NCBI GenBank assembly: GCA_042572295.1
Contig: JBHPFA010000003.1
Coordinates: forward strand, 45,802-109,801
DNA length: 64,000 nucleotides
Reading direction: 5' to 3'
DNA from: Nanobdellota archaeon
GTDB taxonomy: Archaea; Nanobdellota; Nanobdellia; Pacearchaeales; JAHJTO01
Part shown: in pieces, positions 1-64,000 of the stretch
Layout: the number at the start of each line of letters is the position of its first letter
Position numbering within the stretch: the stretch's first letter is position 1
The notes under the pieces: model-generated
Databases searched by the model: none
What the model saw: only the letters and a program-made list of their open reading frames with translations
What the model was told of the DNA's origin: nothing
Made by a program: the position numbers and the translations under genes

Positions 1-3000
1 TTATTGTATCTATATTGAAAGTTACTGAACTTGTTCCAATATTATTCAAGCTATCATTAGTATAGGCAATCAAAGTACTGCTTCCTTCTGCAAATGTTCT
101 GTAAACTGCACTAGTATAGGTTTCATTTGCAGTTCCATTGAAGAACCAAGTATAATCTCCACCACTAGTTAAGTTTACCAAAATTGTTGCATTGTTATAA
201 CTCTGATTAATTGGAGAATTAATTACAATACTTGGTGCTGAAGTATCAATATTGAAAACTACTATATCTGTTCCTACATTGTTAAAGCTATCATTAGAAT
301 AGGCAATTATAGTATTGCTACTTTCATTGAAAGTTCTATAAACTGCTCCAGTATAAGTTTCATTCTCAGTTCCATTGAAGAACCAAGTGTAATCTCCATC
401 ACTAGATATATTCACTAATTGAGTTACATTACTATAAGTCTGATTCAGTGGAACAATAATATTTACAGTTGGAGGTGTTGTGTCTGCATTGAACACTACA
501 GTGTCTGTTCCTATATTGTTCAAGGTGTCATTAGCATATGCAATTAAGGTATTGCTTCCTTCTGCAAATGTTCTGTAAACAGGAGTCGTGTAAGTTTCAT
601 TTTCAGTTCCATTAAAGAACCATATTGTATCAACCCCTCCACCATTTGTTGCAGTGATATTTACAAATACTGTCCTATTTCCATAAGATTGGTTCAATGG
701 ACTATGTACAGTTACAGTTGGAGCATTTGTATCTATACTAAATGTTACTGAAGTGGAATTCAAATTCGCAGCTGAATCATTAGCATAGAAGATGTAAGTG
801 TGTGAACCTTCACTTACAGTTTCATAAACTTCGCCAGTATAAGTTACATTAGCAGTTTCATTAAAGTACCACAGACCAGTATAACTATCAGCAGTGAAGT
901 TAATCAAGACTGTTGCATTATTGTAAGTCTGGTTCAATGGACTATAAACTGTCAAGATTGGGGCAACTGCATCTACAAAGAAAGTTACAGAGGTTGTGTT
1001 TAAGTTTCCTGCAGAATCATTGCTATAAGCAAAGATTGTGTGGCTTCCATCTGTAAAGTTCTGATAAGTCTCTGCAGTATAAGTCAGGTTAGCACTTCCA
1101 TTGAAATACCAAGTATTCAAACCATCACTACTTATGTTTATCAACAATTCTGTAGTCGCATAAGAAGTGTTTTGTGGACTTATGAAAGCAACATAAGGTT
1201 CTGTAACATCAAATGTTACAGTTCTTGTTTCTGTTTGATTAACATTTCCAAAAGTATCATTAACAGTTGCATTGAAGGAATAATCTCCTTCACTTAATCC
1301 TGTAAAGTTAATGTAAAGTGGAGATGTTTGACTAGTTGTAGTATTTATCAGATCTAAACTTGAATTATACAATTTCAAAGTGATAGTATCTAATGCTGAA
1401 TCTGAAGCTGTTGCATTAACTGCAACATTTAATTGACTTAGATTAGATCCATCATTAGGAGTTGGATCTACAAATTCAATTAATGGATTTGTTGTGTCAA
1501 TGCTGAATGTAACACTAGTGGAATTCTCATTCCCAACAGTATCATTTGCATAAGCATAGATTGTGCTACTTCCTTCTGCAAATGTTCTGTAAACTGGAAC
1601 AGTATAAGTTTCATTTGCAGTTCCATTGAAGAACCATAAATTATCTCCGTCACTTGAAATGTTTACTAAGATTGTTGCATTGCTATAAGAAGTGTTTTGT
1701 GGACTTATGAAAGCAACTGTAGGGAAGATAGTATCTACAAAGAAAGTTACAGCTGTAGTATTCTCATTTCCAGAGGTGTCATTTGCATAAGCATAAAAAG
1801 TATTACTTCCCTCTGCAAAGTCTCTATAAACTGGAACAGTATAAGTTTCATTTCCAGTTCCATTATTAAACCAAATTGTATCGACAGATCCACCAATATC
1901 TGTAGCACTTAAGTTAACTAAAAGAGTTACATTGTTATATGTTTGATTAAGTGGAGAGTATACAATAACATTTGGATCAGTATTATCTACAGTTGCATTT
2001 ATGAAAACAGTATCATTTGTAGTTAGAGTATTATAGCCTGCTCCAGTACAAGTGACATTCCATTCAAATGTCCCATTACTTGAAAAGGTCCTGTTATACT
2101 CATACATAAGCTTGCTTACATTGTAACTCATTAAAGCACTTGAATCTGTGAAATTGATACTACAATTTGCACCAGTTACTGGTGTGCCACTACCTTTCTG
2201 AGTATAATCAGCAAAGAACAATGTTTGATTACCCACATATCTTGTTTGATTTGCATATAGCATGTCTACATCAGTTTCATCCCAAATCTGCAACTCTGAA
2301 TTTCCTTCAGTTACAAAACTTGTAAAGTGAGATACATTAAACACTGCAGTATTTGTTCCAGTATCGTAACTTACATTTGAACAAACCGTAGGAGGACACA
2401 AAACTCCATCCATATATACAAGAGGCACAGCATCCCAAGTCAGATTCCTCAGAGTAATTGTCGCAGTACTATTGAAAGAGCTATGAAGCCCATCAGTAAT
2501 AACTGTTGCATTATTATAATCTAAGAATACATTAACATTAAAGTCTGCAGCTTCTGCATTTACACAATCAAGCCACCTAATCTGATCAGTACCAGGATTA
2601 TCTAACACTGCAGTACCATTACATACATTTGTAATATCTGGAACTGATTCCCAATCAGTTGTGTTTCCTACAAAATAACTCTCATTATATACTGGATCTG
2701 CAGTGATATTTACAGTAAGGAAGTAAGTATCACTTGAATTTGAAGACCCAACAGTGTTATGGGAAGTACAACTCCAATTATATTGACCATTACTTAATTC
2801 ATTTATGTAGAATATCGAATTATTCTCTGCCCCACTTACATTTTGACTTTGATTCAATAATTCTCCAAAGTAGAAATCTATCTTTTCCAAATTAGTATCA
2901 GTAGCTGAACAATTGAAAGTCACATTTCCATCTACATCAACTGAATTATTCCAAGGACTATTCAAAGTTATTGTAGGGAATGCAACAGTAACTACAAAAT

Positions 3001-6000
3001 CAACAACAGTCATATTCTCATTTCCAGCACTGTCATTTACATAAGCAGTTAGTGTATTATTACCTAGACTGAATATTCTATAAACAGGGTCTGTATAGGT
3101 CTCATTATCAGTTCCATTATAGAACCAAATGGTATCCACACCACTTACAGCATCACTTCCTGTCAAATTCACCAAGACTGTAGCATTGTTATAAGTAGTA
3201 TTCTCAGGTGAATTAATAACAACTAATGGATTAACATGATCTAGATAAATCGTTCTAGTTTCAGTCGAATCTGAATTTGTTGCATTATCATTTGCCAAGG
3301 CCTGCAAGTTATAAGTTTCATCAGGCAATCCAGAGAAGTTCAAATAGAAAGGTGAAGTTAATGAACTGTTCAAACTAATCAATCCTGAAGAGTTATAAAA
3401 ATACACATCAATACTTTCAAGATTATCATCTGAAGCGGTAACATTTGCTAAGATATAATCTTGTACATATGCTCCTGATTCAGTTGTTGGAGCTACAAAT
3501 TGAACTGAAGGATCTACAGTATCAAGTTCTATACTATAATTACCTTCTTCACTCCAACTAAACAATCCTCCAATATCTGCACCTAAACAATTCCACTCAA
3601 ATGATGCATCATAAGGCAATGTAAATTGCCAAGATGTTTCATTTTCAGTTCCACTTAAATCAGTAGTATTTGAATAAATCCCAGCAGTTGCATTCCATAA
3701 ATATAACGTCAGATTAGTAACTCCTACATTAGTAATATTACAAGTGAAAGTCTGACTTGCAGTCTTGGTAACTGTATTATCTGCAGGACTTATTAAATGC
3801 ACTACTGGAGCATTTGAATCAACAAAAAATGTGACGCTAGTAGTATTCTCATTTCCAACACTATCATTCGCATAAGCATAAAGAGTGGTACTCCCTTCAC
3901 TAAAGGTCCTATATGCTGGAGTTGTGTAAGTTTCATTTGCAGTTCCATTATTGAACCAAATAGCCTCTCCATTACTTGTTAGATTTACAAGTATTGTTGC
4001 ATTATTATAAGAGCTATTAGCTGGAGAAACAATTGCAATACTTGGTGCAGTAGTATCTACTGCAAATGTAACTAAACTACTATTCTCATTTCCAGCGCTG
4101 TCATTTGCGTAAGCATAGAATGTATTACTTCCTTCACTAAATGTTCTATAAACTGAATTTGTATAAGTTTCATTTCCAGTTCCATTATTGAACCAGATAG
4201 TATCTACACCTGTAAGAGCATCACTGGCACTTAGATTGACCAACACTGTAGCATTTGCATAACTCTGATTCAATGGAGAATAGATTGTAACTAAAGGTAA
4301 GGTATTATCAACTGTAAAGCTTCCAGAAGTTCCTGAAGATGAAAAGCCTTCTGCAGTTTCATTTTCATAAACTGTTACTCTAATGATATACTGTCCATCA
4401 GTGTAATTAGAAGTATCCCATTCATAAGATGTAGAAGTAATATCTCCATATTCTGTTACAAGAGTTGAATTCAAAGATAGATTTGTATTCAACAAAGTGA
4501 TATTAAACCTCACACTATCTCCTTCCCCATCTAAAATAGTATTCCAAGTAATGTTTGTTAACCCCTTTAATAAAGAGCTAGTTGCAGGAGTAATAATTTG
4601 TGGTTGTGATGGAACAGTGTTTGATGTTATTATATTAAAAGTAGTTGTTTCAGAATCATTGATGAATCCCACACTATCATTTACAAAGAAAGTTACATTA
4701 AACTGTCCAGTTTCAGAAGTTTGATTAAATATCCCAAAGCAAAAGTTCTGTCCATCAGTCAAAAATGAATCCACAGTTACATTAATAATACCATAATTAC
4801 TTTCTGGATATACGTGTACATGTTGAACTACTTCTGAATCTGGCACAACTAGTGAAGAGATTCCAGATATCCAACTATTATTAGTGTTATTCCAATAATA
4901 TAAATCATAAATTGAAGTTCCTTCGGAAACATTTGTCCTTTTAATTCTCAATTTTCCATAAGTATCTGTTGTCGGAATAAGACTTATTCCCACTAAACCA
5001 GAACCATTAACTGCTCCAAATACATATTCTAAATCTCCACCAATTTTTTTATGGATGTTAGCAAATATTCTTACACCAGCACTTAGTAAGCTTTCTTCAT
5101 TATTTGACCTAAGTACTAAATAAGTATCCTCTCCAAAGTGAGTTATATTAAAAGTAATATTCATATCATAATCTCCATATGTCTTTTTGAGACTACTCAA
5201 CCCACAAGAAGTAGAACTAACCACATCCACCCCTCCTATTTGTAAGAATGCCTTTCCTCCAACAGTATTATTTATATCTGCATAACAATTTTGTCCAGAA
5301 GCAACTGAATCATTTCTAAACTCCCAGTTTGTTCCAAGAGTATTATTATCAAATTCATCATTTTGTAATACTTTACTAAACCCATTAGTTATATAACTAG
5401 TACCATTGGGAGAAGTGATATTTGCTTCAGTGTAAGAAAGTGGAGATATATCTGTGCTGTTAAGGATAAAGGACACTTCATGATTTTGTGCAATAGTATG
5501 ATTTAGGGGATAAATTACTATCACTTGTGGAGCATTATTATCAATTGTAAAGTTTCCATCAAGTGTTTCTGTTGCTGATAATCTTTCTACACTTTCATTC
5601 TCAAATACGGTTATTTGAATCCCATAGACTCCATCTGCTTGAGTACTAGAATCCCATTCATAGTAAGTAGTATTAATATCTCCATAATTACTTACAATTT
5701 CTGCATAATCAGTTCCATTCGGATAAAGTAAAGTGATGTTAAACCGAACATTATCATTTTCATCGTCAACTATTTGTATCCAGGAAATATTAGTTAAGCC
5801 ACTGATTATATTGCCGGCATCGGGCTCAGATATAAATGGTCTGGAAGGCACATCATTGACTTCTTCAATTTCAAACAAAGCACTTTCAGTATCATTAACA
5901 TATCCTAAGGTGTCATTTGCAATAATTCTGACTGAATAATTTCCAACCTCACCTGTCTGATTAAATAGGGCATAAGTAAAATTATCTCCTGATATTTGGA

Positions 6001-9000
6001 AATCATCAAAAGTAACATTTACGGAGCCAAAACCAGCACCAATTGAATAAGTTAATAATTGCATGAATTGTGTTCTTGTGCTTCCTGGAATAGGTATATC
6101 TCCAAAATTACTTTCTACCCACCCACTTCCTGTATTGTTCCAATAATACAAATTAATAGTTGGTGTTCCAGTTGTAGTCATGTTGAATCTTTTAAATCTA
6201 AGTTTTCCTGTTGTATCTATTGTAGGGACTGTTTGTTGATATGTGGACGATCCGTTATTAAATCCAAATACGTAATTTGTAACTCCTGAAATTTTTTGTA
6301 CATCAACAAAAAATCTTAAACCTACAAACTGAGTATTGTCAACACTATTTGACCTAAAGCTGAAGATTCCATCCTCTCCCAAAGTAGTTATATTGAAACT
6401 TACATTTACATCAAAATTTCCTACCATTCTTTTAATGCTATTATAACCGCAATGAGCTTCAGTTTGTACTGCGCCTGCATCAAGAGAAATTATCATTTTA
6501 CCAGGAACATCATTACTAACATCTGCATAACAAGTCTGTCCTGTTCCAGTAATATTCGTTAGGACCCAATTTGTTCCTTCTGTGTCTGTTTCAAAATTAT
6601 CACTTGTTAACCCATATCCAAATTCAGAAACAATAACTGAAGTTAGATCAGGTAATGTTACATTTGCTAAGATAGTATCCACTCCTGAAAAGTCAGTCAC
6701 ATTCACTGTTATGTCAACCTCTTTACCATCATCATGATAATGTCCTGGATGAGAGAATCCCCAAGGATGAAGTAAGATTACGGATGGAGGTGTAGTATCT
6801 CCAACATAGAAAGTCACACTAGTGGAATTGAAGTTTCCAGCAGTATCATTGACATAAGCATATATTGTGTTACTTCCTTCTGCAAATGTCCTATTAACAG
6901 GAACTGTATAAGTTTCATTTCCAGTTCCATTAAAGAACCAAATTGTACTAACACTTCCTAAAGAGTCTGTAGCACTTAGATTCACAAGTATTGTTGAAGT
7001 GTTATAAGTTTGATTAAGTGGACTTACAAAACTAACTTCTGGAAATGTTTTATCAACACTAAATGTAAGAGTATCTTGCGCAGACAACTCCCCCATTAAA
7101 CAAATAACTGACCAATTCTGATTAATTCCTTCTGAAATTCCAGTTACTTCAAAAGTAGTATTAACATTATTGAGAGTAGTTTCATTACTCTGATTATAAA
7201 CACTATTCAAATATAACGAACAATTTGCAGTGGGGAATAACTCACTAAGATATGAAAAAGTAAAATTGATATCTCCATCAGAATCATAATATCCATCAGC
7301 AGGAGATAACAAGTCTAATATTGGAGTTGTTAAAGTAAGACTAATTACTGAAGAATTTACATAATTTAATCCTTCGTCAATTGCCTCAACAACTAAGCTA
7401 TAATTAGTACTATTTCCTTCGAGAGTAAGAGCAGGGGATAAAGCAAAAGTTTCTTGAGTGCCATTGCTTAAAGTTCCATTATTCCCAATTGCATAAAGAG
7501 TCCCATTCCCATAATAAATATAAGTAGTATAATTTATTGATGAGTAAAGTTGATCAAATGCTAATAGAGTAATACTAGGAGTAGGGTCATTTATAATTGC
7601 CCCATAGGCTGGAGAAAGAACACTTATGTCAAGAATTTGACTAGTATTTACACTAAACACTATACTACTTTCCTCAATATTTCCTAAAGTATCATTTGCA
7701 TAAGCAAATAGAGTATTGCCCCCCTCATTAGCTGTTAAGTTAATTGCTCCATCACAATCAATTGAAGTATTAGCTCCAGAATTAAAAGAATACCAACAAG
7801 ATTGAGCATCATTAATAGTCTCTAAATCAAAAAGTACTGAAACAACATTATATGTTTTATTCTTTGGATTTACAATTGTAACTGTTGGCCCAGTATTATC
7901 TAACACAATAGTATGGGTGGTGTTGGTACAAAAAAGATCTGATGTTCCAAGTTCACAAACATCCAATAATAATTCATATGCCCCACTATTAACTTCTTCA
8001 CTCCAATAAAAACTAGAGTTAGATTGATTCATATCTGAAACAAGAACAGATACAAAAGACCCATTTTGATAAAGGTATAATGTGGAATTTACATTATTGT
8101 CATCCCCTACTGAAAATGTGATATTGTAAGGCTGTTTAAAAGTTTCATTATTTCCTGGAGAGATTATATCTACAATAGGTGGATAATTCTGAACAGTAAT
8201 TGCCCAAGTAACATTTCCTTCAGTGGAATTTTCATTTCCACCAGTAGCATTAGTCCATAAACTATACATGAAAGCTGTAGGATCTGCACCATTATAGAAC
8301 CAATTTATATTCAATTCAGTTTCATAACCATCTGCTAGATTATTCCAAGTACTTGCAGAATCATTAGAATATTCCCAATGAGTAGTGTAGCCTCCAGCAG
8401 TTGCTTTATAAGTTTTAATTTGATAATTCCTACTCTCTACAATCTCATCTGTCTTAAGGATTATATACTTCACATCTCCAAATTGACTTATTTGATATCC
8501 TGTAAGTACTCCCCTGAACTTTGTTCCATCATCTTGCAATTGTGCAGGCAGTTTTTCAGTAATCAAAACACATCCTGTAAACACATCAGGATCTCCTGTA
8601 ATGTAAGAACTATTACAAGCATAAGCTTGTAATGGGCTAGTAGGTTCATTTGGACTTGCAGAATAATTAACTCTAAAGTCCAATTTATATTGATCAGCAT
8701 CTAATGGAACCATAGATTGGTTTACACTAATTTTCAAAAAGTTGTCATTAGTGATTACTTGATCAGTCCCATTTTGCCATTTTACATCGGAAAAATTATA
8801 AAGGGCATCATACCACTTGAAAACATTTGGATTGTAGTGTTCATCAATTGTAATTAATAAATTAATAGAAGTATTTGAACCAGATTGCACCACAGTTATC
8901 CTATCTCCAGCATTTCCGGAAGTTCCATCATAAGTAGCTGTTTCAGTCCCATTGATAAACTGTATCCATTTATTAACAGTATTAGAATAATTATAACAAA

Positions 9001-12000
9001 TACTACTTTGTTTATTTCCTAGGCTACAACTACTTGTTCCTCCAGCAGTAAAATTAAGATACCAATCACTAATATTCCCAACAGCACCATAAGCATTTAA
9101 TGTAGCATTAATAACCATAAACTCAATTTCTTCAAGATTAGAAGAATTAAAACTATCTACCCTAACTTGAGCACTATCCAAACCATAAACCTCATTAACA
9201 GTTATTTCTACACGAGGAGGGATGAATGCTAATTGCAAGGTCCAATTTGAATCTGCCCAATCTGCTTGATTTACATTGTCATAAGCAAGACAATTCCAAG
9301 TATAATTTCCATTAGGAACACTTGTTAAGTTCCATTCACTTTCATTAAACAATCCACTAACAGAAGTAAGATTGGAATAATATTCTCCTGTAGAGTTCCA
9401 AACATATAATGTAAGATTTGATAATTCAGTATCTTCTGTCACATTACATCTGAAAGTTAAGTCTCCATCTGTATCAGTTGTATCATTTGCAGGACTCACC
9501 AAAGTAACGACTGGAGGATCATTTGGCTCTTGCACAGTTATTTGTGGTACAACATTGTAGGTATCTAAAGGTGCGATGGTGTCCTGAACTTGAAGATAAT
9601 AAGTTCCAGATTGTGAAAAATTCAAAGCAAAATCCCATTCTCCTTGATTTCCTGCAGCAACTTGCACCAAAGTTGCAGAAGGAAAAGACTCAATATAATG
9701 CTCTGTAGTGGTAGTCCCAGTCAATACCGTAGTTCCAGAAGCAGTTATCAAAGTTTGATCAACATGATCTAGATCATCCCAAAAACTAACATTTTCAGAA
9801 GTCGCTGTAACCTGAATCTCCTCACCAGCAAAAGCTCCAGTAAGACTATAATATATCTCCAATTCTTGATTTTTCCAAGCAAGACCTGCAGCCCCCACTC
9901 CTGCCCTTAAGTGTAAAGTATCTCCAACAGTTGCAGTATCATATGAGGCATTTTCATTTCCAATAGTTCCATCACTTGAACTCAACCACCAATAAGATTG
10001 CATAGTTGTCGATAAAGGAGCCAATAAACCAGCAACATTCATTGTCATATTCCTAGTTTCAGATATACTTGAGGAATTAGCATCATTAATACAAGAGATA
10101 TTCCAATAATATAAGTCATTTACCGTGAAATTTGCAGTAAACGATTGGTTGACGTCTTTTGATATAGTTGTATTCGTTATTGTGAAATTACCAGAGGATT
10201 CATCCTCCCCTACAATATTTAATGTACAACTTGTGATATTAGGAATCTCACTTGTAACATTATAAACAAAATCGACATATTGACTATCAATTTCAACATA
10301 TCCATCTGCAGGGGCAACTAAGGAAATTGTTGAGGCAAGATCTAAACCATTAACAAAGATATTATCAATATAACAGTGTTCATTTGGCAAATTAGAGATA
10401 CATACAAACCTTAATCTAAGATCTTCTTCATCATTTTCAGTAAAAGAATAATTATAATAAGTATAATCTGTAGGAGAAGTATTATTTGTAAGATTTTGCC
10501 AAGTAGAACCATCATACCATTCAACCCTCATATACTCTCCTCCATCCAAAGCAGCTGTTTTAATATAAAATGAGACATTTACAGCACTATACCCCGAACC
10601 ATTTATCAAAAAGTTTGCATATTCCTCTAATCCAGAATTACCAGTATACACTGCTGAATATGCCCCTACATAAGGTGATGAAGTAACTGCTTCCCATCCA
10701 AGGCTGCTTGTTTCCCAATCATCACTCTCGTTCAAATCAAAACCTGAAGAATAGGATTCAAACCCTTCAAAAATTGATCCATTTGTTTCTGCAAAACCAG
10801 GGTCAATTGAATCAATTTTAATATTATAACTTTCCCCTGCAGTGATTCCTGCCAAAGGTCTCCAATCCCCATAACATTCTTGTGTTGTAAAGTTCCAGTC
10901 TACACATTTCATCAACAAATTTCCTGATGAAGCAGTAGTTGTTACAGTGGCATTAACAAAGGCTAAATTAGTAGGATCAATTGAATAAGGGTTGACATAT
11001 CCTTCAATAGTTAGGTTATCTTTAATCTTTAACTCATCCTGTCCAGCTGAAGAATTGTGTCCATAAATAATAATCTCGGATATCGAACTGTTAAATATTT
11101 GTAATTTAACATTTTCTAATCCTGAACTATTTGAAAGTATCGTTTCATTATACTCAAGAAGAGTATCATTATTATCAATCAAAACTATACTATTGTTTGT
11201 CTCTAAATAACCTGGATCAACAGCAGTTAAATTCACAGTATAACTTTCTCCAGGAGTCAATTCTCTAACCCTCTTCCAATCACCATAACATTCTTGTGTA
11301 GAGGCATTCCATTCTATACATTTGAATAAATAATTACCTTGAGCAGTTGCATTCAATTCAGCATAATCAAAAGTAATGTTCTCAGGATCTACACTAAACA
11401 CAGAAGCAAACCCTCCCGAAGGAGACCTAACATTAAAGTTATGTTCAACAATCAAATCATGTCTATTTCCAGATTTATTATAGGAAAAGAACTTTAGTTT
11501 ATTAATCTTAAATCCTAAAAACTCATACTCAACATCAGAAACTTCTGCATCCTCATCAGTTATATTTTGATTATATTCAATAAGTTTGAAATTCTTATTA
11601 AACACTGCTAAAGAATTAGCAGTCTCTGCATAAGTTACCTTCTTCCTATCAGAAATATACTCATATTGTGAATCCTTAACTACATCCTTAACCTTTGTCC
11701 AATTCTTCCCAATACAAGTATTAGTTGTATCACTCCAATTTCCACATTCCAAAAGATGTTTTCCACTAGCAGTTTTCTTAAAATGGAAATCATCAAAAGA
11801 AATATTCTGAGCATTTATCTCAATTACCTCTTGGACTCTTGTATCATTAGTATCAGTGGAGCCATAGATAGCTATAACTTCTGTAATATTACTAGTAGTA
11901 TCTCTTCCATGGAAATCCATTACTTCAATAGGCAATAAAGGATCTGAAATATTCAATTCAACATCTTCAGTATTTCCAACGTGATTAGCTATTGATTCTG

Positions 12001-12799
12001 TATAGTTATACAAGTACCCTTCTTCATCCAACAATTCAATGGAGTAATTACCTTCTCCGAATCCAGGGTCATAAGCATCTATTGTGAAATTATATTCTTG
12101 TCCAGGTTGTATGTCTCTCAATTTCTTCCATCTCCCAAAACACTCTTGATTTGTAAAATTCCAATCTGTACATTTATACAAACTATCCCCACTAGCCTGA
12201 ACAGTTACTGTAGCATTATCAAATTCTAATTCACTAGGATCAATTGCATAGATTTTTTCAAAGCTTTCATCTGAAGCTACAGAATCAATTCCAAGAGCAA
12301 CATTATTCCCAACTTTCCTCAAGTTATAAAAAGTTATTTTTGAAACTGGTCCAGAACCAGGAGTTAAAATAACTCCCCCATCTATATCTTCAACTTCAGC
12401 AGAAATAAGATTCCCACTACTGTCTTTAATACTCAAATATTGAGCTAAAGCTTTTACTACTTCTTTCAAGTCTATTATAGTTTTTTGCAAGGATTCTACT
12501 TGTTCAATAGTATTTATTGCCCCAGCGTCTTCAGAATTCGCGACTGCATCTCCAGTTCCAAATTTTCCAGATAATTCAAAAGAAGAGTTAGTTGAAAAAA
12601 GAAAGACAATAGCAAGCAGACCAAACAATATAATCCCCAACATCATATAACTGATCAACTTATTATTCTCTATTCCTTTTCCAACTGAACCCCCCTTTAA
12701 TTTAATTCTGTTATAGGCACGAGATCCCCAGTTAAGACTACTCAAACCAGAAGTCAAATCAAGGTATCCTCCAATCTCTTTTTTTACTTTACTACCCAT
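1..12799 (-). CDS. Giant secreted/surface protein, >4266 aa, 3'-truncated by window edge (Cys-Trp repeats, jelly-roll/lectin-like modules, many ~80-aa Ig-like repeats)
   Basis: ATG at 12799 preceded by SD-like GGGGTGA. Translates MGSKVKKEIGGYLDL...YMMLGIILFGLLAIVFLFS (TM/signal). The same frame is open at the window edge (...SVTFNIDTI). Absent from the ORF track, consistent with no in-frame stop inside the window. About 11 Ig-like repeats with W-F-x-N-G-T-x-N-E-T-Y. Alternative start at the MM codons near 12647. Confidence 0.9.
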   Translation of the reverse strand, partial: MGSKVKKEIGGYLDLTSGLSSLNWGSRAYNRIKLKGGSVGKGIENNKLISYMMLGIILFGLLAIVFLFSTNSSFELSGKFGTGDAVANSEDAGAINTIEQVESLQKTIIDLKEVVKALAQYLSIKDSSGNLISAEVEDIDGGVILTPGSGPVSKITFYNLRKVGNNVALGIDSVASDESFEKIYAIDPSELEFDNATVTVQASGDSLYKCTDWNFTNQECFGRWKKLRDIQPGQEYNFTIDAYDPGFGEGNYSIELLDEEGYLYNYTESIANHVGNTEDVELNISDPLLPIEVMDFHGRDTTSNITEVIAIYGSTDTNDTRVQEVIEINAQNISFDDFHFKKTASGKHLLECGNWSDTTNTCIGKNWTKVKDVVKDSQYEYISDRKKVTYAETANSLAVFNKNFKLIEYNQNITDEDAEVSDVEYEFLGFKINKLKFFSYNKSGNRHDLIVEHNFNVRSPSGGFASVFSVDPENITFDYAELNATAQGNYLFKCIEWNASTQECYGDWKRVRELTPGESYTVNLTAVDPGYLETNNSIVLIDNNDTLLEYNETILSNSSGLENVKLQIFNSSISEIIIYGHNSSAGQDELKIKDNLTIEGYVNPYSIDPTNLAFVNATVTTTASSGNLLMKCVDWNFTTQECYGDWRPLAGITAGESYNIKIDSIDPGFAETNGSIFEGFESYSSGFDLNESDDWETSSLGWEAVTSSPYVGAYSAVYTGNSGLEEYANFLINGSGYSAVNVSFYIKTAALDGGEYMRVEWYDGSTWQNLTNNTSPTDYTYYNYSFTENDEEDLRLRFVCISNLPNEHCYIDNIFVNGLDLASTISLVAPADGYVEIDSQYVDFVYNVTSEIPNITSCTLNIVGEDESSGNFTITNTTISKDVNQSFTANFTVNDLYYWNISCINDANSSSISETRNMTMNVAGLLAPLSTTMQSYWWLSSSDGTIGNENASYDTATVGDTLHLRAGVGAAGLAWKNQELEIYYSLTGAFAGEEIQVTATSENVSFWDDLDHVDQTLITASGTTVLTGTTTTEHYIESFPSATLVQVAAGNQGEWDFALNFSQSGTYYLQVQDTIAPLDTYNVVPQITVQEPNDPPVVTLVSPANDTTDTDGDLTFRCNVTEDTELSNLTLYVWNSTGEYYSNLTSVSGLFNESEWNLTSVPNGNYTWNCLAYDNVNQADWADSNWTLQLAFIPPRVEITVNEVYGLDSAQVRVDSFNSSNLEEIEFMVINATLNAYGAVGNISDWYLNFTAGGTSSCSLGNKQSSICYNYSNTVNKWIQFINGTETATYDGTSGNAGDRITVVQSGSNTSINLLITIDEHYNPNVFKWYDALYNFSDVKWQNGTDQVITNDNFLKISVNQSMVPLDADQYKLDFRVNYSASPNEPTSPLQAYACNSSYITGDPDVFTGCVLITEKLPAQLQDDGTKFRGVLTGYQISQFGDVKYIILKTDEIVESRNYQIKTYKATAGGYTTHWEYSNDSASTWNNLADGYETELNINWFYNGADPTAFMYSLWTNATGGNENSTEGNVTWAITVQNYPPIVDIISPGNNETFKQPYNITFSVGDDNNVNSTLYLYQNGSFVSVLVSDMNQSNSSFYWSEEVNSGAYELLLDVCELGTSDLFCTNTTHTIVLDNTGPTVTIVNPKNKTYNVVSVLFDLETINDAQSCWYSFNSGANTSIDCDGAINLTANEGGNTLFAYANDTLGNIEESSIVFSVNTSQILDISVLSPAYGAIINDPTPSITLLAFDQLYSSINYTTYIYYGNGTLYAIGNNGTLSNGTQETFALSPALTLEGNSTNYSLVVEAIDEGLNYVNSSVISLTLTTPILDLLSPADGYYDSDGDINFTFSYLSELFPTANCSLYLNSVYNQSNETTLNNVNTTFEVTGISEGINQNWSVICLMGELSAQDTLTFSVDKTFPEVSFVSPLNQTYNTSTILVNLSATDSLGSVSTIWFFNGTGNETYTVPVNRTFAEGSNTIYAYVNDTAGNFNSTSVTFYVGDTTPPSVILLHPWGFSHPGHYHDDGKEVDITVNVTDFSGVDTILANVTLPDLTSVIVSEFGYGLTSDNFETDTEGTNWVLTNITGTGQTCYADVSNDVPGKMIISLDAGAVQTEAHCGYNSIKRMVGNFDVNVSFNITTLGEDGIFSFRSNSVDNTQFVGLRFFVDVQKISGVTNYVFGFNNGSSTYQQTVPTIDTTGKLRFKRFNMTTTGTPTINLYYWNNTGSGWVESNFGDIPIPGSTRTQFMQLLTYSIGAGFGSVNVTFDDFQISGDNFTYALFNQTGEVGNYSVRIIANDTLGYVNDTESALFEIEEVNDVPSRPFISEPDAGNIISGLTNISWIQIVDDENDNVRFNITLLYPNGTDYAEIVSNYGDINTTYYEWDSSTQADGVYGIQITVFENESVERLSATETLDGNFTIDNNAPQVIVIYPLNHTIAQNHEVSFILNSTDISPLSYTEANITSPNGTSYITNGFSKVLQNDEFDNNTLGTNWEFRNDSVASGQNCYADINNTVGGKAFLQIGGVDVVSSTSCGLSSLKKTYGDYDMNITFNITHFGEDTYLVLRSNNEESLLSAGVRIFANIHKKIGGDLEYVFGAVNGSGLVGISLIPTTDTYGKLRIKRTNVSEGTSIYDLYYWNNTNNSWISGISSLVVPDSEVVQHVHVYPESNYGIINVTVDSFLTDGQNFCFGIFNQTSETGQFNVTFFVNDSVGFINDSETTTFNIITSNTVPSQPQIITPATSSLLKGLTNITWNTILDGEGDSVRFNITLLNTNLSLNSTLVTEYGDITSTSYEWDTSNYTDGQYIIRVTVYENETAEGFSSSGTSGSFTVDNTLPLVTIYSPLNQSYANATVLVNLSASDALTGVDTIWFNNGTGNETYTNSVYRTFSEGSNTFYAYANDSAGNENSSLVTFAVDTTAPSIAIVSPANSSYNNATILVNLTSNGEAIWFNNGTANETYTTPAYRTFSEGSTTLYAYANDSVGNENTTSVTFFVDSNAPVVHLISPADNTVTKTASQTFTCNITNVGVTNLTLYLWNATAGIYSNTTDLSGTENETSWQFTLPYDASFEWNCLGADIGGLFSWSEEGNYSIELDTVDPSVQFVAPTTESGAYVQDYILANVTASDDNLESIDVYFYNSSGLISLNSSLTSPFYLNFSGLPDETYNLQALANDNATNSDSTETRTIYLDHVNPLVVINSPENTTYNNATVLVNLTGSDAVSGVDTIWFYNGTDNETYTDPVYRIFSLGNNTLTAYVNDSAGNENMTVVDFVVTVAFPTITLNSPWNNSVDVDGNVTFNCSATDTNLEKIDFYFGELLNQSQNVSGAENNSIFYINELSNGQYNWSCTSHNTVGSSNSSDTYFLTVNITADPVYNESYFVGNTTDWESVPDITNVCNGTAVLDNPGTDQIRWLDCVNAEAADFNVNVFLDYNNATVITDGLHSSFNSTATITLRNLTWDAVPLVYMDGVLCPPTVCSNVSYDTGTNTAVFNVSHFTSFVTEGNSELQIWDETDVDMLYANQTRYVGNQTLFFADYTQKGSGTPVTGANCSINFTDSSALMSYNVSKLMYEYNRTFSSNGTFEWNVTCTGAGYNTLTTNDTVFINATVDNTDPNVIVYSPLNQTYNNVTLLVNLSATDIGGSVDTIWFNNGTGNETYTVPVYRDFAEGSNTFYAYANDTSGNENTTAVTFFVDTIFPTVAFISPQNTSYSNATILVNISSDGDNLWFFNGTANETYTVPVYRTFAEGSSTIYAYANDTVGNENSTSVTFSIDTTNPLIEFVDPTPNDGSNLSQLNVAVNATASDSALDTITLKLYNSSLDLINTTTSQTSPLYINFTGLSEGDYSFNATVNDTFGNVNQTETRTVTFDVTEPYVAFISPQNTSYATTELLINISSDGLNTWYFNGSANLTYTAETYQNFTDGSHTIFAYSNDSAGNLNTTSVTFFVDAVAPILTVYSPLNQTYNNATVLINFTADSYTGLWYFNETANVTYTGEVYETVSEGSHTYIFYANDSAANLNSTSVTFSIDTNAPTVTVHSPLNQSYGNRTVFVNITATNGGGVDTIWFFNGTENETYTTPVYRTFAEGSNTLIAYANDTLNNIGTDTVVFNADTTPPTVNIIVPLNQTYSNVTQLVNISSDGDYTWFFNGTENETYTGAVYRTFNESSNTIIAYSNDSFNNVGTDIVVFNIDTSAPSIVINSPINQSYNNATILVNLTSGGDYTWFFNGTANETYTSAVYRTFAEGSSTLIAYTNDSLNNIGTSSVTFNIDTI

Positions 12800-12978
12800 A
12801 AATTCACCCCCGCTTTTTTCATCCTCAAGATCTTACCTTCTATAGTAAGCTCCAGCAAATGCTTCTCAGCAGTATTCCAAGAAACCTCTAATTCTTCAGC
12901 TATTTCGCTAGTAGTAACTACTTTAGTCTTCTCTATTTTCTTCATGATTCCTTTCTTGAAATCAATACTAGCTTTCAC
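12784..12978 (-). CDS. Small winged-helix HTH protein (putative regulator of the downstream giant gene)
   Basis: TTSEIAEELEVSWNTAEKHLLELTIEGKILRMKKAGVNLWVVK fits an HTH plus wing. Start uncertain (TTG 12996, GTG 12981/12978, ATG further in). 3' end overlaps the SD/ATG of the giant gene. Confidence 0.75.
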   Translation of the reverse strand: MKASIDFKKGIMKKIEKTKVVTTSEIAEELEVSWNTAEKHLLELTIEGKILRMKKAGVNLWVVK

Positions 12979-13003
12979 CACTTTTACGCTGAACAATCCT
13001 TAC

Positions 13004-13044
13004 AGTATACCTATGAGTATACATAGGAAAAAGCACTATATAAA
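13004..13044 (-). promoter_or_regulatory. Promoter of wHTH-giant gene operon with palindromic operator candidate
   Basis: Minus-strand TTTATATA starts at 13044, preceded by AACC. Inverted repeat CCTATG-N6-CATAGG at 13010-13027 and direct repeat AGTATAC (13004, 13016) overlap the predicted TSS (~13015). Confidence 0.6.
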
Positions 13045-13140
13045 GGTTACGTTAAACCTAAATAAAACTAGAAAAAACACTCAATTTACACATAAATCCA
13101 TTGAATCTATATAGATATCAATAAGATATCATTAAAGAGC

Positions 13141-14271
13141 TCAAAACAGGAATTGATAAACAATTCCAAATATGAAAATTAGCAAGAAAATAGCAGCTAT
13201 GAGCCAATTCATAGGTATAGAATACGCAGGTTTTACTTCTCCTTTCTTCTTTGCCTGCAAGACCATTAACACTACAAGAATTCCTTCAATTCCCCCAGCA
13301 ACCGCTCCCGTTAGGCCTATAACACCAATAAAAGAACCATTAAATATCAAAAGGAAGATTAGAGGTATTATCCAAGTTAATATCCAAGAAACACCTCTAG
13401 ACAGATTATAATCATAATAAAACATCCATTTCAAAGCATACCCTACTAAAATGAATGAAGTAGCCATTGCAAAGAATGCAAATAAGTTTCCAAATAAAAC
13501 CATATTACCCCCTAACAATTCTCCAAGACCGATTGTCGCCACCTCAGTTGTCGCCGTTCCAGTAACTCCTAAAACAACAAAGGCAAAAAGAGCATACAAA
13601 GAAATAGGAATTAAACTTCCAAGAATAATTGCTTTTTTCAATTTTTTCTTATTCTTCCCAAGTTCTGCTTCCATCTCTGGAATAGCAGAAATTCCTGCAA
13701 AAGCAAAGAGTATTACTCCATAAGGCAAAAATACATTTTTGATATCTCCTCCACCTAAATTAGCAAAATCCATGCTCGGAGCAGCAAGTAAACTGATAAG
13801 AATGATCAAACCTACAACAATCGTAGTCAGCAACAAACCAGATTTTGCAATTATATTTAATCTAAAAAATATTACCCCTGAAAAAACAATAAAAAATATC
13901 CATCCCCACATTATTGGATTTCCTCCAAAAAATGCAGCAAGAACCTCTCCTTCCCCAATAACATAAGCTATCATTGCCCCAAACAATGTAAAGAACGTCG
14001 AGAAAGTTATTGCAATCTTTCCCCATTTTCCAAGATATTTCTCAGCATATCCTGGCAACATATGATCTTTCTTTGTCCTTAAAGCAATCTCTCCAACATA
14101 AAGATTAATCATTAATATGATAAAACCCAAAATAGCTATATTCAATAATCCAAAAAGAAAACCTGATTGTGCAAGAACATAAGGAATTCCTAAAACTCCT
14201 GCTCCAATAATAGTTCCAACTAATAAAGCAACAGTCTCTGGAAAGTGTACTCTCTCCTTACCCCTTTTCAT
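13141..14271 (-). CDS. Amino acid permease (aromatic amino acid/Trp-Tyr permease-like, APC superfamily)
   Basis: GTIIGAGVLGIPY TM1 motif, FAFAGISAIPEM TM6 motif, about 11 hydrophobic segments, 376 aa. Confidence 0.88.
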   Translation of the reverse strand: MKRGKERVHFPETVALLVGTIIGAGVLGIPYVLAQSGFLFGLLNIAILGFIILMINLYVGEIALRTKKDHMLPGYAEKYLGKWGKIAITFSTFFTLFGAMIAYVIGEGEVLAAFFGGNPIMWGWIFFIVFSGVIFFRLNIIAKSGLLLTTIVVGLIILISLLAAPSMDFANLGGGDIKNVFLPYGVILFAFAGISAIPEMEAELGKNKKKLKKAIILGSLIPISLYALFAFVVLGVTGTATTEVATIGLGELLGGNMVLFGNLFAFFAMATSFILVGYALKWMFYYDYNLSRGVSWILTWIIPLIFLLIFNGSFIGVIGLTGAVAGGIEGILVVLMVLQAKKKGEVKPAYSIPMNWLIAAIFLLIFIFGIVYQFLF

Positions 14272-14290
14272 AATATAGGGCAGCGTTAAC

Positions 14291-14300
14291 TCTTTAAATA
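14291..14300. promoter_or_regulatory. TATA box between divergent permease gene and tRNA-Arg
   Basis: TTTAAATA at 14293-14300 begins 29 nt before tRNA G1. Read on the minus strand, TATTTAAA begins 29 nt before the permease ATG at 14271. Confidence 0.65.
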
Positions 14301-14321
14301 ACTTAATATTACCTTAACCAA

Positions 14322-14393
14322 GGGCCTATAGTTTAATGGATAGAATGACCGGTTTCGGCCCGGTTGATCGGGGTTCGAATCCTCGTAGGCCCA
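14322..14393 (+). tRNA. trnR: tRNA-Arg (anticodon TCG), intronless, CCA not encoded
   Basis: Acceptor stem GGGCCTA/TAGGCCC plus discriminator A; D loop with GG; anticodon stem ACCGG/CCGGT with loop TT-TCG-GC; T loop TTCGAAT; 72 nt. Confidence 0.96.
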
Positions 14394-14398
14394 TAAAA

Positions 14399-15223
14399 AT
14401 GAAAAAAGTGATTTTAGATTCTGATATTGGAGACGATATCTGTGATGCTTTAGCATTGATATTTGCATTAAACTCTCCAGAGCTTGACATAAAAGCAATA
14501 ATCTCGAATAATGGCCATGAAAAAGAGCGAGCAAAAATAATCCATAAAATTGTTTCGGCATCTGGAAAAAATATTCCAATTTTCCAAGGAATAAAAGGTG
14601 GAAAAGGAATATTGACAAATCAAAAAGCATTTATCAAAAACTACAAACACGCCCCTAAAAAACTAAAAGACAATCTCTCCTATTTCAAAAAATTAGCAAA
14701 AGAAGAAATAACTTACATCTCCCTAGGAACTCTAACAAACATAGATTATCTCCTCAAAAGAATACCTAAAATGAAAAAGAGCAAATTCTATGTCATGGGG
14801 GGATCAATAAACAAAGATTACCATGGAAAACATAAGAAAATAGCAGAATGGAACTTGCATGCAGATCCAAAACCTGCACAAAATGTTCTAAAAGAAAAAT
14901 TAAAGCTTACTCTTGTGCCTCTTGACGCAACTTGGGATTTAGTTTTATCAAGGAAAGATAATAAAATAATAAAAAACAACAGCTCTCTTGTAGAGCTCTA
15001 CCATCTATGGAAGAAAAGCCATAAACGCCTTCCAATAAGATATGATTCTTTCACTATCGCCTTAGCAATAAAACCCTCTCTTGCAAAGTACAAAAAATAC
15101 AAAATCTCGGTAGACAATAAAGGACACACTCTCTTAGACAACAAAGGAAACTCAATAAAAACTGCAATAAAAGGAGATAAAAAAAGATTCCATAAACTAT
15201 TTATGAGAAGGTTAAACAGATGA
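14399..15223 (+). CDS. Inosine-uridine-preferring nucleoside hydrolase family protein (274 aa)
   Basis: N-terminal VILDSDIGDDICDA, plus SLGTLTNI, VMGGS, AEWNLHADP and VPLDAT motifs. True start is ATG 14399; the ORF-track start at 14336 lies inside the tRNA. Confidence 0.88.
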   Translation: MKKVILDSDIGDDICDALALIFALNSPELDIKAIISNNGHEKERAKIIHKIVSASGKNIPIFQGIKGGKGILTNQKAFIKNYKHAPKKLKDNLSYFKKLAKEEITYISLGTLTNIDYLLKRIPKMKKSKFYVMGGSINKDYHGKHKKIAEWNLHADPKPAQNVLKEKLKLTLVPLDATWDLVLSRKDNKIIKNNSSLVELYHLWKKSHKRLPIRYDSFTIALAIKPSLAKYKKYKISVDNKGHTLLDNKGNSIKTAIKGDKKRFHKLFMRRLNR

Positions 15224-15591
15224 AAATAACAAACATTCAGATTATAACGCAAAAAAGTAAGCATAAATTCGAAGTAGAACTAGCAAAAAACTTCCTACAG
15301 CAAGCAAAAGGCTTGATGTTCAAAAAAAAGCTTGATGAAAACAAAGGCATGCTCTTTGTTTTTAATAAAGAAAGAAAAAGAAGCTTCTGGATGATTAACA
15401 CAACCATTCCACTAGACCTTATTTTCATAGATAAAGACTCAAAAATAGTGGACATTATCAAGAACACAACTCCTCTTTCCATAAATCTTTATTCTTCCCC
15501 GAACCCTGCAAAATATGTCTTGGAAGTCAATTCCAACACTGCAGACAAAATAGGTATAAAAGTAGGAGATTCAGTAATCCATAATATTTAA
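15220..15591 (+). CDS. DUF192 family protein
   Basis: VELA...QAKGLMF, GMLFVF, FWMINTTIPLDLIFID and YVLEVN motifs; ATGA overlap with upstream gene. Confidence 0.88.
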   Translation: MKITNIQIITQKSKHKFEVELAKNFLQQAKGLMFKKKLDENKGMLFVFNKERKRSFWMINTTIPLDLIFIDKDSKIVDIIKNTTPLSINLYSSPNPAKYVLEVNSNTADKIGIKVGDSVIHNI

Positions 15592-15615
15592 AACACCAAA
15601 ACTCTTAAAGAAACA

Positions 15616-17061
15616 ATGGCAAAAGGAGACAAAGGAATAACTGTAAAGAGAGATGAAAACTTTTCTGAGTGGTACAGTCAAGTAGTTCAAAAAGCAGAAT
15701 TAGCTGATTTAAGGTATAATATCAAAGGATTTTTAGTCTTCCAACCATGGTCTGTTCTTTCAATGGAAAAGATGTACAGCCATTTGCAAACAGCATTACA
15801 GAGAAAGGGTCACAAACCTTATTTTTATCCAACATTGATTCCTGAAAGCAACTTAGTAAAGGAAGCTTCACACTTATCTGGATTCACACCAGAAGTTTTC
15901 TGGGTGACACATGGGGGAAATAAGAAATTCGAAGAAAAATACGCTCTTCGCCCAACTTCAGAAACAGCATTCTATCAAATGTTTGCATTATGGTTAAGAT
16001 CTTATAAAGACTTGCCATTCAAGACATACCAAAGAGCAAATGTCTTTAGATATGAGACAAAAGCAACCCGTCCATTCTTAAGAAGCAGAGAATTCCATTG
16101 GATAGAGACACATTGTGCTTTCTCTACTGAAAAAGATGCTTTAAATCAAGTAAAAGAAGATATGGAAACTACAAAAGAAGTCTTACATGACATCTTCGGC
16201 CTTCCATTCATATTCTTTGAAAGACCAGCATGGGATAAATTTCCAGGAGCATCAAGAACTTTTGCTGCAGATGTTCTTAACCCTGATGGAAAATTTGTAC
16301 AGCAACCTTCAACACACATGATTTCACCACAATTTTCAAAAGCATTTGATGTAAAGTTCAAAGACAAAGATGAAAAAGAGAAATTTGCACACCTGACTTG
16401 TTATGGCCCTGCAGTTTCTAGAATATTTGCTAGTGTGATAATAGTTCATGGAGATGACAAAGGATTAAAATTCCCTTGGGAAATAGCACCAATACAAGTA
16501 GTGATAGTTCCAATAAAAGATGATAAAAAACTGTTGAAGAAAGCAGAAGAATTAAGAAAGAATATTCAGAATATAGCAAGTGTTGAAGTAGACACAACAG
16601 AAAAAAGCCCTGGAGAAAAATTCAATCTTTGGGAAATGAAAGGAGTCCCAATAAGAATAGATTTAGGATTCAAAGATTTAGAAAAGAAACAATTAACAGT
16701 GTTCAGAAGAGATTTAGATAAGAAGGAATTCATCAAAGAAAATGATTTAATCAAATATATTGAGAAAGTTGCTAAAGAATCTACAAAAAACCTAATCAAA
16801 AAAGCAGACTCTTTATTCAAAGGAAGAATAAAAGATTCTAAATCTGAAAAAGAGATAAAGAAAGTAATAGAAGCTGGTGGAATAGCACGTTGTGGATTCT
16901 GTTCTGTTGAAAAAGAAGGTACAAAATGTGCAGAAGCTATTGAAAAGAAAACGGGGGCAGAAGTTAGAGGAACAAAATTCCCTAAGGAAAAAGCATCTGG
17001 AAAATGTGCAGTTTGTGGAAAAAAGGCTAATGAAGTTGTCTATATAGGAAAAGCTTACTAA
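15616..17061 (+). CDS. proS: Proline--tRNA ligase, archaeal/eukaryotic type
   Basis: FSEWY, LRPTSET, YQRANVFRYE, PFLRSREFHW, GIPIRI-like GVPIRI anticodon-binding domain, and C-terminal Zn motif (CGFC...C...CAVC...IGKAY). Confidence 0.97.
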   Translation: MAKGDKGITVKRDENFSEWYSQVVQKAELADLRYNIKGFLVFQPWSVLSMEKMYSHLQTALQRKGHKPYFYPTLIPESNLVKEASHLSGFTPEVFWVTHGGNKKFEEKYALRPTSETAFYQMFALWLRSYKDLPFKTYQRANVFRYETKATRPFLRSREFHWIETHCAFSTEKDALNQVKEDMETTKEVLHDIFGLPFIFFERPAWDKFPGASRTFAADVLNPDGKFVQQPSTHMISPQFSKAFDVKFKDKDEKEKFAHLTCYGPAVSRIFASVIIVHGDDKGLKFPWEIAPIQVVIVPIKDDKKLLKKAEELRKNIQNIASVEVDTTEKSPGEKFNLWEMKGVPIRIDLGFKDLEKKQLTVFRRDLDKKEFIKENDLIKYIEKVAKESTKNLIKKADSLFKGRIKDSKSEKEIKKVIEAGGIARCGFCSVEKEGTKCAEAIEKKTGAEVRGTKFPKEKASGKCAVCGKKANEVVYIGKAY

Positions 17062-18080
17062 GCATAACTTTCAATTATTTCTTTAAATTTCTTAAGATCA
17101 TTTAGTTGAATAGAGGCACCACAAGCAGCAGCATGTCCTCCTCCAGTACCTTCAACTTCTTTCAGAGCAGCAGCAACTATCAGCCTCAAGTCTTTCTTTC
17201 CAGAAGTCATAGATATATTCACCTTCTCACCCTTAACAAAAGCGACCATCACTATTTTCTCAGGATTGCGATAAAAAAGTTCATTACACAACTCTCTAGA
17301 AACACTCATCTCTCCACTATACTGAAAAAAGGTTATTTTTCCATGTTTCTCTCCTAAAGCCTTATTCAATAATTTAGAAAAAGTCCTATTGAGCTGTTTA
17401 TACCTTCTCATGATATATTCATATTTCTTTTCTCCAGAAAGAATTTCATAAGGGGTTTCAGCCTCATTCAATAAACGAATCATCCTAACCACATTTGTTG
17501 TAGAATCTTTCATTGCAAATATAAGGATCATCATTAACTTTCCCATATCAGAATCAAATCTTGCCTTTTCCACACTAACACCTTTATTCAATAGACCAGG
17601 ATATTTATCAGAGAACTTTTCAACAAAATCTGGCAAATACCAATCATATAAACACCCTAACAAAGCAATCCACTCATCTCTTTTGACAACTTGCCAACAC
17701 AAATAAGAAACTGGCTCATTTGAAGGTTTTTTCTTATTCATAGGATTATAATAAGAAACTTCTTTAGGATTTTGAGGTTCATGATGGTCTATCCACACAA
17801 CCTCTAAACCATTCTGCTTACAATAATCTATAAATCCTTCAGAAACTAAAGGTTTATCCAAAATAAATATTTTATCAGGATTTAACTCATTAATCTTTCT
17901 TACATAAGTCTCATTCAAATCAGGAAAACTCTTTATAGCCACACCCTTGCCCCTTTTTAAAAATCTCCTCAAAAGCAAAAAACTACACAATCCATCCAAA
18001 TCATTATCAAAAAAGAATAAAGGATTCTGGCTCGATTCTAAATGTTCACGAATCTCTTTTATTTGATTTAAAGTTAACAT
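17058..18080 (-). CDS. DHH/DHHA1 family phosphoesterase (RecJ/NrnA-like)
   Basis: FFDNDLDGLCS, ILDKP, WIDHH and C-terminal GGGHAAACG motifs. Confidence 0.9.
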   Translation of the reverse strand: MLTLNQIKEIREHLESSQNPLFFFDNDLDGLCSFLLLRRFLKRGKGVAIKSFPDLNETYVRKINELNPDKIFILDKPLVSEGFIDYCKQNGLEVVWIDHHEPQNPKEVSYYNPMNKKKPSNEPVSYLCWQVVKRDEWIALLGCLYDWYLPDFVEKFSDKYPGLLNKGVSVEKARFDSDMGKLMMILIFAMKDSTTNVVRMIRLLNEAETPYEILSGEKKYEYIMRRYKQLNRTFSKLLNKALGEKHGKITFFQYSGEMSVSRELCNELFYRNPEKIVMVAFVKGEKVNISMTSGKKDLRLIVAAALKEVEGTGGGHAAACGASIQLNDLKKFKEIIESYA

Positions 18081-18122
18081 TGTGATAAATAGTACATGCT
18101 CTTTTTATATATAGTGTAAGAA

Positions 18123-18716
18123 TTAATTCTTTTTATTAGATTTACGCATTCTCAATGCAGTACGGCCCATAGTATCTTTACCATGTCTTCTATTTCTTCC
18201 TCTAACACGCAATCCACGGGATTTCTTTCCAGCACTTGTCAACCCCCTAAAAGTTCTCCCTTTATGAGTTCCTTTAGAAATCCAATTCATCTTTTTATCG
18301 GCTTTAATATGGGGATTTGAGGGATCAACCATGATTACCTCAAAGAAATAATTTATTCCTTCTTGGCCTACCCAATAACTGTTCAATACTTCTAAATTAG
18401 GGTACTTAGCATTTGCTCTTCTTTCAGCTACTCCTTTATATGAAATCATTAAAACTTTCTTATTAGTATTCCTCTTACTTCTTCTTCCTGCATTGATAAC
18501 TGGATGTCTTCTTCCACCCCTCATTAATCTTACACGAACAACAACAAATCCAGGCTTTGCCTTATATCCTAAAGCTCTAGCTCTATCTAATCTTGTAGGC
18601 TTATCTATCCTCTCAACAACGCATTCTCTACGCCATTGAGTCATTTTAGCCCTTAACACTTTCATATCAGGCTTTCTCCAAGCTTCCTTAATATAGTGCA
18701 TTAATCCATTAACCAT
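18123..18716 (-). CDS. rpl15e: 50S ribosomal protein L15e
   Basis: PTRLDRARALGYKAKPG, LEVLNSYWV, FFEVIMVDP and GRTFRGLTSAGKKSRGL. Confidence 0.98.
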   Translation of the reverse strand: MVNGLMHYIKEAWRKPDMKVLRAKMTQWRRECVVERIDKPTRLDRARALGYKAKPGFVVVRVRLMRGGRRHPVINAGRRSKRNTNKKVLMISYKGVAERRANAKYPNLEVLNSYWVGQEGINYFFEVIMVDPSNPHIKADKKMNWISKGTHKGRTFRGLTSAGKKSRGLRVRGRNRRHGKDTMGRTALRMRKSNKKN

Positions 18717-18827
18717 ATTAGTTCGTATAAATGACTGTTTTTAAAGGTTTTGCTAGAAGAAAGGTAAGATTTACATTCGATACAAAACAATACAAATCTA
18801 TTTAAAACCCCTAAAATATAAAGAAAT

Positions 18828-19010
18828 ATGAACAAGTGGATTGAATTATTGTTAGGTCTTGTACTTGTCATAGTGCCAATTATCGTAGCTATGAGCTACG
18901 CAGCATGGGGCGTAGCAACTCTACAATTCATAATGGGTGGATTGTTAGTAGGAGTTGTTCTTATAGGTCTTATGTTTGTGATGCTTGGTATTAGCGACAT
19001 TGCAGCTTAA
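18828..19010 (+). CDS. Small membrane protein (60 aa, two hydrophobic helices)
   Basis: TATA-like TTTAAAA about 27-29 nt upstream; almost entirely hydrophobic; fills the intergenic gap. Confidence 0.75.
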   Translation: MNKWIELLLGLVLVIVPIIVAMSYAAWGVATLQFIMGGLLVGVVLIGLMFVMLGISDIAA

Positions 19011-19128
19011 ATAAAAGAAGTGCATATTTCTAAAAACTTTAGAGCTTATGCCCTAGTCTTAACTCTCTTTCTCATTATATATTAATCACCTAGATAATTC
19101 TTAAAAAGCATTCATTATTTACTCAAAC

Positions 19129-20325
19129 ATGAAATGTCCTGCTTGTGGAGGTGAAGGCTCTTGCAAACCTAACTGTCCAGTCCTACAAAAATTGAAAGAA
19201 TTCTCCCCAAAAATCAAAGAAGAATTTGAAGGATCATCTCCACCAGAGATATTTGTTGGAAGATTCAACTATCCCCAAGTAAACGTAGGAATCTTATCCC
19301 CTGCTGAATTTGGAGACACCTCTGATAAAAGTATGGTGGAAAAGTGGTTCGCAAAGAAAATGACCATTCCCCAAATATTTGCCGCTCGTTCATCAATGAT
19401 CTATTCCAGATTCAAGGCCCCTATAAAATTCAGAAAAAAAGAGAAAAATTTCCAAACAATGCAAGAAGTAGCTATGGCTGCAAAACCCACCTCAATGGAA
19501 TTCAAACTAAATAAAAGACCAATAATGAGGTCAAAACTAGACAAGATAATGCCAATGATAGGAAACCCTGCATTATTGAAAAGTGCCTCATTTCAAGAGA
19601 ATGTTAAAGTTGAAAAGAAGGTAGATTACTTGGTGAATGATACAGATGCAAAAGCAGCAACTTCTATTTCAGAATTACATAAATCCAGAATTCCTATAAG
19701 TAACATCATAAAAGTCCTCTCAGCAGGATTATTAGGAAAGTTAAGAAACAGAAAACTAGTTCCAACAAGGTGGGCAATAACAGCAACAGACAATAATATT
19801 TCAGGAATTCTGCTCAAAAACATAAAACATTACTCAACAATACAGGATTTTAGATTATTTAATGGAGAATACTTAGATAATCATTATGAGATATTAATGA
19901 TACCTCAACAATTTTCCTATGAAGTAATAGAAGCAAAAGTCCCTGGAAGTATTTGGAATCCACATAAACAGATAATGTTTATGAAAGACTATGAAAGCTA
20001 TTTTGGAAGAAAAGATTATGCTTCTGAAGTTGCAGGAGGTTATTATGCTCCAAGACTTGCAATAACAGAATACTTACAAAAAATAAAACGCCAAGCTTCA
20101 ATATTCATAATGAGAGAAGTTCGCCCAGGATATAATCTCCCATGTGGTGTAGGAATATTAAGAGAGATAACAAGAGACGCCTTAACAAAAAAACATGAAT
20201 CATTTAATAACTTAAACTCAGCACTCACAGCTGCTCAAAAAAGAATGCATCTCCCAGTTTCTGAGTTCACAAAACAAAGTTTATTGTTAAAAGAAGTAAG
20301 ACATCAAAGAAAACTTATTTTTTAA
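19129..20325 (+). CDS. nreA: Archaeal Nre DNA repair protein
   Basis: N-terminal Cys cluster, GSSPPEIFVGRFNYP, LVPTRWAITATD, GGYYAPRLA and YNLPCGVGILRE motifs typical of the Nre family. Confidence 0.88.
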   Translation: MKCPACGGEGSCKPNCPVLQKLKEFSPKIKEEFEGSSPPEIFVGRFNYPQVNVGILSPAEFGDTSDKSMVEKWFAKKMTIPQIFAARSSMIYSRFKAPIKFRKKEKNFQTMQEVAMAAKPTSMEFKLNKRPIMRSKLDKIMPMIGNPALLKSASFQENVKVEKKVDYLVNDTDAKAATSISELHKSRIPISNIIKVLSAGLLGKLRNRKLVPTRWAITATDNNISGILLKNIKHYSTIQDFRLFNGEYLDNHYEILMIPQQFSYEVIEAKVPGSIWNPHKQIMFMKDYESYFGRKDYASEVAGGYYAPRLAITEYLQKIKRQASIFIMREVRPGYNLPCGVGILREITRDALTKKHESFNNLNSALTAAQKRMHLPVSEFTKQSLLLKEVRHQRKLIF

Positions 20326-20984
20326 CGATAATGCATACTAATCATATGTGTTTTTCTCTTATACTTTATTTTTAAGTAAATTGCATAGGCAATTCCTGCT
20401 AACAATCCTCCAAAGTGAGCTGTATTCCCTACAGGAAGATTAGCAGCTGCAGAAATAGACCACAAGCCAAACATGATTAGAATAACACCAAACCACATCG
20501 GCATGGCTATTGGAATAAACATGATATAAACAGGCAACTTAGGAGTTAATATCGCCAACATTCCCGCAATTCCAAATATAGCTGCACTCGCCCCTACAGC
20601 ACCCATACTAGGATCTCCAAAAATTCCATTTCCTTGGCCTCCAAATAATAAGGCCAGCACTACAAAAAACAAAGCCCCCATCAAAGCAGAAGCAAAATAA
20701 ATTCCTAAAAATCTTTTCTTACCAATTAACTTCTCTAAAAATCCACCGATAAACATTAAAGAGATCATATTTGCAAAAAGATGGAAAGGTCCTCCATGCA
20801 TAAACATACTTGTAACAAGTGTCCAAATCATCTGTCCTTGAGCAACAGCTATAGGCTTTAACGCAAGATAATCCATCAAATCACGTTTAAACAAAACAAT
20901 TGGAAATACAATAAAAAAAATCGCTACATTCAATAGGATAAGTGTTAAAGTCGCACTCCTTGCTTTTCTTCTATGCCTTATCAT
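20322..20984 (-). CDS. Rhomboid family intramembrane serine protease
   Basis: WTLVTSMFMHGGPFHLFANM, catalytic GASAA (Ser) and AHFGG (His); coupled to tfe (TAA-A-ATG with GAGGT SD). Confidence 0.93.
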   Translation of the reverse strand: MIRHRRKARSATLTLILLNVAIFFIVFPIVLFKRDLMDYLALKPIAVAQGQMIWTLVTSMFMHGGPFHLFANMISLMFIGGFLEKLIGKKRFLGIYFASALMGALFFVVLALLFGGQGNGIFGDPSMGAVGASAAIFGIAGMLAILTPKLPVYIMFIPIAMPMWFGVILIMFGLWSISAAANLPVGNTAHFGGLLAGIAYAIYLKIKYKRKTHMISMHYR

Positions 20985-20985
20985 T

Positions 20986-21765
20986 TTACCTCTTCTTTTT
21001 CTCGCTTTTCTTCTTTACAAGTTTCTTCTTTACCTTCTTCTTAACAGCTTTCTTTTTCTGTTTCTTCTTCACTTTTTTCTTAAGCTTTTTCTTCTCAACT
21101 TTCTTTACAGGTTTCTTTCCTTTCATTAATTTTAGTTTTAATCTTTTCATCTTTTTGGCTTTCGCTCTTCTTAACTCTAACTTCCTAGCCTTCTCCTTAT
21201 TCATCTTTAGAATTTCCTTCCTTTCCTTAATCTTATTAACCTTGGTCAATTCTATGTCAATAAAAGAAATATCTTTCTTAGCAACCGCAATTTTTGCTTC
21301 TAATTCCTCTATCTCTGCTTTGAAAGATTCTGGTTGTAATAACTGCCCACACTCTGGACATTTAAAATCATAAAGCATTGCATTCTCTTCACTAGTCTCA
21401 ATACATCCTGAAGGGCAGACATAATATCCTTTTGTCTTTCTACTGTTTAACAAATTTTGATAATTCCTTATTTCTTTAGTCTTATATTCAACATATTTAC
21501 TTAAAGATTTTCCAACATCAATAACCCAAGAATAAATATACCATCCTTTTCTAGCATCTTTCTTTCTAACAAAAGAAACAATGCTATGAGCAGATAATTT
21601 ATACAAAATATTTCTAGTCTGATTGATAGTTAACTCTAACTTTTCAGCTATTTTGAACTCATTAACCGGCTTATTAGTAGCAATGATATCCACAATAGGT
21701 TCAGTGTTCTTGCCTGCAATTTTACTCACAAGCTCTTTCAAAAGTAAAATTTGTTCTTTCTGCAT
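20986..21765 (-). CDS. tfe: Transcription factor E (TFE/TFIIE-alpha) with Lys-rich C-terminal tail
   Basis: NEFKIAEKLELTINQTRNILYKL winged helix, RKGWYIYSW, and Zn ribbon C..C/CPECG. Confidence 0.9.
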   Translation of the reverse strand: MQKEQILLLKELVSKIAGKNTEPIVDIIATNKPVNEFKIAEKLELTINQTRNILYKLSAHSIVSFVRKKDARKGWYIYSWVIDVGKSLSKYVEYKTKEIRNYQNLLNSRKTKGYYVCPSGCIETSEENAMLYDFKCPECGQLLQPESFKAEIEELEAKIAVAKKDISFIDIELTKVNKIKERKEILKMNKEKARKLELRRAKAKKMKRLKLKLMKGKKPVKKVEKKKLKKKVKKKQKKKAVKKKVKKKLVKKKSEKKKR

Positions 21766-21902
21766 AGTAATTCAAGGAAAATCCCCCTAAAACGTAAGGA
21801 AAAAATAGTAACTCCCTAATAAATACCTTTTTGTTTTATGTCACTACTAAATAATGTATCATAATCTTTATATACGGTTTCGCCTATTTATAAAGAACAA
21901 AA

Positions 21903-22400
21903 ATGGGGTTATTTAAAAAGAAAAAAGAGGCTAAAGCGCTGAGGCTCCCTGAAGCTCCACTCACTTTTCCTGATCTACCTGAAGAGGAAGAAGGACCAAA
22001 TATGCCAGAACTGCCTCAGTTACCACAATTACCTCAATTAAAGCCAATTGGAAACTTGCCAACATTAGAACCGCAAGCACCTACTATGCAACAAGCACTA
22101 CCTATGCCTATGGGATTGCCTCAACTTAATAAAGCTCCACCTATGGTTCCACCAATGCCTCAATTAGAAATAACCAGGCCTAAAGAACCAATTTTCGTTA
22201 AAATAGATAAGTTTAGAGATGCAATGGCTAGTTTTGAATTAGTTAAAAAGAAATTAACAGAAACATCTTCTTTACTTGAGAAAATAAAAGATACTAGATC
22301 TAAAGAAGAAGCAGAATTACAAGATTGGGCTGAAGAATTAGGTACAATCAAACAAAAAATATCTGTTATTGATAAGAAAATTTTTGGAGCACTTGGATAA
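21903..22400 (+). CDS. Hypothetical protein, Pro-rich N-terminus and C-terminal coiled coil
   Basis: 165-aa ORF divergent from tfe; PIFVKID followed by heptad-rich helices. Confidence 0.75.
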   Translation: MGLFKKKKEAKALRLPEAPLTFPDLPEEEEGPNMPELPQLPQLPQLKPIGNLPTLEPQAPTMQQALPMPMGLPQLNKAPPMVPPMPQLEITRPKEPIFVKIDKFRDAMASFELVKKKLTETSSLLEKIKDTRSKEEAELQDWAEELGTIKQKISVIDKKIFGALG

Positions 22401-22413
22401 ATATTTCTAGAAA

Positions 22414-22827
22414 ATGGCAAAAAAGAAGAAAAGTGTAAAGCCTAAGGATAAAGGAGATGATCTTTATGTAAAGATGGATCCAGCAGATGCTATTGAAGCA
22501 AAAAAAGACTTTCTTGAAGTGACTGCTTCTTTAATAAAACTCCAGATGTTAGGTGGAAAATTAAAAGACATGGGGAAAAGTGAAGTAAAAGACACTGGTA
22601 AGATAAAAAGAGAATTAAAGAGCATAAACATACTTTTAGGAAAAGTAATGGAAGATATGCCTAAAGTTAAACTTCCTAGAGAACATATTGAACATCCAAA
22701 AAAAGAACTCCCTCAAATAGAAGCATATCAGCCAGGAACCAAAACCAAAAAAGCCCAGCCAAATAAGAAAACTACATTAAATCAAGAGCTTCTTGCAATA
22801 AAACAAAAACTAGCAAAATTTAGTTGA
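22414..22827 (+). CDS. Hypothetical coiled-coil protein
   Basis: 137-aa ORF 13 nt after the previous gene; LYVKMD followed by helical region. Confidence 0.72.
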   Translation: MAKKKKSVKPKDKGDDLYVKMDPADAIEAKKDFLEVTASLIKLQMLGGKLKDMGKSEVKDTGKIKRELKSINILLGKVMEDMPKVKLPREHIEHPKKELPQIEAYQPGTKTKKAQPNKKTTLNQELLAIKQKLAKFS

Positions 22828-22837
22828 TTATTCAACC

Positions 22838-25800
22838 TTATTTCTTCTTTGTAAAAGTCTTAACTAAGAACGCTTTCCAAGTATGGAAACGCCTTGATTC
22901 CTTTATCAAGCTTAACCAAGCAACGAGTATTAAGATTATTACTAAAATTATTCCTAAAGGAGTGAAAAACATATCAATATAACCTGATACACGAGTAATT
23001 CTAGGAGCAGGTTTCAATACCTTACATACACCACTATCACAATACTTATCTAAAGGACAACTTAAATCAGTATTACATTCAGCATCTTCTAACCAACACT
23101 TACCCTCTTCACATTCATAACCATAAGAACATTCATCATCATCTTCACAAGCTATTGCACAAGATCCATCTTCGAAACATGTAGCTTCTCCTTCACATCC
23201 ACAGAATGAACATTTATCAATAAAGTTTCCATCTACACAATAAAGAGGTTTATTTGGAGAACATGAATCATAATCTGTTCCATCACCACATTCATCAACT
23301 TCACAAACTGTAATCTCTTCAGGCTTACCTCTATCTGTTTCACAATCACCCAAGTCAACACACACTCTTACTTGCTGTCCATCTACACAATCACTCCATA
23401 CTGAACAATCCCAACTTGGACTACATCCACTAGGAGGTCCGTCTCCAGGAACTACAACTGCTTCATCAGCATCACAAACAGCATCTATTCCATCTGCATC
23501 TATATCTTGACCAGTATTGGTTTGATTAGGACAGCTATCACAAGCTAAAGATCCTCCATATAACGAAGTATACATTCCTTCAGTCTCTCCATCTGAATCA
23601 AAATCAGCTTTCGCACAAGTCCATCCACTACCAGAACTTGTAAAATCATTACAAACATAAAACACCTTCTCATAAGAATCAACAAAATTCCCTTCACCAT
23701 CACTTATATTTGCACTTAGCCTATACATATTATCTAATGAAGGAACAGTCAAACTACCATTACATATTGCAAGATTCCCAGATCCTGTATTTGAAACACT
23801 TCCTACTGACACAATATCATTGCTTGCATTCTTCAAAGTATAATCACAAGTTGAAGCAAAATCAGAATCTCCTTCAAAATAATGACTAAACACTAAACCA
23901 TCAGTCCAATTATAGAAAGGAGTTGTCCTATCTATTGAAGAGCTAAACTTCTTTGGATAAACATCTACAGAAAACAATTGAGACAAAGCCCATGAACCAG
24001 TATTTCCAGCACCATCAACAGCCCTTACAGAGAAATTATAATTCGTATCACTCACAACATTTGATAATGTAATCAAACAAGTTCCACTTGAACTTTCATA
24101 AACAGTTCCACTCACATTTACAGCACATTTACATATTCCTGAACCATCACTGTTAGGAACAATTCTTAATTTCAAAGATCCTTCATATTCAATATCTCCA
24201 TCTCCAGGTTCAATCTCTATTTCAGCTACAGTTGGAGCAGTATTTTCATAAACAACTGCAGTCAAAGAAGCTTCACCACTTTCTGAATATCCTCCTTCAA
24301 GATTTGCCATAGTTACAGGATAACTATTGCTTTGCGCAGAACCTAAACCAGCACAAGTCAATGTAATATCAAATCCAGATAAAAGATTTGATGGATTATA
24401 TTGAGCAGGATCATTCTGTATCTGTCCTACATTAGATTGAGAAGCGACCCACTTCAATCCACTTGTCCCACTTATGTTACAAGTAGTTGCATTATAAGGG
24501 AAATACGCACCAGAATCAGTAGCATCTCCAAAGGTTATAGTAATAACTCCATAATTCCCAGTTCCTACAAGTCTAGCAGTATAATTAGTATTAACATAAT
24601 GCTTTGTTAAATGACTCACACTTACAGAAGAACTACTTATTTGAGTTGAAGAAGTATTTAGAGGAACTGTTATACAAGAAGAAGTGCTCCAACTACTAGC
24701 ACAGCTTCCCACACCAATACAATCAGTATCAGCACAGTCTACAGAGCCATCAGCGTCGTTATCTTCATTATCACTACAAGAACTCTCAGTTGTTTGACAA
24801 GTCTCTCCATTAGGGCCTGTGCCACCATTACAATCAGAATCAGCACAATCTACAGAACCATCAGCATCATTATCAAATCCATCATTACAAACTTCACTTC
24901 CACACACTTTTCCAGAAGTTGTGCTTCCTATCTCTCCAGAACAATCAGAATCAGCACAATCTGTATTTCCATCATTATCACTATCTGAACTATCTGCACA
25001 TGAATTCCAAGTCACATTCTCAATAGCATAACAAGGTCCACAAACACCAAACTGTTGTGTACAATCAGGATCAGTACAATCAAGTCCTCCACCTAAACTG
25101 TTATCTCCATCATTATCAATACTATCTGCACAATATTGATAACTTTCACTTAAATCAAACTCTTTAGCATAACATGCTTGACTTGAATTGCTAGGATTAC
25201 TAACCCCCAAACAATCCGGATCTTGACAATCTATATTTGAGGCAGGTCCATCATAAGTTTGATTTACATTATCTAAATCATTATCAACATTATCAAAACA
25301 TTGCGTAACCTGTGTAACACCACTAGCATCTAAGACTTCACTTCCAGGACAAGTCTGTCCTCCAAAAGAAAAATCCTTACAATCATAATCTGCACAATCA
25401 GCTCTTGAGTCATAATCATTATTAGAAAAATCAAAACACCATGAAGCAGTATTATTCTCATAAGCAGGACAAGGTAGAGTTAAAGAAGTTCCTCCAAGCC
25501 CATTACAATAACTTGCATCAGAACAATCAGAACTTGAATCAGCATCATTATCAAAATTATCTACACAAGCAACAGTCCAAGGATAAGTTGCATTATGTAA
25601 GGCATTCACACTTCCATAACCTTCTCCATTATACTCACAAAGATCAGAAGCATCAGTTGCATTCCCTTGCAACAAATCACAACCTAAATCTCCACAATCA
25701 GAGGATCCGTCAGCATCATTATCAAAACAATCATAACAAGTTGTTTCAACAGCTTGACACAAAGCATTTGCACCACTACAATCTACTCCCCCAACTTCAC

Positions 25801-27337
25801 CATCACAATCAGAATCAACACAATCTGAAGAATAATCCAAATCATTATCTGCATCATCTGAACAGGAAGCATCAATAACTCCAGGATAAGTTTCACTTTC
25901 ATCAGTATTTGAAAGTGCATTAGAATCCACATAGATAGGTATTCCTGCAATCAAAAGATCTTCCCCAGACTGAACAACATAAAGAGAAACATTATACCAC
26001 CCACCAGTATATTGAGCAGGATCTAGTTGTACATAGAAAACATAATCAATATTTCCAGTCGCTCCATCTGCATCCTCTGTTTTATAAGAAATTGCAGAAG
26101 TGAACTCATTAGGCATTCCTAAATAACCACTCCTAGTATATTTTCCAGAGCCTGTGAAAGCTAACAGATCAGTTATTGAAAATGAAATAGGATTTGAAGT
26201 ACTATAACCATCTCCTTGTATTCTAAACTTTACAGTTCCGTTAGGTTGTACATATCTTGTATAAGTATAAGTGAAGTCTTGTCCACCAACATTTTTTCCT
26301 TCTGAACATATTCCATCAGTACAGCTTCCTGCAAAAGGGTCTCCTGCATCAGCATGATCTTGACAAGTATAAGTTATTCCACCACAATAGATATCATCAC
26401 AATCAGTATTCCCATTTCCATCATTATCCTCACCATCATGACAATAACCTTCCAGATTCATACCTCTTGACATAGTTACTGAAAAGGCTACATCTCCTGC
26501 ATAATCACAATAAAATGTATTATTGAAATATCTCTTAGGTATTCCTAAGAAACAGTCTCCAGCACGATAAGCATCATCATTTACAGTATCAAATCTTGTC
26601 CAATTATTTCCATGCACATGAATTCTTCCATTCAAAATCCCAAAATTTTGATTCTGAAAAAGTTGATATCCACTACTATTAGTTACAGTACAGTTCTTAA
26701 CTTCCCAAGGCGTCCTCTTATCAACAGAATCACTTGAAGTTATAGTATAATTTAATGAATCATTTCCACCAGTCATATTAGAAGTTATTGTCTTGCTCAA
26801 TATCAATAAACTCTGATTTGATTGTGCAATAGCACAACCCAAAACATCAGTCTCATTTGCAGTCAGGTTAGAAAATCCTATTGTAAACATATGTTTATGC
26901 ATTCCAACTAAACCTGTAGCATTGGGCTCATAAACCCCCTCAGGCCATGTTATATTCACATCATCAGTCAAACTAACAGTAAAATAAGAAGTCTTTTTTG
27001 TTATTCCTATACTATTATTCGCATAAACATTAACAAAATGAGATCCAACAGTTTCAGTATCAAATGTAGTGTTTCCAGTTATAGTTACATTCGTTCCATC
27101 ATCAAGATTATACCAAATATTATCTGCCCCATCAGTTATGAACTCTAAAGAAACATTAGTTGAATTTACAGTGCTTGCGTTTTCAGGAGATACAATCAAA
27201 AGCAAAGGCCTTCCTTCAATAGTAATAAACATATTGAAGTTTTGTTCAGCTACATGCGCTGTCAAAAAGCCTGAAACAATTCCTAATAAGAGGATTGAAA
27301 TTAAGAAACAAAAAACAAAAATATACCCTCTTCTCAT
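22838..27337 (-). CDS. Membrane-anchored Cys/Asp-rich surface protein (1499 aa)
   Basis: Signal peptide, Ig-like N-domain, about 10 C-x-D-x2-DND-x-D-x3-DC-x-D-x2-C repeats, C-terminal Cys-rich modules, C-terminal TM helix and basic tail. TATA about 30 nt upstream. Confidence 0.88.
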   Translation of the reverse strand: MRRGYIFVFCFLISILLLGIVSGFLTAHVAEQNFNMFITIEGRPLLLIVSPENASTVNSTNVSLEFITDGADNIWYNLDDGTNVTITGNTTFDTETVGSHFVNVYANNSIGITKKTSYFTVSLTDDVNITWPEGVYEPNATGLVGMHKHMFTIGFSNLTANETDVLGCAIAQSNQSLLILSKTITSNMTGGNDSLNYTITSSDSVDKRTPWEVKNCTVTNSSGYQLFQNQNFGILNGRIHVHGNNWTRFDTVNDDAYRAGDCFLGIPKRYFNNTFYCDYAGDVAFSVTMSRGMNLEGYCHDGEDNDGNGNTDCDDIYCGGITYTCQDHADAGDPFAGSCTDGICSEGKNVGGQDFTYTYTRYVQPNGTVKFRIQGDGYSTSNPISFSITDLLAFTGSGKYTRSGYLGMPNEFTSAISYKTEDADGATGNIDYVFYVQLDPAQYTGGWYNVSLYVVQSGEDLLIAGIPIYVDSNALSNTDESETYPGVIDASCSDDADNDLDYSSDCVDSDCDGEVGGVDCSGANALCQAVETTCYDCFDNDADGSSDCGDLGCDLLQGNATDASDLCEYNGEGYGSVNALHNATYPWTVACVDNFDNDADSSSDCSDASYCNGLGGTSLTLPCPAYENNTASWCFDFSNNDYDSRADCADYDCKDFSFGGQTCPGSEVLDASGVTQVTQCFDNVDNDLDNVNQTYDGPASNIDCQDPDCLGVSNPSNSSQACYAKEFDLSESYQYCADSIDNDGDNSLGGGLDCTDPDCTQQFGVCGPCYAIENVTWNSCADSSDSDNDGNTDCADSDCSGEIGSTTSGKVCGSEVCNDGFDNDADGSVDCADSDCNGGTGPNGETCQTTESSCSDNEDNDADGSVDCADTDCIGVGSCASSWSTSSCITVPLNTSSTQISSSSVSVSHLTKHYVNTNYTARLVGTGNYGVITITFGDATDSGAYFPYNATTCNISGTSGLKWVASQSNVGQIQNDPAQYNPSNLLSGFDITLTCAGLGSAQSNSYPVTMANLEGGYSESGEASLTAVVYENTAPTVAEIEIEPGDGDIEYEGSLKLRIVPNSDGSGICKCAVNVSGTVYESSSGTCLITLSNVVSDTNYNFSVRAVDGAGNTGSWALSQLFSVDVYPKKFSSSIDRTTPFYNWTDGLVFSHYFEGDSDFASTCDYTLKNASNDIVSVGSVSNTGSGNLAICNGSLTVPSLDNMYRLSANISDGEGNFVDSYEKVFYVCNDFTSSGSGWTCAKADFDSDGETEGMYTSLYGGSLACDSCPNQTNTGQDIDADGIDAVCDADEAVVVPGDGPPSGCSPSWDCSVWSDCVDGQQVRVCVDLGDCETDRGKPEEITVCEVDECGDGTDYDSCSPNKPLYCVDGNFIDKCSFCGCEGEATCFEDGSCAIACEDDDECSYGYECEEGKCWLEDAECNTDLSCPLDKYCDSGVCKVLKPAPRITRVSGYIDMFFTPLGIILVIILILVAWLSLIKESRRFHTWKAFLVKTFTKKK

Positions 27338-27377
27338 TGTAAAGTAAACAATAAAATTATTTATAAAAACCTATCGT

Positions 27378-27926
27378 TTATCTCTTCTTTCTTAACAAGA
27401 ACCACCATAGTAATGCTAATACTACGACAACTGCAAGAAGAACAACTAAAGAATTTGTATCAAATGCTGGCTTCTCTGATTCTTCCTCAGCTACAGGTTC
27501 CGGTGATTCAATAATAACTTCAAAAGCATGATCGAAAGCAAGTCCTAAACTTACCCCACCACCTTCTCCAATTTTTACTGTAGTGAATGAGAATCCTAAA
27601 CTATATTTGTCTTCAGGAAGAGCATCTTCTGGAATAGTGATCAATACATTTACTCCTTCAGTAGTCCCTGCTTTTACCTTATAATCAAGATTGCTGTCAG
27701 TTAAAGAAGCTATTTCCTCTCCAGCAGTTAAGCTTGCCCTCATTACGATATCTTCAGTAGCTCCTGCTTTGTTTGAGATTGTAAAATAAACTTCCTTAAC
27801 CTCTCCAGGAGTCATAACTAAAGGATTAGTATTCCAATGAGGAGTAGAAACTCCTACTGCACTTACAGAAGTCAGTGAAACTATAAACATCAAAAATACA
27901 AATAGTATACATGTTTCTTTTCTCAT
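27378..27926 (-). CDS. Small secreted Ig-like protein with C-terminal TM anchor (paralog of 55393..55926)
   Basis: Signal peptide, G(V/I)STP...PL-x-(M/L)-x-PG motif shared with the paralog, C-terminal hydrophobic helix plus RKKR; SD GAGGTGA. Confidence 0.85.
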   Translation of the reverse strand: MRKETCILFVFLMFIVSLTSVSAVGVSTPHWNTNPLVMTPGEVKEVYFTISNKAGATEDIVMRASLTAGEEIASLTDSNLDYKVKAGTTEGVNVLITIPEDALPEDKYSLGFSFTTVKIGEGGGVSLGLAFDHAFEVIIESPEPVAEEESEKPAFDTNSLVVLLAVVVVLALLWWFLLRKKR

Positions 27927-27942
27927 TTTTCACCTCTTTTAA

Positions 27943-28860
27943 TTACTCAGCATGTTGGCCGCTATCTATAAGCAATGTCCAAGTACTTGAATATGATTGT
28001 TTGATTAATGTAGAAGCTACTTCTGTCAAACAGTAGTATAACTCCTCTTGAGCTCCTGCATATGTTCCTAATTCTCCTCTATCCATTACAGCTCCTGTAA
28101 CATTCTTAAAAGCACTTGGTACTAAAGCTGTTCCATCAGTACATTCAACTAAAGCCCCAGTAGCTGTGTGTGAGGTGAAGTTATTTGCAGGGATACTATA
28201 ACCACCATCTGACTCTCCAACAAGATCTGTTGCATTTACCAGTATTCCTCCAGCAGATAAGTTAACATTTCCAGTATTGTTTAATATAGTTGGTTGATTA
28301 TCAGCCGTATGATTAAATGTTCCAGCTGTCAATCCAGCCCAAGTGATTGAGGATGGAAATAATTTTACAGCTGGTGTCAATGGGAATTCAACAGTTACAG
28401 TATTATTCTGCGCATATACAGAATTATTATCTCCTGCAATGATTCCAATAAGCCAATTGACACTAGCTTTATCATAATAGTTAAATCCATAACTACATGA
28501 GAAATTAGAAGTCTTAGTCCCTATAGCATTTTCAAATTGGCAAGAAGTATTTGTCTTTAAAGGATCTCCAGCAAGGCTGAAGTTCATTTGAACAGTACTG
28601 AGATCTATATCCCCATATCCATCATTATCAAACACTTCAAAAGTCACAGTAACATTTGCTATTCCTTCCTCTTCATGAAGTATAATATCTCCAGTAACAA
28701 CTGTAACATTGCTAATAGTAGGGGGTGCATTTCCTAAAGTAACATTAAAGACTTCTTCAGCAGTCTGCATTCCAGTAATAGTTAACCAATCAAAAAATCC
28801 TGCAGAAACTAATGGGAGCATTAATAAAATCCCAATAACAATTAACACGCTCTTTTTCAT
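27943..28860 (-). CDS. Secreted two-domain beta-sandwich protein (paralog of 55928..56878 and of the membrane-proximal module of the HTH-fused giants)
   Basis: Signal peptide; EEG-x-x-NV-x-V-x-F-x-V-x-D-x-DG, NNTGN and QEELYYCL...LIKQSYS motifs shared with those proteins. Confidence 0.85.
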   Translation of the reverse strand: MKKSVLIVIGILLMLPLVSAGFFDWLTITGMQTAEEVFNVTLGNAPPTISNVTVVTGDIILHEEEGIANVTVTFEVFDNDGYGDIDLSTVQMNFSLAGDPLKTNTSCQFENAIGTKTSNFSCSYGFNYYDKASVNWLIGIIAGDNNSVYAQNNTVTVEFPLTPAVKLFPSSITWAGLTAGTFNHTADNQPTILNNTGNVNLSAGGILVNATDLVGESDGGYSIPANNFTSHTATGALVECTDGTALVPSAFKNVTGAVMDRGELGTYAGAQEELYYCLTEVASTLIKQSYSSTWTLLIDSGQHAE

Positions 28861-28928
28861 TGTATAGTAATTATGATTCTTTTACTTTATAAATCTTTCT
28901 CTGAAACTATTAGCTAAATCAAAGTAGC

Positions 28929-28950
28929 AAAAATTAAAAAAAAATTCAAA
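28929..28950 (-). terminator. Oligo-T terminator candidate
   Basis: T9 and T5 runs on the minus strand just after the stop at 28957. Confidence 0.45.
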
Positions 28951-28956
28951 GTACCC

Positions 28957-31900
28957 TCAATAAATCAGTTTCATCTTAGCTCTAGCATAAACTGTATAGA
29001 TATTTCTTGGATCCTTATCTAATAATCTTGAAACTTCTATATTTGACAAGCCTTTATCCCTTAAGTATATAATTAGAGACTCTAATACACTTAATTTCCT
29101 TTGTCTAAATATACTAATAGGAATAATTACATCAGTCTTTGCAATCTTCAGCTTCTTTCTCTTATTATTGTTATATTGTTTCCATATCGCCCCATCATCT
29201 CTCTTTATTATACTAGAAATCTGACTTAATCTTAAGTCTAAGTTCTCCTTCATATACTTTACAAGTGTTTCTGCAGGTCCCAAGTCTGAAGCGAAAGCAG
29301 TTACTGGGATTATTAATTTCTCTTGTTCCTTATCCTTTATCTTATTGATCTGCTCAACAACTTCATCCAACTCAATTCCATATTCCTTTTTCAATCCAAG
29401 GTCTAATCCCTTCAACAATTTATTCTTCTTGAAATAGACATTGCTTAAATCAATTGAATAGTCTTGTTTGATCAAATCTGTAGGAGTTTCATCCAAATAA
29501 GTAAGCTTTATCTTAGCTCTTGCATAAACTGTATAGATATTTCTTGGATCTTTATCTAATAATCTTGAAACTTCTATGTTTGACAGACCTTTATCCCTTA
29601 AGTATATAATTAGAGACTCTAATACACTTAATTTCCTCTGTCTAAATATACTGATAGGAATAATTACATCAGTCTTTGCAAGCTTCAGCTTCTTTCTCTT
29701 AGTGTTATTATACTGCTTCCATATTGCTCCATCATCTCTCTTGATTATATTAGAGATTTGGCTGAACCTTAAATCTAAATTCTCTTTCATATACTTTACA
29801 AGTGTTTCTGCAGGTCCTAAGTCTGAAGCAAACACAGTTACTGGTATTGTCAACTTCTCTTGCCCCTTATCTTTTATCTTATTAATCTGTTCAACAACTT
29901 CATCTAACTCAATTCCATATTCTTTCCTCAATTCTAAGTCTAGCTTCTTCAACAACTTGTTCCTTTTCTTTCTCTTTAATGTAAACACTGCCAAAGCTGC
30001 AATTACTTTAATATACCAAGCCCTACTTAATGCAGTTGAATAGGCCTGTTTAATCAATTCGCTAGAAGTTTCAGTCAAACAATAAGCCAATTCTTCTTGT
30101 GCTACTCCGCCACCTTCACTCAAATTACCCCTTGTAAGGCTTGATCCTGTAACATTCACAAAAGTATCTTGTATTAAAGAATCTCCAGAACAAGCTGCCC
30201 CCAAATTACTGCTTACACTGAAGTTCTCCGCATATATAATATAATTACCATCTTGTTCTCCAGTCAGATTGACTGCACTTACTGAAATGTTTGATATTAC
30301 AGCATTTCCAGTATGATTTATTGTTAAGTTGCTATCTGGAAGTTGATTTGAAGATCCTCTTGTTATCTCAAACCAATTAATCGAAGCAGGAGACATTACA
30401 ATCGCTGCAAATGATTCATAAGTAAATGAAACAGAATCATTAGTAGCATTCTCCCAACTCTCATCAGAAACTGTTGCTGTAATATTCCAACTTCCAGCTT
30501 CATCAAAATAATACATTCCAACAATACATGAAAAGTTCATGTAATTTCCAGCAGATGAAACATTCAAACATGAAGTATTCTCTCTCAAAGGTTCACTACC
30601 TCTTGAGAAATTTATCTGAGCAGTGCTTACATTCACATCACCAAATCCATCCGTATCCAAAACAGTGAAGTTGACTGAAACATTCACAACTCCTGCTTCT
30701 TCAGGAGTAATACTTGAACTAATCTCAATAGCTGTAATCTGTGGAGCAGTATTTGCAGCTGCCAAAACAGTCAAGTTATTCGAAACATTCAATCCACCAT
30801 CAACTTCCAAATCATTTGGAGTTACCTCACATGTCCAATTTTCTCCAACAGTTGTTTCACTTGAATGTATTGTTGAAGTATTCAAGGAATTATTTCCTTC
30901 CAAGAAATTCTGATAAACTTGTTCAGCAGATAATGAAACATTGTAAATCCTCACACCATCCATCCTTCCAGTAAAAGGCCAAACAGTGTAAGCTGATCCA
31001 GCCCTACCTATAGCAGTATTAGTTGATGATGTAAAAAGTCCAATCTTACTAGCTGCAGAAATGGCAGTATTATCATCTGCTATTCCATTTACATAAAGAG
31101 TTACAGTTCCCTCTGCGGAATCTCTCGTCGCAACCACATGAGTCCATTGACCCAGAGTGATGCTTGTTGTTGTTCCCGAAATTTGAACACATGAACCACT
31201 TTTACAAGATAGGAATGCTGGGCGATTATTACTATCCTTAGCAAGATCATATTGTGCATTCTGTCCAGCTGCATCGAAATTACCTATGAGATGGGTTGTA
31301 ACACTTAATGTAGTATTTATCCAAGCTTCCAAAGTAATTGCACCAGTTATATTCAAACTAAGATCTTTTCCAACATCTATATAATCGGCAGTGAAATCAT
31401 AAGCTCCCCCAACCCTTCCATCAGAAGTCCAAACAACACCACTAAGAATTCCATCATTCCCACTTCCAGAATAATCTTTAGCCACAGTTGAATTCTCAGT
31501 ATCAAAAGGCATATTCAATACAGTTGTAGAAACTCCATTCTTCAACCAATTGAAGATTGGATAAACTGCATCCCCATCTATATCATCTAAGTTTTGAGGA
31601 TAACAAGTCAAGTTCTCTGAAGTGTAATTCGCTCCAGTAGTTGAATTAACAAGAGGATTATCTTGAGTAGGAGCATTATTCCCTTCAGTAGTTTTAGCTA
31701 GCCAACCAATATTTGCAGTATATTCATCTGAAGAAGCCTCTCCACTTCCTTGCTGATAAGTTCCAGTATGTCTTAAAGTTGCACCGCCACTTCCTTGTCC
31801 TCCAAAAATTCCAGTTTGATAAGTAACATTTCCAGTGATATTGGTTCCATAAAGTAAGAATGCTCCAAAGATTAAGGCAATGATTAAGAATGAAAATCCT

Positions 31901-32046
31901 ATCTTAAAACGTCTTTTTCTTTCACGTTTTTCTTGATTTTGTTGTACGTTTCTCCAAAAAGAATTTTGGTAAACAGAGTAGTCTCTCCAGCTGCCTTTGC
32001 TACGAGAAAGACTACTCTGTCCAAAAAATTCTAAATGTCGCGACAT
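28957..32046 (-). CDS. Surface protein with LamG-like domain, membrane-proximal module and duplicated C-terminal tandem-HTH domain (1029 aa)
   Basis: N-terminal TM; LamG motifs (ITLEAWIN, GQWTHVVAT, FTGRMDGVRIYN); WYIKVIAALAVFTL-KRKKR; then two copies of a two-HTH unit (e.g. LSNIEVSRLLDKDPRNIYTVY). Confidence 0.9.
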   Translation of the reverse strand: MSRHLEFFGQSSLSRSKGSWRDYSVYQNSFWRNVQQNQEKRERKRRFKIGFSFLIIALIFGAFLLYGTNITGNVTYQTGIFGGQGSGGATLRHTGTYQQGSGEASSDEYTANIGWLAKTTEGNNAPTQDNPLVNSTTGANYTSENLTCYPQNLDDIDGDAVYPIFNWLKNGVSTTVLNMPFDTENSTVAKDYSGSGNDGILSGVVWTSDGRVGGAYDFTADYIDVGKDLSLNITGAITLEAWINTTLSVTTHLIGNFDAAGQNAQYDLAKDSNNRPAFLSCKSGSCVQISGTTTSITLGQWTHVVATRDSAEGTVTLYVNGIADDNTAISAASKIGLFTSSTNTAIGRAGSAYTVWPFTGRMDGVRIYNVSLSAEQVYQNFLEGNNSLNTSTIHSSETTVGENWTCEVTPNDLEVDGGLNVSNNLTVLAAANTAPQITAIEISSSITPEEAGVVNVSVNFTVLDTDGFGDVNVSTAQINFSRGSEPLRENTSCLNVSSAGNYMNFSCIVGMYYFDEAGSWNITATVSDESWENATNDSVSFTYESFAAIVMSPASINWFEITRGSSNQLPDSNLTINHTGNAVISNISVSAVNLTGEQDGNYIIYAENFSVSSNLGAACSGDSLIQDTFVNVTGSSLTRGNLSEGGGVAQEELAYCLTETSSELIKQAYSTALSRAWYIKVIAALAVFTLKRKKRNKLLKKLDLELRKEYGIELDEVVEQINKIKDKGQEKLTIPVTVFASDLGPAETLVKYMKENLDLRFSQISNIIKRDDGAIWKQYNNTKRKKLKLAKTDVIIPISIFRQRKLSVLESLIIYLRDKGLSNIEVSRLLDKDPRNIYTVYARAKIKLTYLDETPTDLIKQDYSIDLSNVYFKKNKLLKGLDLGLKKEYGIELDEVVEQINKIKDKEQEKLIIPVTAFASDLGPAETLVKYMKENLDLRLSQISSIIKRDDGAIWKQYNNNKRKKLKIAKTDVIIPISIFRQRKLSVLESLIIYLRDKGLSNIEVSRLLDKDPRNIYTVYARAKMKLIY
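28974..29964 (-). repeat. Intragenic duplication (period 537 bp) of the tandem-HTH unit
   Basis: 28974-29427 and 29511-29964 are near-identical at a constant 537-nt (179-codon) offset. Confidence 0.92.
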
Positions 32047-32073
32047 TTTTTCTATTTGTGGTGATCAGCCACG

Positions 32074-32164
32074 TATTATGTATGATTTTTACCCTTAAAA
32101 AGGTGCGTATTATGTATGATATAAAGAAGACAAATTAAGCCTTAAAACACGTAATATGTATGAT
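32074..32164 (-). promoter_or_regulatory. Promoter with three copies of 13-bp motif TAWTATGTATGAT (plus-strand reading)
   Basis: Copies at 32074-32086, 32108-32120 and 32152-32164; minus-strand TATA TTTTTAAG starts at 32101. Confidence 0.8.
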
Positions 32165-32175
32165 ATAAAGAACAT

Positions 32176-32204
32176 AAAAAAAATGGCCAAAAATAGGCCA
32201 TTTT
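32176..32204 (-). terminator. Hairpin plus T8 terminator of the RHH-fibre operon
   Basis: Perfect 9-bp inverted repeat AAAATGGCC-N7-GGCCATTTT; on the minus strand it ends in a T8 run (the last four T lie beyond the stem); about 64 nt after the stop at 32268. Confidence 0.65.
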
Positions 32205-32267
32205 AAGCACTAATAATAACAATTAGTAAAACTAACTCTCTTACCCTTAACCTAAACAACTAATCCC

Positions 32268-32546
32268 TTATTGCGGCACTTGTAAACACTCTACAGCTAT
32301 CAAATTCAGTGTAGCATTGTTATAGCTAACTGGTACTGCTTGACAAGTCGCTGCTTGCTGTATCAAATCTGATACAGCCTGTGTATATCCAGCACTAACT
32401 CCTTGTTGTAGTAAAGTTTGTTGTTGTTGGTATTTAACTCCAAGATAAACATTGTATCCAATGTATCCTGCAGCAACTACAAACAAAACAATAAACACTA
32501 CTAACAAGATTGTTAGAGTTTTAGTTGTTCTATTTCCGTATTTCAT
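32268..32546 (-). CDS. Small membrane protein (92 aa)
   Basis: Single N-terminal TM helix and C-terminal C...C pair; last gene of the operon. Confidence 0.75.
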   Translation of the reverse strand: MKYGNRTTKTLTILLVVFIVLFVVAAGYIGYNVYLGVKYQQQQTLLQQGVSAGYTQAVSDLIQQAATCQAVPVSYNNATLNLIAVECLQVPQ

Positions 32547-32558
32547 TTTAATATGATA

Positions 32559-33530
32559 TTATACTCGATTAAAAAAGCTTATAATTGTACTCCATAAAGC
32601 TCCAAGGTCTATTTTTTGGCTTTCAAAATTGCTTATAACTCCTCCAGTAAGAGTCAACAGATTATCTCCATCAGTTTCATTGACAGTTTCTTCCGAAATA
32701 GTTTCATTTTCCATCGCTGTTTCATTTTCAACAAACGGCTCAATCGGAACAATCAAATCAGGAATAGTTTCATTTTCTGTAACTGTTTCATTTACTGGAG
32801 TTGTCTCATTAATAGGAATTGTTTCGTTCAAAACAGGATCAGGAACAACTAAATCAGGAATTGTTTCATTTTCAACAATAGTTTGGTTCACTGGAATCAC
32901 TATTGGATCTTCTACAGGAAGTTCTATTGGAACAACAACTTCTGGAACTTGCTCACCTTTTTTAATTTCTCCAAAAGCATGCCAATTGAAAATTATATCT
33001 TCTTCTTGAGCTTGACTGATTAACACATCGAATCCAGTAGTCATTATATCGTCGACGCCATAATTGAAATTATACAATCCAATTGGGGTGGCAGTAACTA
33101 TTGGTACTTTATCAAACTCTACTTCAAACAAAACTCTCGTACTTAAATCTCCAGCAGCTATCTCTGCATAACCTACTTCATTAATTTGAGATGAATCTTT
33201 TAGACCCTTATTCTTTTTTGTGACCACACTATGGTCAATGAATATTTTTTTACTATTCTTGTTCGCTCTAGCTTTATTAGAGAAATCTGGATGTAACCCA
33301 ATTTCAACCCATTCAGTGGCAGTTATTTCAAAACAAACCCCTTTAGAACTCCTAGGATAAACATTCTCTTTGTAAATATTCCTTGTACTAAATGTTCCAT
33401 CTTCATTACAAAGAACTTGAACTTTATCCAATTCGTAAGCAAACACTGACGCTGATAGTAGCAATAACATCACCGCAGCCATAACTACTAAAAACATTCT
33501 TTTACATTCCATTTTATTTTTTATTTCCAT
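32559..33530 (-). CDS. Secreted protein with beta-sandwich (H-type-lectin-like, tentative) domain and acidic NET-repeat stalk (~323 aa)
   Basis: Signal peptide; GYAEI...VLFEVEFDKVPIVTATP...GFDVLI...FNWHAFG; repeated ENETIPD/NET units. Start placed at ATG 33530, 2 nt after the upstream stop (ORF track uses TTG 33551). Confidence 0.72.
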   Translation of the reverse strand: MEIKNKMECKRMFLVVMAAVMLLLLSASVFAYELDKVQVLCNEDGTFSTRNIYKENVYPRSSKGVCFEITATEWVEIGLHPDFSNKARANKNSKKIFIDHSVVTKKNKGLKDSSQINEVGYAEIAAGDLSTRVLFEVEFDKVPIVTATPIGLYNFNYGVDDIMTTGFDVLISQAQEEDIIFNWHAFGEIKKGEQVPEVVVPIELPVEDPIVIPVNQTIVENETIPDLVVPDPVLNETIPINETTPVNETVTENETIPDLIVPIEPFVENETAMENETISEETVNETDGDNLLTLTGGVISNFESQKIDLGALWSTIISFFNRV

Positions 33531-33532
33531 TT

Positions 33533-36500
33533 TTAACTTGGTATCCAACAACGATAAACATGGCTTGTAGCAATACCAAAATAATCCATTGTTGTCGGAG
33601 CAACACCATCATAATACACTATCCCCAAAGCCACCCTATCACTTGTCCACTCATCATCATTAGACTCATCAGTAAGTGAAGCATTATAGTTCTGAACGGC
33701 AGTATACATCACATCCCATCCAGGAAGTTCTCCGCCATAGGTATCGAAGCAATTATCAGATGCTGCGAGCCATGCAGCACTCCCTTCTTCAGCTGTTTGC
33801 ATACATCCAAGAGCTCTTCCTTGAGCATGCACTTCAGTAAATCCTGCAGGACAATTAATCCTCTTCTTGCTTGCAAAGAATGTTCCAGTCACATTCAGTA
33901 TATTTGAAAATATATTCTCCCCAATAAAAGTATTATCTCCATTACTTGCGACATCTCCAGTTCCGGCGACGTTACGAACTTCCCTAGCATAGAATTTACA
34001 CGCACCAGCAGAACCATAATTAATAGTCATCCCATTACCTGCAAAAGCCATGGCGAATTCAGTCGAACCAGTATATGTATCGTTAGTTAGGTATGTAAAA
34101 GAAACATCATGAGCAACACCTGAAGTTGCTACAGAATCTCCATACAAAACTCCAACTGTTGAACTTTGACCTTCAACGAACTGGTTATCTATCAAAAACC
34201 CAATCTTTCCACCGACACCATTCGGCACGTTAGCGTTACAAACAAAACCGATTTCTGCCTGACCACCATTCATTTGAACAGTTAAATTCGAAATACTATT
34301 ATGTGCAGCTAAAGTTGTGGAAGTTATCGATACTGCACTAGAAAATGTGGTTGACGCAGACGCAGGCACACTTATCGCAACACCTTCAGGATAAGGTTCT
34401 CCCCCGATGTTTGGGATGAAACAACGATGGGCAAAGGTGCCAGTGTAAGTACCACAATTTGAACCAGCGATAGATCCACTAGTACGGTATCCTCTTTGAT
34501 TTACAAGTCCACCATCACACAGATCATTAACCCACTCATTATAAGTAGTTTCATCACTCAGAGCATAATTGTTTGCTGCTATGTATATCTCTCCCATATT
34601 AGGAAGCCTTCCCCCATATGTTGAGAAGCAAGCATCATTTGCATCGTCCCATTGCGCAGAAGTGGATTCTACCCCAGTCTGCATACATCCAAGAGTTATT
34701 CCATTAGAAACTATTTCAGTAAATCCTCCAGGACATTCCATCCTTGTATCTGTCTGGACAATTGCAGGACCCAATTTCATCAATTTATAACTTCCAGTTA
34801 TAGTATTTTCTTCTGGAACAAACTCAAGACTTGTTAATGCAGATGCCCCATCATATTCAGCACCCATGTAACTCATTGCAACATCCCCTCCATCTAGATG
34901 GTCTTTCATTTGACCTATAACTGAAACAATTGTATTATCATCATCTGCTGTCTGAAACTCAATCCATCCAAAACGATACTCATCAAGATTTGGAAGTGCA
35001 TAACACTCCATAGGAATTTTTGTATCACTAGTAGACTGTGTAATACATTCCGAAGAGTGGTATCCATGTAGACGATATTCATAATTGCTTCCACCATCAT
35101 TGTTAAATTGTAAAAAGATATTATTATCGGCAGTATTCATCTTATGATTAAATTGAAGTCTATAAGTAGTTCCAGGTTGCAAATCGGTGAAGTTAACAGA
35201 AGATGCCGAAGTTACACTCTGCTCATCAACAACTCCCCAAATATCTGTAACTTCAGAAGTTCCAGGAGCATAAACATCTGACGCTTCTGGAATGAAACAA
35301 CGATAATCGTTTGTACTATCATGCCCCCCATAAGAGGTAGACCAATCATCTCCCTCAGTTTCATAATAAAATAAGTAGGAACTTACTGTTGCAATACCAA
35401 CTCCATCACCATACCACTCTCGCTGATCCTCATCAGTCATTACATAATTAGCCCTAGCAATATGTGCTTCTGCTGCAAAGGGCAACCTACCACCATAAGT
35501 ATCCCAACAGTCATCATTGGCAACTTGCCATTGGCTACTAGTCCCCTCTTGTGTAGTTTGCATACATCCAAGAGTTATTCCGGCATTCTCAATCTTAGTA
35601 AATCCATCAGGACATTGTCTTTCCAAAGCAACAGCATTACTAAAAGAAACCTCTGTAAAATCTCCACTTGAGTTATCAGAAATATTAAAATAAGAATCAT
35701 CAAAAGCCAATTTAGTTCTTGCAGTAAAGTCTGTCAAGCCCGAATCATTTATTGTGGAGATAGTATGCCCTCCACTTCCGGCAGCACTTGTCTGATTTGT
35801 TCCATCTGCAAAAATAACTGCTCCAGTTATATTCGCATCTCCAACAACATTCAATTTATGTGTTGGATCTGTCGCTCCGATACCTACAAAATTTACACTA
35901 GTATCATAATTAAAACCGTCTCCATCAACACTAAAATCTATGCCACTTCCGATTTGAACATCATTTGATAAAATGTGCATCGCCTCAGTTCCTCCTGCAA
36001 TCAAAGATAATTGATCTGCAGCAGCAGTACCTATTCCAGTATCAAGATCTGCTGAATCAGGAAGCAATGTAGGATTTGTAGCAGAAGCATCTTCATTTAT
36101 CAATGAAGGAGCTCCAGAAGTCAATCCAGCAAGTTTATTACCAGACATTGAAAACTTAGCAGTCCCTCCCAAAGTGAATCCAAGTATATTAGCGCCAACC
36201 TCATATATTCCAGTATCTCCGTCGCCAAAAGCTATTGTAGGGTTTGTCGCATCATTATTAAGAGGCAAATGTAATTGATTAGTGCCTGTTCCATTTAGAT
36301 GAACATCTCCAGCAACATCAAGTTTTCCTTGAGGAGTTGAAGTTCCTATTCCAACATTACTTCCTGAAGAAGTAATTCTCATAGCTTCAGAACCAGCATA
36401 ATTCCAAATCTGGAAATCAGTAGTTGTCCCCCCAATACCATTTCCAACTACCCAATCATTAGACCCTGCAGTTTGGAAAGCAAGTGAAGAACTTAAGGTA

Positions 36501-39500
36501 TTGTCCAATCTGCTTATTCGAATTTGTGCATTATTTGAAGAATTTACTATAAAAGTTGCAGCTCCTGCAGTACTCTTTATTTGAGCCACAGTACTAACTC
36601 CTGAAACATCTAATAAATGTGAAGGACTTGAAGTTCCTATTCCTACATTCCCACCATTTTTTATAGTGAAACGGCTTAAAGAACCATTGACCAGGTATGT
36701 AACATCATAATCTGGTTGAATATAAAATCCACCACTATTTGACAATAGATTAGTTGGGCTAACAAAAAGTCCTGCACCACCTGCATCAGCATAAATAGAT
36801 ATGTTAGTATTATCATTTTCAAACTGAGAACTGAAAGCTCCTGAACCAGAATCAACATGGAGTGGCCTATTTGGACCTATTGTTCCTATCCCAACCTTTC
36901 CAGTCTCATCAATCATCATATCATAAGTTGGTGCTGCTGAATTATCATTCTTTGTACTTCTTGCAAAGTACATCTTTCCATGATTAGAAAGTAATCCTCT
37001 TGAAATTCCATCCCCAGTTGAATGATTTGTCCAGATGATTCCTCCACCACCATATGTAAGTGCATCAATTTCAATAAACCTATTCCAACCATCAGTAGTC
37101 CATCTATCTGCAACAGTATTTGTTCCAACTTTAAGAGTTCCCCCACTAACATCTAATAAACGAGCAGGACTTTCAGTCCCAATTCCAACATTTCCACTAT
37201 AATCAAATGTGACCCTATTGGATGAATCTTCAACATCTCTAAATGCCAAACCATTATTGCTCAAATACATACTCCAATGATGTGCAGAATCTGTTGCATT
37301 AAGCGATAGGAACTGACTTGTAAGAGTGTCTGCAATGTCTAATTTAGCAAAAGGACTTTCAGTCCCAATCCCCACATCTCCACTTCCATCAATAACTACA
37401 TCCTCACTTCTACCGTTTGTACCAAAAGACATTACATTTGATAATGAATCATCTTGATGATAATATAAAATCGAACCAGAAGTAGCATCAGATTCAAACT
37501 TTAATCCTCCCCTAGTATCACCAGGAGATACAATACTAATAAGTGTTTCAACAGTATCAGTACTTTCCACAACAAATCTGCTATCTACATCAGAAGTTAC
37601 AGATGCATCTCCATCCTGTACATGTAATAATCTTTCTGGACTTTCAGTCCCAATTCCAACATAATTTGTAGTATTTTGTATGGTCATAGCGATAGACTCT
37701 CCAGGAACTAAGTAGATATTTTTATTATCTGAATCAGCATCAGTCTGTATCATCATCCCATAAGCATTATCTCCTCCAATAACTCCTCCATCAATAAATC
37801 CAATCCTCCCAACCTCATCTCCAGTAGTTGCGTGACCTGCATCTGCAAACATTATCTGAGCCAAATAGCCTCCAGCACCAACAGCAGATTCTACTTTCAA
37901 AGGAGTATTACTACCTACAGATACATGTAATCTGCTATCAGGACTTGCTGTTCCAATCCCAACATTTCCACTTGTTTTATTAACATACAAAGTATTATTC
38001 AGATTGACATCTCCAGCAACTTCAAATAAATGACTCGGATTTCCTGTTCCAATACCAACAGAACCTGAACTTAAAATAGTTACTTCAATATCATCACCAG
38101 TACCTATTCCCAAAGTAGATGCAGAAGTAGTTCCAAGATAAGCATTAGTTGCATCGTTAGGAGCACGTAATCTAATTCCCCCAATAGATTCATCCTCAAT
38201 AAATATTTGAGTAATATCTCCATCTCCTTTCAAATGTAATAATTCTTCAGGAACTGATTCTCCAATCCCAACATATCCATCACTTTGTAAGGTCATTATT
38301 GTTGATTCTGTACCACCATAATTTTCATTAAAATATAATTTATTTGCACTACCATCATGATTTAATATAAATGAAGACGACGTTCCTGTCCCTTCTGTAA
38401 ATATCAATTGAGTAGCATTTCCTGGATTTGCACCTGCTGCACTTAACATTAATGTAACAGCATCAGTCCCATTTATGTGTAATTCTTTATCAGGACTCTC
38501 AGTTCCAATTCCAACATTTCCATCCCCAAGTATTTTAAGCCTTACTGAATCATTTGTTTTGAAACCCATTGAATCTGTAGCATGAGCATAATGTATCTCT
38601 CCCACATTTGCATCTGAACCGTCTGCCCATCTTATATAACCTGTTGCAGTATCCTCATCTGAATCAAAAACTAATTGTTGACTATCACTTCCTCCTGTGC
38701 TTCTTATTCTAACTGTAGGATCATTTGCTGCATAAACATCTAATTCATCTTCAGGACTTTCAGTCCCAATTCCAGTATTTCCTGCTGAAGGATTTAATAT
38801 AACATCTCCATCAGTCTGAAACTTAATAACATCCTTTCCAACAGTAGCCTCACGAAGAACAAATGAATCACTATCAGTTCCTTCATTTCCTAAATTCCAA
38901 CGTTGAGCATCATTCAAAAAAATAATTGTTGAATGTGAGTCTGCACCAGAGCTATTTAACTGAATACTTACAGTTTCATCATTAATATCTAAATCATAAC
39001 TAGGACTTGTTGTTCCTATACCTACATTTCCATTTTCTAAGATTGCCATACGATTAGCCCCTCCAACTCTAAAACCTAACGGTAATCCAGAAGTTGCTAA
39101 ATAATGTGCCTCATAACTATCTAAGGTTAATGAAGGCAAAATTCTAAAATAAGTTGCTCCTGATTGAAACCTTGCTTCAGAACCATTAACATGCAATGCA
39201 GTAGCAGGACTTGCAGTCCCAATCCCTACACTACCATCTTCTTTAACAACAAAATCAAAATTCGTACCATCATAAACACCAAATCCATAATAATCACTTG
39301 AAGTTCCAGCATGTTCTACGACAAGACCATGTCCGGTTGAAGCATCTTGTTCTACTCTTGCTGCCCAAACTCCTGCTTTATTCTCATTAACATGGAATAA
39401 TTCTGATGGATTAGCAGTTCCAATCCCTACATTCTCAAAAACAGTCAAGTTTCCAGTAACATTTACATTCCCTGTTAAACCAATTACACCATCAACAATA

Positions 39501-39964
39501 TTATCAATGACTTCTCCAAGTTTAAAAGTTATTTTCTCACTTAAAGTTAAATTAGTATCATCACTTATATCTTCATCTGCAATATCTCCTAAAGGGGCAT
39601 AAAAGAATTGTCTATCAACTTCTGATCCAGTATAATCAGTGAAGTTGATATCAGCCCCATTGATTAAATAATCAGTATAGTATTTCTTTCCATATTCTAA
39701 AGATAAATTATTGGAAGCATTAGCCCCCAACATCACATTCCAAGTTCCATTATCAATCTGTTCAGTATAAACCTCACTAAACACTAAAGTCCCACCACTT
39801 GCAGCATCATAAACATTAACAGTTAAGTTTCCATCATCAATCAAAACTCCATTTGAATCTAAAACATCAGTTGCTTGATTTGATAATGAGATAGGCAACA
39901 CAGCTGAAACAATTACACTGGACATCAACAAAAACATTAACAAGAAGATAAATCTCTTATTCAT
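33533..39964 (-). CDS. Secreted fibre/adhesin-like protein with ~15 GNVGIGT repeats and three C-terminal C-type-lectin-like domains (2143 aa)
   Basis: Signal peptide; repeated G-x-VGIGT-x-x-P; three copies of CP-x-GF...LGCMQT...W..A...C..TYGG.LP...RC(F/W)IP. Confidence 0.85.
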   Translation of the reverse strand: MNKRFIFLLMFLLMSSVIVSAVLPISLSNQATDVLDSNGVLIDDGNLTVNVYDAASGGTLVFSEVYTEQIDNGTWNVMLGANASNNLSLEYGKKYYTDYLINGADINFTDYTGSEVDRQFFYAPLGDIADEDISDDTNLTLSEKITFKLGEVIDNIVDGVIGLTGNVNVTGNLTVFENVGIGTANPSELFHVNENKAGVWAARVEQDASTGHGLVVEHAGTSSDYYGFGVYDGTNFDFVVKEDGSVGIGTASPATALHVNGSEARFQSGATYFRILPSLTLDSYEAHYLATSGLPLGFRVGGANRMAILENGNVGIGTTSPSYDLDINDETVSIQLNSSGADSHSTIIFLNDAQRWNLGNEGTDSDSFVLREATVGKDVIKFQTDGDVILNPSAGNTGIGTESPEDELDVYAANDPTVRIRSTGGSDSQQLVFDSDEDTATGYIRWADGSDANVGEIHYAHATDSMGFKTNDSVRLKILGDGNVGIGTESPDKELHINGTDAVTLMLSAAGANPGNATQLIFTEGTGTSSSFILNHDGSANKLYFNENYGGTESTIMTLQSDGYVGIGESVPEELLHLKGDGDITQIFIEDESIGGIRLRAPNDATNAYLGTTSASTLGIGTGDDIEVTILSSGSVGIGTGNPSHLFEVAGDVNLNNTLYVNKTSGNVGIGTASPDSRLHVSVGSNTPLKVESAVGAGGYLAQIMFADAGHATTGDEVGRIGFIDGGVIGGDNAYGMMIQTDADSDNKNIYLVPGESIAMTIQNTTNYVGIGTESPERLLHVQDGDASVTSDVDSRFVVESTDTVETLISIVSPGDTRGGLKFESDATSGSILYYHQDDSLSNVMSFGTNGRSEDVVIDGSGDVGIGTESPFAKLDIADTLTSQFLSLNATDSAHHWSMYLSNNGLAFRDVEDSSNRVTFDYSGNVGIGTESPARLLDVSGGTLKVGTNTVADRWTTDGWNRFIEIDALTYGGGGIIWTNHSTGDGISRGLLSNHGKMYFARSTKNDNSAAPTYDMMIDETGKVGIGTIGPNRPLHVDSGSGAFSSQFENDNTNISIYADAGGAGLFVSPTNLLSNSGGFYIQPDYDVTYLVNGSLSRFTIKNGGNVGIGTSSPSHLLDVSGVSTVAQIKSTAGAATFIVNSSNNAQIRISRLDNTLSSSLAFQTAGSNDWVVGNGIGGTTTDFQIWNYAGSEAMRITSSGSNVGIGTSTPQGKLDVAGDVHLNGTGTNQLHLPLNNDATNPTIAFGDGDTGIYEVGANILGFTLGGTAKFSMSGNKLAGLTSGAPSLINEDASATNPTLLPDSADLDTGIGTAAADQLSLIAGGTEAMHILSNDVQIGSGIDFSVDGDGFNYDTSVNFVGIGATDPTHKLNVVGDANITGAVIFADGTNQTSAAGSGGHTISTINDSGLTDFTARTKLAFDDSYFNISDNSSGDFTEVSFSNAVALERQCPDGFTKIENAGITLGCMQTTQEGTSSQWQVANDDCWDTYGGRLPFAAEAHIARANYVMTDEDQREWYGDGVGIATVSSYLFYYETEGDDWSTSYGGHDSTNDYRCFIPEASDVYAPGTSEVTDIWGVVDEQSVTSASSVNFTDLQPGTTYRLQFNHKMNTADNNIFLQFNNDGGSNYEYRLHGYHSSECITQSTSDTKIPMECYALPNLDEYRFGWIEFQTADDDNTIVSVIGQMKDHLDGGDVAMSYMGAEYDGASALTSLEFVPEENTITGSYKLMKLGPAIVQTDTRMECPGGFTEIVSNGITLGCMQTGVESTSAQWDDANDACFSTYGGRLPNMGEIYIAANNYALSDETTYNEWVNDLCDGGLVNQRGYRTSGSIAGSNCGTYTGTFAHRCFIPNIGGEPYPEGVAISVPASASTTFSSAVSITSTTLAAHNSISNLTVQMNGGQAEIGFVCNANVPNGVGGKIGFLIDNQFVEGQSSTVGVLYGDSVATSGVAHDVSFTYLTNDTYTGSTEFAMAFAGNGMTINYGSAGACKFYAREVRNVAGTGDVASNGDNTFIGENIFSNILNVTGTFFASKKRINCPAGFTEVHAQGRALGCMQTAEEGSAAWLAASDNCFDTYGGELPGWDVMYTAVQNYNASLTDESNDDEWTSDRVALGIVYYDGVAPTTMDYFGIATSHVYRCWIPS

Positions 39965-40095
39965 TTTTTGACCCCCTTCAAGTTTTCGATCACTAAACTC
40001 TTTACAAACTCAGTCTTCTTAATACCTAAGTTATCTGCAAGCTTCTGGATAATCTTATCCAACTTATCAGAAACAGAAATCTTAATTTCGGGCAT
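39961..40095 (-). CDS. Ribbon-helix-helix (CopG/Arc/MetJ-like) protein, 44 aa
   Basis: MPEIKISVSDKLDKIIQKLADNLGIKKTEFVKSLVIENLKGVKK: beta-strand, helix, G-x-K-K-T turn, helix. SD GGGGTG; TGA overlaps the next ATG. Below the ORF-track cutoff. Confidence 0.88.
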   Translation of the reverse strand: MPEIKISVSDKLDKIIQKLADNLGIKKTEFVKSLVIENLKGVKK

Positions 40096-40225
40096 TGTCA
40101 CACCCCTTTAAATTTTCAATCACTAAACTCTTTACAAACTCAGTTTTCTTAATACCCAAATTATCTGCAAGCTTCTGAATTAACTTATCCGTCGTCTCTG
40201 ATACCGATATCTTTATTTCACTCAT
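40082..40225 (-). CDS. Ribbon-helix-helix protein, 47 aa (tandem paralog)
   Basis: MSEIKISVSETTDKLIQKLADNLGIKKTEFVKSLVIENLKGCDNARN; differences from the adjacent copy in the conserved part are all synonymous. Confidence 0.88.
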   Translation of the reverse strand: MSEIKISVSETTDKLIQKLADNLGIKKTEFVKSLVIENLKGCDNARN

Positions 40226-40274
40226 AATACTCACTGATTCCTCACTAATCAGTGAGGAATATTAGGTATTTAAA
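40226..40274 (-). promoter_or_regulatory. RHH operon promoter with inverted-repeat operator
   Basis: ATTCCTCACT-AATC-AGTGAGGAAT (40237-40260) plus an extra CTCACTGATT site; minus-strand TATA TTTAAATA starts at 40274. Confidence 0.75.
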
Positions 40275-43200
40275 GGTTTTCCTTTTTCTTTAACTTATCT
40301 CCTGCTCTTTTGAATAGTGTATAGATATTTCTTGGATCTCTATCCAACATCTTAGCTATCTCTACATTACTTAATCCTTCTTTTCTTAAGTGTAAAGTCA
40401 GACTTTCCAAGATACTTAATCTTCTATCACTGAATATCGAGACTGGAACTTCTAATTCCCCTTTCTTAACAATTAATTTCTCTCTTCTCTTAGAAGCATT
40501 CTGATAAGTTGTCCATATACTTCTGTCATTTCTATTCAACACTTTAGCAATTTCACTTAATTTCAAATCAAACTCTTCCTTCATATATCTAACAACTAAT
40601 TCTGCAGGACTTATATTGGATTTGAACAACGAAATAGGTATTGTTCTCCTTTCTTCCTCTCTTAAAGTCATCGCTGAAGAAACCAACTCTTCAGGACTCA
40701 ATCCATAGACTTCTCTTAATTCTCTCAAAGCCTTTAATACTCTCTTTTTCCTCTTAGTCTTTAATGTAAACACTGCCAATGCTGCAATTATCTTAATATA
40801 CCAAGCTCTGCTTAATGCAGTTGAATAAGCTTGTTTAATCAAATCAGCAGAAGTTTCAGTTAAACAATAAGCTAATTCTTCTTGTGCTGTTCCTCCACCT
40901 TCACTCAAATTACCTCTTGTAAGACTTGATCCAGTAACATTCACAAAAGTATCTTGTACTAAAGAATCTCCAGAACAAGCTGCTGCTAAATTACTGCTTA
41001 CACTGAAATTCTCCGCATATATAATATAATTACCATCTTGTTCTCCAGTCAAGTTGACTGCACTTACCGAGATGTTTGAGATTACAGCATTTCCAGTATG
41101 ATTTATTGTTAAATTGCTATCTGGAAGTTGATTTGAGGATCCCCTGACTATTTCAAACCAATTGATCGAAGCAGGAGACATCACTATTGCTGGAAATGAT
41201 TCATAAGTGAAACTTACAGTATCATTAGTTGCATTCTCCCAACTCTCATCAGAAACTGTTGCTGTAATATTCCAACTTCCAGCTTCATCAAAATACCACA
41301 TTCCAACAGTACAAGTAAAGTTGATATAATTGCCACTTGATGAACCACTTGAACAAGAAGTATTCTCTCTCAAAGGTTCAATTCCCCTTGTAAAATTAAC
41401 AGCAGCAGTACTTACATTCACATCTGCAAATCCCTCTGTATCTAAAACTGTAAAGTTGACTGAAACATTCACAACTCCTGCTTCTTCAGGAGTAATACTT
41501 GAACCAACAAATATTTGAGTTATTTGTGGAGCAGCATTTAAAGGTCCTAAAACTTCCAAAGCTGTTGAATTAGACATATTCCCTACATCTTCCAAATCAC
41601 TAGGAGTAACTTCACACGCCCACTCTTCTCCAGCCGAAGTTAAATCAGAGGTTAAAGTGCTTGAATTAAAATATTCAGTTGCTTCATTATATAACAAAGC
41701 AACTTGTGAATCACTTAAAGTTTTATTATAAAGAACAACTTTTCCAAGAGTTCCATTAAATGCTGAACTTCCAGTATTAGTTGCACCAATATAAAAATCT
41801 ACCCCTACATTGACTAAATCAGCAACCTTATTTCCTACATTGTTATCCAAACTCCCATTGATATAGAACTTAATATTACTCCCATTATAAGTAGCAACTA
41901 TATGATTCCAAACATTATTATTTACAGTTCCAATAGAGTCTGCCGATACAGTATCTGTCGCCCCATCTCCAAGTATAAGTCTAACTTGATCTGAAGTAAC
42001 AATACTCAAACCATACTCTCTAGATCCTGAAGTTCCCCATTTATAAGTCATATATTGAGTAAAACCAGTATAACCTCCTGGTCTAGCCCAAACTTCCATA
42101 GAAAATTCTTCATTCACAAAACTCAAAGAATCATCATCAACAACTTTGATACGTGTTGCATTATATGGATTGAATTCATAAGCCCCTCCTACAAGAATAG
42201 AAGTATTCCATTGAGGATAAGCACCACTTGCACCTAACAAACTTCCATTATTTCCTAATCCAGAATAATCCCAAACAGCATCAGTAGCATTTGTCACATT
42301 ATTATCAAAAGGCATATTCAATACAGTAAGAGAATTTCCATCAACTTTCCAATTGAAAGTTAGATATATCTGATCCCCCTCAGTATCATCTAAATTCTGT
42401 GCATAACAAATGAGATTCTCATTTGTTGTATTATCTCCAGTTGTAGAGTTAAGTATTGGTGTCCCTTGAGTAGGTGCAATATTTGCAGGAATTTGATATT
42501 CATCACTCAATGCAAGATAATCTGTATTGTTTCCAGTCAAGTTATATGCCACATCACAGAATCCATTGGTATTTGCATCTGCACAAGTATCAGAGAATCC
42601 AGTTCCAGAGGAATTTGTCCAATAATTTCCCCCAATCTGCGTTCCCTCTCCAAAAATTCTTGTTCCTGCTTGTTGTGTTGCATTCAAATAATTCACTTTT
42701 GGAGTAGGAGCTGTAACATAATTTGTGTTATTGAAAAGATTGTTATAGACACTATTATTCTGAGCATTGCCGGAGAAATAAATTTCAGGATTATTCTGGA
42801 AGAAAGTATTTCCAATTACCCTATTTCCGTGGGCTGCACTAAACAGAATACCTGCTGAAATGGAATTAGAAATCGTGTTATTCCTTATAGTAGTATTCCT
42901 TACATTAGTCCTCAAATAAATACCTTCCAGGCCACTACTTACAAATTCACTATTTTCTATAGTGTTATTAGAACAACCTAACCCAACATATACTCCATAA
43001 AGATTATTTGAAGAATTTACATTATCAATATGCACTGAGGCAGTGCCTGCTAGTAGGTGTATTCTGTTATTACCAAGAGAATCTGAACCTGAAACATTTA
43101 CATTAGTTATGTTAGAATAATCTGCATCACAAAGTATCAATGAAGAAAACTCTTGATTTTCCAAATTCACAGAATAATTATAGAAACCTATCTGTCTCCC

Positions 43201-46200
43201 TCCAGATCCAGTCATGTTTTCTATTTTGTGACTACACTCAGAAGCAGAATTTGCAGTTAAAATAAGATCCTCCCAGGTACTTTCCTGAACAGTATTATTT
43301 ATTATTTGATTTAAGCTTGAACTTGCAAGGTAAATTCCATAACCACCTTCAAGGATCCTATTGGAGACAATAGTATGCTCTCCTCCACTCGAAATTCTTA
43401 ATCCATAATAAACACTATCATTTATAGTATTATTGAAGAAAGTATTATTATTTCCCAATCTTGATTCTATTCCATATTCAAAGTTCTCAATGATACAGTT
43501 CTTGATAGTTACATTAGTATTTGTAGAAGAGCTTCTTGTTATATTCACCCCATAACTACTAGATGCCCGACTTCCATTGATTAAAAATCCTGCACAATCC
43601 AAAGTCACATTATCTGCATCTATATTGAAACAAGTTTCAGAAGAGCTTACATCCCGAGTCATTGTATAAACTGTATTTGCACTATCCAAATTTCCACAGA
43701 TTCCTGGAACAGTTATACCCTCTTGCACACGATAACTTGTAAAATGGCTTACATTGAACACAAAAGTGCTTCCATCCCAACTTAAATTATTACAGACAGG
43801 AGTTGTTGTTGCATTACATGCTGAAAAACTTCCAGTATCTCCAACATCAACATAAGCTTGAGGTTCTATAAAGCTTAAACCTTCTAAACCTCCTAAAGTA
43901 ATCTCGGCAGAGACATTAAATGGATTAAGCAAAGTAGAGTTTAAGTAAACTTTATTTTGAGTAAGATTAAGATGAGAATTGTTGACTACAGTTCCTGCAC
44001 TTTGAATACGTATCTCTTGAGGATATCTTAAATCAGTAGATCCTTCTCTAAAAGTAGTATTTGCAAATTTAGTGTCGGATCCAATAGCCACTCTGATATA
44101 AGTGGTATTTTCTAAAACAGAAAGTCTGTTGTGCTCAAAATAATTTTGGTTAGAACTGCTTAGGACAACAATTAATTCTTGACCTTCAAGAATGTTTCTG
44201 GAGATATTGTTTGCATAACCATCAATCACAATTCCCCTCTCAGAATTATTTTGTAAAGTATTAGAGGTGACAAAAGAAGAGGTAACGCTCGGCCCTAAAT
44301 AAATACCATCATCATTGTCATATAAAGTGTTATTGAGAACCACTGCATCCTCATTTGATGAAGTAAAAAATATTCCTGAACTGAAATTTATTATTTTACA
44401 ATTCTTTATTGTTGCATCAGCCTTGATAGAAGTTACATTTATTCCTGCACTACCAGCAACTCTGGAACCGGTGATTGTGTATCCTTGACAATCAACAGTT
44501 ATGTTGTTTGCATCGATATCTATACAAGTTCCTGAAGAGGTTATATTGTTCTGTAAAGTATAGACTGTGTTTGCCAAATCTAAAGTTCTCGGACAAGAAG
44601 TTATGTTTGTTGAAGGAGTATCTTCAAATGAATAAGTTGTGAAGCTTGAAACATTAAACACAAATGTGCTTCCATCCCAACTTAAGTTATTACATTGTGG
44701 AGCAATACAAAGATCAAAATTTCCATCATCACCATAATCCACCAGCACTCTAGGATTGGTAAAGCTGGCATTTTCTAAAGTGACTTCAGCAGAGACATTA
44801 AATGGATTAAGCAAAGTAGAGTTTAAGTAAACTTTATTTTGAGTAAGATTAAGATGAGAATTGTTGACTACAGTTCCTGCACTTTGAATAAGTATCTCTT
44901 GAGGATATCTTAAATCAGTAGATCCTTCTCTAAAAGTAGTATTTGCAAATGTAGTGGTTGATCCAACAGCCACTCTGATATAAGTGGTATTTTCTAAAAC
45001 AGAAAGTCTGTTGTGCTCAAAATAATTTTGGTTAGAACTGCTTAGGACAACAATTAATTCTTGACCTTCAAGAATGTTTCTGGAGATATTGTTTGCATAA
45101 CCATCAATCACAATTCCCCTCTCAGAATTATTTTGTAAAGTATTAGAGGTGACAAAAGAAGAGGTAACGCTCGGCCCTAAATAAATACCATCATCATTGT
45201 CATATAAAGTGTTATTGAGAACCACTGCATCCTCATTTGATGAAGTAAAAAATATTCCTGAACTGAAATTTATTATTTTACAATTCTTTATTGTTGCATC
45301 AGCCTTGATAGAAGTTACATTTATTCCTGCACTATCAGCAACTCTAGAACCTGTGATTGTATATCCTTGACAATCAACAGTTATGTTGTTTGCATCGATA
45401 TCTATACAAGTTCCTGAAGAGGTTATGTTGTTCTGTAAAGTATAGACTGTGTTTGCTAAATCTAAAGTTCTCGGACAAGAAGTTATGTTTGTTGAAGGAG
45501 TATCTTCAAATGAATAAGTTGTGAAGCTTGAAACATTAAACACAAAAGTAGTTCCATCCCAACTTAGATTATTACATTGTGGAGCAGGACAAAGATCAAA
45601 ATTTCCATCATCATCATAATCAACAAGCGCTCTAGGATTAGTAAAGCTAGCATTTTCTAAAGTAATCTCAGCCGAGATATTAAAGAGGGTAAGTGAAGTG
45701 GAATTTAAGTAAACTTTATTTTGAGTAAGATTCATATAAGAGTTATTGACTATATTTCCTGAACCAAGAGTTATCTCTGAAGGGTATCTTAATTCAGTAT
45801 AACCTTCTTTAAAAGTTGTATTTACAAATTTATTAGTGACTCCAGAAATCACTCTGATGTAAGTAGTATTTTCTAAGACAGAAAGCCTGTTGTGCTCAAA
45901 ATAATTTGAATTAGAACTGCTGCTAAGGAAAATCGATTCTGGGCCTTCAATAATATTCCTTGAGATATTGTTTAAAGAAGCACTAGCAAACCATATCCCT
46001 TTCACTGAATTGTTCTGTATAGTGTTGGAAGAAATAAAAGAAGCAGTAACGCTCGGCCCTAGATAGATACCATTATCATTGTCATATAAAGTGTTATTGA
46101 GAACCACTGCAGCCTCATGTACTAAAGTAAAAAATATTCCTGAACTGAAATTCATTATTTTACAATTCTTTATTGTTGCATTATTTTTAACAGAAGTTAC

Positions 46201-49200
46201 ATTTATTCCTGCACTATCAGCAACTCTGGAACCAGTGATTGTGTATCCTTGACAATCAACAGTTATGTTGTTTGCATCAATATCTATACAAGTTCCTGTA
46301 GAGGTTATATTGTTTAGTAAAGTATAAACAACATTTTCCGAACCCAAAGTTGTTGGACAGGAAGTAATATTTACTGCAGTGATTGGTATTTCCAAAACTT
46401 CCAAAGCAGTCGAATTCACAGGACTTCCAGCATCTTCCAAATCAGTTGGAATAACTTGACAAGTCCAATTCTCCCCAATAGTGGTCTCATCTGAATGTAT
46501 TGTTGAGGTATTCAAACCATTCAAGCCTTCTTGATAGACTTGAGCAATTTGATTAGCACTCATTGAATAATTGTAGATTTTTACTTCATCAATAGTCCCT
46601 TCATATTGACTACCTCCATCACTAAATTCCCCAATATAAATATTATTGGACAAACCAGTACTTAATGTAGCAGTATTTGATGCATAAACACTTCCATTAA
46701 CATAAATTATAGAGTTAGTTGTATTGTGAGTATAAACTACATGATACCAAGTAGATGTTTGAATACCTATAGGCCCCTCAATGCTTGGATCACCCCAAGC
46801 AACAAACCTAAATCTTCCACCTTGTAAATTTAAATAAGAAGCCAATCCTGAAGTTCCAGTAGGCCCCCATCCAAAAATATTCTGATCATTAGTAACTCCA
46901 CTTCCAGTATGAACCCAAGCCATCATAGTTCTTTCTTCATTACCTCTAGGAAGAGGAGTTTGATTAGCTGCAATAATATAATCTCCACTTCCATCAAAAG
47001 TGTACGCTCCTCCAACTTTTCCATTAGAAGTCCAGACAGCATTTGTTATTGATCCATCACTCCCATAACCAGAATAATCTTTCGCAGTACTAGACTCATT
47101 GACATCAAAAGGCATATTAAAAATAGCATCAGGAACATCATTCTTCCACCAATTGAATATTGGATAAACAGCATCTCCATCTTCATCTGAAAAAGACTGA
47201 GGGTAACAAGTGAGATTTTCACTTGAATAATTTTCCGCAGTTGTAGAGTTAAGTAAAGGTGTTCCTTGTGAAGGAACAAGATTTAATATTGTTAAAGTTG
47301 AAGAATTCTGCCATGCAGAATAATTCTCACCATCATAAGCCCTTGCCCCACAAATTACCCCATCACCTTTGCTAAAGTTTGGTGAATTAAGCAAAACACT
47401 TGCTGCAGAATTATTTGTAACTGAAGTTGCATTCTCTAAATAAACCGAAGAATCATTAACAAACCACCTAAACTCAACAGTTCCTGCAGTTCCTTCTGCA
47501 TCTGTGTAATTAACAGAACAATTCAAAGTAGAGTTTGTGTAAGCAGTACTTGGAATAACAAATGGAAGTGTTGTGTTTGGAGCTACATTTACTACCAATT
47601 CCAAAACTTCCAAAACAGTCGAATTGGCAGGACTTCCATCATCTTCCAAATCAGTTGGAATAACTTGACAAGTCCAATTTTCTCCAAGAGTAGTTTCATC
47701 TGAATGTATTGTAGAAGTATTCAAGCCATCCAAACCTTCTTGATAAATCTGCGCAACTTGATATGCAGATAAAGAATAATTATAGATTCTTGCTTCATCA
47801 ATTGTTCCTTCGAAATAACCGCTTCCAAAACCATACACTCCAACATAAATATTTGAATAAGTTGTACTTAGAGTAGTGGTTCTGCTCGCATAAAGACTTC
47901 CATTAACATATATTATGAGATTAGTCCCATCATGAGTAGCAGCTACATGATACCAAGTGTTTGTTTGAATATTCGCAGACCCCTCAAGACCAGGCTCACC
48001 AATTGCAACAAACCTAATTTTACCACCTTGTTGATTAAGATAAGAAGTATTCCCTGTATCAGTAGTGGGTCCCCACCCAAGAAAAGTTTGATCACTAGAA
48101 ACATCACTTCCAGTATAAATCCAAGCCATCAAAGTTCTAGGCTCATTACCTAATGGAAGATGTGTTTGATTAACAGCAGTTATATTTGCAGTACTTCCAT
48201 CAAAACTATAAGCTCCTCCAACTTTTCCAGAAGAAGTCCAAACAGCATTAGCTATTAATCCATCACTCCCATATCCAGAATAATCTTTAGCTTCGCTTGA
48301 ATCATTCAGATCAAAAGGCATATTAAAAATAGCATCTGAAACATCATTCTTCCACCAATTGAATATCGGATAAACAGCATCTCCATCAACATCTGAAAAA
48401 GACTGAGGGTAACAAGTGAGGTTTTCACTTGAATAATTTTCCGCAGTTGTGGAGTTAAGTATAGGTGTTCCTTGAGTAGGAGCATTATTTGAAGCTCCCA
48501 AAATCTCCAAAGCACTTGAATTAGCAGGATCTCCTGTTTCATTTAAATCAGTAGGAATAACTTGACAAGTCCAACTTTCACCAATAGTAGTTTCCTCTGA
48601 ATGAATTGTTGAAGTATTCAATCCTTCAAGTCCCTCTTGATACAATTGAGCAATCTGTTCCGGGGACATAGAGATATTATATAGCTTAACCTCATCAATA
48701 AGCCCATTAAACCACCTATTCCTTAGAGTATTTCCACCGATCTCCATATAATTCAAAGTCGTGACACTTCCAGGAACATAATCAGCACTTCCAATACTAC
48801 CTGAATTCGCATAAACTATAGCTTTTGATCCATTAACAGTCATAGCAAGTTGATACCAAGTATTCTGTGAAAGTGAATATTCGTCTACAACCTTATGATT
48901 AGTTCCATCTGGAGAGAAAAAAACGTTTAGCAAGTTCTGAGCGTTGTATTTGTATTCGAATGTAAATCCATCATCAGTTGAACCATAATTAGGAAGCTTA
49001 GCTGAAGTAACCATTCTTGGCCAAGATCCAGTCCCTGATCCAAGAGATTTTCTCCAAAATACAACCGTGAACTCTGTAAAATCTCCAAGAACGTGTGAAA
49101 CATTGATATGATCTCCATTTCCATCAAATTTATAAGCTCCGCCCTTTATTCCAGATGAACTCCAGAAAGTGTTACCATGAGGAGTTCCATTATTCCCATA

Positions 49201-52200
49201 TCCTGAATAATCTTTAGCCTCAATTGAACTATTCAAATCAAAAGGCATGTTTAATATTGCAATAGGAACATCATCTTTCCACCAATTGAATATTGGATAG
49301 GCTGCATCTGAAAGGGACTGAGGGTAACAAGTGAGGTTGTCACTTGTTAAATCTGCCCCAGTTGTAGAGTTAAGTATAGGTGTTCCTTGTGTAAGACCTG
49401 TGGGAGATGTTATTGTTAATTCTGAAGAATTCTGCCATTCAGAATAATTCCCTCCATCATAAGCTCTCACTGAACATATTACAGTATCTGCTAAACTAAA
49501 ATTTGATGAACTAAGCAACACACTCGCTGCAGAGTTATCTGCTACAGATGTTACATTCTCTAAATGAACAGAAAAATCATTCACAAACCAAATAAAGCTT
49601 ACATTTCCAGCTGTTCCTTCAAAGTCAGTATAATTCACAGTACAATTCAAAGTTGAAGCTGGATTTGCAGGCGTTGGAATAATCAAAGGTTTAGTAGTAT
49701 TTGGAGCTGCGTTCACAATCTCCAAAACCTCCAAAGCACTTGAATTAGCAGGATCTCCAGCATCTTCCAAATCAGTTGGAATAACTTGACAAGTCCAATT
49801 CTCCCCAATAGTGGTCTCATCTGAATGTATTGTTGAAGTGTTCAATGAATTATTTTCCTCCAAAAATAATTGATAAATTTGTGAAGCAGATAAAGAAGCA
49901 TTAAATATTTTAACATCTCCAAAAGAACCATCAAAAGTATTCCCAGATCCACCAAAATAAGATCCCAAACGAGTATTTCCCCCAATAGCTTTTGGAGTAT
50001 AAGCAATATCTCCTCCAATCTGTTGACCATTTTTATAAACTCTTGCAATAGTTCCTTCAAAGGCAAATACTATATGTTGCCAAACTCCTACATCCCCTGC
50101 AACATTTGTTTCCTTCCAAGCACCATCATAAAACAAGATAGTATCTTCACTACCTACATCCCTCATAGCCAACACTAATCTTCCACTTTCAGAATCTAAT
50201 AAGAAATCAGAATCAGTTAATGAAGTTGGTTTTACCCAAAAAATAAATGTCTTGTCTACATTAGAAGGTATTGAAAGAGAAGAAATAACAATATCATCTC
50301 CAGCATCATCAAAATAATAAGACCCTCCAAACCTACTTGATAAATTCCAAATAGGTCCTGCAATAGTCCCATCAATACCATTTCCAGAATAATCTTTTGC
50401 AGTCACTGAATCATTCAAATCAAAAGGCATATTTACCAATGCAACTGGTGCATCATCTTTCCACCAATTGAATATCGGATAAACTGCATCTCCATCTCCA
50501 TCTGCAAGACTTTGTGGATAACATGTTAAGTTCTCACTTGTAAAGTTTGTTCCAGTTGTAGAATTAAGTATAGGTGTTCCTTGAGTAGGATGAGCTTCCA
50601 AAATCTCCAAAGCACTTGAATTGGCAGGACTTCCATCATCTTCCAAATCAGTTGGAATAACTTGACAAGTCCAATTTTCTCCAACAGTTGTTTCTTCTGA
50701 AACTATTGTTGAAGTATTCAGATTATTCAAACCCTCTTGATACAATTGAGCAATCTGTTCCTGAGACATAGAGAAATTATATAGCTTAACCTCATCAATA
50801 AGCCCATTAAACCACCTACTTGAGGGATTATGACCTCCTATCTGCATATTATTGAAAGTTATTACGTTTCCAAAATCTCCTCTATCTACTGACCCGGCAA
50901 CAGTTGACCCATTATAAAGTGTGGCCCTAGTCCCATTGAAGGTCATAGCGACCTGATACCATACATTATCTGAAACAGAAAATGATCCGACTGACCATCC
51001 ATTTCCATCTTCCTTAAAGCCACCATTGATGATCGATTGACTATTAGTAGAATGTTCAAATGTAAATCCATCACTTGCTGAAGCATAATCTGCAATATTA
51101 CCTGCAGTAACCATTCTTGGGTAATCTCCAGTCCCTGATCCATGAGATTTTCTCCAGAACACAACAGTAAACTCTGAGAAATTTCCAAAAACGTGTGAAA
51201 CATTTATGAAATCTCCACTTCCATCAAATTGATAAGCCCCACTCCTCATTCCAGATGAATTCCAGAAAGTGTTATCCTGCAGAGTTCCATTATTCCCATA
51301 TCCAGAATAATCTTTTGCTTCAGTTGAACTATTCAAATCAAAAGGCATGTTCAAAACTGTTTGAGAGGTTCCATCTTTCCACCAATTAAATATCGGATAG
51401 ACTGCCTCTCCATTAGCATCTGAAAGGGACTGAGGGTAACAAGTGAGATTTTCATTTGTTGTATTCGCCCCAGTTGTAGAGTTAAGTATAGGTGTTCCTT
51501 GAGTCGGTGGAGAATTTAATGAAGAAATTCCAATTGTTAAGGTAGTTGAATTGGCAGGACTTCCATCATCTTCCAAATCAGTTGGAATAACTTGACAACT
51601 CCAATTCTCACCAAGAGTAGTTTCATCTGAAACAATTGTTGAAGTATTCAATCCAGTAAATCCCTCTTGATAGATTTGATTAATTTGATTAGCAGATAAA
51701 GAATAATTATAAACTCTCACATCATCAATTTTTCCAGTGAGTACCCCATCATCCCAACTTTGCTTCCCTATAGTAATATTTGAGGAAGTAGTAGCAAGAG
51801 TTAAAGAAGATTTACTAGCATACTGAGAACCATTGACATAAATAATTCCATCTGTTCCATTATAAGTAAATGCAACATGGTACCATATATTTCCTGGTAG
51901 GTCTGCACCCGTTTGTATATCATAAGCTGATGAAATTCCTACAAATCTAAATTTATTATTATCTGCTGTAAGATAACTACCTTGCCCAGCAATAGGATTC
52001 CCCCATCCAACAATTGTTTGAGGATATCCAATATTAAAATTGGGAGTAATTGCCCAGCCCATCATTGTTCTTGGTTCATTCCCTAAAGGAACAGAAGTTT
52101 GATTATCAACAGAAATACGAACATCATCACCCCTATCTCCACTAAAAGAATAAGCTCCTCCGATTTTTCCATCAGAAGTCCAAGTAGGCCCACTAGAATC

Positions 52201-53847
52201 TATATTCCCATCACTCCCATAACCAGAATAATCTTTAGCTTCGCTTGAATCATTCAAATCAAAAGGCATATTCAAAATAGCAACTGGAACATCATTTTTC
52301 CACCAATTAAATATCGGATAAACTGCATCCCCATTAGCATCTGAAAAGGACTGGGGGTAACAAGTGAGGTTTTCTGATTCATTATTTGTTCCACTTGTTG
52401 AATTCAAAATAGGTGTTCCTTGTGTAGGGGGAGAATTTACTAGAAGATTATCCCCAATTGTTAAAATAGTTGAATTAGCCGGATCCCCTGTTTCATTTAA
52501 ATCATTTGGAATAACCTGACAACTCCAATTCTCACCAAGAGTAGTTTCCTCTGAATGAATTGTTGAAGTGTTCAAAGAATTGTCTTCTTCTAAAAAGATT
52601 TGATAGATTTGTTCATCAGATAAAGCATAATCAAATACTTTAGTACCTTGCACTGCACCATCAAACCATTGACGGTCAGTATAAGTTCCAATTTTTCTTC
52701 CAAACTGAAGTGGATCGCTTCCAGTATTTAGGGCAATGGTCCCAGTATTATCTAATGTACCATTAATATACAACATTACATCAGTTCCGTTATAAGTTGC
52801 AGTAACATGATACCATTCTCCAGCATTAAGGACTGCATTTGAAGGAAGATCTCCACTAATTCCCCACATAGCAATATGTCCTGCTCCTGCCCATCCAAAT
52901 GTTGCAATAGAGAATACCTTATAAGTTTCATGAGTATTTAACCCCCATGAAACTGCTACTTGAATCTTATCTGCAGTAAAGCTATCGAACCTTGCCCAAG
53001 TCATCAAAGTTCTTGGAGCTGTACCAGTTGGAAACGTCCCAGTAGTATCGATATAATCCCCATTTCCATCAAACTCATAAGACCCCCCGCCTCTTGAAGA
53101 AAGAGCCCAAATAGCATTAGTTATTGTTCCATCATTCCCATTTCCAGAATAATCTTTTGTAGTTGTAGAATCATTCAAATCAAAAGGCATATTCACTAAT
53201 GTTTGAGAAACTCCATTTTTCCACCAATTGAATATCGGATAGACTGCATCTCCATCTCCATCTGCAAGACTTTGTGGATAACAAGTTATGTTATCAGATT
53301 CATTACTTGTTCCACTTGAAGAATTCAAAATAGGTGTTCCCTGAGTAGGGACTGCCAAAATCTGCAGGTCATCAGAAGAAGTAGACATTTCTTCTTCTGG
53401 AAATTCAACAAAAGGTTGTTCAGAAACAGAAGTATCTTGTTCTTCAGGCTGACTTAAATCAATTTGTGCTTCAATAGGTTCATCAATTGGTGGTTCAACA
53501 GGTTGTTCATCCACCACATCATTCAAATCATTCATGTCGATCAGGGGTTGAAAAGGAGCAGTAACTGCTCCAGAAATAACACCAAAAGTTGTAGAAAGGG
53601 ACTCTAGAGTTAAGCCTTCTACCCCTGATCCACTGAAGAATGAAAATAAAAATAAAGATATAAACATTAAAGCAAAAAGAGCAGAGAAAATTCTCCCCCA
53701 TCTTAAATTTTTAAGATGAAATAAAAAATTAGATTTTTCTTTATAATCTAAGTCAGAATGAAGCTTTTTACGGAATTTAGAATAGTCTTTCCATTCACAT
53801 TCTAGCCTAGACTTACTAGTACTACTTAACTCTACAAAGTCCCTCAT
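40270..53847 (-). CDS. Giant surface protein (4525 aa): 8 LamG-like modules, 2 Ig-like, 4 parallel beta-helix (CASH/NosD-like) modules, membrane-proximal module, hydrophobic segment and C-terminal tandem HTH
   Basis: Eight (P/L)(T/S)QGTP(I/L)LNS-initiated LamG modules; NNTLYDN/NNTIQ beta-helix repeats; WYIKIIAALAVFTL-KTKRKKR; HTH motifs LKLSEIAKVLNRNDRSIWTTY and LSNVEIAKMLDRDPRNIYTLF. Confidence 0.92.
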   Translation of the reverse strand: MRDFVELSSTSKSRLECEWKDYSKFRKKLHSDLDYKEKSNFLFHLKNLRWGRIFSALFALMFISLFLFSFFSGSGVEGLTLESLSTTFGVISGAVTAPFQPLIDMNDLNDVVDEQPVEPPIDEPIEAQIDLSQPEEQDTSVSEQPFVEFPEEEMSTSSDDLQILAVPTQGTPILNSSSGTSNESDNITCYPQSLADGDGDAVYPIFNWWKNGVSQTLVNMPFDLNDSTTTKDYSGNGNDGTITNAIWALSSRGGGSYEFDGNGDYIDTTGTFPTGTAPRTLMTWARFDSFTADKIQVAVSWGLNTHETYKVFSIATFGWAGAGHIAMWGISGDLPSNAVLNAGEWYHVTATYNGTDVMLYINGTLDNTGTIALNTGSDPLQFGRKIGTYTDRQWFDGAVQGTKVFDYALSDEQIYQIFLEEDNSLNTSTIHSEETTLGENWSCQVIPNDLNETGDPANSTILTIGDNLLVNSPPTQGTPILNSTSGTNNESENLTCYPQSFSDANGDAVYPIFNWWKNDVPVAILNMPFDLNDSSEAKDYSGYGSDGNIDSSGPTWTSDGKIGGAYSFSGDRGDDVRISVDNQTSVPLGNEPRTMMGWAITPNFNIGYPQTIVGWGNPIAGQGSYLTADNNKFRFVGISSAYDIQTGADLPGNIWYHVAFTYNGTDGIIYVNGSQYASKSSLTLATTSSNITIGKQSWDDGVLTGKIDDVRVYNYSLSANQINQIYQEGFTGLNTSTIVSDETTLGENWSCQVIPTDLEDDGSPANSTTLTIGISSLNSPPTQGTPILNSTTGANTTNENLTCYPQSLSDANGEAVYPIFNWWKDGTSQTVLNMPFDLNSSTEAKDYSGYGNNGTLQDNTFWNSSGMRSGAYQFDGSGDFINVSHVFGNFSEFTVVFWRKSHGSGTGDYPRMVTAGNIADYASASDGFTFEHSTNSQSIINGGFKEDGNGWSVGSFSVSDNVWYQVAMTFNGTRATLYNGSTVAGSVDRGDFGNVITFNNMQIGGHNPSSRWFNGLIDEVKLYNFSMSQEQIAQLYQEGLNNLNTSTIVSEETTVGENWTCQVIPTDLEDDGSPANSSALEILEAHPTQGTPILNSTTGTNFTSENLTCYPQSLADGDGDAVYPIFNWWKDDAPVALVNMPFDLNDSVTAKDYSGNGIDGTIAGPIWNLSSRFGGSYYFDDAGDDIVISSLSIPSNVDKTFIFWVKPTSLTDSDFLLDSESGRLVLAMRDVGSEDTILFYDGAWKETNVAGDVGVWQHIVFAFEGTIARVYKNGQQIGGDIAYTPKAIGGNTRLGSYFGGSGNTFDGSFGDVKIFNASLSASQIYQLFLEENNSLNTSTIHSDETTIGENWTCQVIPTDLEDAGDPANSSALEVLEIVNAAPNTTKPLIIPTPANPASTLNCTVNYTDFEGTAGNVSFIWFVNDFSVHLENVTSVADNSAASVLLSSSNFSLADTVICSVRAYDGGNYSEWQNSSELTITSPTGLTQGTPILNSTTGADLTSDNLTCYPQSLSDAAYPIFNWWKDDVPIAILNMPFDLNSSIEAKDYSGYGNNGTPHGNTFWSSSGIKGGAYKFDGNGDHINVSHVLGDFTEFTVVFWRKSLGSGTGSWPRMVTSAKLPNYGSTDDGFTFEYKYNAQNLLNVFFSPDGTNHKVVDEYSLSQNTWYQLAMTVNGSKAIVYANSGSIGSADYVPGSVTTLNYMEIGGNTLRNRWFNGLIDEVKLYNISMSPEQIAQLYQEGLEGLNTSTIHSEETTIGESWTCQVIPTDLNETGDPANSSALEILGASNNAPTQGTPILNSTTAENYSSENLTCYPQSFSDVDGDAVYPIFNWWKNDVSDAIFNMPFDLNDSSEAKDYSGYGSDGLIANAVWTSSGKVGGAYSFDGSTANITAVNQTHLPLGNEPRTLMAWIYTGSDVSSDQTFLGWGPTTDTGNTSYLNQQGGKIRFVAIGEPGLEGSANIQTNTWYHVAATHDGTNLIIYVNGSLYASRTTTLSTTYSNIYVGVYGFGSGYFEGTIDEARIYNYSLSAYQVAQIYQEGLDGLNTSTIHSDETTLGENWTCQVIPTDLEDDGSPANSTVLEVLELVVNVAPNTTLPFVIPSTAYTNSTLNCSVNYTDAEGTAGTVEFRWFVNDSSVYLENATSVTNNSAASVLLNSPNFSKGDGVICGARAYDGENYSAWQNSSTLTILNLVPSQGTPLLNSTTAENYSSENLTCYPQSFSDEDGDAVYPIFNWWKNDVPDAIFNMPFDVNESSTAKDYSGYGSDGSITNAVWTSNGKVGGAYTFDGSGDYIIAANQTPLPRGNEERTMMAWVHTGSGVTNDQNIFGWGPTGTSGLASYLNLQGGRFRFVAWGDPSIEGPIGIQTSTWYHVVYTHNTTNSIIYVNGSVYASNTATLSTGLSNNIYIGEFSDGGSQYEGTIDEVKIYNYSMSANQIAQVYQEGLNGLNTSTIHSDETTIGENWTCQVIPTDLEDAGSPVNSTALEVLEIPITAVNITSCPTTLGSENVVYTLLNNITSTGTCIDIDANNITVDCQGYTITGSRVADSAGINVTSVKNNATIKNCKIMNFSSGIFFTLVHEAAVVLNNTLYDNDNGIYLGPSVTASFISSNTIQNNSVKGIWFASASLNNISRNIIEGPESIFLSSSSNSNYFEHNRLSVLENTTYIRVISGVTNKFVNTTFKEGYTELRYPSEITLGSGNIVNNSYMNLTQNKVYLNSTSLTLFNISAEITLENASFTNPRALVDYDDDGNFDLCPAPQCNNLSWDGTTFVFNVSSFTTYSFEDTPSTNITSCPRTLDLANTVYTLQNNITSSGTCIDIDANNITVDCQGYTITGSRVADSAGINVTSIKADATIKNCKIINFSSGIFFTSSNEDAVVLNNTLYDNDDGIYLGPSVTSSFVTSNTLQNNSERGIVIDGYANNISRNILEGQELIVVLSSSNQNYFEHNRLSVLENTTYIRVAVGSTTTFANTTFREGSTDLRYPQEILIQSAGTVVNNSHLNLTQNKVYLNSTLLNPFNVSAEVTLENASFTNPRVLVDYGDDGNFDLCIAPQCNNLSWDGSTFVFNVSSFTTYSFEDTPSTNITSCPRTLDLANTVYTLQNNITSSGTCIDIDANNITVDCQGYTITGSRVAGSAGINVTSIKADATIKNCKIINFSSGIFFTSSNEDAVVLNNTLYDNDDGIYLGPSVTSSFVTSNTLQNNSERGIVIDGYANNISRNILEGQELIVVLSSSNQNYFEHNRLSVLENTTYIRVAIGSDTKFANTTFREGSTDLRYPQEIRIQSAGTVVNNSHLNLTQNKVYLNSTLLNPFNVSAEITLGGLEGLSFIEPQAYVDVGDTGSFSACNATTTPVCNNLSWDGSTFVFNVSHFTSYRVQEGITVPGICGNLDSANTVYTMTRDVSSSETCFNIDADNVTLDCAGFLINGSRASSSYGVNITRSSSTNTNVTIKNCIIENFEYGIESRLGNNNTFFNNTINDSVYYGLRISSGGEHTIVSNRILEGGYGIYLASSSLNQIINNTVQESTWEDLILTANSASECSHKIENMTGSGGRQIGFYNYSVNLENQEFSSLILCDADYSNITNVNVSGSDSLGNNRIHLLAGTASVHIDNVNSSNNLYGVYVGLGCSNNTIENSEFVSSGLEGIYLRTNVRNTTIRNNTISNSISAGILFSAAHGNRVIGNTFFQNNPEIYFSGNAQNNSVYNNLFNNTNYVTAPTPKVNYLNATQQAGTRIFGEGTQIGGNYWTNSSGTGFSDTCADANTNGFCDVAYNLTGNNTDYLALSDEYQIPANIAPTQGTPILNSTTGDNTTNENLICYAQNLDDTEGDQIYLTFNWKVDGNSLTVLNMPFDNNVTNATDAVWDYSGLGNNGSLLGASGAYPQWNTSILVGGAYEFNPYNATRIKVVDDDSLSFVNEEFSMEVWARPGGYTGFTQYMTYKWGTSGSREYGLSIVTSDQVRLILGDGATDTVSADSIGTVNNNVWNHIVATYNGSNIKFYINGSLDNNVGNKVADLVNVGVDFYIGATNTGSSAFNGTLGKVVLYNKTLSDSQVALLYNEATEYFNSSTLTSDLTSAGEEWACEVTPSDLEDVGNMSNSTALEVLGPLNAAPQITQIFVGSSITPEEAGVVNVSVNFTVLDTEGFADVNVSTAAVNFTRGIEPLRENTSCSSGSSSGNYINFTCTVGMWYFDEAGSWNITATVSDESWENATNDTVSFTYESFPAIVMSPASINWFEIVRGSSNQLPDSNLTINHTGNAVISNISVSAVNLTGEQDGNYIIYAENFSVSSNLAAACSGDSLVQDTFVNVTGSSLTRGNLSEGGGTAQEELAYCLTETSADLIKQAYSTALSRAWYIKIIAALAVFTLKTKRKKRVLKALRELREVYGLSPEELVSSAMTLREEERRTIPISLFKSNISPAELVVRYMKEEFDLKLSEIAKVLNRNDRSIWTTYQNASKRREKLIVKKGELEVPVSIFSDRRLSILESLTLHLRKEGLSNVEIAKMLDRDPRNIYTLFKRAGDKLKKKENL
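43907..45670 (-). repeat. Intragenic tandem repeat, 882-bp unit (294 aa), two near-identical copies plus a diverged third to ~46380
   Basis: Constant 882-nt offset (e.g. GCAGAGACATTAAA at 43907 and 44789) with only scattered substitutions. Confidence 0.93.
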
Positions 53848-53856
53848 TTTTCTACT

Positions 53857-54014
53857 TAATATGTATGATTTTTACCCTTAAAAAGGTTTCTCAAGTAACT
53901 AATTTGTATGATTTAAGACTCCTTACCCCACATCCCACAAATTAGGTCCCTTTCTACCTAATATGTATGATAAACTAGCTTATAAAGATTACTATAATCA
54001 CTAATATGTATGAT
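53857..54014 (-). promoter_or_regulatory. Promoter with four copies of the 13-bp motif TAATATGTATGAT
   Basis: Copies at 53857-53869, 53900-53912 (one mismatch), 53959-53971 and 54002-54014; minus-strand TATA TTTTTAAG starts at 53884. Confidence 0.82.
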
Positions 54015-54075
54015 TAAAGAAAAATGGCATAAAAATCTCTAAAAAAGGACTTCAATAAAGGGCTAAAAAACACGT

Positions 54076-55344
54076 TTATTTACGTTTTGATTTCTTTGAT
54101 TTTACACTTATTTTGTTCCCCATTGCAAGTTCAATAGGTGAGAATTTTGGCGTTGGTTTTAATTTCAAAAACCAAACTGCTGATGAAATTGCTAAAATAG
54201 ATAAAACAAATAAAACAATTCCAATCGGTTTAGTTAGAGGTGCAGGTAAAACAACAGTAAACAAAGGGACAGATGCAATTGCAACTTGATCTTCAAAAGT
54301 TAAAGAAACATAAAGTACATATTTTCCTTCAACAATATTTTCAGGAATTAAGATTTCTTTTACATAAGTCTGATTTTTTATTTCTATTGCTTCTGAAAAC
54401 TGAACAACAATATTATTTTCCAAATCTTTTATTACATAATTCAATTCTCCGTCGACAATCGCTCCAAAAGAAGTTATAGTAACTTCTGTAGGAATTACAT
54501 CTCCTGGATTAACTTTATCAAATTCTTCCAAAATAATTAAATCAATGTCAAATCCTAAATCTCTGCTTTCAACTTCAATAACTACTGGAATTCTATAACT
54601 CTTTTCTCCAAGCTCTACAATTATAAATCCTCCAAAAACTCCCAAATCTTCAAACAACCCAACAGAAAATTCTACAGGAATTTCTTTCAATTCTCCAGCA
54701 CTTAAAACAAAAGTATTTCCTTCTGGGAAATCAATATAATTTACAATTCTTTGAGGAGTTAGACTTATTGTAATTTCTTCATCTTCAACATTTTCAAAAC
54801 CAATAAAAGAAGTGAAAGACTCTCCCTGTTTTAATTTAATTTTTAATTCATCAACTTTTATGATACCTTCTTCAAAAAGATCATCTACTTCTCTTACATC
54901 TCCTCCGCCACCACCTCCGCCAGGAGAAGGTGTAGGTGTTGGGCTAACAGTAACATTCACAAAAAAAGCGACACTTGCAGAACTGATTCCATAAGAATTA
55001 TTTGCATAAACAAACATAGTCTTATTCCCATTAGAAACAGTAAAAGAAGTAATTGGTCCAAAAAAAGAAGTATTTGTTATTCCGGAATTTAAAGTAAACC
55101 AATTAAGATCTCCTCCTCCAAATATTTGTAAAGTCAAAGAAGCACTATTATAAGTTGTATTAGTTGGACTCAATATGTTTAAATCTGGAACTCCTGGAAG
55201 CAATACAGATGCATTAACTGCCTTTAAGGCCTCCCCAGTTAAGTCTATCGCATCTCCAGTTAAGTCTTTAAATTCATTATCAGCGACGACAAAAGGCATC
55301 ATTAACATTATAAAAACAAAACAAAGTATCAATCCCTTTTTCAT
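54076..55344 (-). CDS. Secreted Ig-like protein with poly-Gly linker and C-terminal TM anchor (422 aa)
   Basis: ATG 55344 (MKKGLIL) has TATA 29 nt upstream and a GAGGGA SD; its N-domain resembles that of the 1499-aa protein (L-x-I-x-SP-x-N...(Y/V)YANNS-x-GI); PTPTPSPGGGGGGG linker; C-terminal TM plus basic tail. Confidence 0.85.
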   Translation of the reverse strand: MKKGLILCFVFIMLMMPFVVADNEFKDLTGDAIDLTGEALKAVNASVLLPGVPDLNILSPTNTTYNSASLTLQIFGGGDLNWFTLNSGITNTSFFGPITSFTVSNGNKTMFVYANNSYGISSASVAFFVNVTVSPTPTPSPGGGGGGGDVREVDDLFEEGIIKVDELKIKLKQGESFTSFIGFENVEDEEITISLTPQRIVNYIDFPEGNTFVLSAGELKEIPVEFSVGLFEDLGVFGGFIIVELGEKSYRIPVVIEVESRDLGFDIDLIILEEFDKVNPGDVIPTEVTITSFGAIVDGELNYVIKDLENNIVVQFSEAIEIKNQTYVKEILIPENIVEGKYVLYVSLTFEDQVAIASVPLFTVVLPAPLTKPIGIVLFVLSILAISSAVWFLKLKPTPKFSPIELAMGNKISVKSKKSKRK

Positions 55345-55392
55345 AGTTCCCTCAAACAAAAAAACTATTTAAACATTGTCTTTAGAAAAAAA

Positions 55393-55926
55393 TCAAATAA
55401 ATTTTTTCTTTCTAAGATAAGAAACAATCACCCACAATGAGATGATTATTGCAACAACCACTGCTAAAGTTGTCGCATTGCCTACTGGCGGTGCTGGTTG
55501 TACTGGGGGTTCAACAACTACCACATCAAAACTTCTGATAAGTTTTACTCCAAGAGTGATTCCTCCTTCACCTGCAATCGCTGAAGGCCTTACATTAATA
55601 AGAATAGGAAAAACATCTCCAACATTAGCTCTTCTAGAAACACTCACAGTAAAGGGTTCAAATATTTCACTTTTTGAAGAAACAATAAATTCTGTTTGTC
55701 TAAATCTTACTAAATCTTTTCCTTCGACCACATCTATTATAAATTTAGTATCTTCATCTCCTGCAAAGTTTTGTAAATTTAACATAACTTCTTCAGATCC
55801 TCCAGGAGATAACTCTAAAGGCTTTCCTTGTCTATAAGGGGTTGAGATTCCATAAGCACTAACTAATGAAACCATCAAAGTTACACTTATAAAAATCAAA
55901 AAAAGTAATCTTATTTGTTTTGTCAT
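55393..55926 (-). CDS. Small secreted Ig-like protein with C-terminal TM anchor (paralog of 27378..27926)
   Basis: Signal peptide, YGISTP...PLELSPG, C-terminal TM plus RKKK; coupled to the upstream stop. Confidence 0.85.
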   Translation of the reverse strand: MTKQIRLLFLIFISVTLMVSLVSAYGISTPYRQGKPLELSPGGSEEVMLNLQNFAGDEDTKFIIDVVEGKDLVRFRQTEFIVSSKSEIFEPFTVSVSRRANVGDVFPILINVRPSAIAGEGGITLGVKLIRSFDVVVVEPPVQPAPPVGNATTLAVVVAIIISLWVIVSYLRKKKFI

Positions 55927-55927
55927 T

Positions 55928-56878
55928 TTAAGCTAATTCTAACTCCCAAGCTCTTGTAGAATTATAGGACCCTTTAGGTAGGCCTACAGGAACATCTAAA
56001 CAATAATATATCATTGTCTGACCTTCTCCACCACCCTCGCTGAGATTACCCCTAATCAAGCTTAAAGTGCCTCCATCAGCTGGAACTTGTGTAGCATCAT
56101 TTTCTACTAAAACTGTTCCATTACAGGAATCATACGGATCTCCAGCCCAAGTTCCATTGACCGAGAAATTTCCTACCCCAATAAAATCAGTATAACCTTC
56201 CCTACTTAGATTAGAAGCATTAATTGTGATAAGTGTAAAATTAGCGTTTCCAGTATTATTCAAAAGTGTTGGACTTTGCGCAAGTGAATCATTACTTCCA
56301 GCTATCAACCCTCCAAATGAAATCGATGATGGTGAAAGTCTAATTGCAGGTAATTCATCAGGTGTAAAGGTTTGAGTTGCGTTTACAGCAACAGCATCAG
56401 TAGAATCTACTGCATAAACAGTAACTGTCCAAGGTTCTGGAGCATCAAAGTAATAAATCCCTATTGAACAACTGAAATTTACCCATTTGTTCCCATTAGT
56501 TGAAACATCTGCAGAAGTGTTCAAACAAGAATCATTTACCCTAAAATCATCATCATAATAAAAAGTCACATTCGCATGACTTATATCTATATCTCCCCCA
56601 CCATCTAAATCATATACTGTAAAATTGACTATAACTTGTCTTAGAGGGCCGCCTTCTTCAATTGGAGGCATAGTTCCTGGAACAGAAACATAAATTATTT
56701 GTGGAAGATTATTTGAGGTAATTTCTAAACTTACATTAAATGGAAGTGGTGTGGAATAAGTATCAGCAATTCTTACTACTTCTCCTGTAATAAAACTAAA
56801 AAATCCAGTGTTTGCAAGAACAAAAATCAGAACAATTCCTAAAGCAATAGCAAAGTCTCTTTTTCCGCCCCTTTTCAT
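55928..56878 (-). CDS. Secreted two-domain beta-sandwich protein (paralog of 27943..28860)
   Basis: Signal peptide, VNFTVYDLDG, NNTGN, RGNLSEGGGEGQ..IYYCL and GSY...AWELEL; TATA 29 nt upstream. Confidence 0.85.
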   Translation of the reverse strand: MKRGGKRDFAIALGIVLIFVLANTGFFSFITGEVVRIADTYSTPLPFNVSLEITSNNLPQIIYVSVPGTMPPIEEGGPLRQVIVNFTVYDLDGGGDIDISHANVTFYYDDDFRVNDSCLNTSADVSTNGNKWVNFSCSIGIYYFDAPEPWTVTVYAVDSTDAVAVNATQTFTPDELPAIRLSPSSISFGGLIAGSNDSLAQSPTLLNNTGNANFTLITINASNLSREGYTDFIGVGNFSVNGTWAGDPYDSCNGTVLVENDATQVPADGGTLSLIRGNLSEGGGEGQTMIYYCLDVPVGLPKGSYNSTRAWELELA

Positions 56879-56916
56879 TGTATAGAGAGCAAACTTTTAT
56901 TTATAAATCTTTACAG

Positions 56917-59900
56917 CTACCTCTTCTTCAATTTCTTCTTAAGCCTAACCTTCAAAGTACCTATATTTCTCTGATCCTTGCCTATCAAATTTGCAATCTC
57001 TAAATTACCCATGCCACCATCAATCAGATATTTAACTAGGCTTTCCAATATGCTCAATTTTCTATTTGAGAAGATATTTAGAGGTACAAAAACATCTTTC
57101 TTTTTTATTACAATCTTCTCTTTCTTAGAAACTGCATTCTTATAAGTACTCCAAATAGTCCTATCATCCCTATTCATAAGCTCCGCAATTTCACTCGACT
57201 TTAAGCCCTCATTCTCTTTAAGGTGCTTAACAAGACTTTCTGCAGGACCCATTACCTTCACATTAAACAATGAAATAGGGACATTTATCTCTCCAACATC
57301 TTCTTGCTGCATTAAAGACATTAATTCATGAGAATCTGCCCCATATCTAGACTTCAAAAGCTCTAATTCCTTAAGCATTTGCTCTTTTCTCTTGCTTAAT
57401 CTTCTTTTCCTTCTAGACAAAGCAAACATTGCTAAAACTTCATATAAGCTTAATCTCCAAGCATTTCCATTAGTTGTTGAATAAGTCTGTCTTACAAGAG
57501 GTGATGGAACTTCAGGAATACAAAAATGCAATAATTCTTGCCCCTCTCCATCACTTAAATTACCACTAAATAAGATTGCACCAGTAATATTAACCCCTGT
57601 ATCATTAGCCAAGAAATCTCCAACACAAGACAAATTAGCACTGTTATTGCTTGCAGTAAAGTTCTCTGAGTATATCATATAATTGCTATCACTCTCTCCA
57701 ACCAAATCATAAGCCTTTATGCTTACATTAACAATATTCACATTCCCAGTATTATTCAGAGTAAGATTTTGTGCAGCAGTAGCATTTGTACTTCCAGCAG
57801 ACAAACCGCTCCAACTCAAAAGACTTGGACTAAACACTAAAGCCTTCAAAGGTTGATATGTGAATGTATGTGAATCATTTATTGCAGCCTCATTTAAATC
57901 ATCTTCAACATAAGCAGTTATATTCCAATCACCGGCGTCATCAAAATACCACATTCCAACTGCACATGAAAAGTTCATGTAATCTCCAGCAGATGAAACA
58001 TTCAAACAAGAAGTGTTCTCTCTCAAATCTTCTCCATCTATTGAGAAGTTAATTTGAGCAGTACTTACATTAATATCTTCAGCCCCATCGGCATCCAAAA
58101 CAGTGAAGTTGACTGAAACATTCACAACTCCTGCTTCTTCAGGAACAATGCTCGAATCAACAAATATTTGAGTTATTTGTGGCGCTGCATTTGCTTCTTG
58201 TGCCTCTTGAACACGATAAGTTGTAAAATGACTTACATTAAACACAAAAGTACTTCCATCCCAACTTAGATTAACACATGCAGGACTTGTAGTACTATTA
58301 CATATTGAAAATGTTCCAGTATCTCCAACATCAACATAAGCTCGAGGTTCTGTAAAAGCTAATGAATTAAGAGTAATAGTTCCACTAGAATTCAACCAAC
58401 TATACAAAGTAGTATTTACAAAAGCAGAATTACTATCCGCATTTAAAACAGATGACCCAAATGCAATATTGCTATAATTAAATCCATCCAAGCTTATACT
58501 CCCATAACTTCCTGTTTGGGAATTAAAAGTAGTATTATAAAATCCATTTGCTATTCCACTTGGAGATCCACTAATATAATTTGATAAGGCATATCCATCC
58601 TTAAGTCCAAAAGTAGTATCATAAAAGGTATTATTTTCAGTACTACCCCTAAAACGAATCCCATAAGCAGTAGAAGCCCCTGTATTCCTACGAATATAAC
58701 AAGAAGTATCTCTAAAGATATTGTGAGAGGCTCCATCTAAATAGATACAAGGGGCCCATACAGGAGTTTGAACATTTATATCATTATTAATAAATTGATT
58801 ATAGTCTGATCCAGATTGTAACTTAAAAACTTCATAAGCATTATTAGATGAAACAAAAGTACTATTTGCTATAATACCATAATCTGCATTAGATAGTGTA
58901 AGTAGATACGCAATACTTTGTTTAAATATAGTGCCAATAATTGAATAATTTGTTGAACTAGAGGCAACTATTCCCGAACTAAAATCATAAATTCCACAAT
59001 CTCTTACAATATCATCATTATATGCCCCAATAGAAATTGCAGTCCCACTACTAAGAGAAGGCCCATCAAGAGTATATCCTTGACAATCCAAGGTAACATT
59101 ATTCGCAGTTATAGGTAAACAAGTCCCAGTATATGAAGTAATAATATTTTGGGGAAGAGTGTAAATAGTATCTGATTGATCAAGAGCCATACAATCAGTA
59201 ACGTTAACATAAAATTGACCTTCCTGCACACGATAACTTGTAAAGTGACTTACATTAAACCTAAAAGTGCTTCCATCCCAACTCAAATTATTACATTCGG
59301 GAGTTGTTGTTGCATTACATGCTGAATAACTTCCAGTATCTCCAACATCAACATAAACAAGAGGTTCTGTAAAGCTTAAGTCTTCAAGAGTTATTTCAGC
59401 TGAAACGTTCAAGAAAGAAATATTTGCAGCATCAATATTTGTGCTATTCAGGAAAGCATAGTTATAAGAAATATTCAATCCACTTCTATTGACCCTCTTT
59501 CCATCTGGGGCCTCTATATTTCCTAAAAAGTTAACGCTCCCATTATCTCCAACAAAGGTATTGTTAAAGATATAATTATAACTGCTTGTATCAAAATATA
59601 GATAATTGCCCCCAGTCCTAAGAGTATTATTTTGTAATAGATTAAAATTAGACCCCATAAAATATACTGGCAAGTCTAAGCTTCCAGGGGAATCAAAAAA
59701 GAAATCATTATCAGCAATAGATGTAAATTGTGCGCTAGCTAAAAATATAAGTCCTTCATCAGAACTTGATTGTGGAACTCTCCTCAAAACATTGTCAAAA
59801 ATACTATTTTGCTGCCCAGCAGTCAACATAAGTGCTTTTGAGCCCCCTCCATAAACAGTAATATTATTTTCGGAGACAGAATTATTCATATTTTGATCTG

Positions 59901-62900
59901 CAAAATATATTGCATCAGAGGTAGATGAATAAGTCCTTATAGTGTTATTAGTGATATTCATATTAGTTATCCCCGAAGATAAATAAATTCCAAAGCAAGA
60001 TCCGCTACATGTTGAATTTGCCTCAATAATATCACAATTAGTAATGTGAGAGAAATTTGCAGTTACATTTACACCAACACCATCTACAGCTTGAGAATAA
60101 TTTATTGTATATCCTTGACAATCAAGAGAAACATTAGATGCAGTTATAATTAAACAACTTCCACTGGAATTAATACTTTGATTCAAGGTATAATTTGTAT
60201 TTTCAACACCTAAAGTTCTTGGACAAAATGAAACATTAGTATCTTCTGTAGGAGGGGTTTCATTACTTGAATAAGTTGTAAACTGAGTTACATTAAACAC
60301 ATAGGTTGATCCATTATAATCTACTTCACTACAAATCGAACTCGGACATACTTCATAACCCCCATCATCATTAAAATCAACCAAGACTTGAGGATTTGTC
60401 CAATTTAGACCTTCCAAAGTTATCTCAGCTGAAGTATTAAAGAAAGAGAGATAAGTACTATTTACATAAACAGAACTATTTGTAATATTAACATTAGTCC
60501 TATTTACAACTATTCCTTCCTTAAAGTTTATCTCGCCAGGATACCTTAAACTAGCATAACTTCCCTTAAAGGTAGTATTTATCAAAGACTCATTATAAGA
60601 CCCAGCTATTTTTTCAAAGTATCCTTTGCTTGTAGTTAAGACAGTATTAGTTAGAGTATTATTCGCAGTATCTGAAACAAAAGATAATCCCCAGGCCCTA
60701 GATCCAACAACTTCAATTTCAGTATTAGTAACATTGTTATTTCTTGACTGGCTAAACTGAATACCTGTTGCATCAATATAATCTACATAGATATAATTAT
60801 TAATTAAAGTATTATTTCTAGAATACCCATCATAATAACCAAAATTAATACCAGTAGAAGCATTTGTGATAATTCTGTTACCAATAACAATATTATTAGA
60901 AGACCCAGCAATCGATATTCCTCCGCTTAGATTGTTATAATTTATAATGCTATTATGTGATTTAGAAGCACTAATACCAGCATCACTCGAAAATTTTCTG
61001 TCAATTATATTTCCAATAAATTGATTACCTCTATTTGCAGCTGCCCCATCTCCTCCAAGACTCATAACTGTCCCCCCAGTAATATTTGAATAAGATAAAG
61101 AACTATTATGTACTCCAAAAATAAAGTACACTGCCTCTGTACTATGAGTAAAAGCATTCAAATTAGTTATATTATGATTTATTCCATAAGAAGCGTAAAA
61201 TGCAGAAGTACTAGATCCTCCTTGAATAGTAATATTTGTATCAACTAAAGTAGTATTCTTCGAATAAACAGTATAAACTGCATGAGAGCTAAATTGACTT
61301 GATCCTAGAAAGATATTACAATTCCTTATTGTCGTAACATTATATCCAGAAATATTTATCCCATAACCAGTAGAAGACTGTGAATAATTAATCAGATAAC
61401 CTGCACAATCTAAAGTAACATTATTCGCCATGACATTGAAACAAGTTCCATCAGAACTTACATTCTGGGTCATTGTATAAGTAGTATTTGCAATATCTAA
61501 ATTTCCACAAATTTGTGGAGCTGTTTCTTCAACAAACTCATCGCTTAAAGCAAGGTAATCAGTATTATTTGCAGTCAAGTTATATGCCACATCACAGAAA
61601 CCATCATTATCGGCATCCGCACAAGTATCTGAATATCCACTTGCAGAGGAATTTGTCCAATAATTTCCCCCAATCTGTGTTCCCTCTCCAAAAATTCTTG
61701 TTCCTGCTTGTTGTGTTGCATTCCAGAGGTTTGTGTAATTTTGTTGGAAATAAGGTAAGGACGTATGATTGATTAAGTTATTATAGATTAAATTCGGAAG
61801 AACCATTCCAGAATCCCTCAAATAAAGAGGATAAGTCCCTCCTCCTTCAAAAGTATTATTATAGATAAGATTGTCTTCAGAAGAATATAATCTGATACCT
61901 TCTCCATTATCTAAAAAAGTATTCTGTGTAATCACAGAGCTATTTGTTCTTAGACTATAGATCCCCTGAAAATTTCCTCTAAAATTATTCCCCGTTATAA
62001 GAGTATCATTAGAATATATCAAATACAACCCTTGTTGAGAAGAGTCACTCAGATCATTATTCTCAATTCTACTATAAGGGCTAAGAAAGAGCCTTATCCC
62101 CATCTTGTTTGCGATAGATGTTGAATTCGTTATATTGACATAACTCGACATGATTATCGTAAATCCATTATTATTGTACTTTTGAGAGCCATTTACTGTG
62201 ACATTATTCAAAGTAGAATAGCTCGCATTACACAAAAACAGCCCAGAAAGCACTTCATTCTCCATATTGACAGTATAATTGTACAATTTCACCTGCAGAC
62301 CATTTGATCCAGTGAAGTTAGAGACAACATTATTACAACTGCTTGAAGACACATAAAGGTCATTTTGACTATTCTCTTGAGCCATATTATCTACAACTCT
62401 ATTTCCAGTCCCATATAGGCTTATACCATCACTATTTTCGAAGCAAGTATTGTTGTAAATACTGTTATTGCTTGAAGCCGACACAAGAATCCCTTCATAT
62501 ACATTAAAGCTCGCATTATTCCACTCTATGACATTATCATGGCTAGATTCTAGATAAATCCCCTCAAGGTTATTAGATACTAAATTATTATGTGCAAGAT
62601 AATTGTTGGAGGAGTTATGAACATAAATTCCAGTCTCATAATTCTTGATAGTACAGTTTTTGATAGTGATGTTTGTATCTGTCTGTGTTGATCTTGATAT
62701 CTCAATCCCATTTGGACTGCCCCCAGTATCAGTACGATTGATAAGGTTTCCTTGACAGTCTATCGTGACGTTATTGGCCAAGACATCCAGGCAAGTCTCA
62801 GATGAATTGATGCTTTGGTTCAAGGTGTAATAGATATTTGAGAATGTTATCTGGCCGCAGGAAGAGATGTTAGTCTCTACACCCTCAAACTCATCACTCA

Positions 62901-64000
62901 ATGCAAGATAGTCAGTATTGTTATTCTCTGCAGTCAAATTATAAATATCATCACAGAACCCATCAGTATCAATATCATCACAAGTATCAGAGAATCCTGT
63001 TCCAGAAGAATTTGTCCAGTAGTTCCCACCTATTTCTAATCCTCCACTATAGACTCTTGCTCCTGCTTGCTGTGTAGTATTATAGAAATTTATTCCACTC
63101 TGATAAGAATAAACAGGAAGATAATTAGCACGAGAATAATTAATAAAATTATTATAGATTAAGTTTAGAGGAGAACGAGAAAATCTAAACACATACCCTG
63201 CCGAAACATCTGACTTTTCAAAGGTATTATTAAAAACAGTGTTATTGCCAGAATATGAAAACTCAATAGAATCAGCATCATTCAAAAAAGTATTATCTGA
63301 GATTACTGAATTGTTTGATCTGAGGATATAGAGTCCTGCATCAGAGTTTCCTTCAAAATTATTTCTTATCACCAAATGATTATCAAGGGAAGATAGATAG
63401 TTTGTTATATACAATCCATTATTAGAATAACCAAGATTATTATTCTCAATTCTGAAATAAGAATTGACTCCTTCAAGATATATTGCCTCCCTATTCCCTA
63501 TAGATGTCGAATTAGTTATATTTACATAGCTAGATCTGGCAACCACTAATCCATTATTTTTTATGCTTTGAGAACCATTTATTGTAATATTATTCAGAGT
63601 AGATAAACTTGCATTACACAAAAACAGCTCAGACAGCACTTCATTCTCCAAATTAACAGTCTCATTATAAAATTTTATAGGGAGGTTATTGGATCCAGTA
63701 AGATTATAGACAAGAGTGTTACAATAAGAAGCGTTATAAGCCCCATCCACAAAAAAGTCGTAATCTTCATTTTCCTGAAAGATATTGTCTACAACCCTAT
63801 TTTCTGTTCCATCAATATAAATACCATAGCCACTGTTTCCGAAAGCAGTATTATTGTAAACACTGTTGTTGTCAGATTCATCTAGATCTATTCCTTTCCC
63901 GCCATTAAAACTCAAATTATTCCTTTCAATTACATTGTGAGAACCAAGATAAACATAAATCCCTACATCATTAGAAGTAAAATTATTGTCCAAAAAATAA
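56917..64000 (-). CDS. Giant surface protein, 5'-truncated (>2360 aa): multiple parallel beta-helix (CASH/NosD-like) modules, membrane-proximal module and C-terminal tandem HTH
   Basis: Frame is open to the right edge (..YFLDNNF; the ORF-track TTG is not the real start). Beta-helix repeats; AWRLSLYEVLAMFAL-SRRKRR; HTH motifs LKSSEIAELMNRDDRTIWSTY and MGNLEIANLIGKDQRNIGTL. Confidence 0.9.
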   Translation of the reverse strand, partial: YFLDNNFTSNDVGIYVYLGSHNVIERNNLSFNGGKGIDLDESDNNSVYNNTAFGNSGYGIYIDGTENRVVDNIFQENEDYDFFVDGAYNASYCNTLVYNLTGSNNLPIKFYNETVNLENEVLSELFLCNASLSTLNNITINGSQSIKNNGLVVARSSYVNITNSTSIGNREAIYLEGVNSYFRIENNNLGYSNNGLYITNYLSSLDNHLVIRNNFEGNSDAGLYILRSNNSVISDNTFLNDADSIEFSYSGNNTVFNNTFEKSDVSAGYVFRFSRSPLNLIYNNFINYSRANYLPVYSYQSGINFYNTTQQAGARVYSGGLEIGGNYWTNSSGTGFSDTCDDIDTDGFCDDIYNLTAENNNTDYLALSDEFEGVETNISSCGQITFSNIYYTLNQSINSSETCLDVLANNVTIDCQGNLINRTDTGGSPNGIEISRSTQTDTNITIKNCTIKNYETGIYVHNSSNNYLAHNNLVSNNLEGIYLESSHDNVIEWNNASFNVYEGILVSASSNNSIYNNTCFENSDGISLYGTGNRVVDNMAQENSQNDLYVSSSSCNNVVSNFTGSNGLQVKLYNYTVNMENEVLSGLFLCNASYSTLNNVTVNGSQKYNNNGFTIIMSSYVNITNSTSIANKMGIRLFLSPYSRIENNDLSDSSQQGLYLIYSNDTLITGNNFRGNFQGIYSLRTNSSVITQNTFLDNGEGIRLYSSEDNLIYNNTFEGGGTYPLYLRDSGMVLPNLIYNNLINHTSLPYFQQNYTNLWNATQQAGTRIFGEGTQIGGNYWTNSSASGYSDTCADADNDGFCDVAYNLTANNTDYLALSDEFVEETAPQICGNLDIANTTYTMTQNVSSDGTCFNVMANNVTLDCAGYLINYSQSSTGYGINISGYNVTTIRNCNIFLGSSQFSSHAVYTVYSKNTTLVDTNITIQGGSSTSAFYASYGINHNITNLNAFTHSTEAVYFIFGVHNSSLSYSNITGGTVMSLGGDGAAANRGNQFIGNIIDRKFSSDAGISASKSHNSIINYNNLSGGISIAGSSNNIVIGNRIITNASTGINFGYYDGYSRNNTLINNYIYVDYIDATGIQFSQSRNNNVTNTEIEVVGSRAWGLSFVSDTANNTLTNTVLTTSKGYFEKIAGSYNESLINTTFKGSYASLRYPGEINFKEGIVVNRTNVNITNSSVYVNSTYLSFFNTSAEITLEGLNWTNPQVLVDFNDDGGYEVCPSSICSEVDYNGSTYVFNVTQFTTYSSNETPPTEDTNVSFCPRTLGVENTNYTLNQSINSSGSCLIITASNVSLDCQGYTINYSQAVDGVGVNVTANFSHITNCDIIEANSTCSGSCFGIYLSSGITNMNITNNTIRTYSSTSDAIYFADQNMNNSVSENNITVYGGGSKALMLTAGQQNSIFDNVLRRVPQSSSDEGLIFLASAQFTSIADNDFFFDSPGSLDLPVYFMGSNFNLLQNNTLRTGGNYLYFDTSSYNYIFNNTFVGDNGSVNFLGNIEAPDGKRVNRSGLNISYNYAFLNSTNIDAANISFLNVSAEITLEDLSFTEPLVYVDVGDTGSYSACNATTTPECNNLSWDGSTFRFNVSHFTSYRVQEGQFYVNVTDCMALDQSDTIYTLPQNIITSYTGTCLPITANNVTLDCQGYTLDGPSLSSGTAISIGAYNDDIVRDCGIYDFSSGIVASSSTNYSIIGTIFKQSIAYLLTLSNADYGIIANSTFVSSNNAYEVFKLQSGSDYNQFINNDINVQTPVWAPCIYLDGASHNIFRDTSCYIRRNTGASTAYGIRFRGSTENNTFYDTTFGLKDGYALSNYISGSPSGIANGFYNTTFNSQTGSYGSISLDGFNYSNIAFGSSVLNADSNSAFVNTTLYSWLNSSGTITLNSLAFTEPRAYVDVGDTGTFSICNSTTSPACVNLSWDGSTFVFNVSHFTTYRVQEAQEANAAPQITQIFVDSSIVPEEAGVVNVSVNFTVLDADGAEDINVSTAQINFSIDGEDLRENTSCLNVSSAGDYMNFSCAVGMWYFDDAGDWNITAYVEDDLNEAAINDSHTFTYQPLKALVFSPSLLSWSGLSAGSTNATAAQNLTLNNTGNVNIVNVSIKAYDLVGESDSNYMIYSENFTASNNSANLSCVGDFLANDTGVNITGAILFSGNLSDGEGQELLHFCIPEVPSPLVRQTYSTTNGNAWRLSLYEVLAMFALSRRKRRLSKRKEQMLKELELLKSRYGADSHELMSLMQQEDVGEINVPISLFNVKVMGPAESLVKHLKENEGLKSSEIAELMNRDDRTIWSTYKNAVSKKEKIVIKKKDVFVPLNIFSNRKLSILESLVKYLIDGGMGNLEIANLIGKDQRNIGTLKVRLKKKLKKR

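Follow-up and report, generated by a model that had tools for sequence, protein, structure and literature searches.

The window (the 64,000-nucleotide stretch of DNA analysed here) holds three genes that carry a common unit of ~150 amino acids (aa): one for a 1029-aa protein, one for a 4525-aa paralogue (positions 40270-53847) and one running from position 56917 onward (3745 aa in the genome). These three genes contain the only four units in the genome. The layout of the 1029-aa gene, in which the unit appears twice, is given in Table 1.

Table 1. Features of the 1029-aa gene and its upstream region, in positions of the window.
Feature	Position	Strand	Basis
Surface-protein gene with doubled helix-turn-helix (HTH) tail	28957..32046	minus	single open frame, 1029 aa
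Basic cytoplasmic N terminus (aa 1-46, net charge +7) and first hydrophobic segment (aa 47-66)	31849..32046	minus	Kyte-Doolittle (KD) H19 2.38, charge count
LamG-like (Laminin_G_3) ectodomain, aa 220-377	30916..31389	minus	Pfam PF13385
Membrane-proximal Ig-like module, aa ~430-675	30022..30759	minus	terminal motif, paralogue identity
Pre-TM motif LTETSSELIKQAYSTALSR	30022-30078	minus	translation
Hydrophobic segment AWYIKVIAALAVFTL, aa 676-690, putative membrane crossing	29977..30021	minus	hydropathy, AF2
Polybasic cluster KRKKRNK, predicted positive-inside stop-transfer	29956..29976	minus	translation
Predicted cytoplasmic unit 1, aa 698-850: leader helices and two sigma-70 r4/LuxR-type HTHs	29497..29955	minus	AF2, Foldseek
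Remnant LDETPTDLIKQDYSIDLSNVYF of the duplicated ectodomain end, aa 851-872, now inter-unit linker	29431..29496	minus	alignments
Predicted cytoplasmic unit 2, aa 873-1029, second HTH pair	28960..29430	minus	93% aa identity to unit 1
Three direct copies of ATCATACATAWTA, candidate operator	32074..32164 (32074, 32108, 32152)	minus	upstream of the 1029-aa gene

The first hydrophobic segment would serve as a signal anchor or a signal peptide. The LamG-like domain was recognized by Pfam with 79 bits against a cut-off of 27.6 bits (E 5e-22). In the alignment, the Ig-like module ends in a conserved motif, C-L-x(5)-LIKQAYS-x(4-5)-W, in which Q, Y, S and W are invariant, and the same motif forms the C terminus of free-standing paralogues of 305 and 316 aa. 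An identity profile showed that from aa ~443 to 690 the module shares ~90% of its nucleotides with the same module of the 4525-aa paralogue; directly past the hydrophobic segment, nucleotide identity between the two genes was 50 to 66%.

Modelled alone with AF2, the unit gave a pLDDT of 89.5 and a pTM of 0.81 and consisted of two strand-helix-helix-helix-helix halves. Foldseek found no match to the whole unit in the PDB at E <= 0.001 (best E 0.08), and a fold search with a model of the C-terminal 467 aa returned weak multi-domain matches only. One half-unit matched DNA-binding sigma r4/LuxR domains locally with a probability of 1.0, superposing on the LuxR-type domain of RcsB (5vxn_D) with an rmsd of 0.9 Å over 44 columns, on region 4 of SigR (5fgm) with an rmsd of 1.9 Å and a TM score of 0.64, and on region 4 of SigG1 (7qh5) with an rmsd of 2.5 Å over 53 columns. 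The 1029-aa protein scored 22.4 bits with Pfam Sigma70_r4_2, below the 25.7-bit cut-off, which was passed by 7 of the 10 small homologues tested (27 to 38.6 bits). On these models, the unit is predicted to be a pair of sigma-70 region 4/LuxR-type HTHs, lying in unit 1 at about aa 733-782 and 795-849, and we infer that all four HTHs of the protein are cytoplasmic and DNA binding and share one specificity. The identification of the protein as a sigma-70 family sigma factor was rejected, as region 2 was not found and only region-4-like matches were obtained; matches to the sigma70-ECF superfamily model (E 0.01 to 0.1) likewise covered the r4 part only. Tfx (TIGR00721, 14.2 bits against a cut-off of 60.25, E 0.03) and DUF134 (PF02001, 20 bits against 27, E 1e-3, in homologues) were also set aside. 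One homologue is named UPF0251 by JGI.

The first-pass annotation had described a duplicated unit of 179 codons in the 1029-aa protein, and pairwise alignment bore this out as an in-frame repeat of 537 nt at the C-terminal end of the gene. A repeat search placed positions 28959-29258 against 29496-29795, at a spacing of 537 nt and 90% identity. Tandem Repeats Finder reported no repeat in this gene, because its longest period is 500. In a global protein alignment, copy 1 comprised aa 657-850 (194 aa) and copy 2 comprised aa 851-1029 (179 aa). Copy 1 begins 19 codons ahead of the hydrophobic segment and reads LTETSSELIKQAYSTALSR-AWYIKVIAALAVFTL-KRKKRNK, followed by the HTH part, and copy 2 reads LDETPTDLIKQDYSIDLSNVYF-KKNK, followed by the HTH part. 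The near-identity claimed for the HTH parts also held: the cytoplasmic units share 146 of 157 residues (93% protein identity), HTH2 is the same in both copies, and in HTH1 a single residue of the third helix differs (T to N). Unit 2 was recovered by phmmer with a domain E value of 1.6e-87.

The DNA of the two copies has diverged further than the protein. Over the whole duplicated stretch the copies are 87% identical (72 of 537 aligned bases differ), and the HTH units differ at about 10 to 13% of bases, mostly synonymously. Across the 157 cytoplasmic codons we counted 42 synonymous and 15 nonsynonymous differences, giving a dS of 0.68 and a dN/dS of 0.06; for the 22 codons of the ectodomain-end remnant, dS was 0.70 and dN/dS was about 0.5 (0.51). 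Both HTH units are thus under strong purifying selection, and constraint on the remnant is relaxed. Within the unit, dS dropped from 1.2 in the first half to 0.39 in the second half, a contrast that may reflect partial intragenic conversion. Unit 2 was not borrowed from another locus, since the genome's four units are those of the three window genes. Nor is it likely to be a separate or fused gene, an origin we rejected because the linker between the units contains no stop codon and no Met, and because the ectodomain motif is repeated in it, a sign of tandem duplication. This internal evidence argues for a duplication that is real and fairly old.

To place the unit among its relatives, we used a HMMER scan of 1.84 billion representatives, which identified 1961 proteins with the unit (1429 at E <= 1e-10). 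They are 82 to 5919 aa long, and the unit is almost always C terminal. The named homologues of the 1029-aa protein come from Nanoarchaeota/Pacearchaeota MAGs; the closest homologue of its C-terminal part is 49% identical, and the only genome of the same order with the unit has a single one, in a 1519-aa open reading frame (ORF). Among 201 genomes drawn from the phylum, 105 have the unit, mostly in stand-alone ORFs of 160 to 220 aa. We then considered a family sample of 156 proteins (the best 150 of ~1961 hits, together with earlier hits and the window paralogues). In this sample, all proteins above about 250 aa carry a hydrophobic segment 25 to 90 aa ahead of unit 1, with an H13 of mostly 1.6 to 2.8 and a polybasic cluster alongside. 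The small complete homologues in the sample (<240 aa) have no hydrophobic segment and start with Met, and are therefore soluble and cytoplasmic. As judged from these sequences, the unit occurs in two forms, one a soluble protein of the cytoplasm and the other a tail on surface proteins.

The 1029-aa protein is strongly asymmetric about aa 676-690. Its ectodomain (aa 67-675, 609 aa) contains 31 N-x-S/T sequons, against 12.9 expected from its composition, all 8 of the protein's Cys residues and a net charge of −43, whereas the tail (aa 691-1029, 339 aa) has 1 sequon, no Cys and a net charge of +24. A topology with the ectodomain outside and the tail inside is well supported by this asymmetry in sequons, Cys and charge, together with the soluble homologues and the predicted HTH fold. 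Such a topology requires a crossing somewhere from aa ~657 to ~700. The sole candidate is aa 676-690, since no other hydrophobic stretch separates the glycosylated ectodomain from the basic tail; it is short and marginal. Its H19 and that of the equivalent segments in the other two window genes is 0.9 to 1.5, compared with 2.5 to 3.2 for the C-terminal anchors of neighbouring genes. In an AF2 model of aa 563-1029, residues 676-689 formed a helix with a pLDDT of 33 to 41, and both units scored 80 to 91. Across the family, the segment spans 11 to 16 residues (mode, 15) when measured between the invariant Trp and the basic cluster, position W+3 is polar or charged in nearly all members, and a [KR] cluster follows the hydrophobic segment in 68 of them. 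The W-x-h-x-h piece also forms the final strand of the free-standing 305- and 316-aa paralogues. As a membrane crossing, aa 676-690 would be unusual, and we regard it as putative. An archaeosortase-type sorting signal was rejected, as 339 residues lie downstream of the hydrophobic segment.

Copy 2 was said to be about 15 residues shorter than copy 1 and to have lost the hydrophobic part, and both statements were correct: the quoted strings are exact, and the global protein alignment placed one 15-residue gap approximately opposite IKVIAALAVFTLKRK. Hydropathy analysis of the two units agreed, with KD values of 2.1 (H13) and 1.5 (H19) for aa 676-690 of the original and 0.06 (H13) and 0.04 (H19) for the copy 2 linker. 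The further statement that the hydrophobic segment had been deleted exactly stood only in part. The hydrophobic core is indeed gone, but so are about 3 basic residues, VYF is kept, and in the DNA alignment the missing 45 nt fall as 35 + 1 + 9 within a strongly diverged stretch, so that the alignment allows one or several deletions rather than a single clean event. The remnant of the ectodomain end, now the linker, was modelled as disordered (AF2 pLDDT of about 30).

The first-pass annotation had taken this loss as support for a real membrane segment and a cytoplasmic location of the HTHs. The reasoning is sound: both HTH pairs could not stay on one side of the membrane if a further stop-transfer segment lay between them, and losing it is what a real membrane crossing predicts. 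The topology itself is well supported by other evidence, namely the asymmetry in sequons, Cys and charge, the soluble stand-alone homologues, the hydrophobic segment and polybasic cluster ahead of unit 1 in all the larger homologues, and the lack of a hydrophobic linker in the anchored two-unit homologues described below. As a statistical argument, however, the loss is weak on its own, because it is one event, because the segment is only marginally hydrophobic, and because a random 15-aa deletion within the 44 non-unit residues would take out 11 or more of the 12 core residues in 6 out of 30 possible positions (about 20%). We therefore treat it as modest corroboration, and the argument from composition and soluble homologues as the stronger one.

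The same figures suit an alternative in which the deletion was a neutral accident in an unconstrained linker of 37 to 44 residues and has no bearing on topology. The dN/dS of about 0.5 in the remnant and the 35 + 1 + 9 gap in strongly diverged DNA are what such an accident might leave, as are the 6 random placements in 30 that remove the core; the segment is, in addition, marginal, and in the copy it would have had basic residues on both sides and might not have inserted in any case. The homologues speak against this alternative. Proteins with two units make up 53 of the 156 in the family sample, and a tree of 206 units showed the pair from one protein as sister tips in 30 of 51 such proteins, mostly with support of >0.9; no fewer than 11 of the 30 are membrane anchored. 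This pattern indicates independent duplications, and unit duplication, or intragenic homogenization, has recurred many times in the family. We sought duplications that had retained the hydrophobic segment and found a hydrophobic inter-unit linker in 0 of 21 anchored two-unit proteins (19 plus 2 more, with a maximum H13 of 0.7 in the 19). This comparison has a limit, in that the majority of family duplications begin past the membrane segment and so never had one to lose; among the two-unit proteins examined, only the 1029-aa protein has a clear copy of the ectodomain motif in its linker. A partial and weaker second case is the homologue P0004/P0025, whose copy keeps V..A.IP and RKK from the C-terminal half of FLVAFIPASRRKRKKK and now reads SSVSEASIPERKKVKT, with Phe-to-Ser changes and a two-codon S-E insert; here, too, a partial copy of the segment has turned polar. 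Finally, with strongly constrained units on either side, an aggregation-prone or membrane-active linker should be costly. We consider a neutral accident unlikely on balance, and prefer a loss connected with the topology of the tail.

The direct repeat ATCATACATAWTA is present in three copies upstream of the 1029-aa gene and in four upstream of its 4525-aa paralogue, every copy having the orientation of the gene. Exact matches to this box in the 856-kb genome are almost confined to these two sites, which account for 7 of 8. Upstream of the third unit gene we found only variants with 2 mismatches, at a frequency not above chance. The repeats are probably the target of the HTHs and represent a candidate operator, as far as their position in the sequence can indicate. 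The number of boxes does not follow the number of HTHs, there being three boxes for four HTHs at the 1029-aa gene and four boxes for two HTHs at its 4525-aa paralogue.

This lack of scaling is one reason to ask whether the cytoplasmic tail docks a protein partner instead of DNA, in which case doubling the unit would have doubled its docking valency. The transcription machinery, the secretion machinery and a cytoskeletal anchor are examples of conceivable partners. Sigma region 4 domains make protein contacts too, the unit is attached to very diverse and sometimes giant ectodomains (in proteins of 82 to 5919 aa) in the manner of a generic tail, and the unit as a whole has no analogue in the PDB. 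Against docking, the best local structural matches (RcsB, SigR r4 and SigG1 r4) are DNA-binding domains, the net charge of the tail is +24, the stand-alone soluble homologues resemble ordinary small regulators, and outside the promoters of HTH-fused genes the repeated box is almost absent. A docking tail therefore seems to us improbable, and we continue to read the four HTHs as DNA binding.

That the tandem copy is an assembly artefact, whether an expanded repeat or strain variants joined into a chimera, is very improbable: the protein comes from a single contig of a metagenome-assembled genome that is 77% complete, with no record of the exact 1029-aa protein outside that contig, no other assembly containing the junction and no match to the 37-nt junction pattern in JGI metagenome contigs, but the copies differ at 72 of 537 bases, mostly synonymously, the junction is in frame without a stop, the remnant and the 45-nt gap occur nowhere else among the genome's four units in three genes, a tandem join requires reads that run from the end of the unit into the pre-TM sequence, and two-unit tails are common in the family.

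Taken together, these results lead us to the interpretation, to which we assign a probability of roughly 0.72, that the 1029-aa gene, from a DPANN archaeon with a small genome, encodes a membrane-tethered protein whose tail unit was duplicated, that the hydrophobic segment was subsequently lost from the copy and that both units are constrained. A glycosylated LamG/Ig-like ectodomain would lead through a short, marginal crossing at aa 676-690 and a polybasic cluster into a cytoplasmic tail built from a unit with two sigma-70 region 4/LuxR-type HTHs. The second unit arose when codons 657-850 (582 nt), up to the last codon, were duplicated in tandem and in frame. The membrane segment of the duplicate was then lost through one or several deletions totalling 45 nt, and the orphaned 22-residue piece of ectodomain drifted into a disordered linker, with both HTH units kept by strong purifying selection. 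Presumably only the distal copy could have lost its segment, for a loss from the proximal copy would have left unit 1 outside. The loss would have been favoured because a second stop-transfer segment would export, misplace or jam unit 2.

On this interpretation, the duplication amounts to a small natural experiment, in which selection kept the two HTH pairs together on one side of the membrane and the segment carried along with the second pair either could not be tolerated or was simply not retained. The loss adds little to what composition and soluble homologues already say about topology, and it is best seen as a neat but modest evolutionary footnote. Its use lies in yielding a testable topology for a widespread DPANN family, with about 2000 clusters at 50% identity and members in about half of the genomes sampled from the phylum. 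Most DPANN archaea are uncultured symbionts in which host contact and regulation are poorly understood, and through this family giant surface adhesins may be coupled directly to gene control. A more ambitious proposal, which we put forward tentatively and hold to be considerably less probable, is that the family as a whole consists of DPANN-wide membrane-tethered regulators in which the unit was duplicated many times independently and any hydrophobic segment carried along was purged each time, and that the four-HTH state was selected because one membrane-bound molecule could then bridge neighbouring direct-repeat boxes at its own promoter. Regulators of this kind would have adhesin-like ectodomains of up to about 5900 aa and an unusually short membrane segment.

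Transmembrane transcription regulators (TTRs) have been reported to be widespread in bacteria and archaea in a survey that does not mention DPANN (PMC10269533), and ArnR and ArnR1 of Sulfolobus are studied archaeal examples (PMC6396743). The TTRs ToxR, TcpP, CadC and ArnR/ArnR1 have a domain outside the cytoplasm, a membrane segment and a cytoplasmic HTH in one polypeptide. The 1029-aa protein would resemble them, with aa 676-690 as its putative, short and marginal membrane segment, and the DNA-binding domain characteristic of TTRs is predicted in it by AF2 and local Foldseek matches. In ToxR, TcpP and CadC, the DNA-binding part is an N-terminal winged helix of the OmpR type; in regulators of the ToxR/CadC type this domain is cytoplasmic, and the C-terminal domain is periplasmic. 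In the 1029-aa protein and its relatives, in contrast, it is C terminal, of the sigma-70 r4/LuxR type and present as two or four HTHs, and the ectodomain, an adhesin-like LamG/Ig array, is large and can run to thousands of residues. Reversed polarity and a different type of HTH led us to reject a ToxR/CadC-type regulator as such. Our literature search found no description of this membrane-tethered double-HTH family in DPANN archaea.

Other known systems resemble the protein in single features. Half of the unit superposes locally on sigma-70 r4/LuxR (GerE) domains, and homologues pass the Sigma70_r4_2 cut-off, but the unit has neither sigma region 2 nor a receiver domain, its host is an archaeon, and two HTHs are packed in one compact unit (pTM 0.81). 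Tfx and UPF0251/DUF134 are, like the stand-alone homologues, small archaeal proteins with sigma-r4-like HTHs; the matches to them are weak, and neither the double-HTH unit nor membrane-tethered forms are features of those families. PGF-CTERM-like archaeosortase signals share the short hydrophobic segment and basic cluster after a glycosylated ectodomain, but they stand at the extreme C terminus, whereas here about 340 residues of folded, conserved domains follow. The family differs from the known TTRs in polarity, in HTH type and in the size and nature of its ectodomains, and the duplication described here is a variant within the TTR frame.

Across the membrane-proximal ectodomain module and the hydrophobic segment, the 1029-aa and 4525-aa genes are ~90% identical at the nucleotide level (coordinates of this and the other features are collected in the table). 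This identity falls to 50 to 66% exactly at the membrane/cytoplasm boundary, a pattern that resembles the outcome of gene conversion or of a module exchange, with a tract ending at the membrane segment.

Within the tail of the 1029-aa protein, dS between the two tandem double-HTH units was uneven (1.2 over the first half and 0.39 over the second), which suggests that the copies have been partially homogenised. Two other proteins of the unit family, P0033 (1501 aa) and P0122 (336 aa), also carry two units each, with protein identities of 100% and 94%, respectively; either the units were duplicated very recently or the records concerned contain assembly effects. An independent duplication is found in P0004 (locus L001, 33-4358; JGI 3300012931); of the hydrophobic segment, its copy keeps the C-terminal half, which has turned polar (FLVAFIPASRRKRKKK to SSVSEASIPERKKVKT).

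Throughout the family (the three window genes and P0002-P0154), the HTH tail is preceded by an unusually short, weak hydrophobic segment. In the three window genes, its Kyte-Doolittle hydropathy maximum (H19) is 0.9 to 1.5, compared with 2.5 to 3.2 for neighbouring C-terminal anchors. In the family proteins, an invariant Trp lies 11 to 16 aa from the polybasic cluster, the W+3 position is polar or charged in nearly all of them, and I-P-A often directly precedes the basic cluster.

Coordinates of the features in the window
Feature	Coordinates	Detail
Four-gene order, two occurrences	22838-32046; 54076-63993	
Units 1 and 2 compared by dS	28960-29955	
Shared module, 1029-aa gene	29977-30720	
Shared module, 4525-aa gene	40750-41520	
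Membrane-segment observation	29977-30021; 40270-53847; 56917-63993	
ATCATACATAWTA direct repeats	32074-32164	3 copies; gene orientation
ATCATACATAWTA direct repeats	53857-54014	4 copies; gene orientation

In both clusters of direct repeats, the ATCATACATAWTA copies are 34 to 59 bp apart, and the whole 856-kb genome holds eight exact matches, seven of which belong to these two clusters. The promoters of the 1029-aa and 4525-aa genes, where the two clusters lie, also contain an identical 28-nt block that includes the TATA-like TTTTTAAG. For the third HTH-fused gene (L002), a search of the upstream region for ATCATACATAWTA returned only variants with two mismatches.

One four-gene order occurs twice in the window. 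It consists of an HTH-tailed surface protein, a free-standing copy of the membrane-proximal module (~305/316 aa), and then two proteins anchored at their C-termini, one of ~180 aa and one larger.

The double-HTH unit was present in about half of the genomes sampled from the phylum (105 of 201), at up to 10 copies per genome and mostly as stand-alone soluble ORFs of 160 to 220 aa. This distribution leads us to count the unit, besides its occurrence as the tail of surface proteins, as a common family of small predicted DPANN regulators.

Follow-up and report, generated by a model that had tools for sequence, protein, structure and literature searches.

A candidate autoregulatory operator in the promoters of giant DPANN surface proteins with tandem helix-turn-helix tails

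Membrane-integrated one-component regulators are known from bacteria (ToxR, TcpP, and CadC) and from Sulfolobus acidocaldarius (ArnR/ArnR1), and proteins of this kind act at promoters, often on direct repeats, while they are anchored in the membrane. The giant surface proteins described here resemble them in having an extracytoplasmic part, a transmembrane (TM) helix, and a cytoplasmic DNA-binding domain in one polypeptide, a topology that in our case is predicted from the sequence. They differ from ToxR, CadC, and ArnR in the type of DNA-binding domain, which is a C-terminal tandem pair of sigma-region-4/Tfx-like helix-turn-helix (HTH) domains and not an N-terminal OmpR-type winged helix, and in the extracellular part, which is a structural or adhesin-like protein of 1,000 to 4,500 aa instead of a small sensor domain. 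In addition, the only target that can be detected for them is their own gene. An archaeal precedent for several phased boxes in front of a regulator's own gene is Ss-LrpB of Saccharolobus solfataricus, which has three regularly spaced boxes in its control region and shows concentration-dependent autoregulation; the arrangement is similar to ours, but Ss-LrpB is a soluble protein of the Lrp/AsnC family with palindromic boxes. Pairs of ECF sigma factors and membrane anti-sigma factors are also comparable, as a region-4-like module is coupled to a membrane or surface protein in an autoregulated circuit. However, the present system lacks sigma region 2 and belongs to a host whose RNA polymerase is archaeal, with TBP and TFB, and its DNA-binding module occurs in duplicate, either covalently fused or translationally coupled to the surface protein. 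Made up of two region-4-like units and nothing else, and encoded in an archaeal genome, the tail does not qualify as a sigma factor.

The closest solved relative is EnfR (TON_1525, PDB 8HNO), a Tfx family protein with a region-4-like HTH that protects positions -44 to +3 of its target promoter and represses it (PMC10570040). EnfR itself is soluble and dimeric, carries a single HTH in each chain, and recognizes a pseudo-palindrome of 36 bp (PMC10570040). The proteins analyzed here share with EnfR the sigma-70 region-4 type of HTH, and the EnfR site also covers the TATA box and the start, but they have two HTHs per chain, a putative asymmetric 17-bp site in direct repeats, and a predicted membrane-tethered topology. 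They also lack the acidic C-terminal "note-head" domain of the Tfx/EnfR family, as only the HTH (48 residues) matches. The tandem-HTH system is thus outside the OmpR-type, sigma, and EnfR families, and our literature searches found no published description of the module or of the system.

To our knowledge, almost nothing has been described about gene regulation in DPANN archaea, and we know of no regulator-operator pair defined in them. Giant lectin-like surface proteins are thought to mediate contact with the host. The present analysis provides a 17-bp site, a predicted DNA-binding module of 160 aa, a proposal for which half-site each HTH reads, and naturally occurring variants in specificity from a single genome. 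If the reading proposed below is true, this would be a rare archaeal membrane-tethered transcription factor and a structural protein that carries its own repressor. Since the module is very widespread and attached to giant surface proteins, the circuit may be a main route by which episymbionts control their surface or sense through it.

Giant surface proteins with tandem HTH tails

The window, that is, the whole 64,000-nucleotide stretch of DNA that was analyzed (C3:45802-109801), belongs to an 856-kb genome with 33% GC in 14 contigs. Close homologs come from Woesearchaeota, Pacearchaeota, and Nanoarchaeia metagenome-assembled genomes, which places it among the DPANN archaea. Three minus-strand genes (genes 1 to 3) (Table 1), paralogs with homologous N termini, code for proteins with a common layout: a short basic N terminus predicted to be cytoplasmic, a hydrophobic segment, and a sequon-rich, presumably glycosylated ectodomain, followed by a second hydrophobic segment, a strongly basic patch, and a tail of ca. 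160 aa with two HTH motifs. A search of the genome located this HTH-pair module in these three genes only. The hydrophobic segment AWYIKIIAALAVFTL is followed by KTKRKKR and then by the HTH pair, which, according to the positive-inside rule, puts the tail in the cytoplasm. We therefore infer a cytoplasmic, membrane-anchored tail that forms one polypeptide with the TM segment and the extracytoplasmic part.

Table 1. Location of the HTH-tailed genes, their promoter elements, and neighboring features. Positions are those of the window unless a contig is given.
Feature	Position	Strand	Remarks
Rhomboid-family intramembrane protease gene	about 20373-20831	-	95 bits; gene 1 is 8 kb away
Gene 1, 1029-aa surface protein	28957..32046	-	Cytoplasmic N-terminal segment, TM, LamG ectodomain, TM, two tandem HTH-pair modules (predicted)
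Gene 1 HTH-pair modules	about 28966-29430 and 29503-29973	-	C-terminal end; together 28966-29973
Gene 1 box 1 (proximal), ATCATACATAATACGTG	32070..32086	-	-40 to -24 from ATG; 20.3 bits
Gene 1 TATA-like box, TTTTTAAG	32094..32101	-	8 nt upstream of box 1
Gene 1 box 2, ATCATACATAATACGCA	32104..32120	-	19.5 bits
Gene 1 box 3, ATCATACATATTACGTG	32148..32164	-	20.9 bits
Gene 2, 4525-aa surface protein	40270..53847	-	C-terminal TM, basic patch, one HTH pair (tail 40273-40761)
Gene 2 box 1 (proximal), ATCATACATATTAAGTA	53853..53869	-	-22 to -6 from ATG; 24.2 bits
Gene 2 TATA-like box, TTTTTAAG	53877..53884	-	8 nt upstream of box 1; placed like the TTTATAAG of relatives
Gene 2 box 2, ATCATACAAATTAGTTA	53896..53912	-	18.5 bits
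Gene 2 box 3, ATCATACATATTAGGTA	53955..53971	-	23.4 bits
Gene 2 box 4 (most distal), ATCATACATATTAGTGA	53998..54014	-	17.3 bits
316-aa ORF between genes 2 and 3	55928-56878	-	Free copy of membrane-proximal ectodomain module
Gene 3, 3739 aa	56917..64000, on to C3:113937 outside the window	-	HTH-pair tail 56920-57396
Gene 3 variant boxes, TACATACATATTAAGGA, TACACACAAGTTAGGTA, TGCATACAAAATAAGAC	C3:113938-114110, outside the window		Promoter of gene 3
alaS-like gene, 586 aa	C3:114111-115871, outside the window	+	Divergent from gene 3

The tails of genes 2 and 1 match the Pfam family Sigma70_r4_2 (PF08281) with 34.0 and 26.3 bits, both above the gathering cutoff of 25.7, while that of gene 3 stays just under it with 24.1 bits. 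An AlphaFold2 model of the tail, based on a 14-sequence alignment (pLDDT 86.6, pTM 0.72), shows two three-helix HTH units, each with a pLDDT of >90. With the whole model, Foldseek retrieved no global relative (best E = 0.035), and its local matches were to the LuxR/FixJ-type domains in RcsB-DNA complexes, the sigma-like domain of PhyR, RpoE/sigma region 4, and EnfR (8hno). The EnfR match, of 0.8 A over 48 residues with 38% identity, was below significance when the sequences were compared (E = 0.24). A HMMER search of 1.84 billion representatives found the module in 1,992 clusters at 50% identity, 1,532 of them at E <=1e-10, mostly at the C-terminal end of proteins of 500 to 5,900 aa, although also in short proteins.

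In gene 1, the whole module is present twice in tandem, which gives four HTH domains on one tail, and as both copies are nearly identical and share the same unusual first recognition helix (RDDGAIW), they reflect a recent internal duplication. The ORF located between genes 2 and 3 codes for a free copy of a membrane-proximal ectodomain module of ca. 230 aa (..VNFTV.D...GNLSEGGG...YC..) of the fusion proteins, and it has neither a TM segment nor an HTH tail.

Clustered direct repeats in the promoters

The initial annotation of the window described a non-palindromic 13-bp motif repeated four times upstream of gene 2 and three times upstream of gene 1, one copy having a mismatch. A search for TAWTATGTATGAT with at most one mismatch reproduced these copies exactly, starting at 53857, 53900 (the one with the mismatch), 53959, and 54002 in the gap of gene 2 (spacings of 43, 59, and 43) and at 32074, 32108, and 32152 in that of gene 1 (spacings of 34 and 44), and confirmed the impression that the window contains no others. 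These seven matches compare with 0.71 expected, and seven or more appeared in 0 of 100 shuffles. Since all of them lie on the plus strand, antisense to the giant genes, the motif on the gene strand is ATCATACATAWTA, and it extends by 4 more bases to a box of 17 bp. Each cluster occupies a gap of ca. 220 bp between the stop codon of the upstream minus-strand gene and the ATG of the HTH-tailed giant gene. Rfam and tRNA scans gave no match at the repeat site.

The repeats are specific to these genes also at the genome level, as shown by a genome-wide scan, one of the checks that the initial annotation had proposed. The exact 13-mer, with ca. 0.5 copies expected by chance, is found six times within the two clusters and once more at C5:7478, a single copy inside a coding ORF that is consistent with chance. 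With a weight matrix, cluster-level scores were reached solely at the three HTH-tail genes, with the sole exception of a strong 17-mer at C1:172974, a single antisense copy inside a membrane-protein coding ORF that again is consistent with chance. The genome has 25 ORFs of at least 900 aa, mostly surface proteins, and only the three HTH-tailed ones have upstream boxes, with best scores of at least 20.9 bits versus at most 7.7 for the others. A second check had concerned the third fusion gene (helix DQRNIG), whose promoter lies beyond the window, and it does have a variant of the motif (Table 1). The gene 3 promoter is divergent with a short gene similar to alanyl-tRNA synthetase (alaS-like), and the boxes occupy most of the 173-bp intergenic region common to both.

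TATA-like hexamers in this genome show a sharp peak at -30 to -27 from the start codons, which suggests that most of its genes are leaderless. Across the order, the last box before the gene has a TATA-like hexamer, typically TTTATAAG, starting 13 to 14 nt upstream in 73 to 75% of promoters. The distance from TTTATAAG to the proximal box downstream is 6 nt, and in 24 of 44 promoters the end of this box falls at -3 to +1 of the ATG. Successive boxes are 51 to 56 bp apart in 30 of 46 intervals. The typical architecture is then a box (-68 to -52), the BRE/TATA (about -37 to -24), a second box (-17 to -1), and the start; in other words, a conserved site within the putative regulator's promoter overlaps the interval from the TATA box to the predicted transcription start and ends at the ATG of leaderless genes. 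The upstream boxes have a TATA-like hexamer in at most 4% of cases, compared to the 73 to 75% of the last box, which discards a series of tandem promoters with one TATA per box.

In the source genome, the block formed by the TATA box (TTTTTAAG), 8 nt, and the box is maintained, with the ATG 5 to 23 nt further downstream and three to four boxes at less regular distances. Two features speak against the autoregulatory reading proposed below: the spacings of genes 1 and 2 depart from the mode of 51 to 56 bp, and in some relatives (genus g32) a long leader has been inserted downstream of the boxes, ahead of the ATG. The spacings of 34, 44, 43, 59, and 43 are not convincingly phased with the DNA helix. 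The TATA-like box is surrounded by palindromic sequence, ACCTTTTTAAGGGT for genes 1 and 2 versus AGCTTTTTAAAGCT for gene 3, which looked like a hairpin with compensatory changes but is not maintained among the relatives. Some of the relatives show additional half-sites. Class A promoters (L047, L049, L052, L053, and L060, among others) carry, ca. 6 nt downstream of the distal box, a half-site in inverted orientation, ATACTTAA, which corresponds to the 3' block TTAAGTAT after reverse complementation, while in class B promoters the 5' half-box TACATAC abuts the TATA box (TACATACATTTATAAG).

The fixed register of the proximal box with the TATA box and the start, together with the half-box that abuts the TATA box in class B, could indicate that the boxes are intrinsic promoter elements (an extended initiator or promoter-proximal element plus upstream copies) used by the basal machinery with no dedicated regulator. 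We consider this very unlikely, given that 755 other promoters of the genome yielded only 4 forward matches, that the upstream copies come without a TATA box, that there can be up to eight copies, some of them inside the leader or the first codons, and that lineage-specific variants of the box track the HTH helices. We are nearly certain that the repeats are a dedicated cis-regulatory element.

Conservation and free-standing HTH pairs

Of the 61 close relatives, 12 have the tail, and at the level of the order it is present in 95 of 401 genomes. Among the first seven relatives with complete genes, six have the same upstream element, extended to about ATCATACATAWTAAGTA, and in the seventh (G038) a copy is found 556 bp upstream, behind a GC-rich insertion. 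An exact 15-mer pattern, expected ca. 0.07 times per genome, occurs in 12 of the 61 relatives, nearly always as two to three clustered copies at these genes, while the reversed 15-mer used as a control gave two singletons. Five genomes (G041, G045, G051, G055, and G059) contain the motif with no detected tail, but in all of them it is directly upstream of N termini similar to those of the fusion family, in genes that run off the contig end or into a run of Ns, so they do not represent counterexamples.

For the order-wide comparison, the 5' ends of 60 tail genes were retrieved, of which 49 provided usable promoters, taking as start codon the first ATG of the open frame, and these were scanned with the 17-bp matrix at a threshold of 10 bits or more. 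The gene strand of the 49 promoters gave 82 matches, against 0 for the other strand and 0 for the matched coding controls, with at least one box in 41 promoters and at least two in 34, whereas the 755 other upstream regions of the source genome gave 4 forward and 8 reverse matches. In most of the eight promoters without a match, either the box pair lies at a greater distance because a hairpin-rich leader has been inserted downstream of it, or variants can be recognized. The co-occurrence of motif and fusion among related genomes, also raised in the initial annotation, is thus found both in the close relatives and in the order.

An inserted element, seen in L050, L054, L055, L093, and L020 (mostly genus g32), is a GC-rich hairpin, GGCTGTC..ACACCCTA..GACAGCC, between the box pair and the ATG, which results in a leader of 250 to 550 nt with a Shine-Dalgarno sequence. 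It may represent a repeat of the MITE type or, alternatively, a structured leader RNA. In L093 (G370:C6), a perfect box, ATCATACATAATAAGTA, is located ca. 262 nt upstream of the start of G370b on the opposite strand, pointing away from the gene, and it may belong to a divergently transcribed gene.

The HTH pair also exists as free-standing proteins of 156 to 213 aa with no TM segment, and the genes located immediately before giant LamG genes (1211 to 4420 aa) code for HTH pairs of 170 to 215 aa. At the loci that could be read, the free-standing HTH-pair gene is directly followed by a gene coding for a secreted or giant surface protein (775, 3239 [LamG], 1211, 1381 [LamG], 4420, and 2342 aa), usually with overlapping stop and start codons. 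In the promoters of the free-standing genes, boxes of this family are directly repeated on the gene strand, two to eight times: eight in L151, (T/G)TCTTACAAATTAAGTA; three in L152, TTCTTACAAATTAAGTA and close variants; four in L034, TTCTTACAWAWTARGTA; four in L157, ACTTACAWWTAACGTA; two to four of related variants in L154 and L155; and one to three of weaker variants in L037 and L038; L036 has a diverged version with mixed orientation. At these loci, the upstream windows contain 20 forward matches versus 1 reverse, and the remaining ca. 50 kb contain 3 versus 0. The boxes at unfused HTH genes indicate that the box can be separated from the N terminus of the giant protein, so the link between motif and HTH pair extends to pairs encoded as a separate gene, and the constant feature is that the box heads the transcription unit encoding the HTH pair.

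In L034 (3563), L151, and L152, one box copy falls in the first codons of the annotated ORFs, where it encodes ..YKLSKK.., a sequence that P0165 and P0167 have conserved. This means either that box and coding start overlap or that the starts were annotated too far upstream. Three other candidates for free-standing genes (P0173, P0194, and P0004) were uninformative, being fragments or not the first gene of the operon, and the short tail frames of 98 to 123 aa in G164, G072, G177, and G287 are truncations at contig ends.

A neutral origin of the repeats, as leftovers of promoter duplication or of gene conversion among paralogs, finds some basis in the source genome, where the three genes are paralogs with homologous N termini and the first repeat of both gaps belongs to a 31-bp block, including the TATA-like box, that is common to genes 1 and 2. 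This explanation can practically be dismissed, as across families the boxes are conserved and the spacers between them are not, the orientation is strictly kept (82 to 0), and the boxes are also found at first genes that are not homologous, those of the free-standing HTH proteins.

Matched helix and box changes and the sense of regulation

On the gene strand, the box is a non-palindromic bipartite site with a 5' block, CAYACA, a 3-nt linker, and a 3' block, TAAGTA. In 103 sites from 50 promoters outside the source genome, information peaks at C3-A4-Y5-A6-C7-A8 and T12-A13-A14-G15-T16-A17 and is weak at positions 9 to 11, a profile somewhat shaped by the matrix, which was built partly from the source genome and the early relatives. 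There are thus two asymmetric 6-bp blocks, ca. 9 bp apart from center to center and in a single orientation, which fits a head-to-tail HTH pair that reads one face of the DNA, as the initial annotation had suggested when it remarked that an asymmetric site suits a tandem domain of this kind. The recognition helices are highly conserved across the order (..RDxRTIW.. in HTH1 and ..RDQRNIWT.. in HTH2), and so is the box.

The exceptions to this conservation come in pairs of helix and block. Genes 1 and 2 have the same second helix, DPRNIYT, already pointed out in the initial annotation and present in both proteins, and the same 5' block, ATCATACA, and they differ in HTH1 (RDDGAIWKQ versus RNDRSIWTT) and in the 3' block (TACGYG versus TARKKA). 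Gene 1 is alone in the set in having G-A in HTH1 (RDDGAIW) where all others have R/K-T/S, and all three of its boxes have a C at position 14, a base that none of the 103 other sites shows there (98 have A and 5 have G). P0205 likewise combines a deviant HTH1 (RNVWH) with an equally deviant sequence in the 3' block, TAACGTA, and has a normal HTH2 and a normal 5' block. On the other side, an R-N in HTH2 goes with CAYACA in the fused genes and [KRQ]-T with CTTACA in the free-standing ones. In addition, a T at position 11 never appears in the 20 genes with a Y-x-K HTH1 but does so in about 19 of the 26 with Y-x-N, two subfamilies that coexist in genome G352. The pairings of HTH2 with the 5' block and of HTH1 with position 11 track subfamily splits and so amount to few independent events, and the matches of gene 1 and P0205 are single events each. 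Short of proof, this covariation suggests that the 3' block is read by HTH1 and the 5' block by HTH2.

The box is always upstream of the gene or operon encoding the HTH pair, so co-occurrence alone cannot separate binding by the gene's own product from an inherited promoter element, and any dedicated regulator of this gene family would predict it equally. The repeats could then be a real operator bound by another trans-acting factor, encoded elsewhere, with the HTH tail having other targets or a role not related to DNA. Several observations make this rather improbable: in the source genome, the HTH pair and the boxes are restricted to the same three genes; when the pair is encoded by a separate gene at the head of the unit, the box is found with that gene; the deviant helices of gene 1 and P0205 are matched by deviant boxes; and no other covarying regulator was evident, in what was not a systematic survey. 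We consider it probable that the repeats are an autoregulatory operator read by the gene's own tandem-HTH tail. This is the reading advanced in the initial annotation, and the specificity of the clusters, the gene 3 variant, the co-occurrence among relatives, and the unfused HTH pairs all lend it support at the level of sequence.

Provided that the tail binds the boxes, the position rules of other archaea, on which the sign of regulation is judged here, make repression somewhat more plausible. The proximal box lies between the TATA box and the transcription start, a position from which archaeal repressors block the recruitment of RNA polymerase, and the boxes in the leaders and first codons of the free-standing systems also make repression the likelier sign. 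The HTH pair could instead bind the boxes and activate, through positive autoregulation or by recruiting the basal machinery from the upstream box in the manner of sigma region 4. The distal box upstream of the BRE/TATA (about -68 to -52) is in the usual position of archaeal activators, and the domains are region-4-like, but a box that fills -17 to -1 in most promoters, and others that lie downstream of the start in free-standing systems, are hard to square with pure activation, and EnfR is a repressor. All in all, we find activation unlikely.

In the mechanism that we propose, one HTH pair would read one box, with HTH2 contacting the 5' block and HTH1 the 3' block, and there would be one to three further boxes upstream of the TATA/BRE, typically ca. 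52 bp away. As this distance corresponds to five helical turns, tails bound on both sides of the core promoter would share one DNA face. Negative feedback would most likely be the outcome and, since only the completed and membrane-inserted protein carries the C-terminal repressor, output would be limited by the finished product; at low occupancy, the box upstream of the BRE could activate. A membrane-tethered tail must be able to reach the DNA, which is plausible in a very small cell, and ToxR and CadC are precedents for tethered DNA-binding domains that do so. Proteolytic release of the tail, or a change in its activity upon surface contact, would turn the circuit into a signal from the outside to the gene.

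More tentatively, giant host-facing surface proteins of DPANN archaea may be single-polypeptide devices that connect the surface with the genome. In them, feedback would count completed proteins, contact, tension, or intramembrane cleavage could free or silence the tail and so reprogram expression, and paralogs would be insulated from each other by matched changes in helix and half-site, as in gene 1 versus gene 2. We think that this broader idea is possible but doubtful. With respect to tail release, the rhomboid and site-2 protease (S2P) families are ubiquitous and add nothing specific to the idea; the genome codes for a member of each, a rhomboid-family intramembrane protease in the window (Table 1) and an M50 S2P homolog on contig C4.
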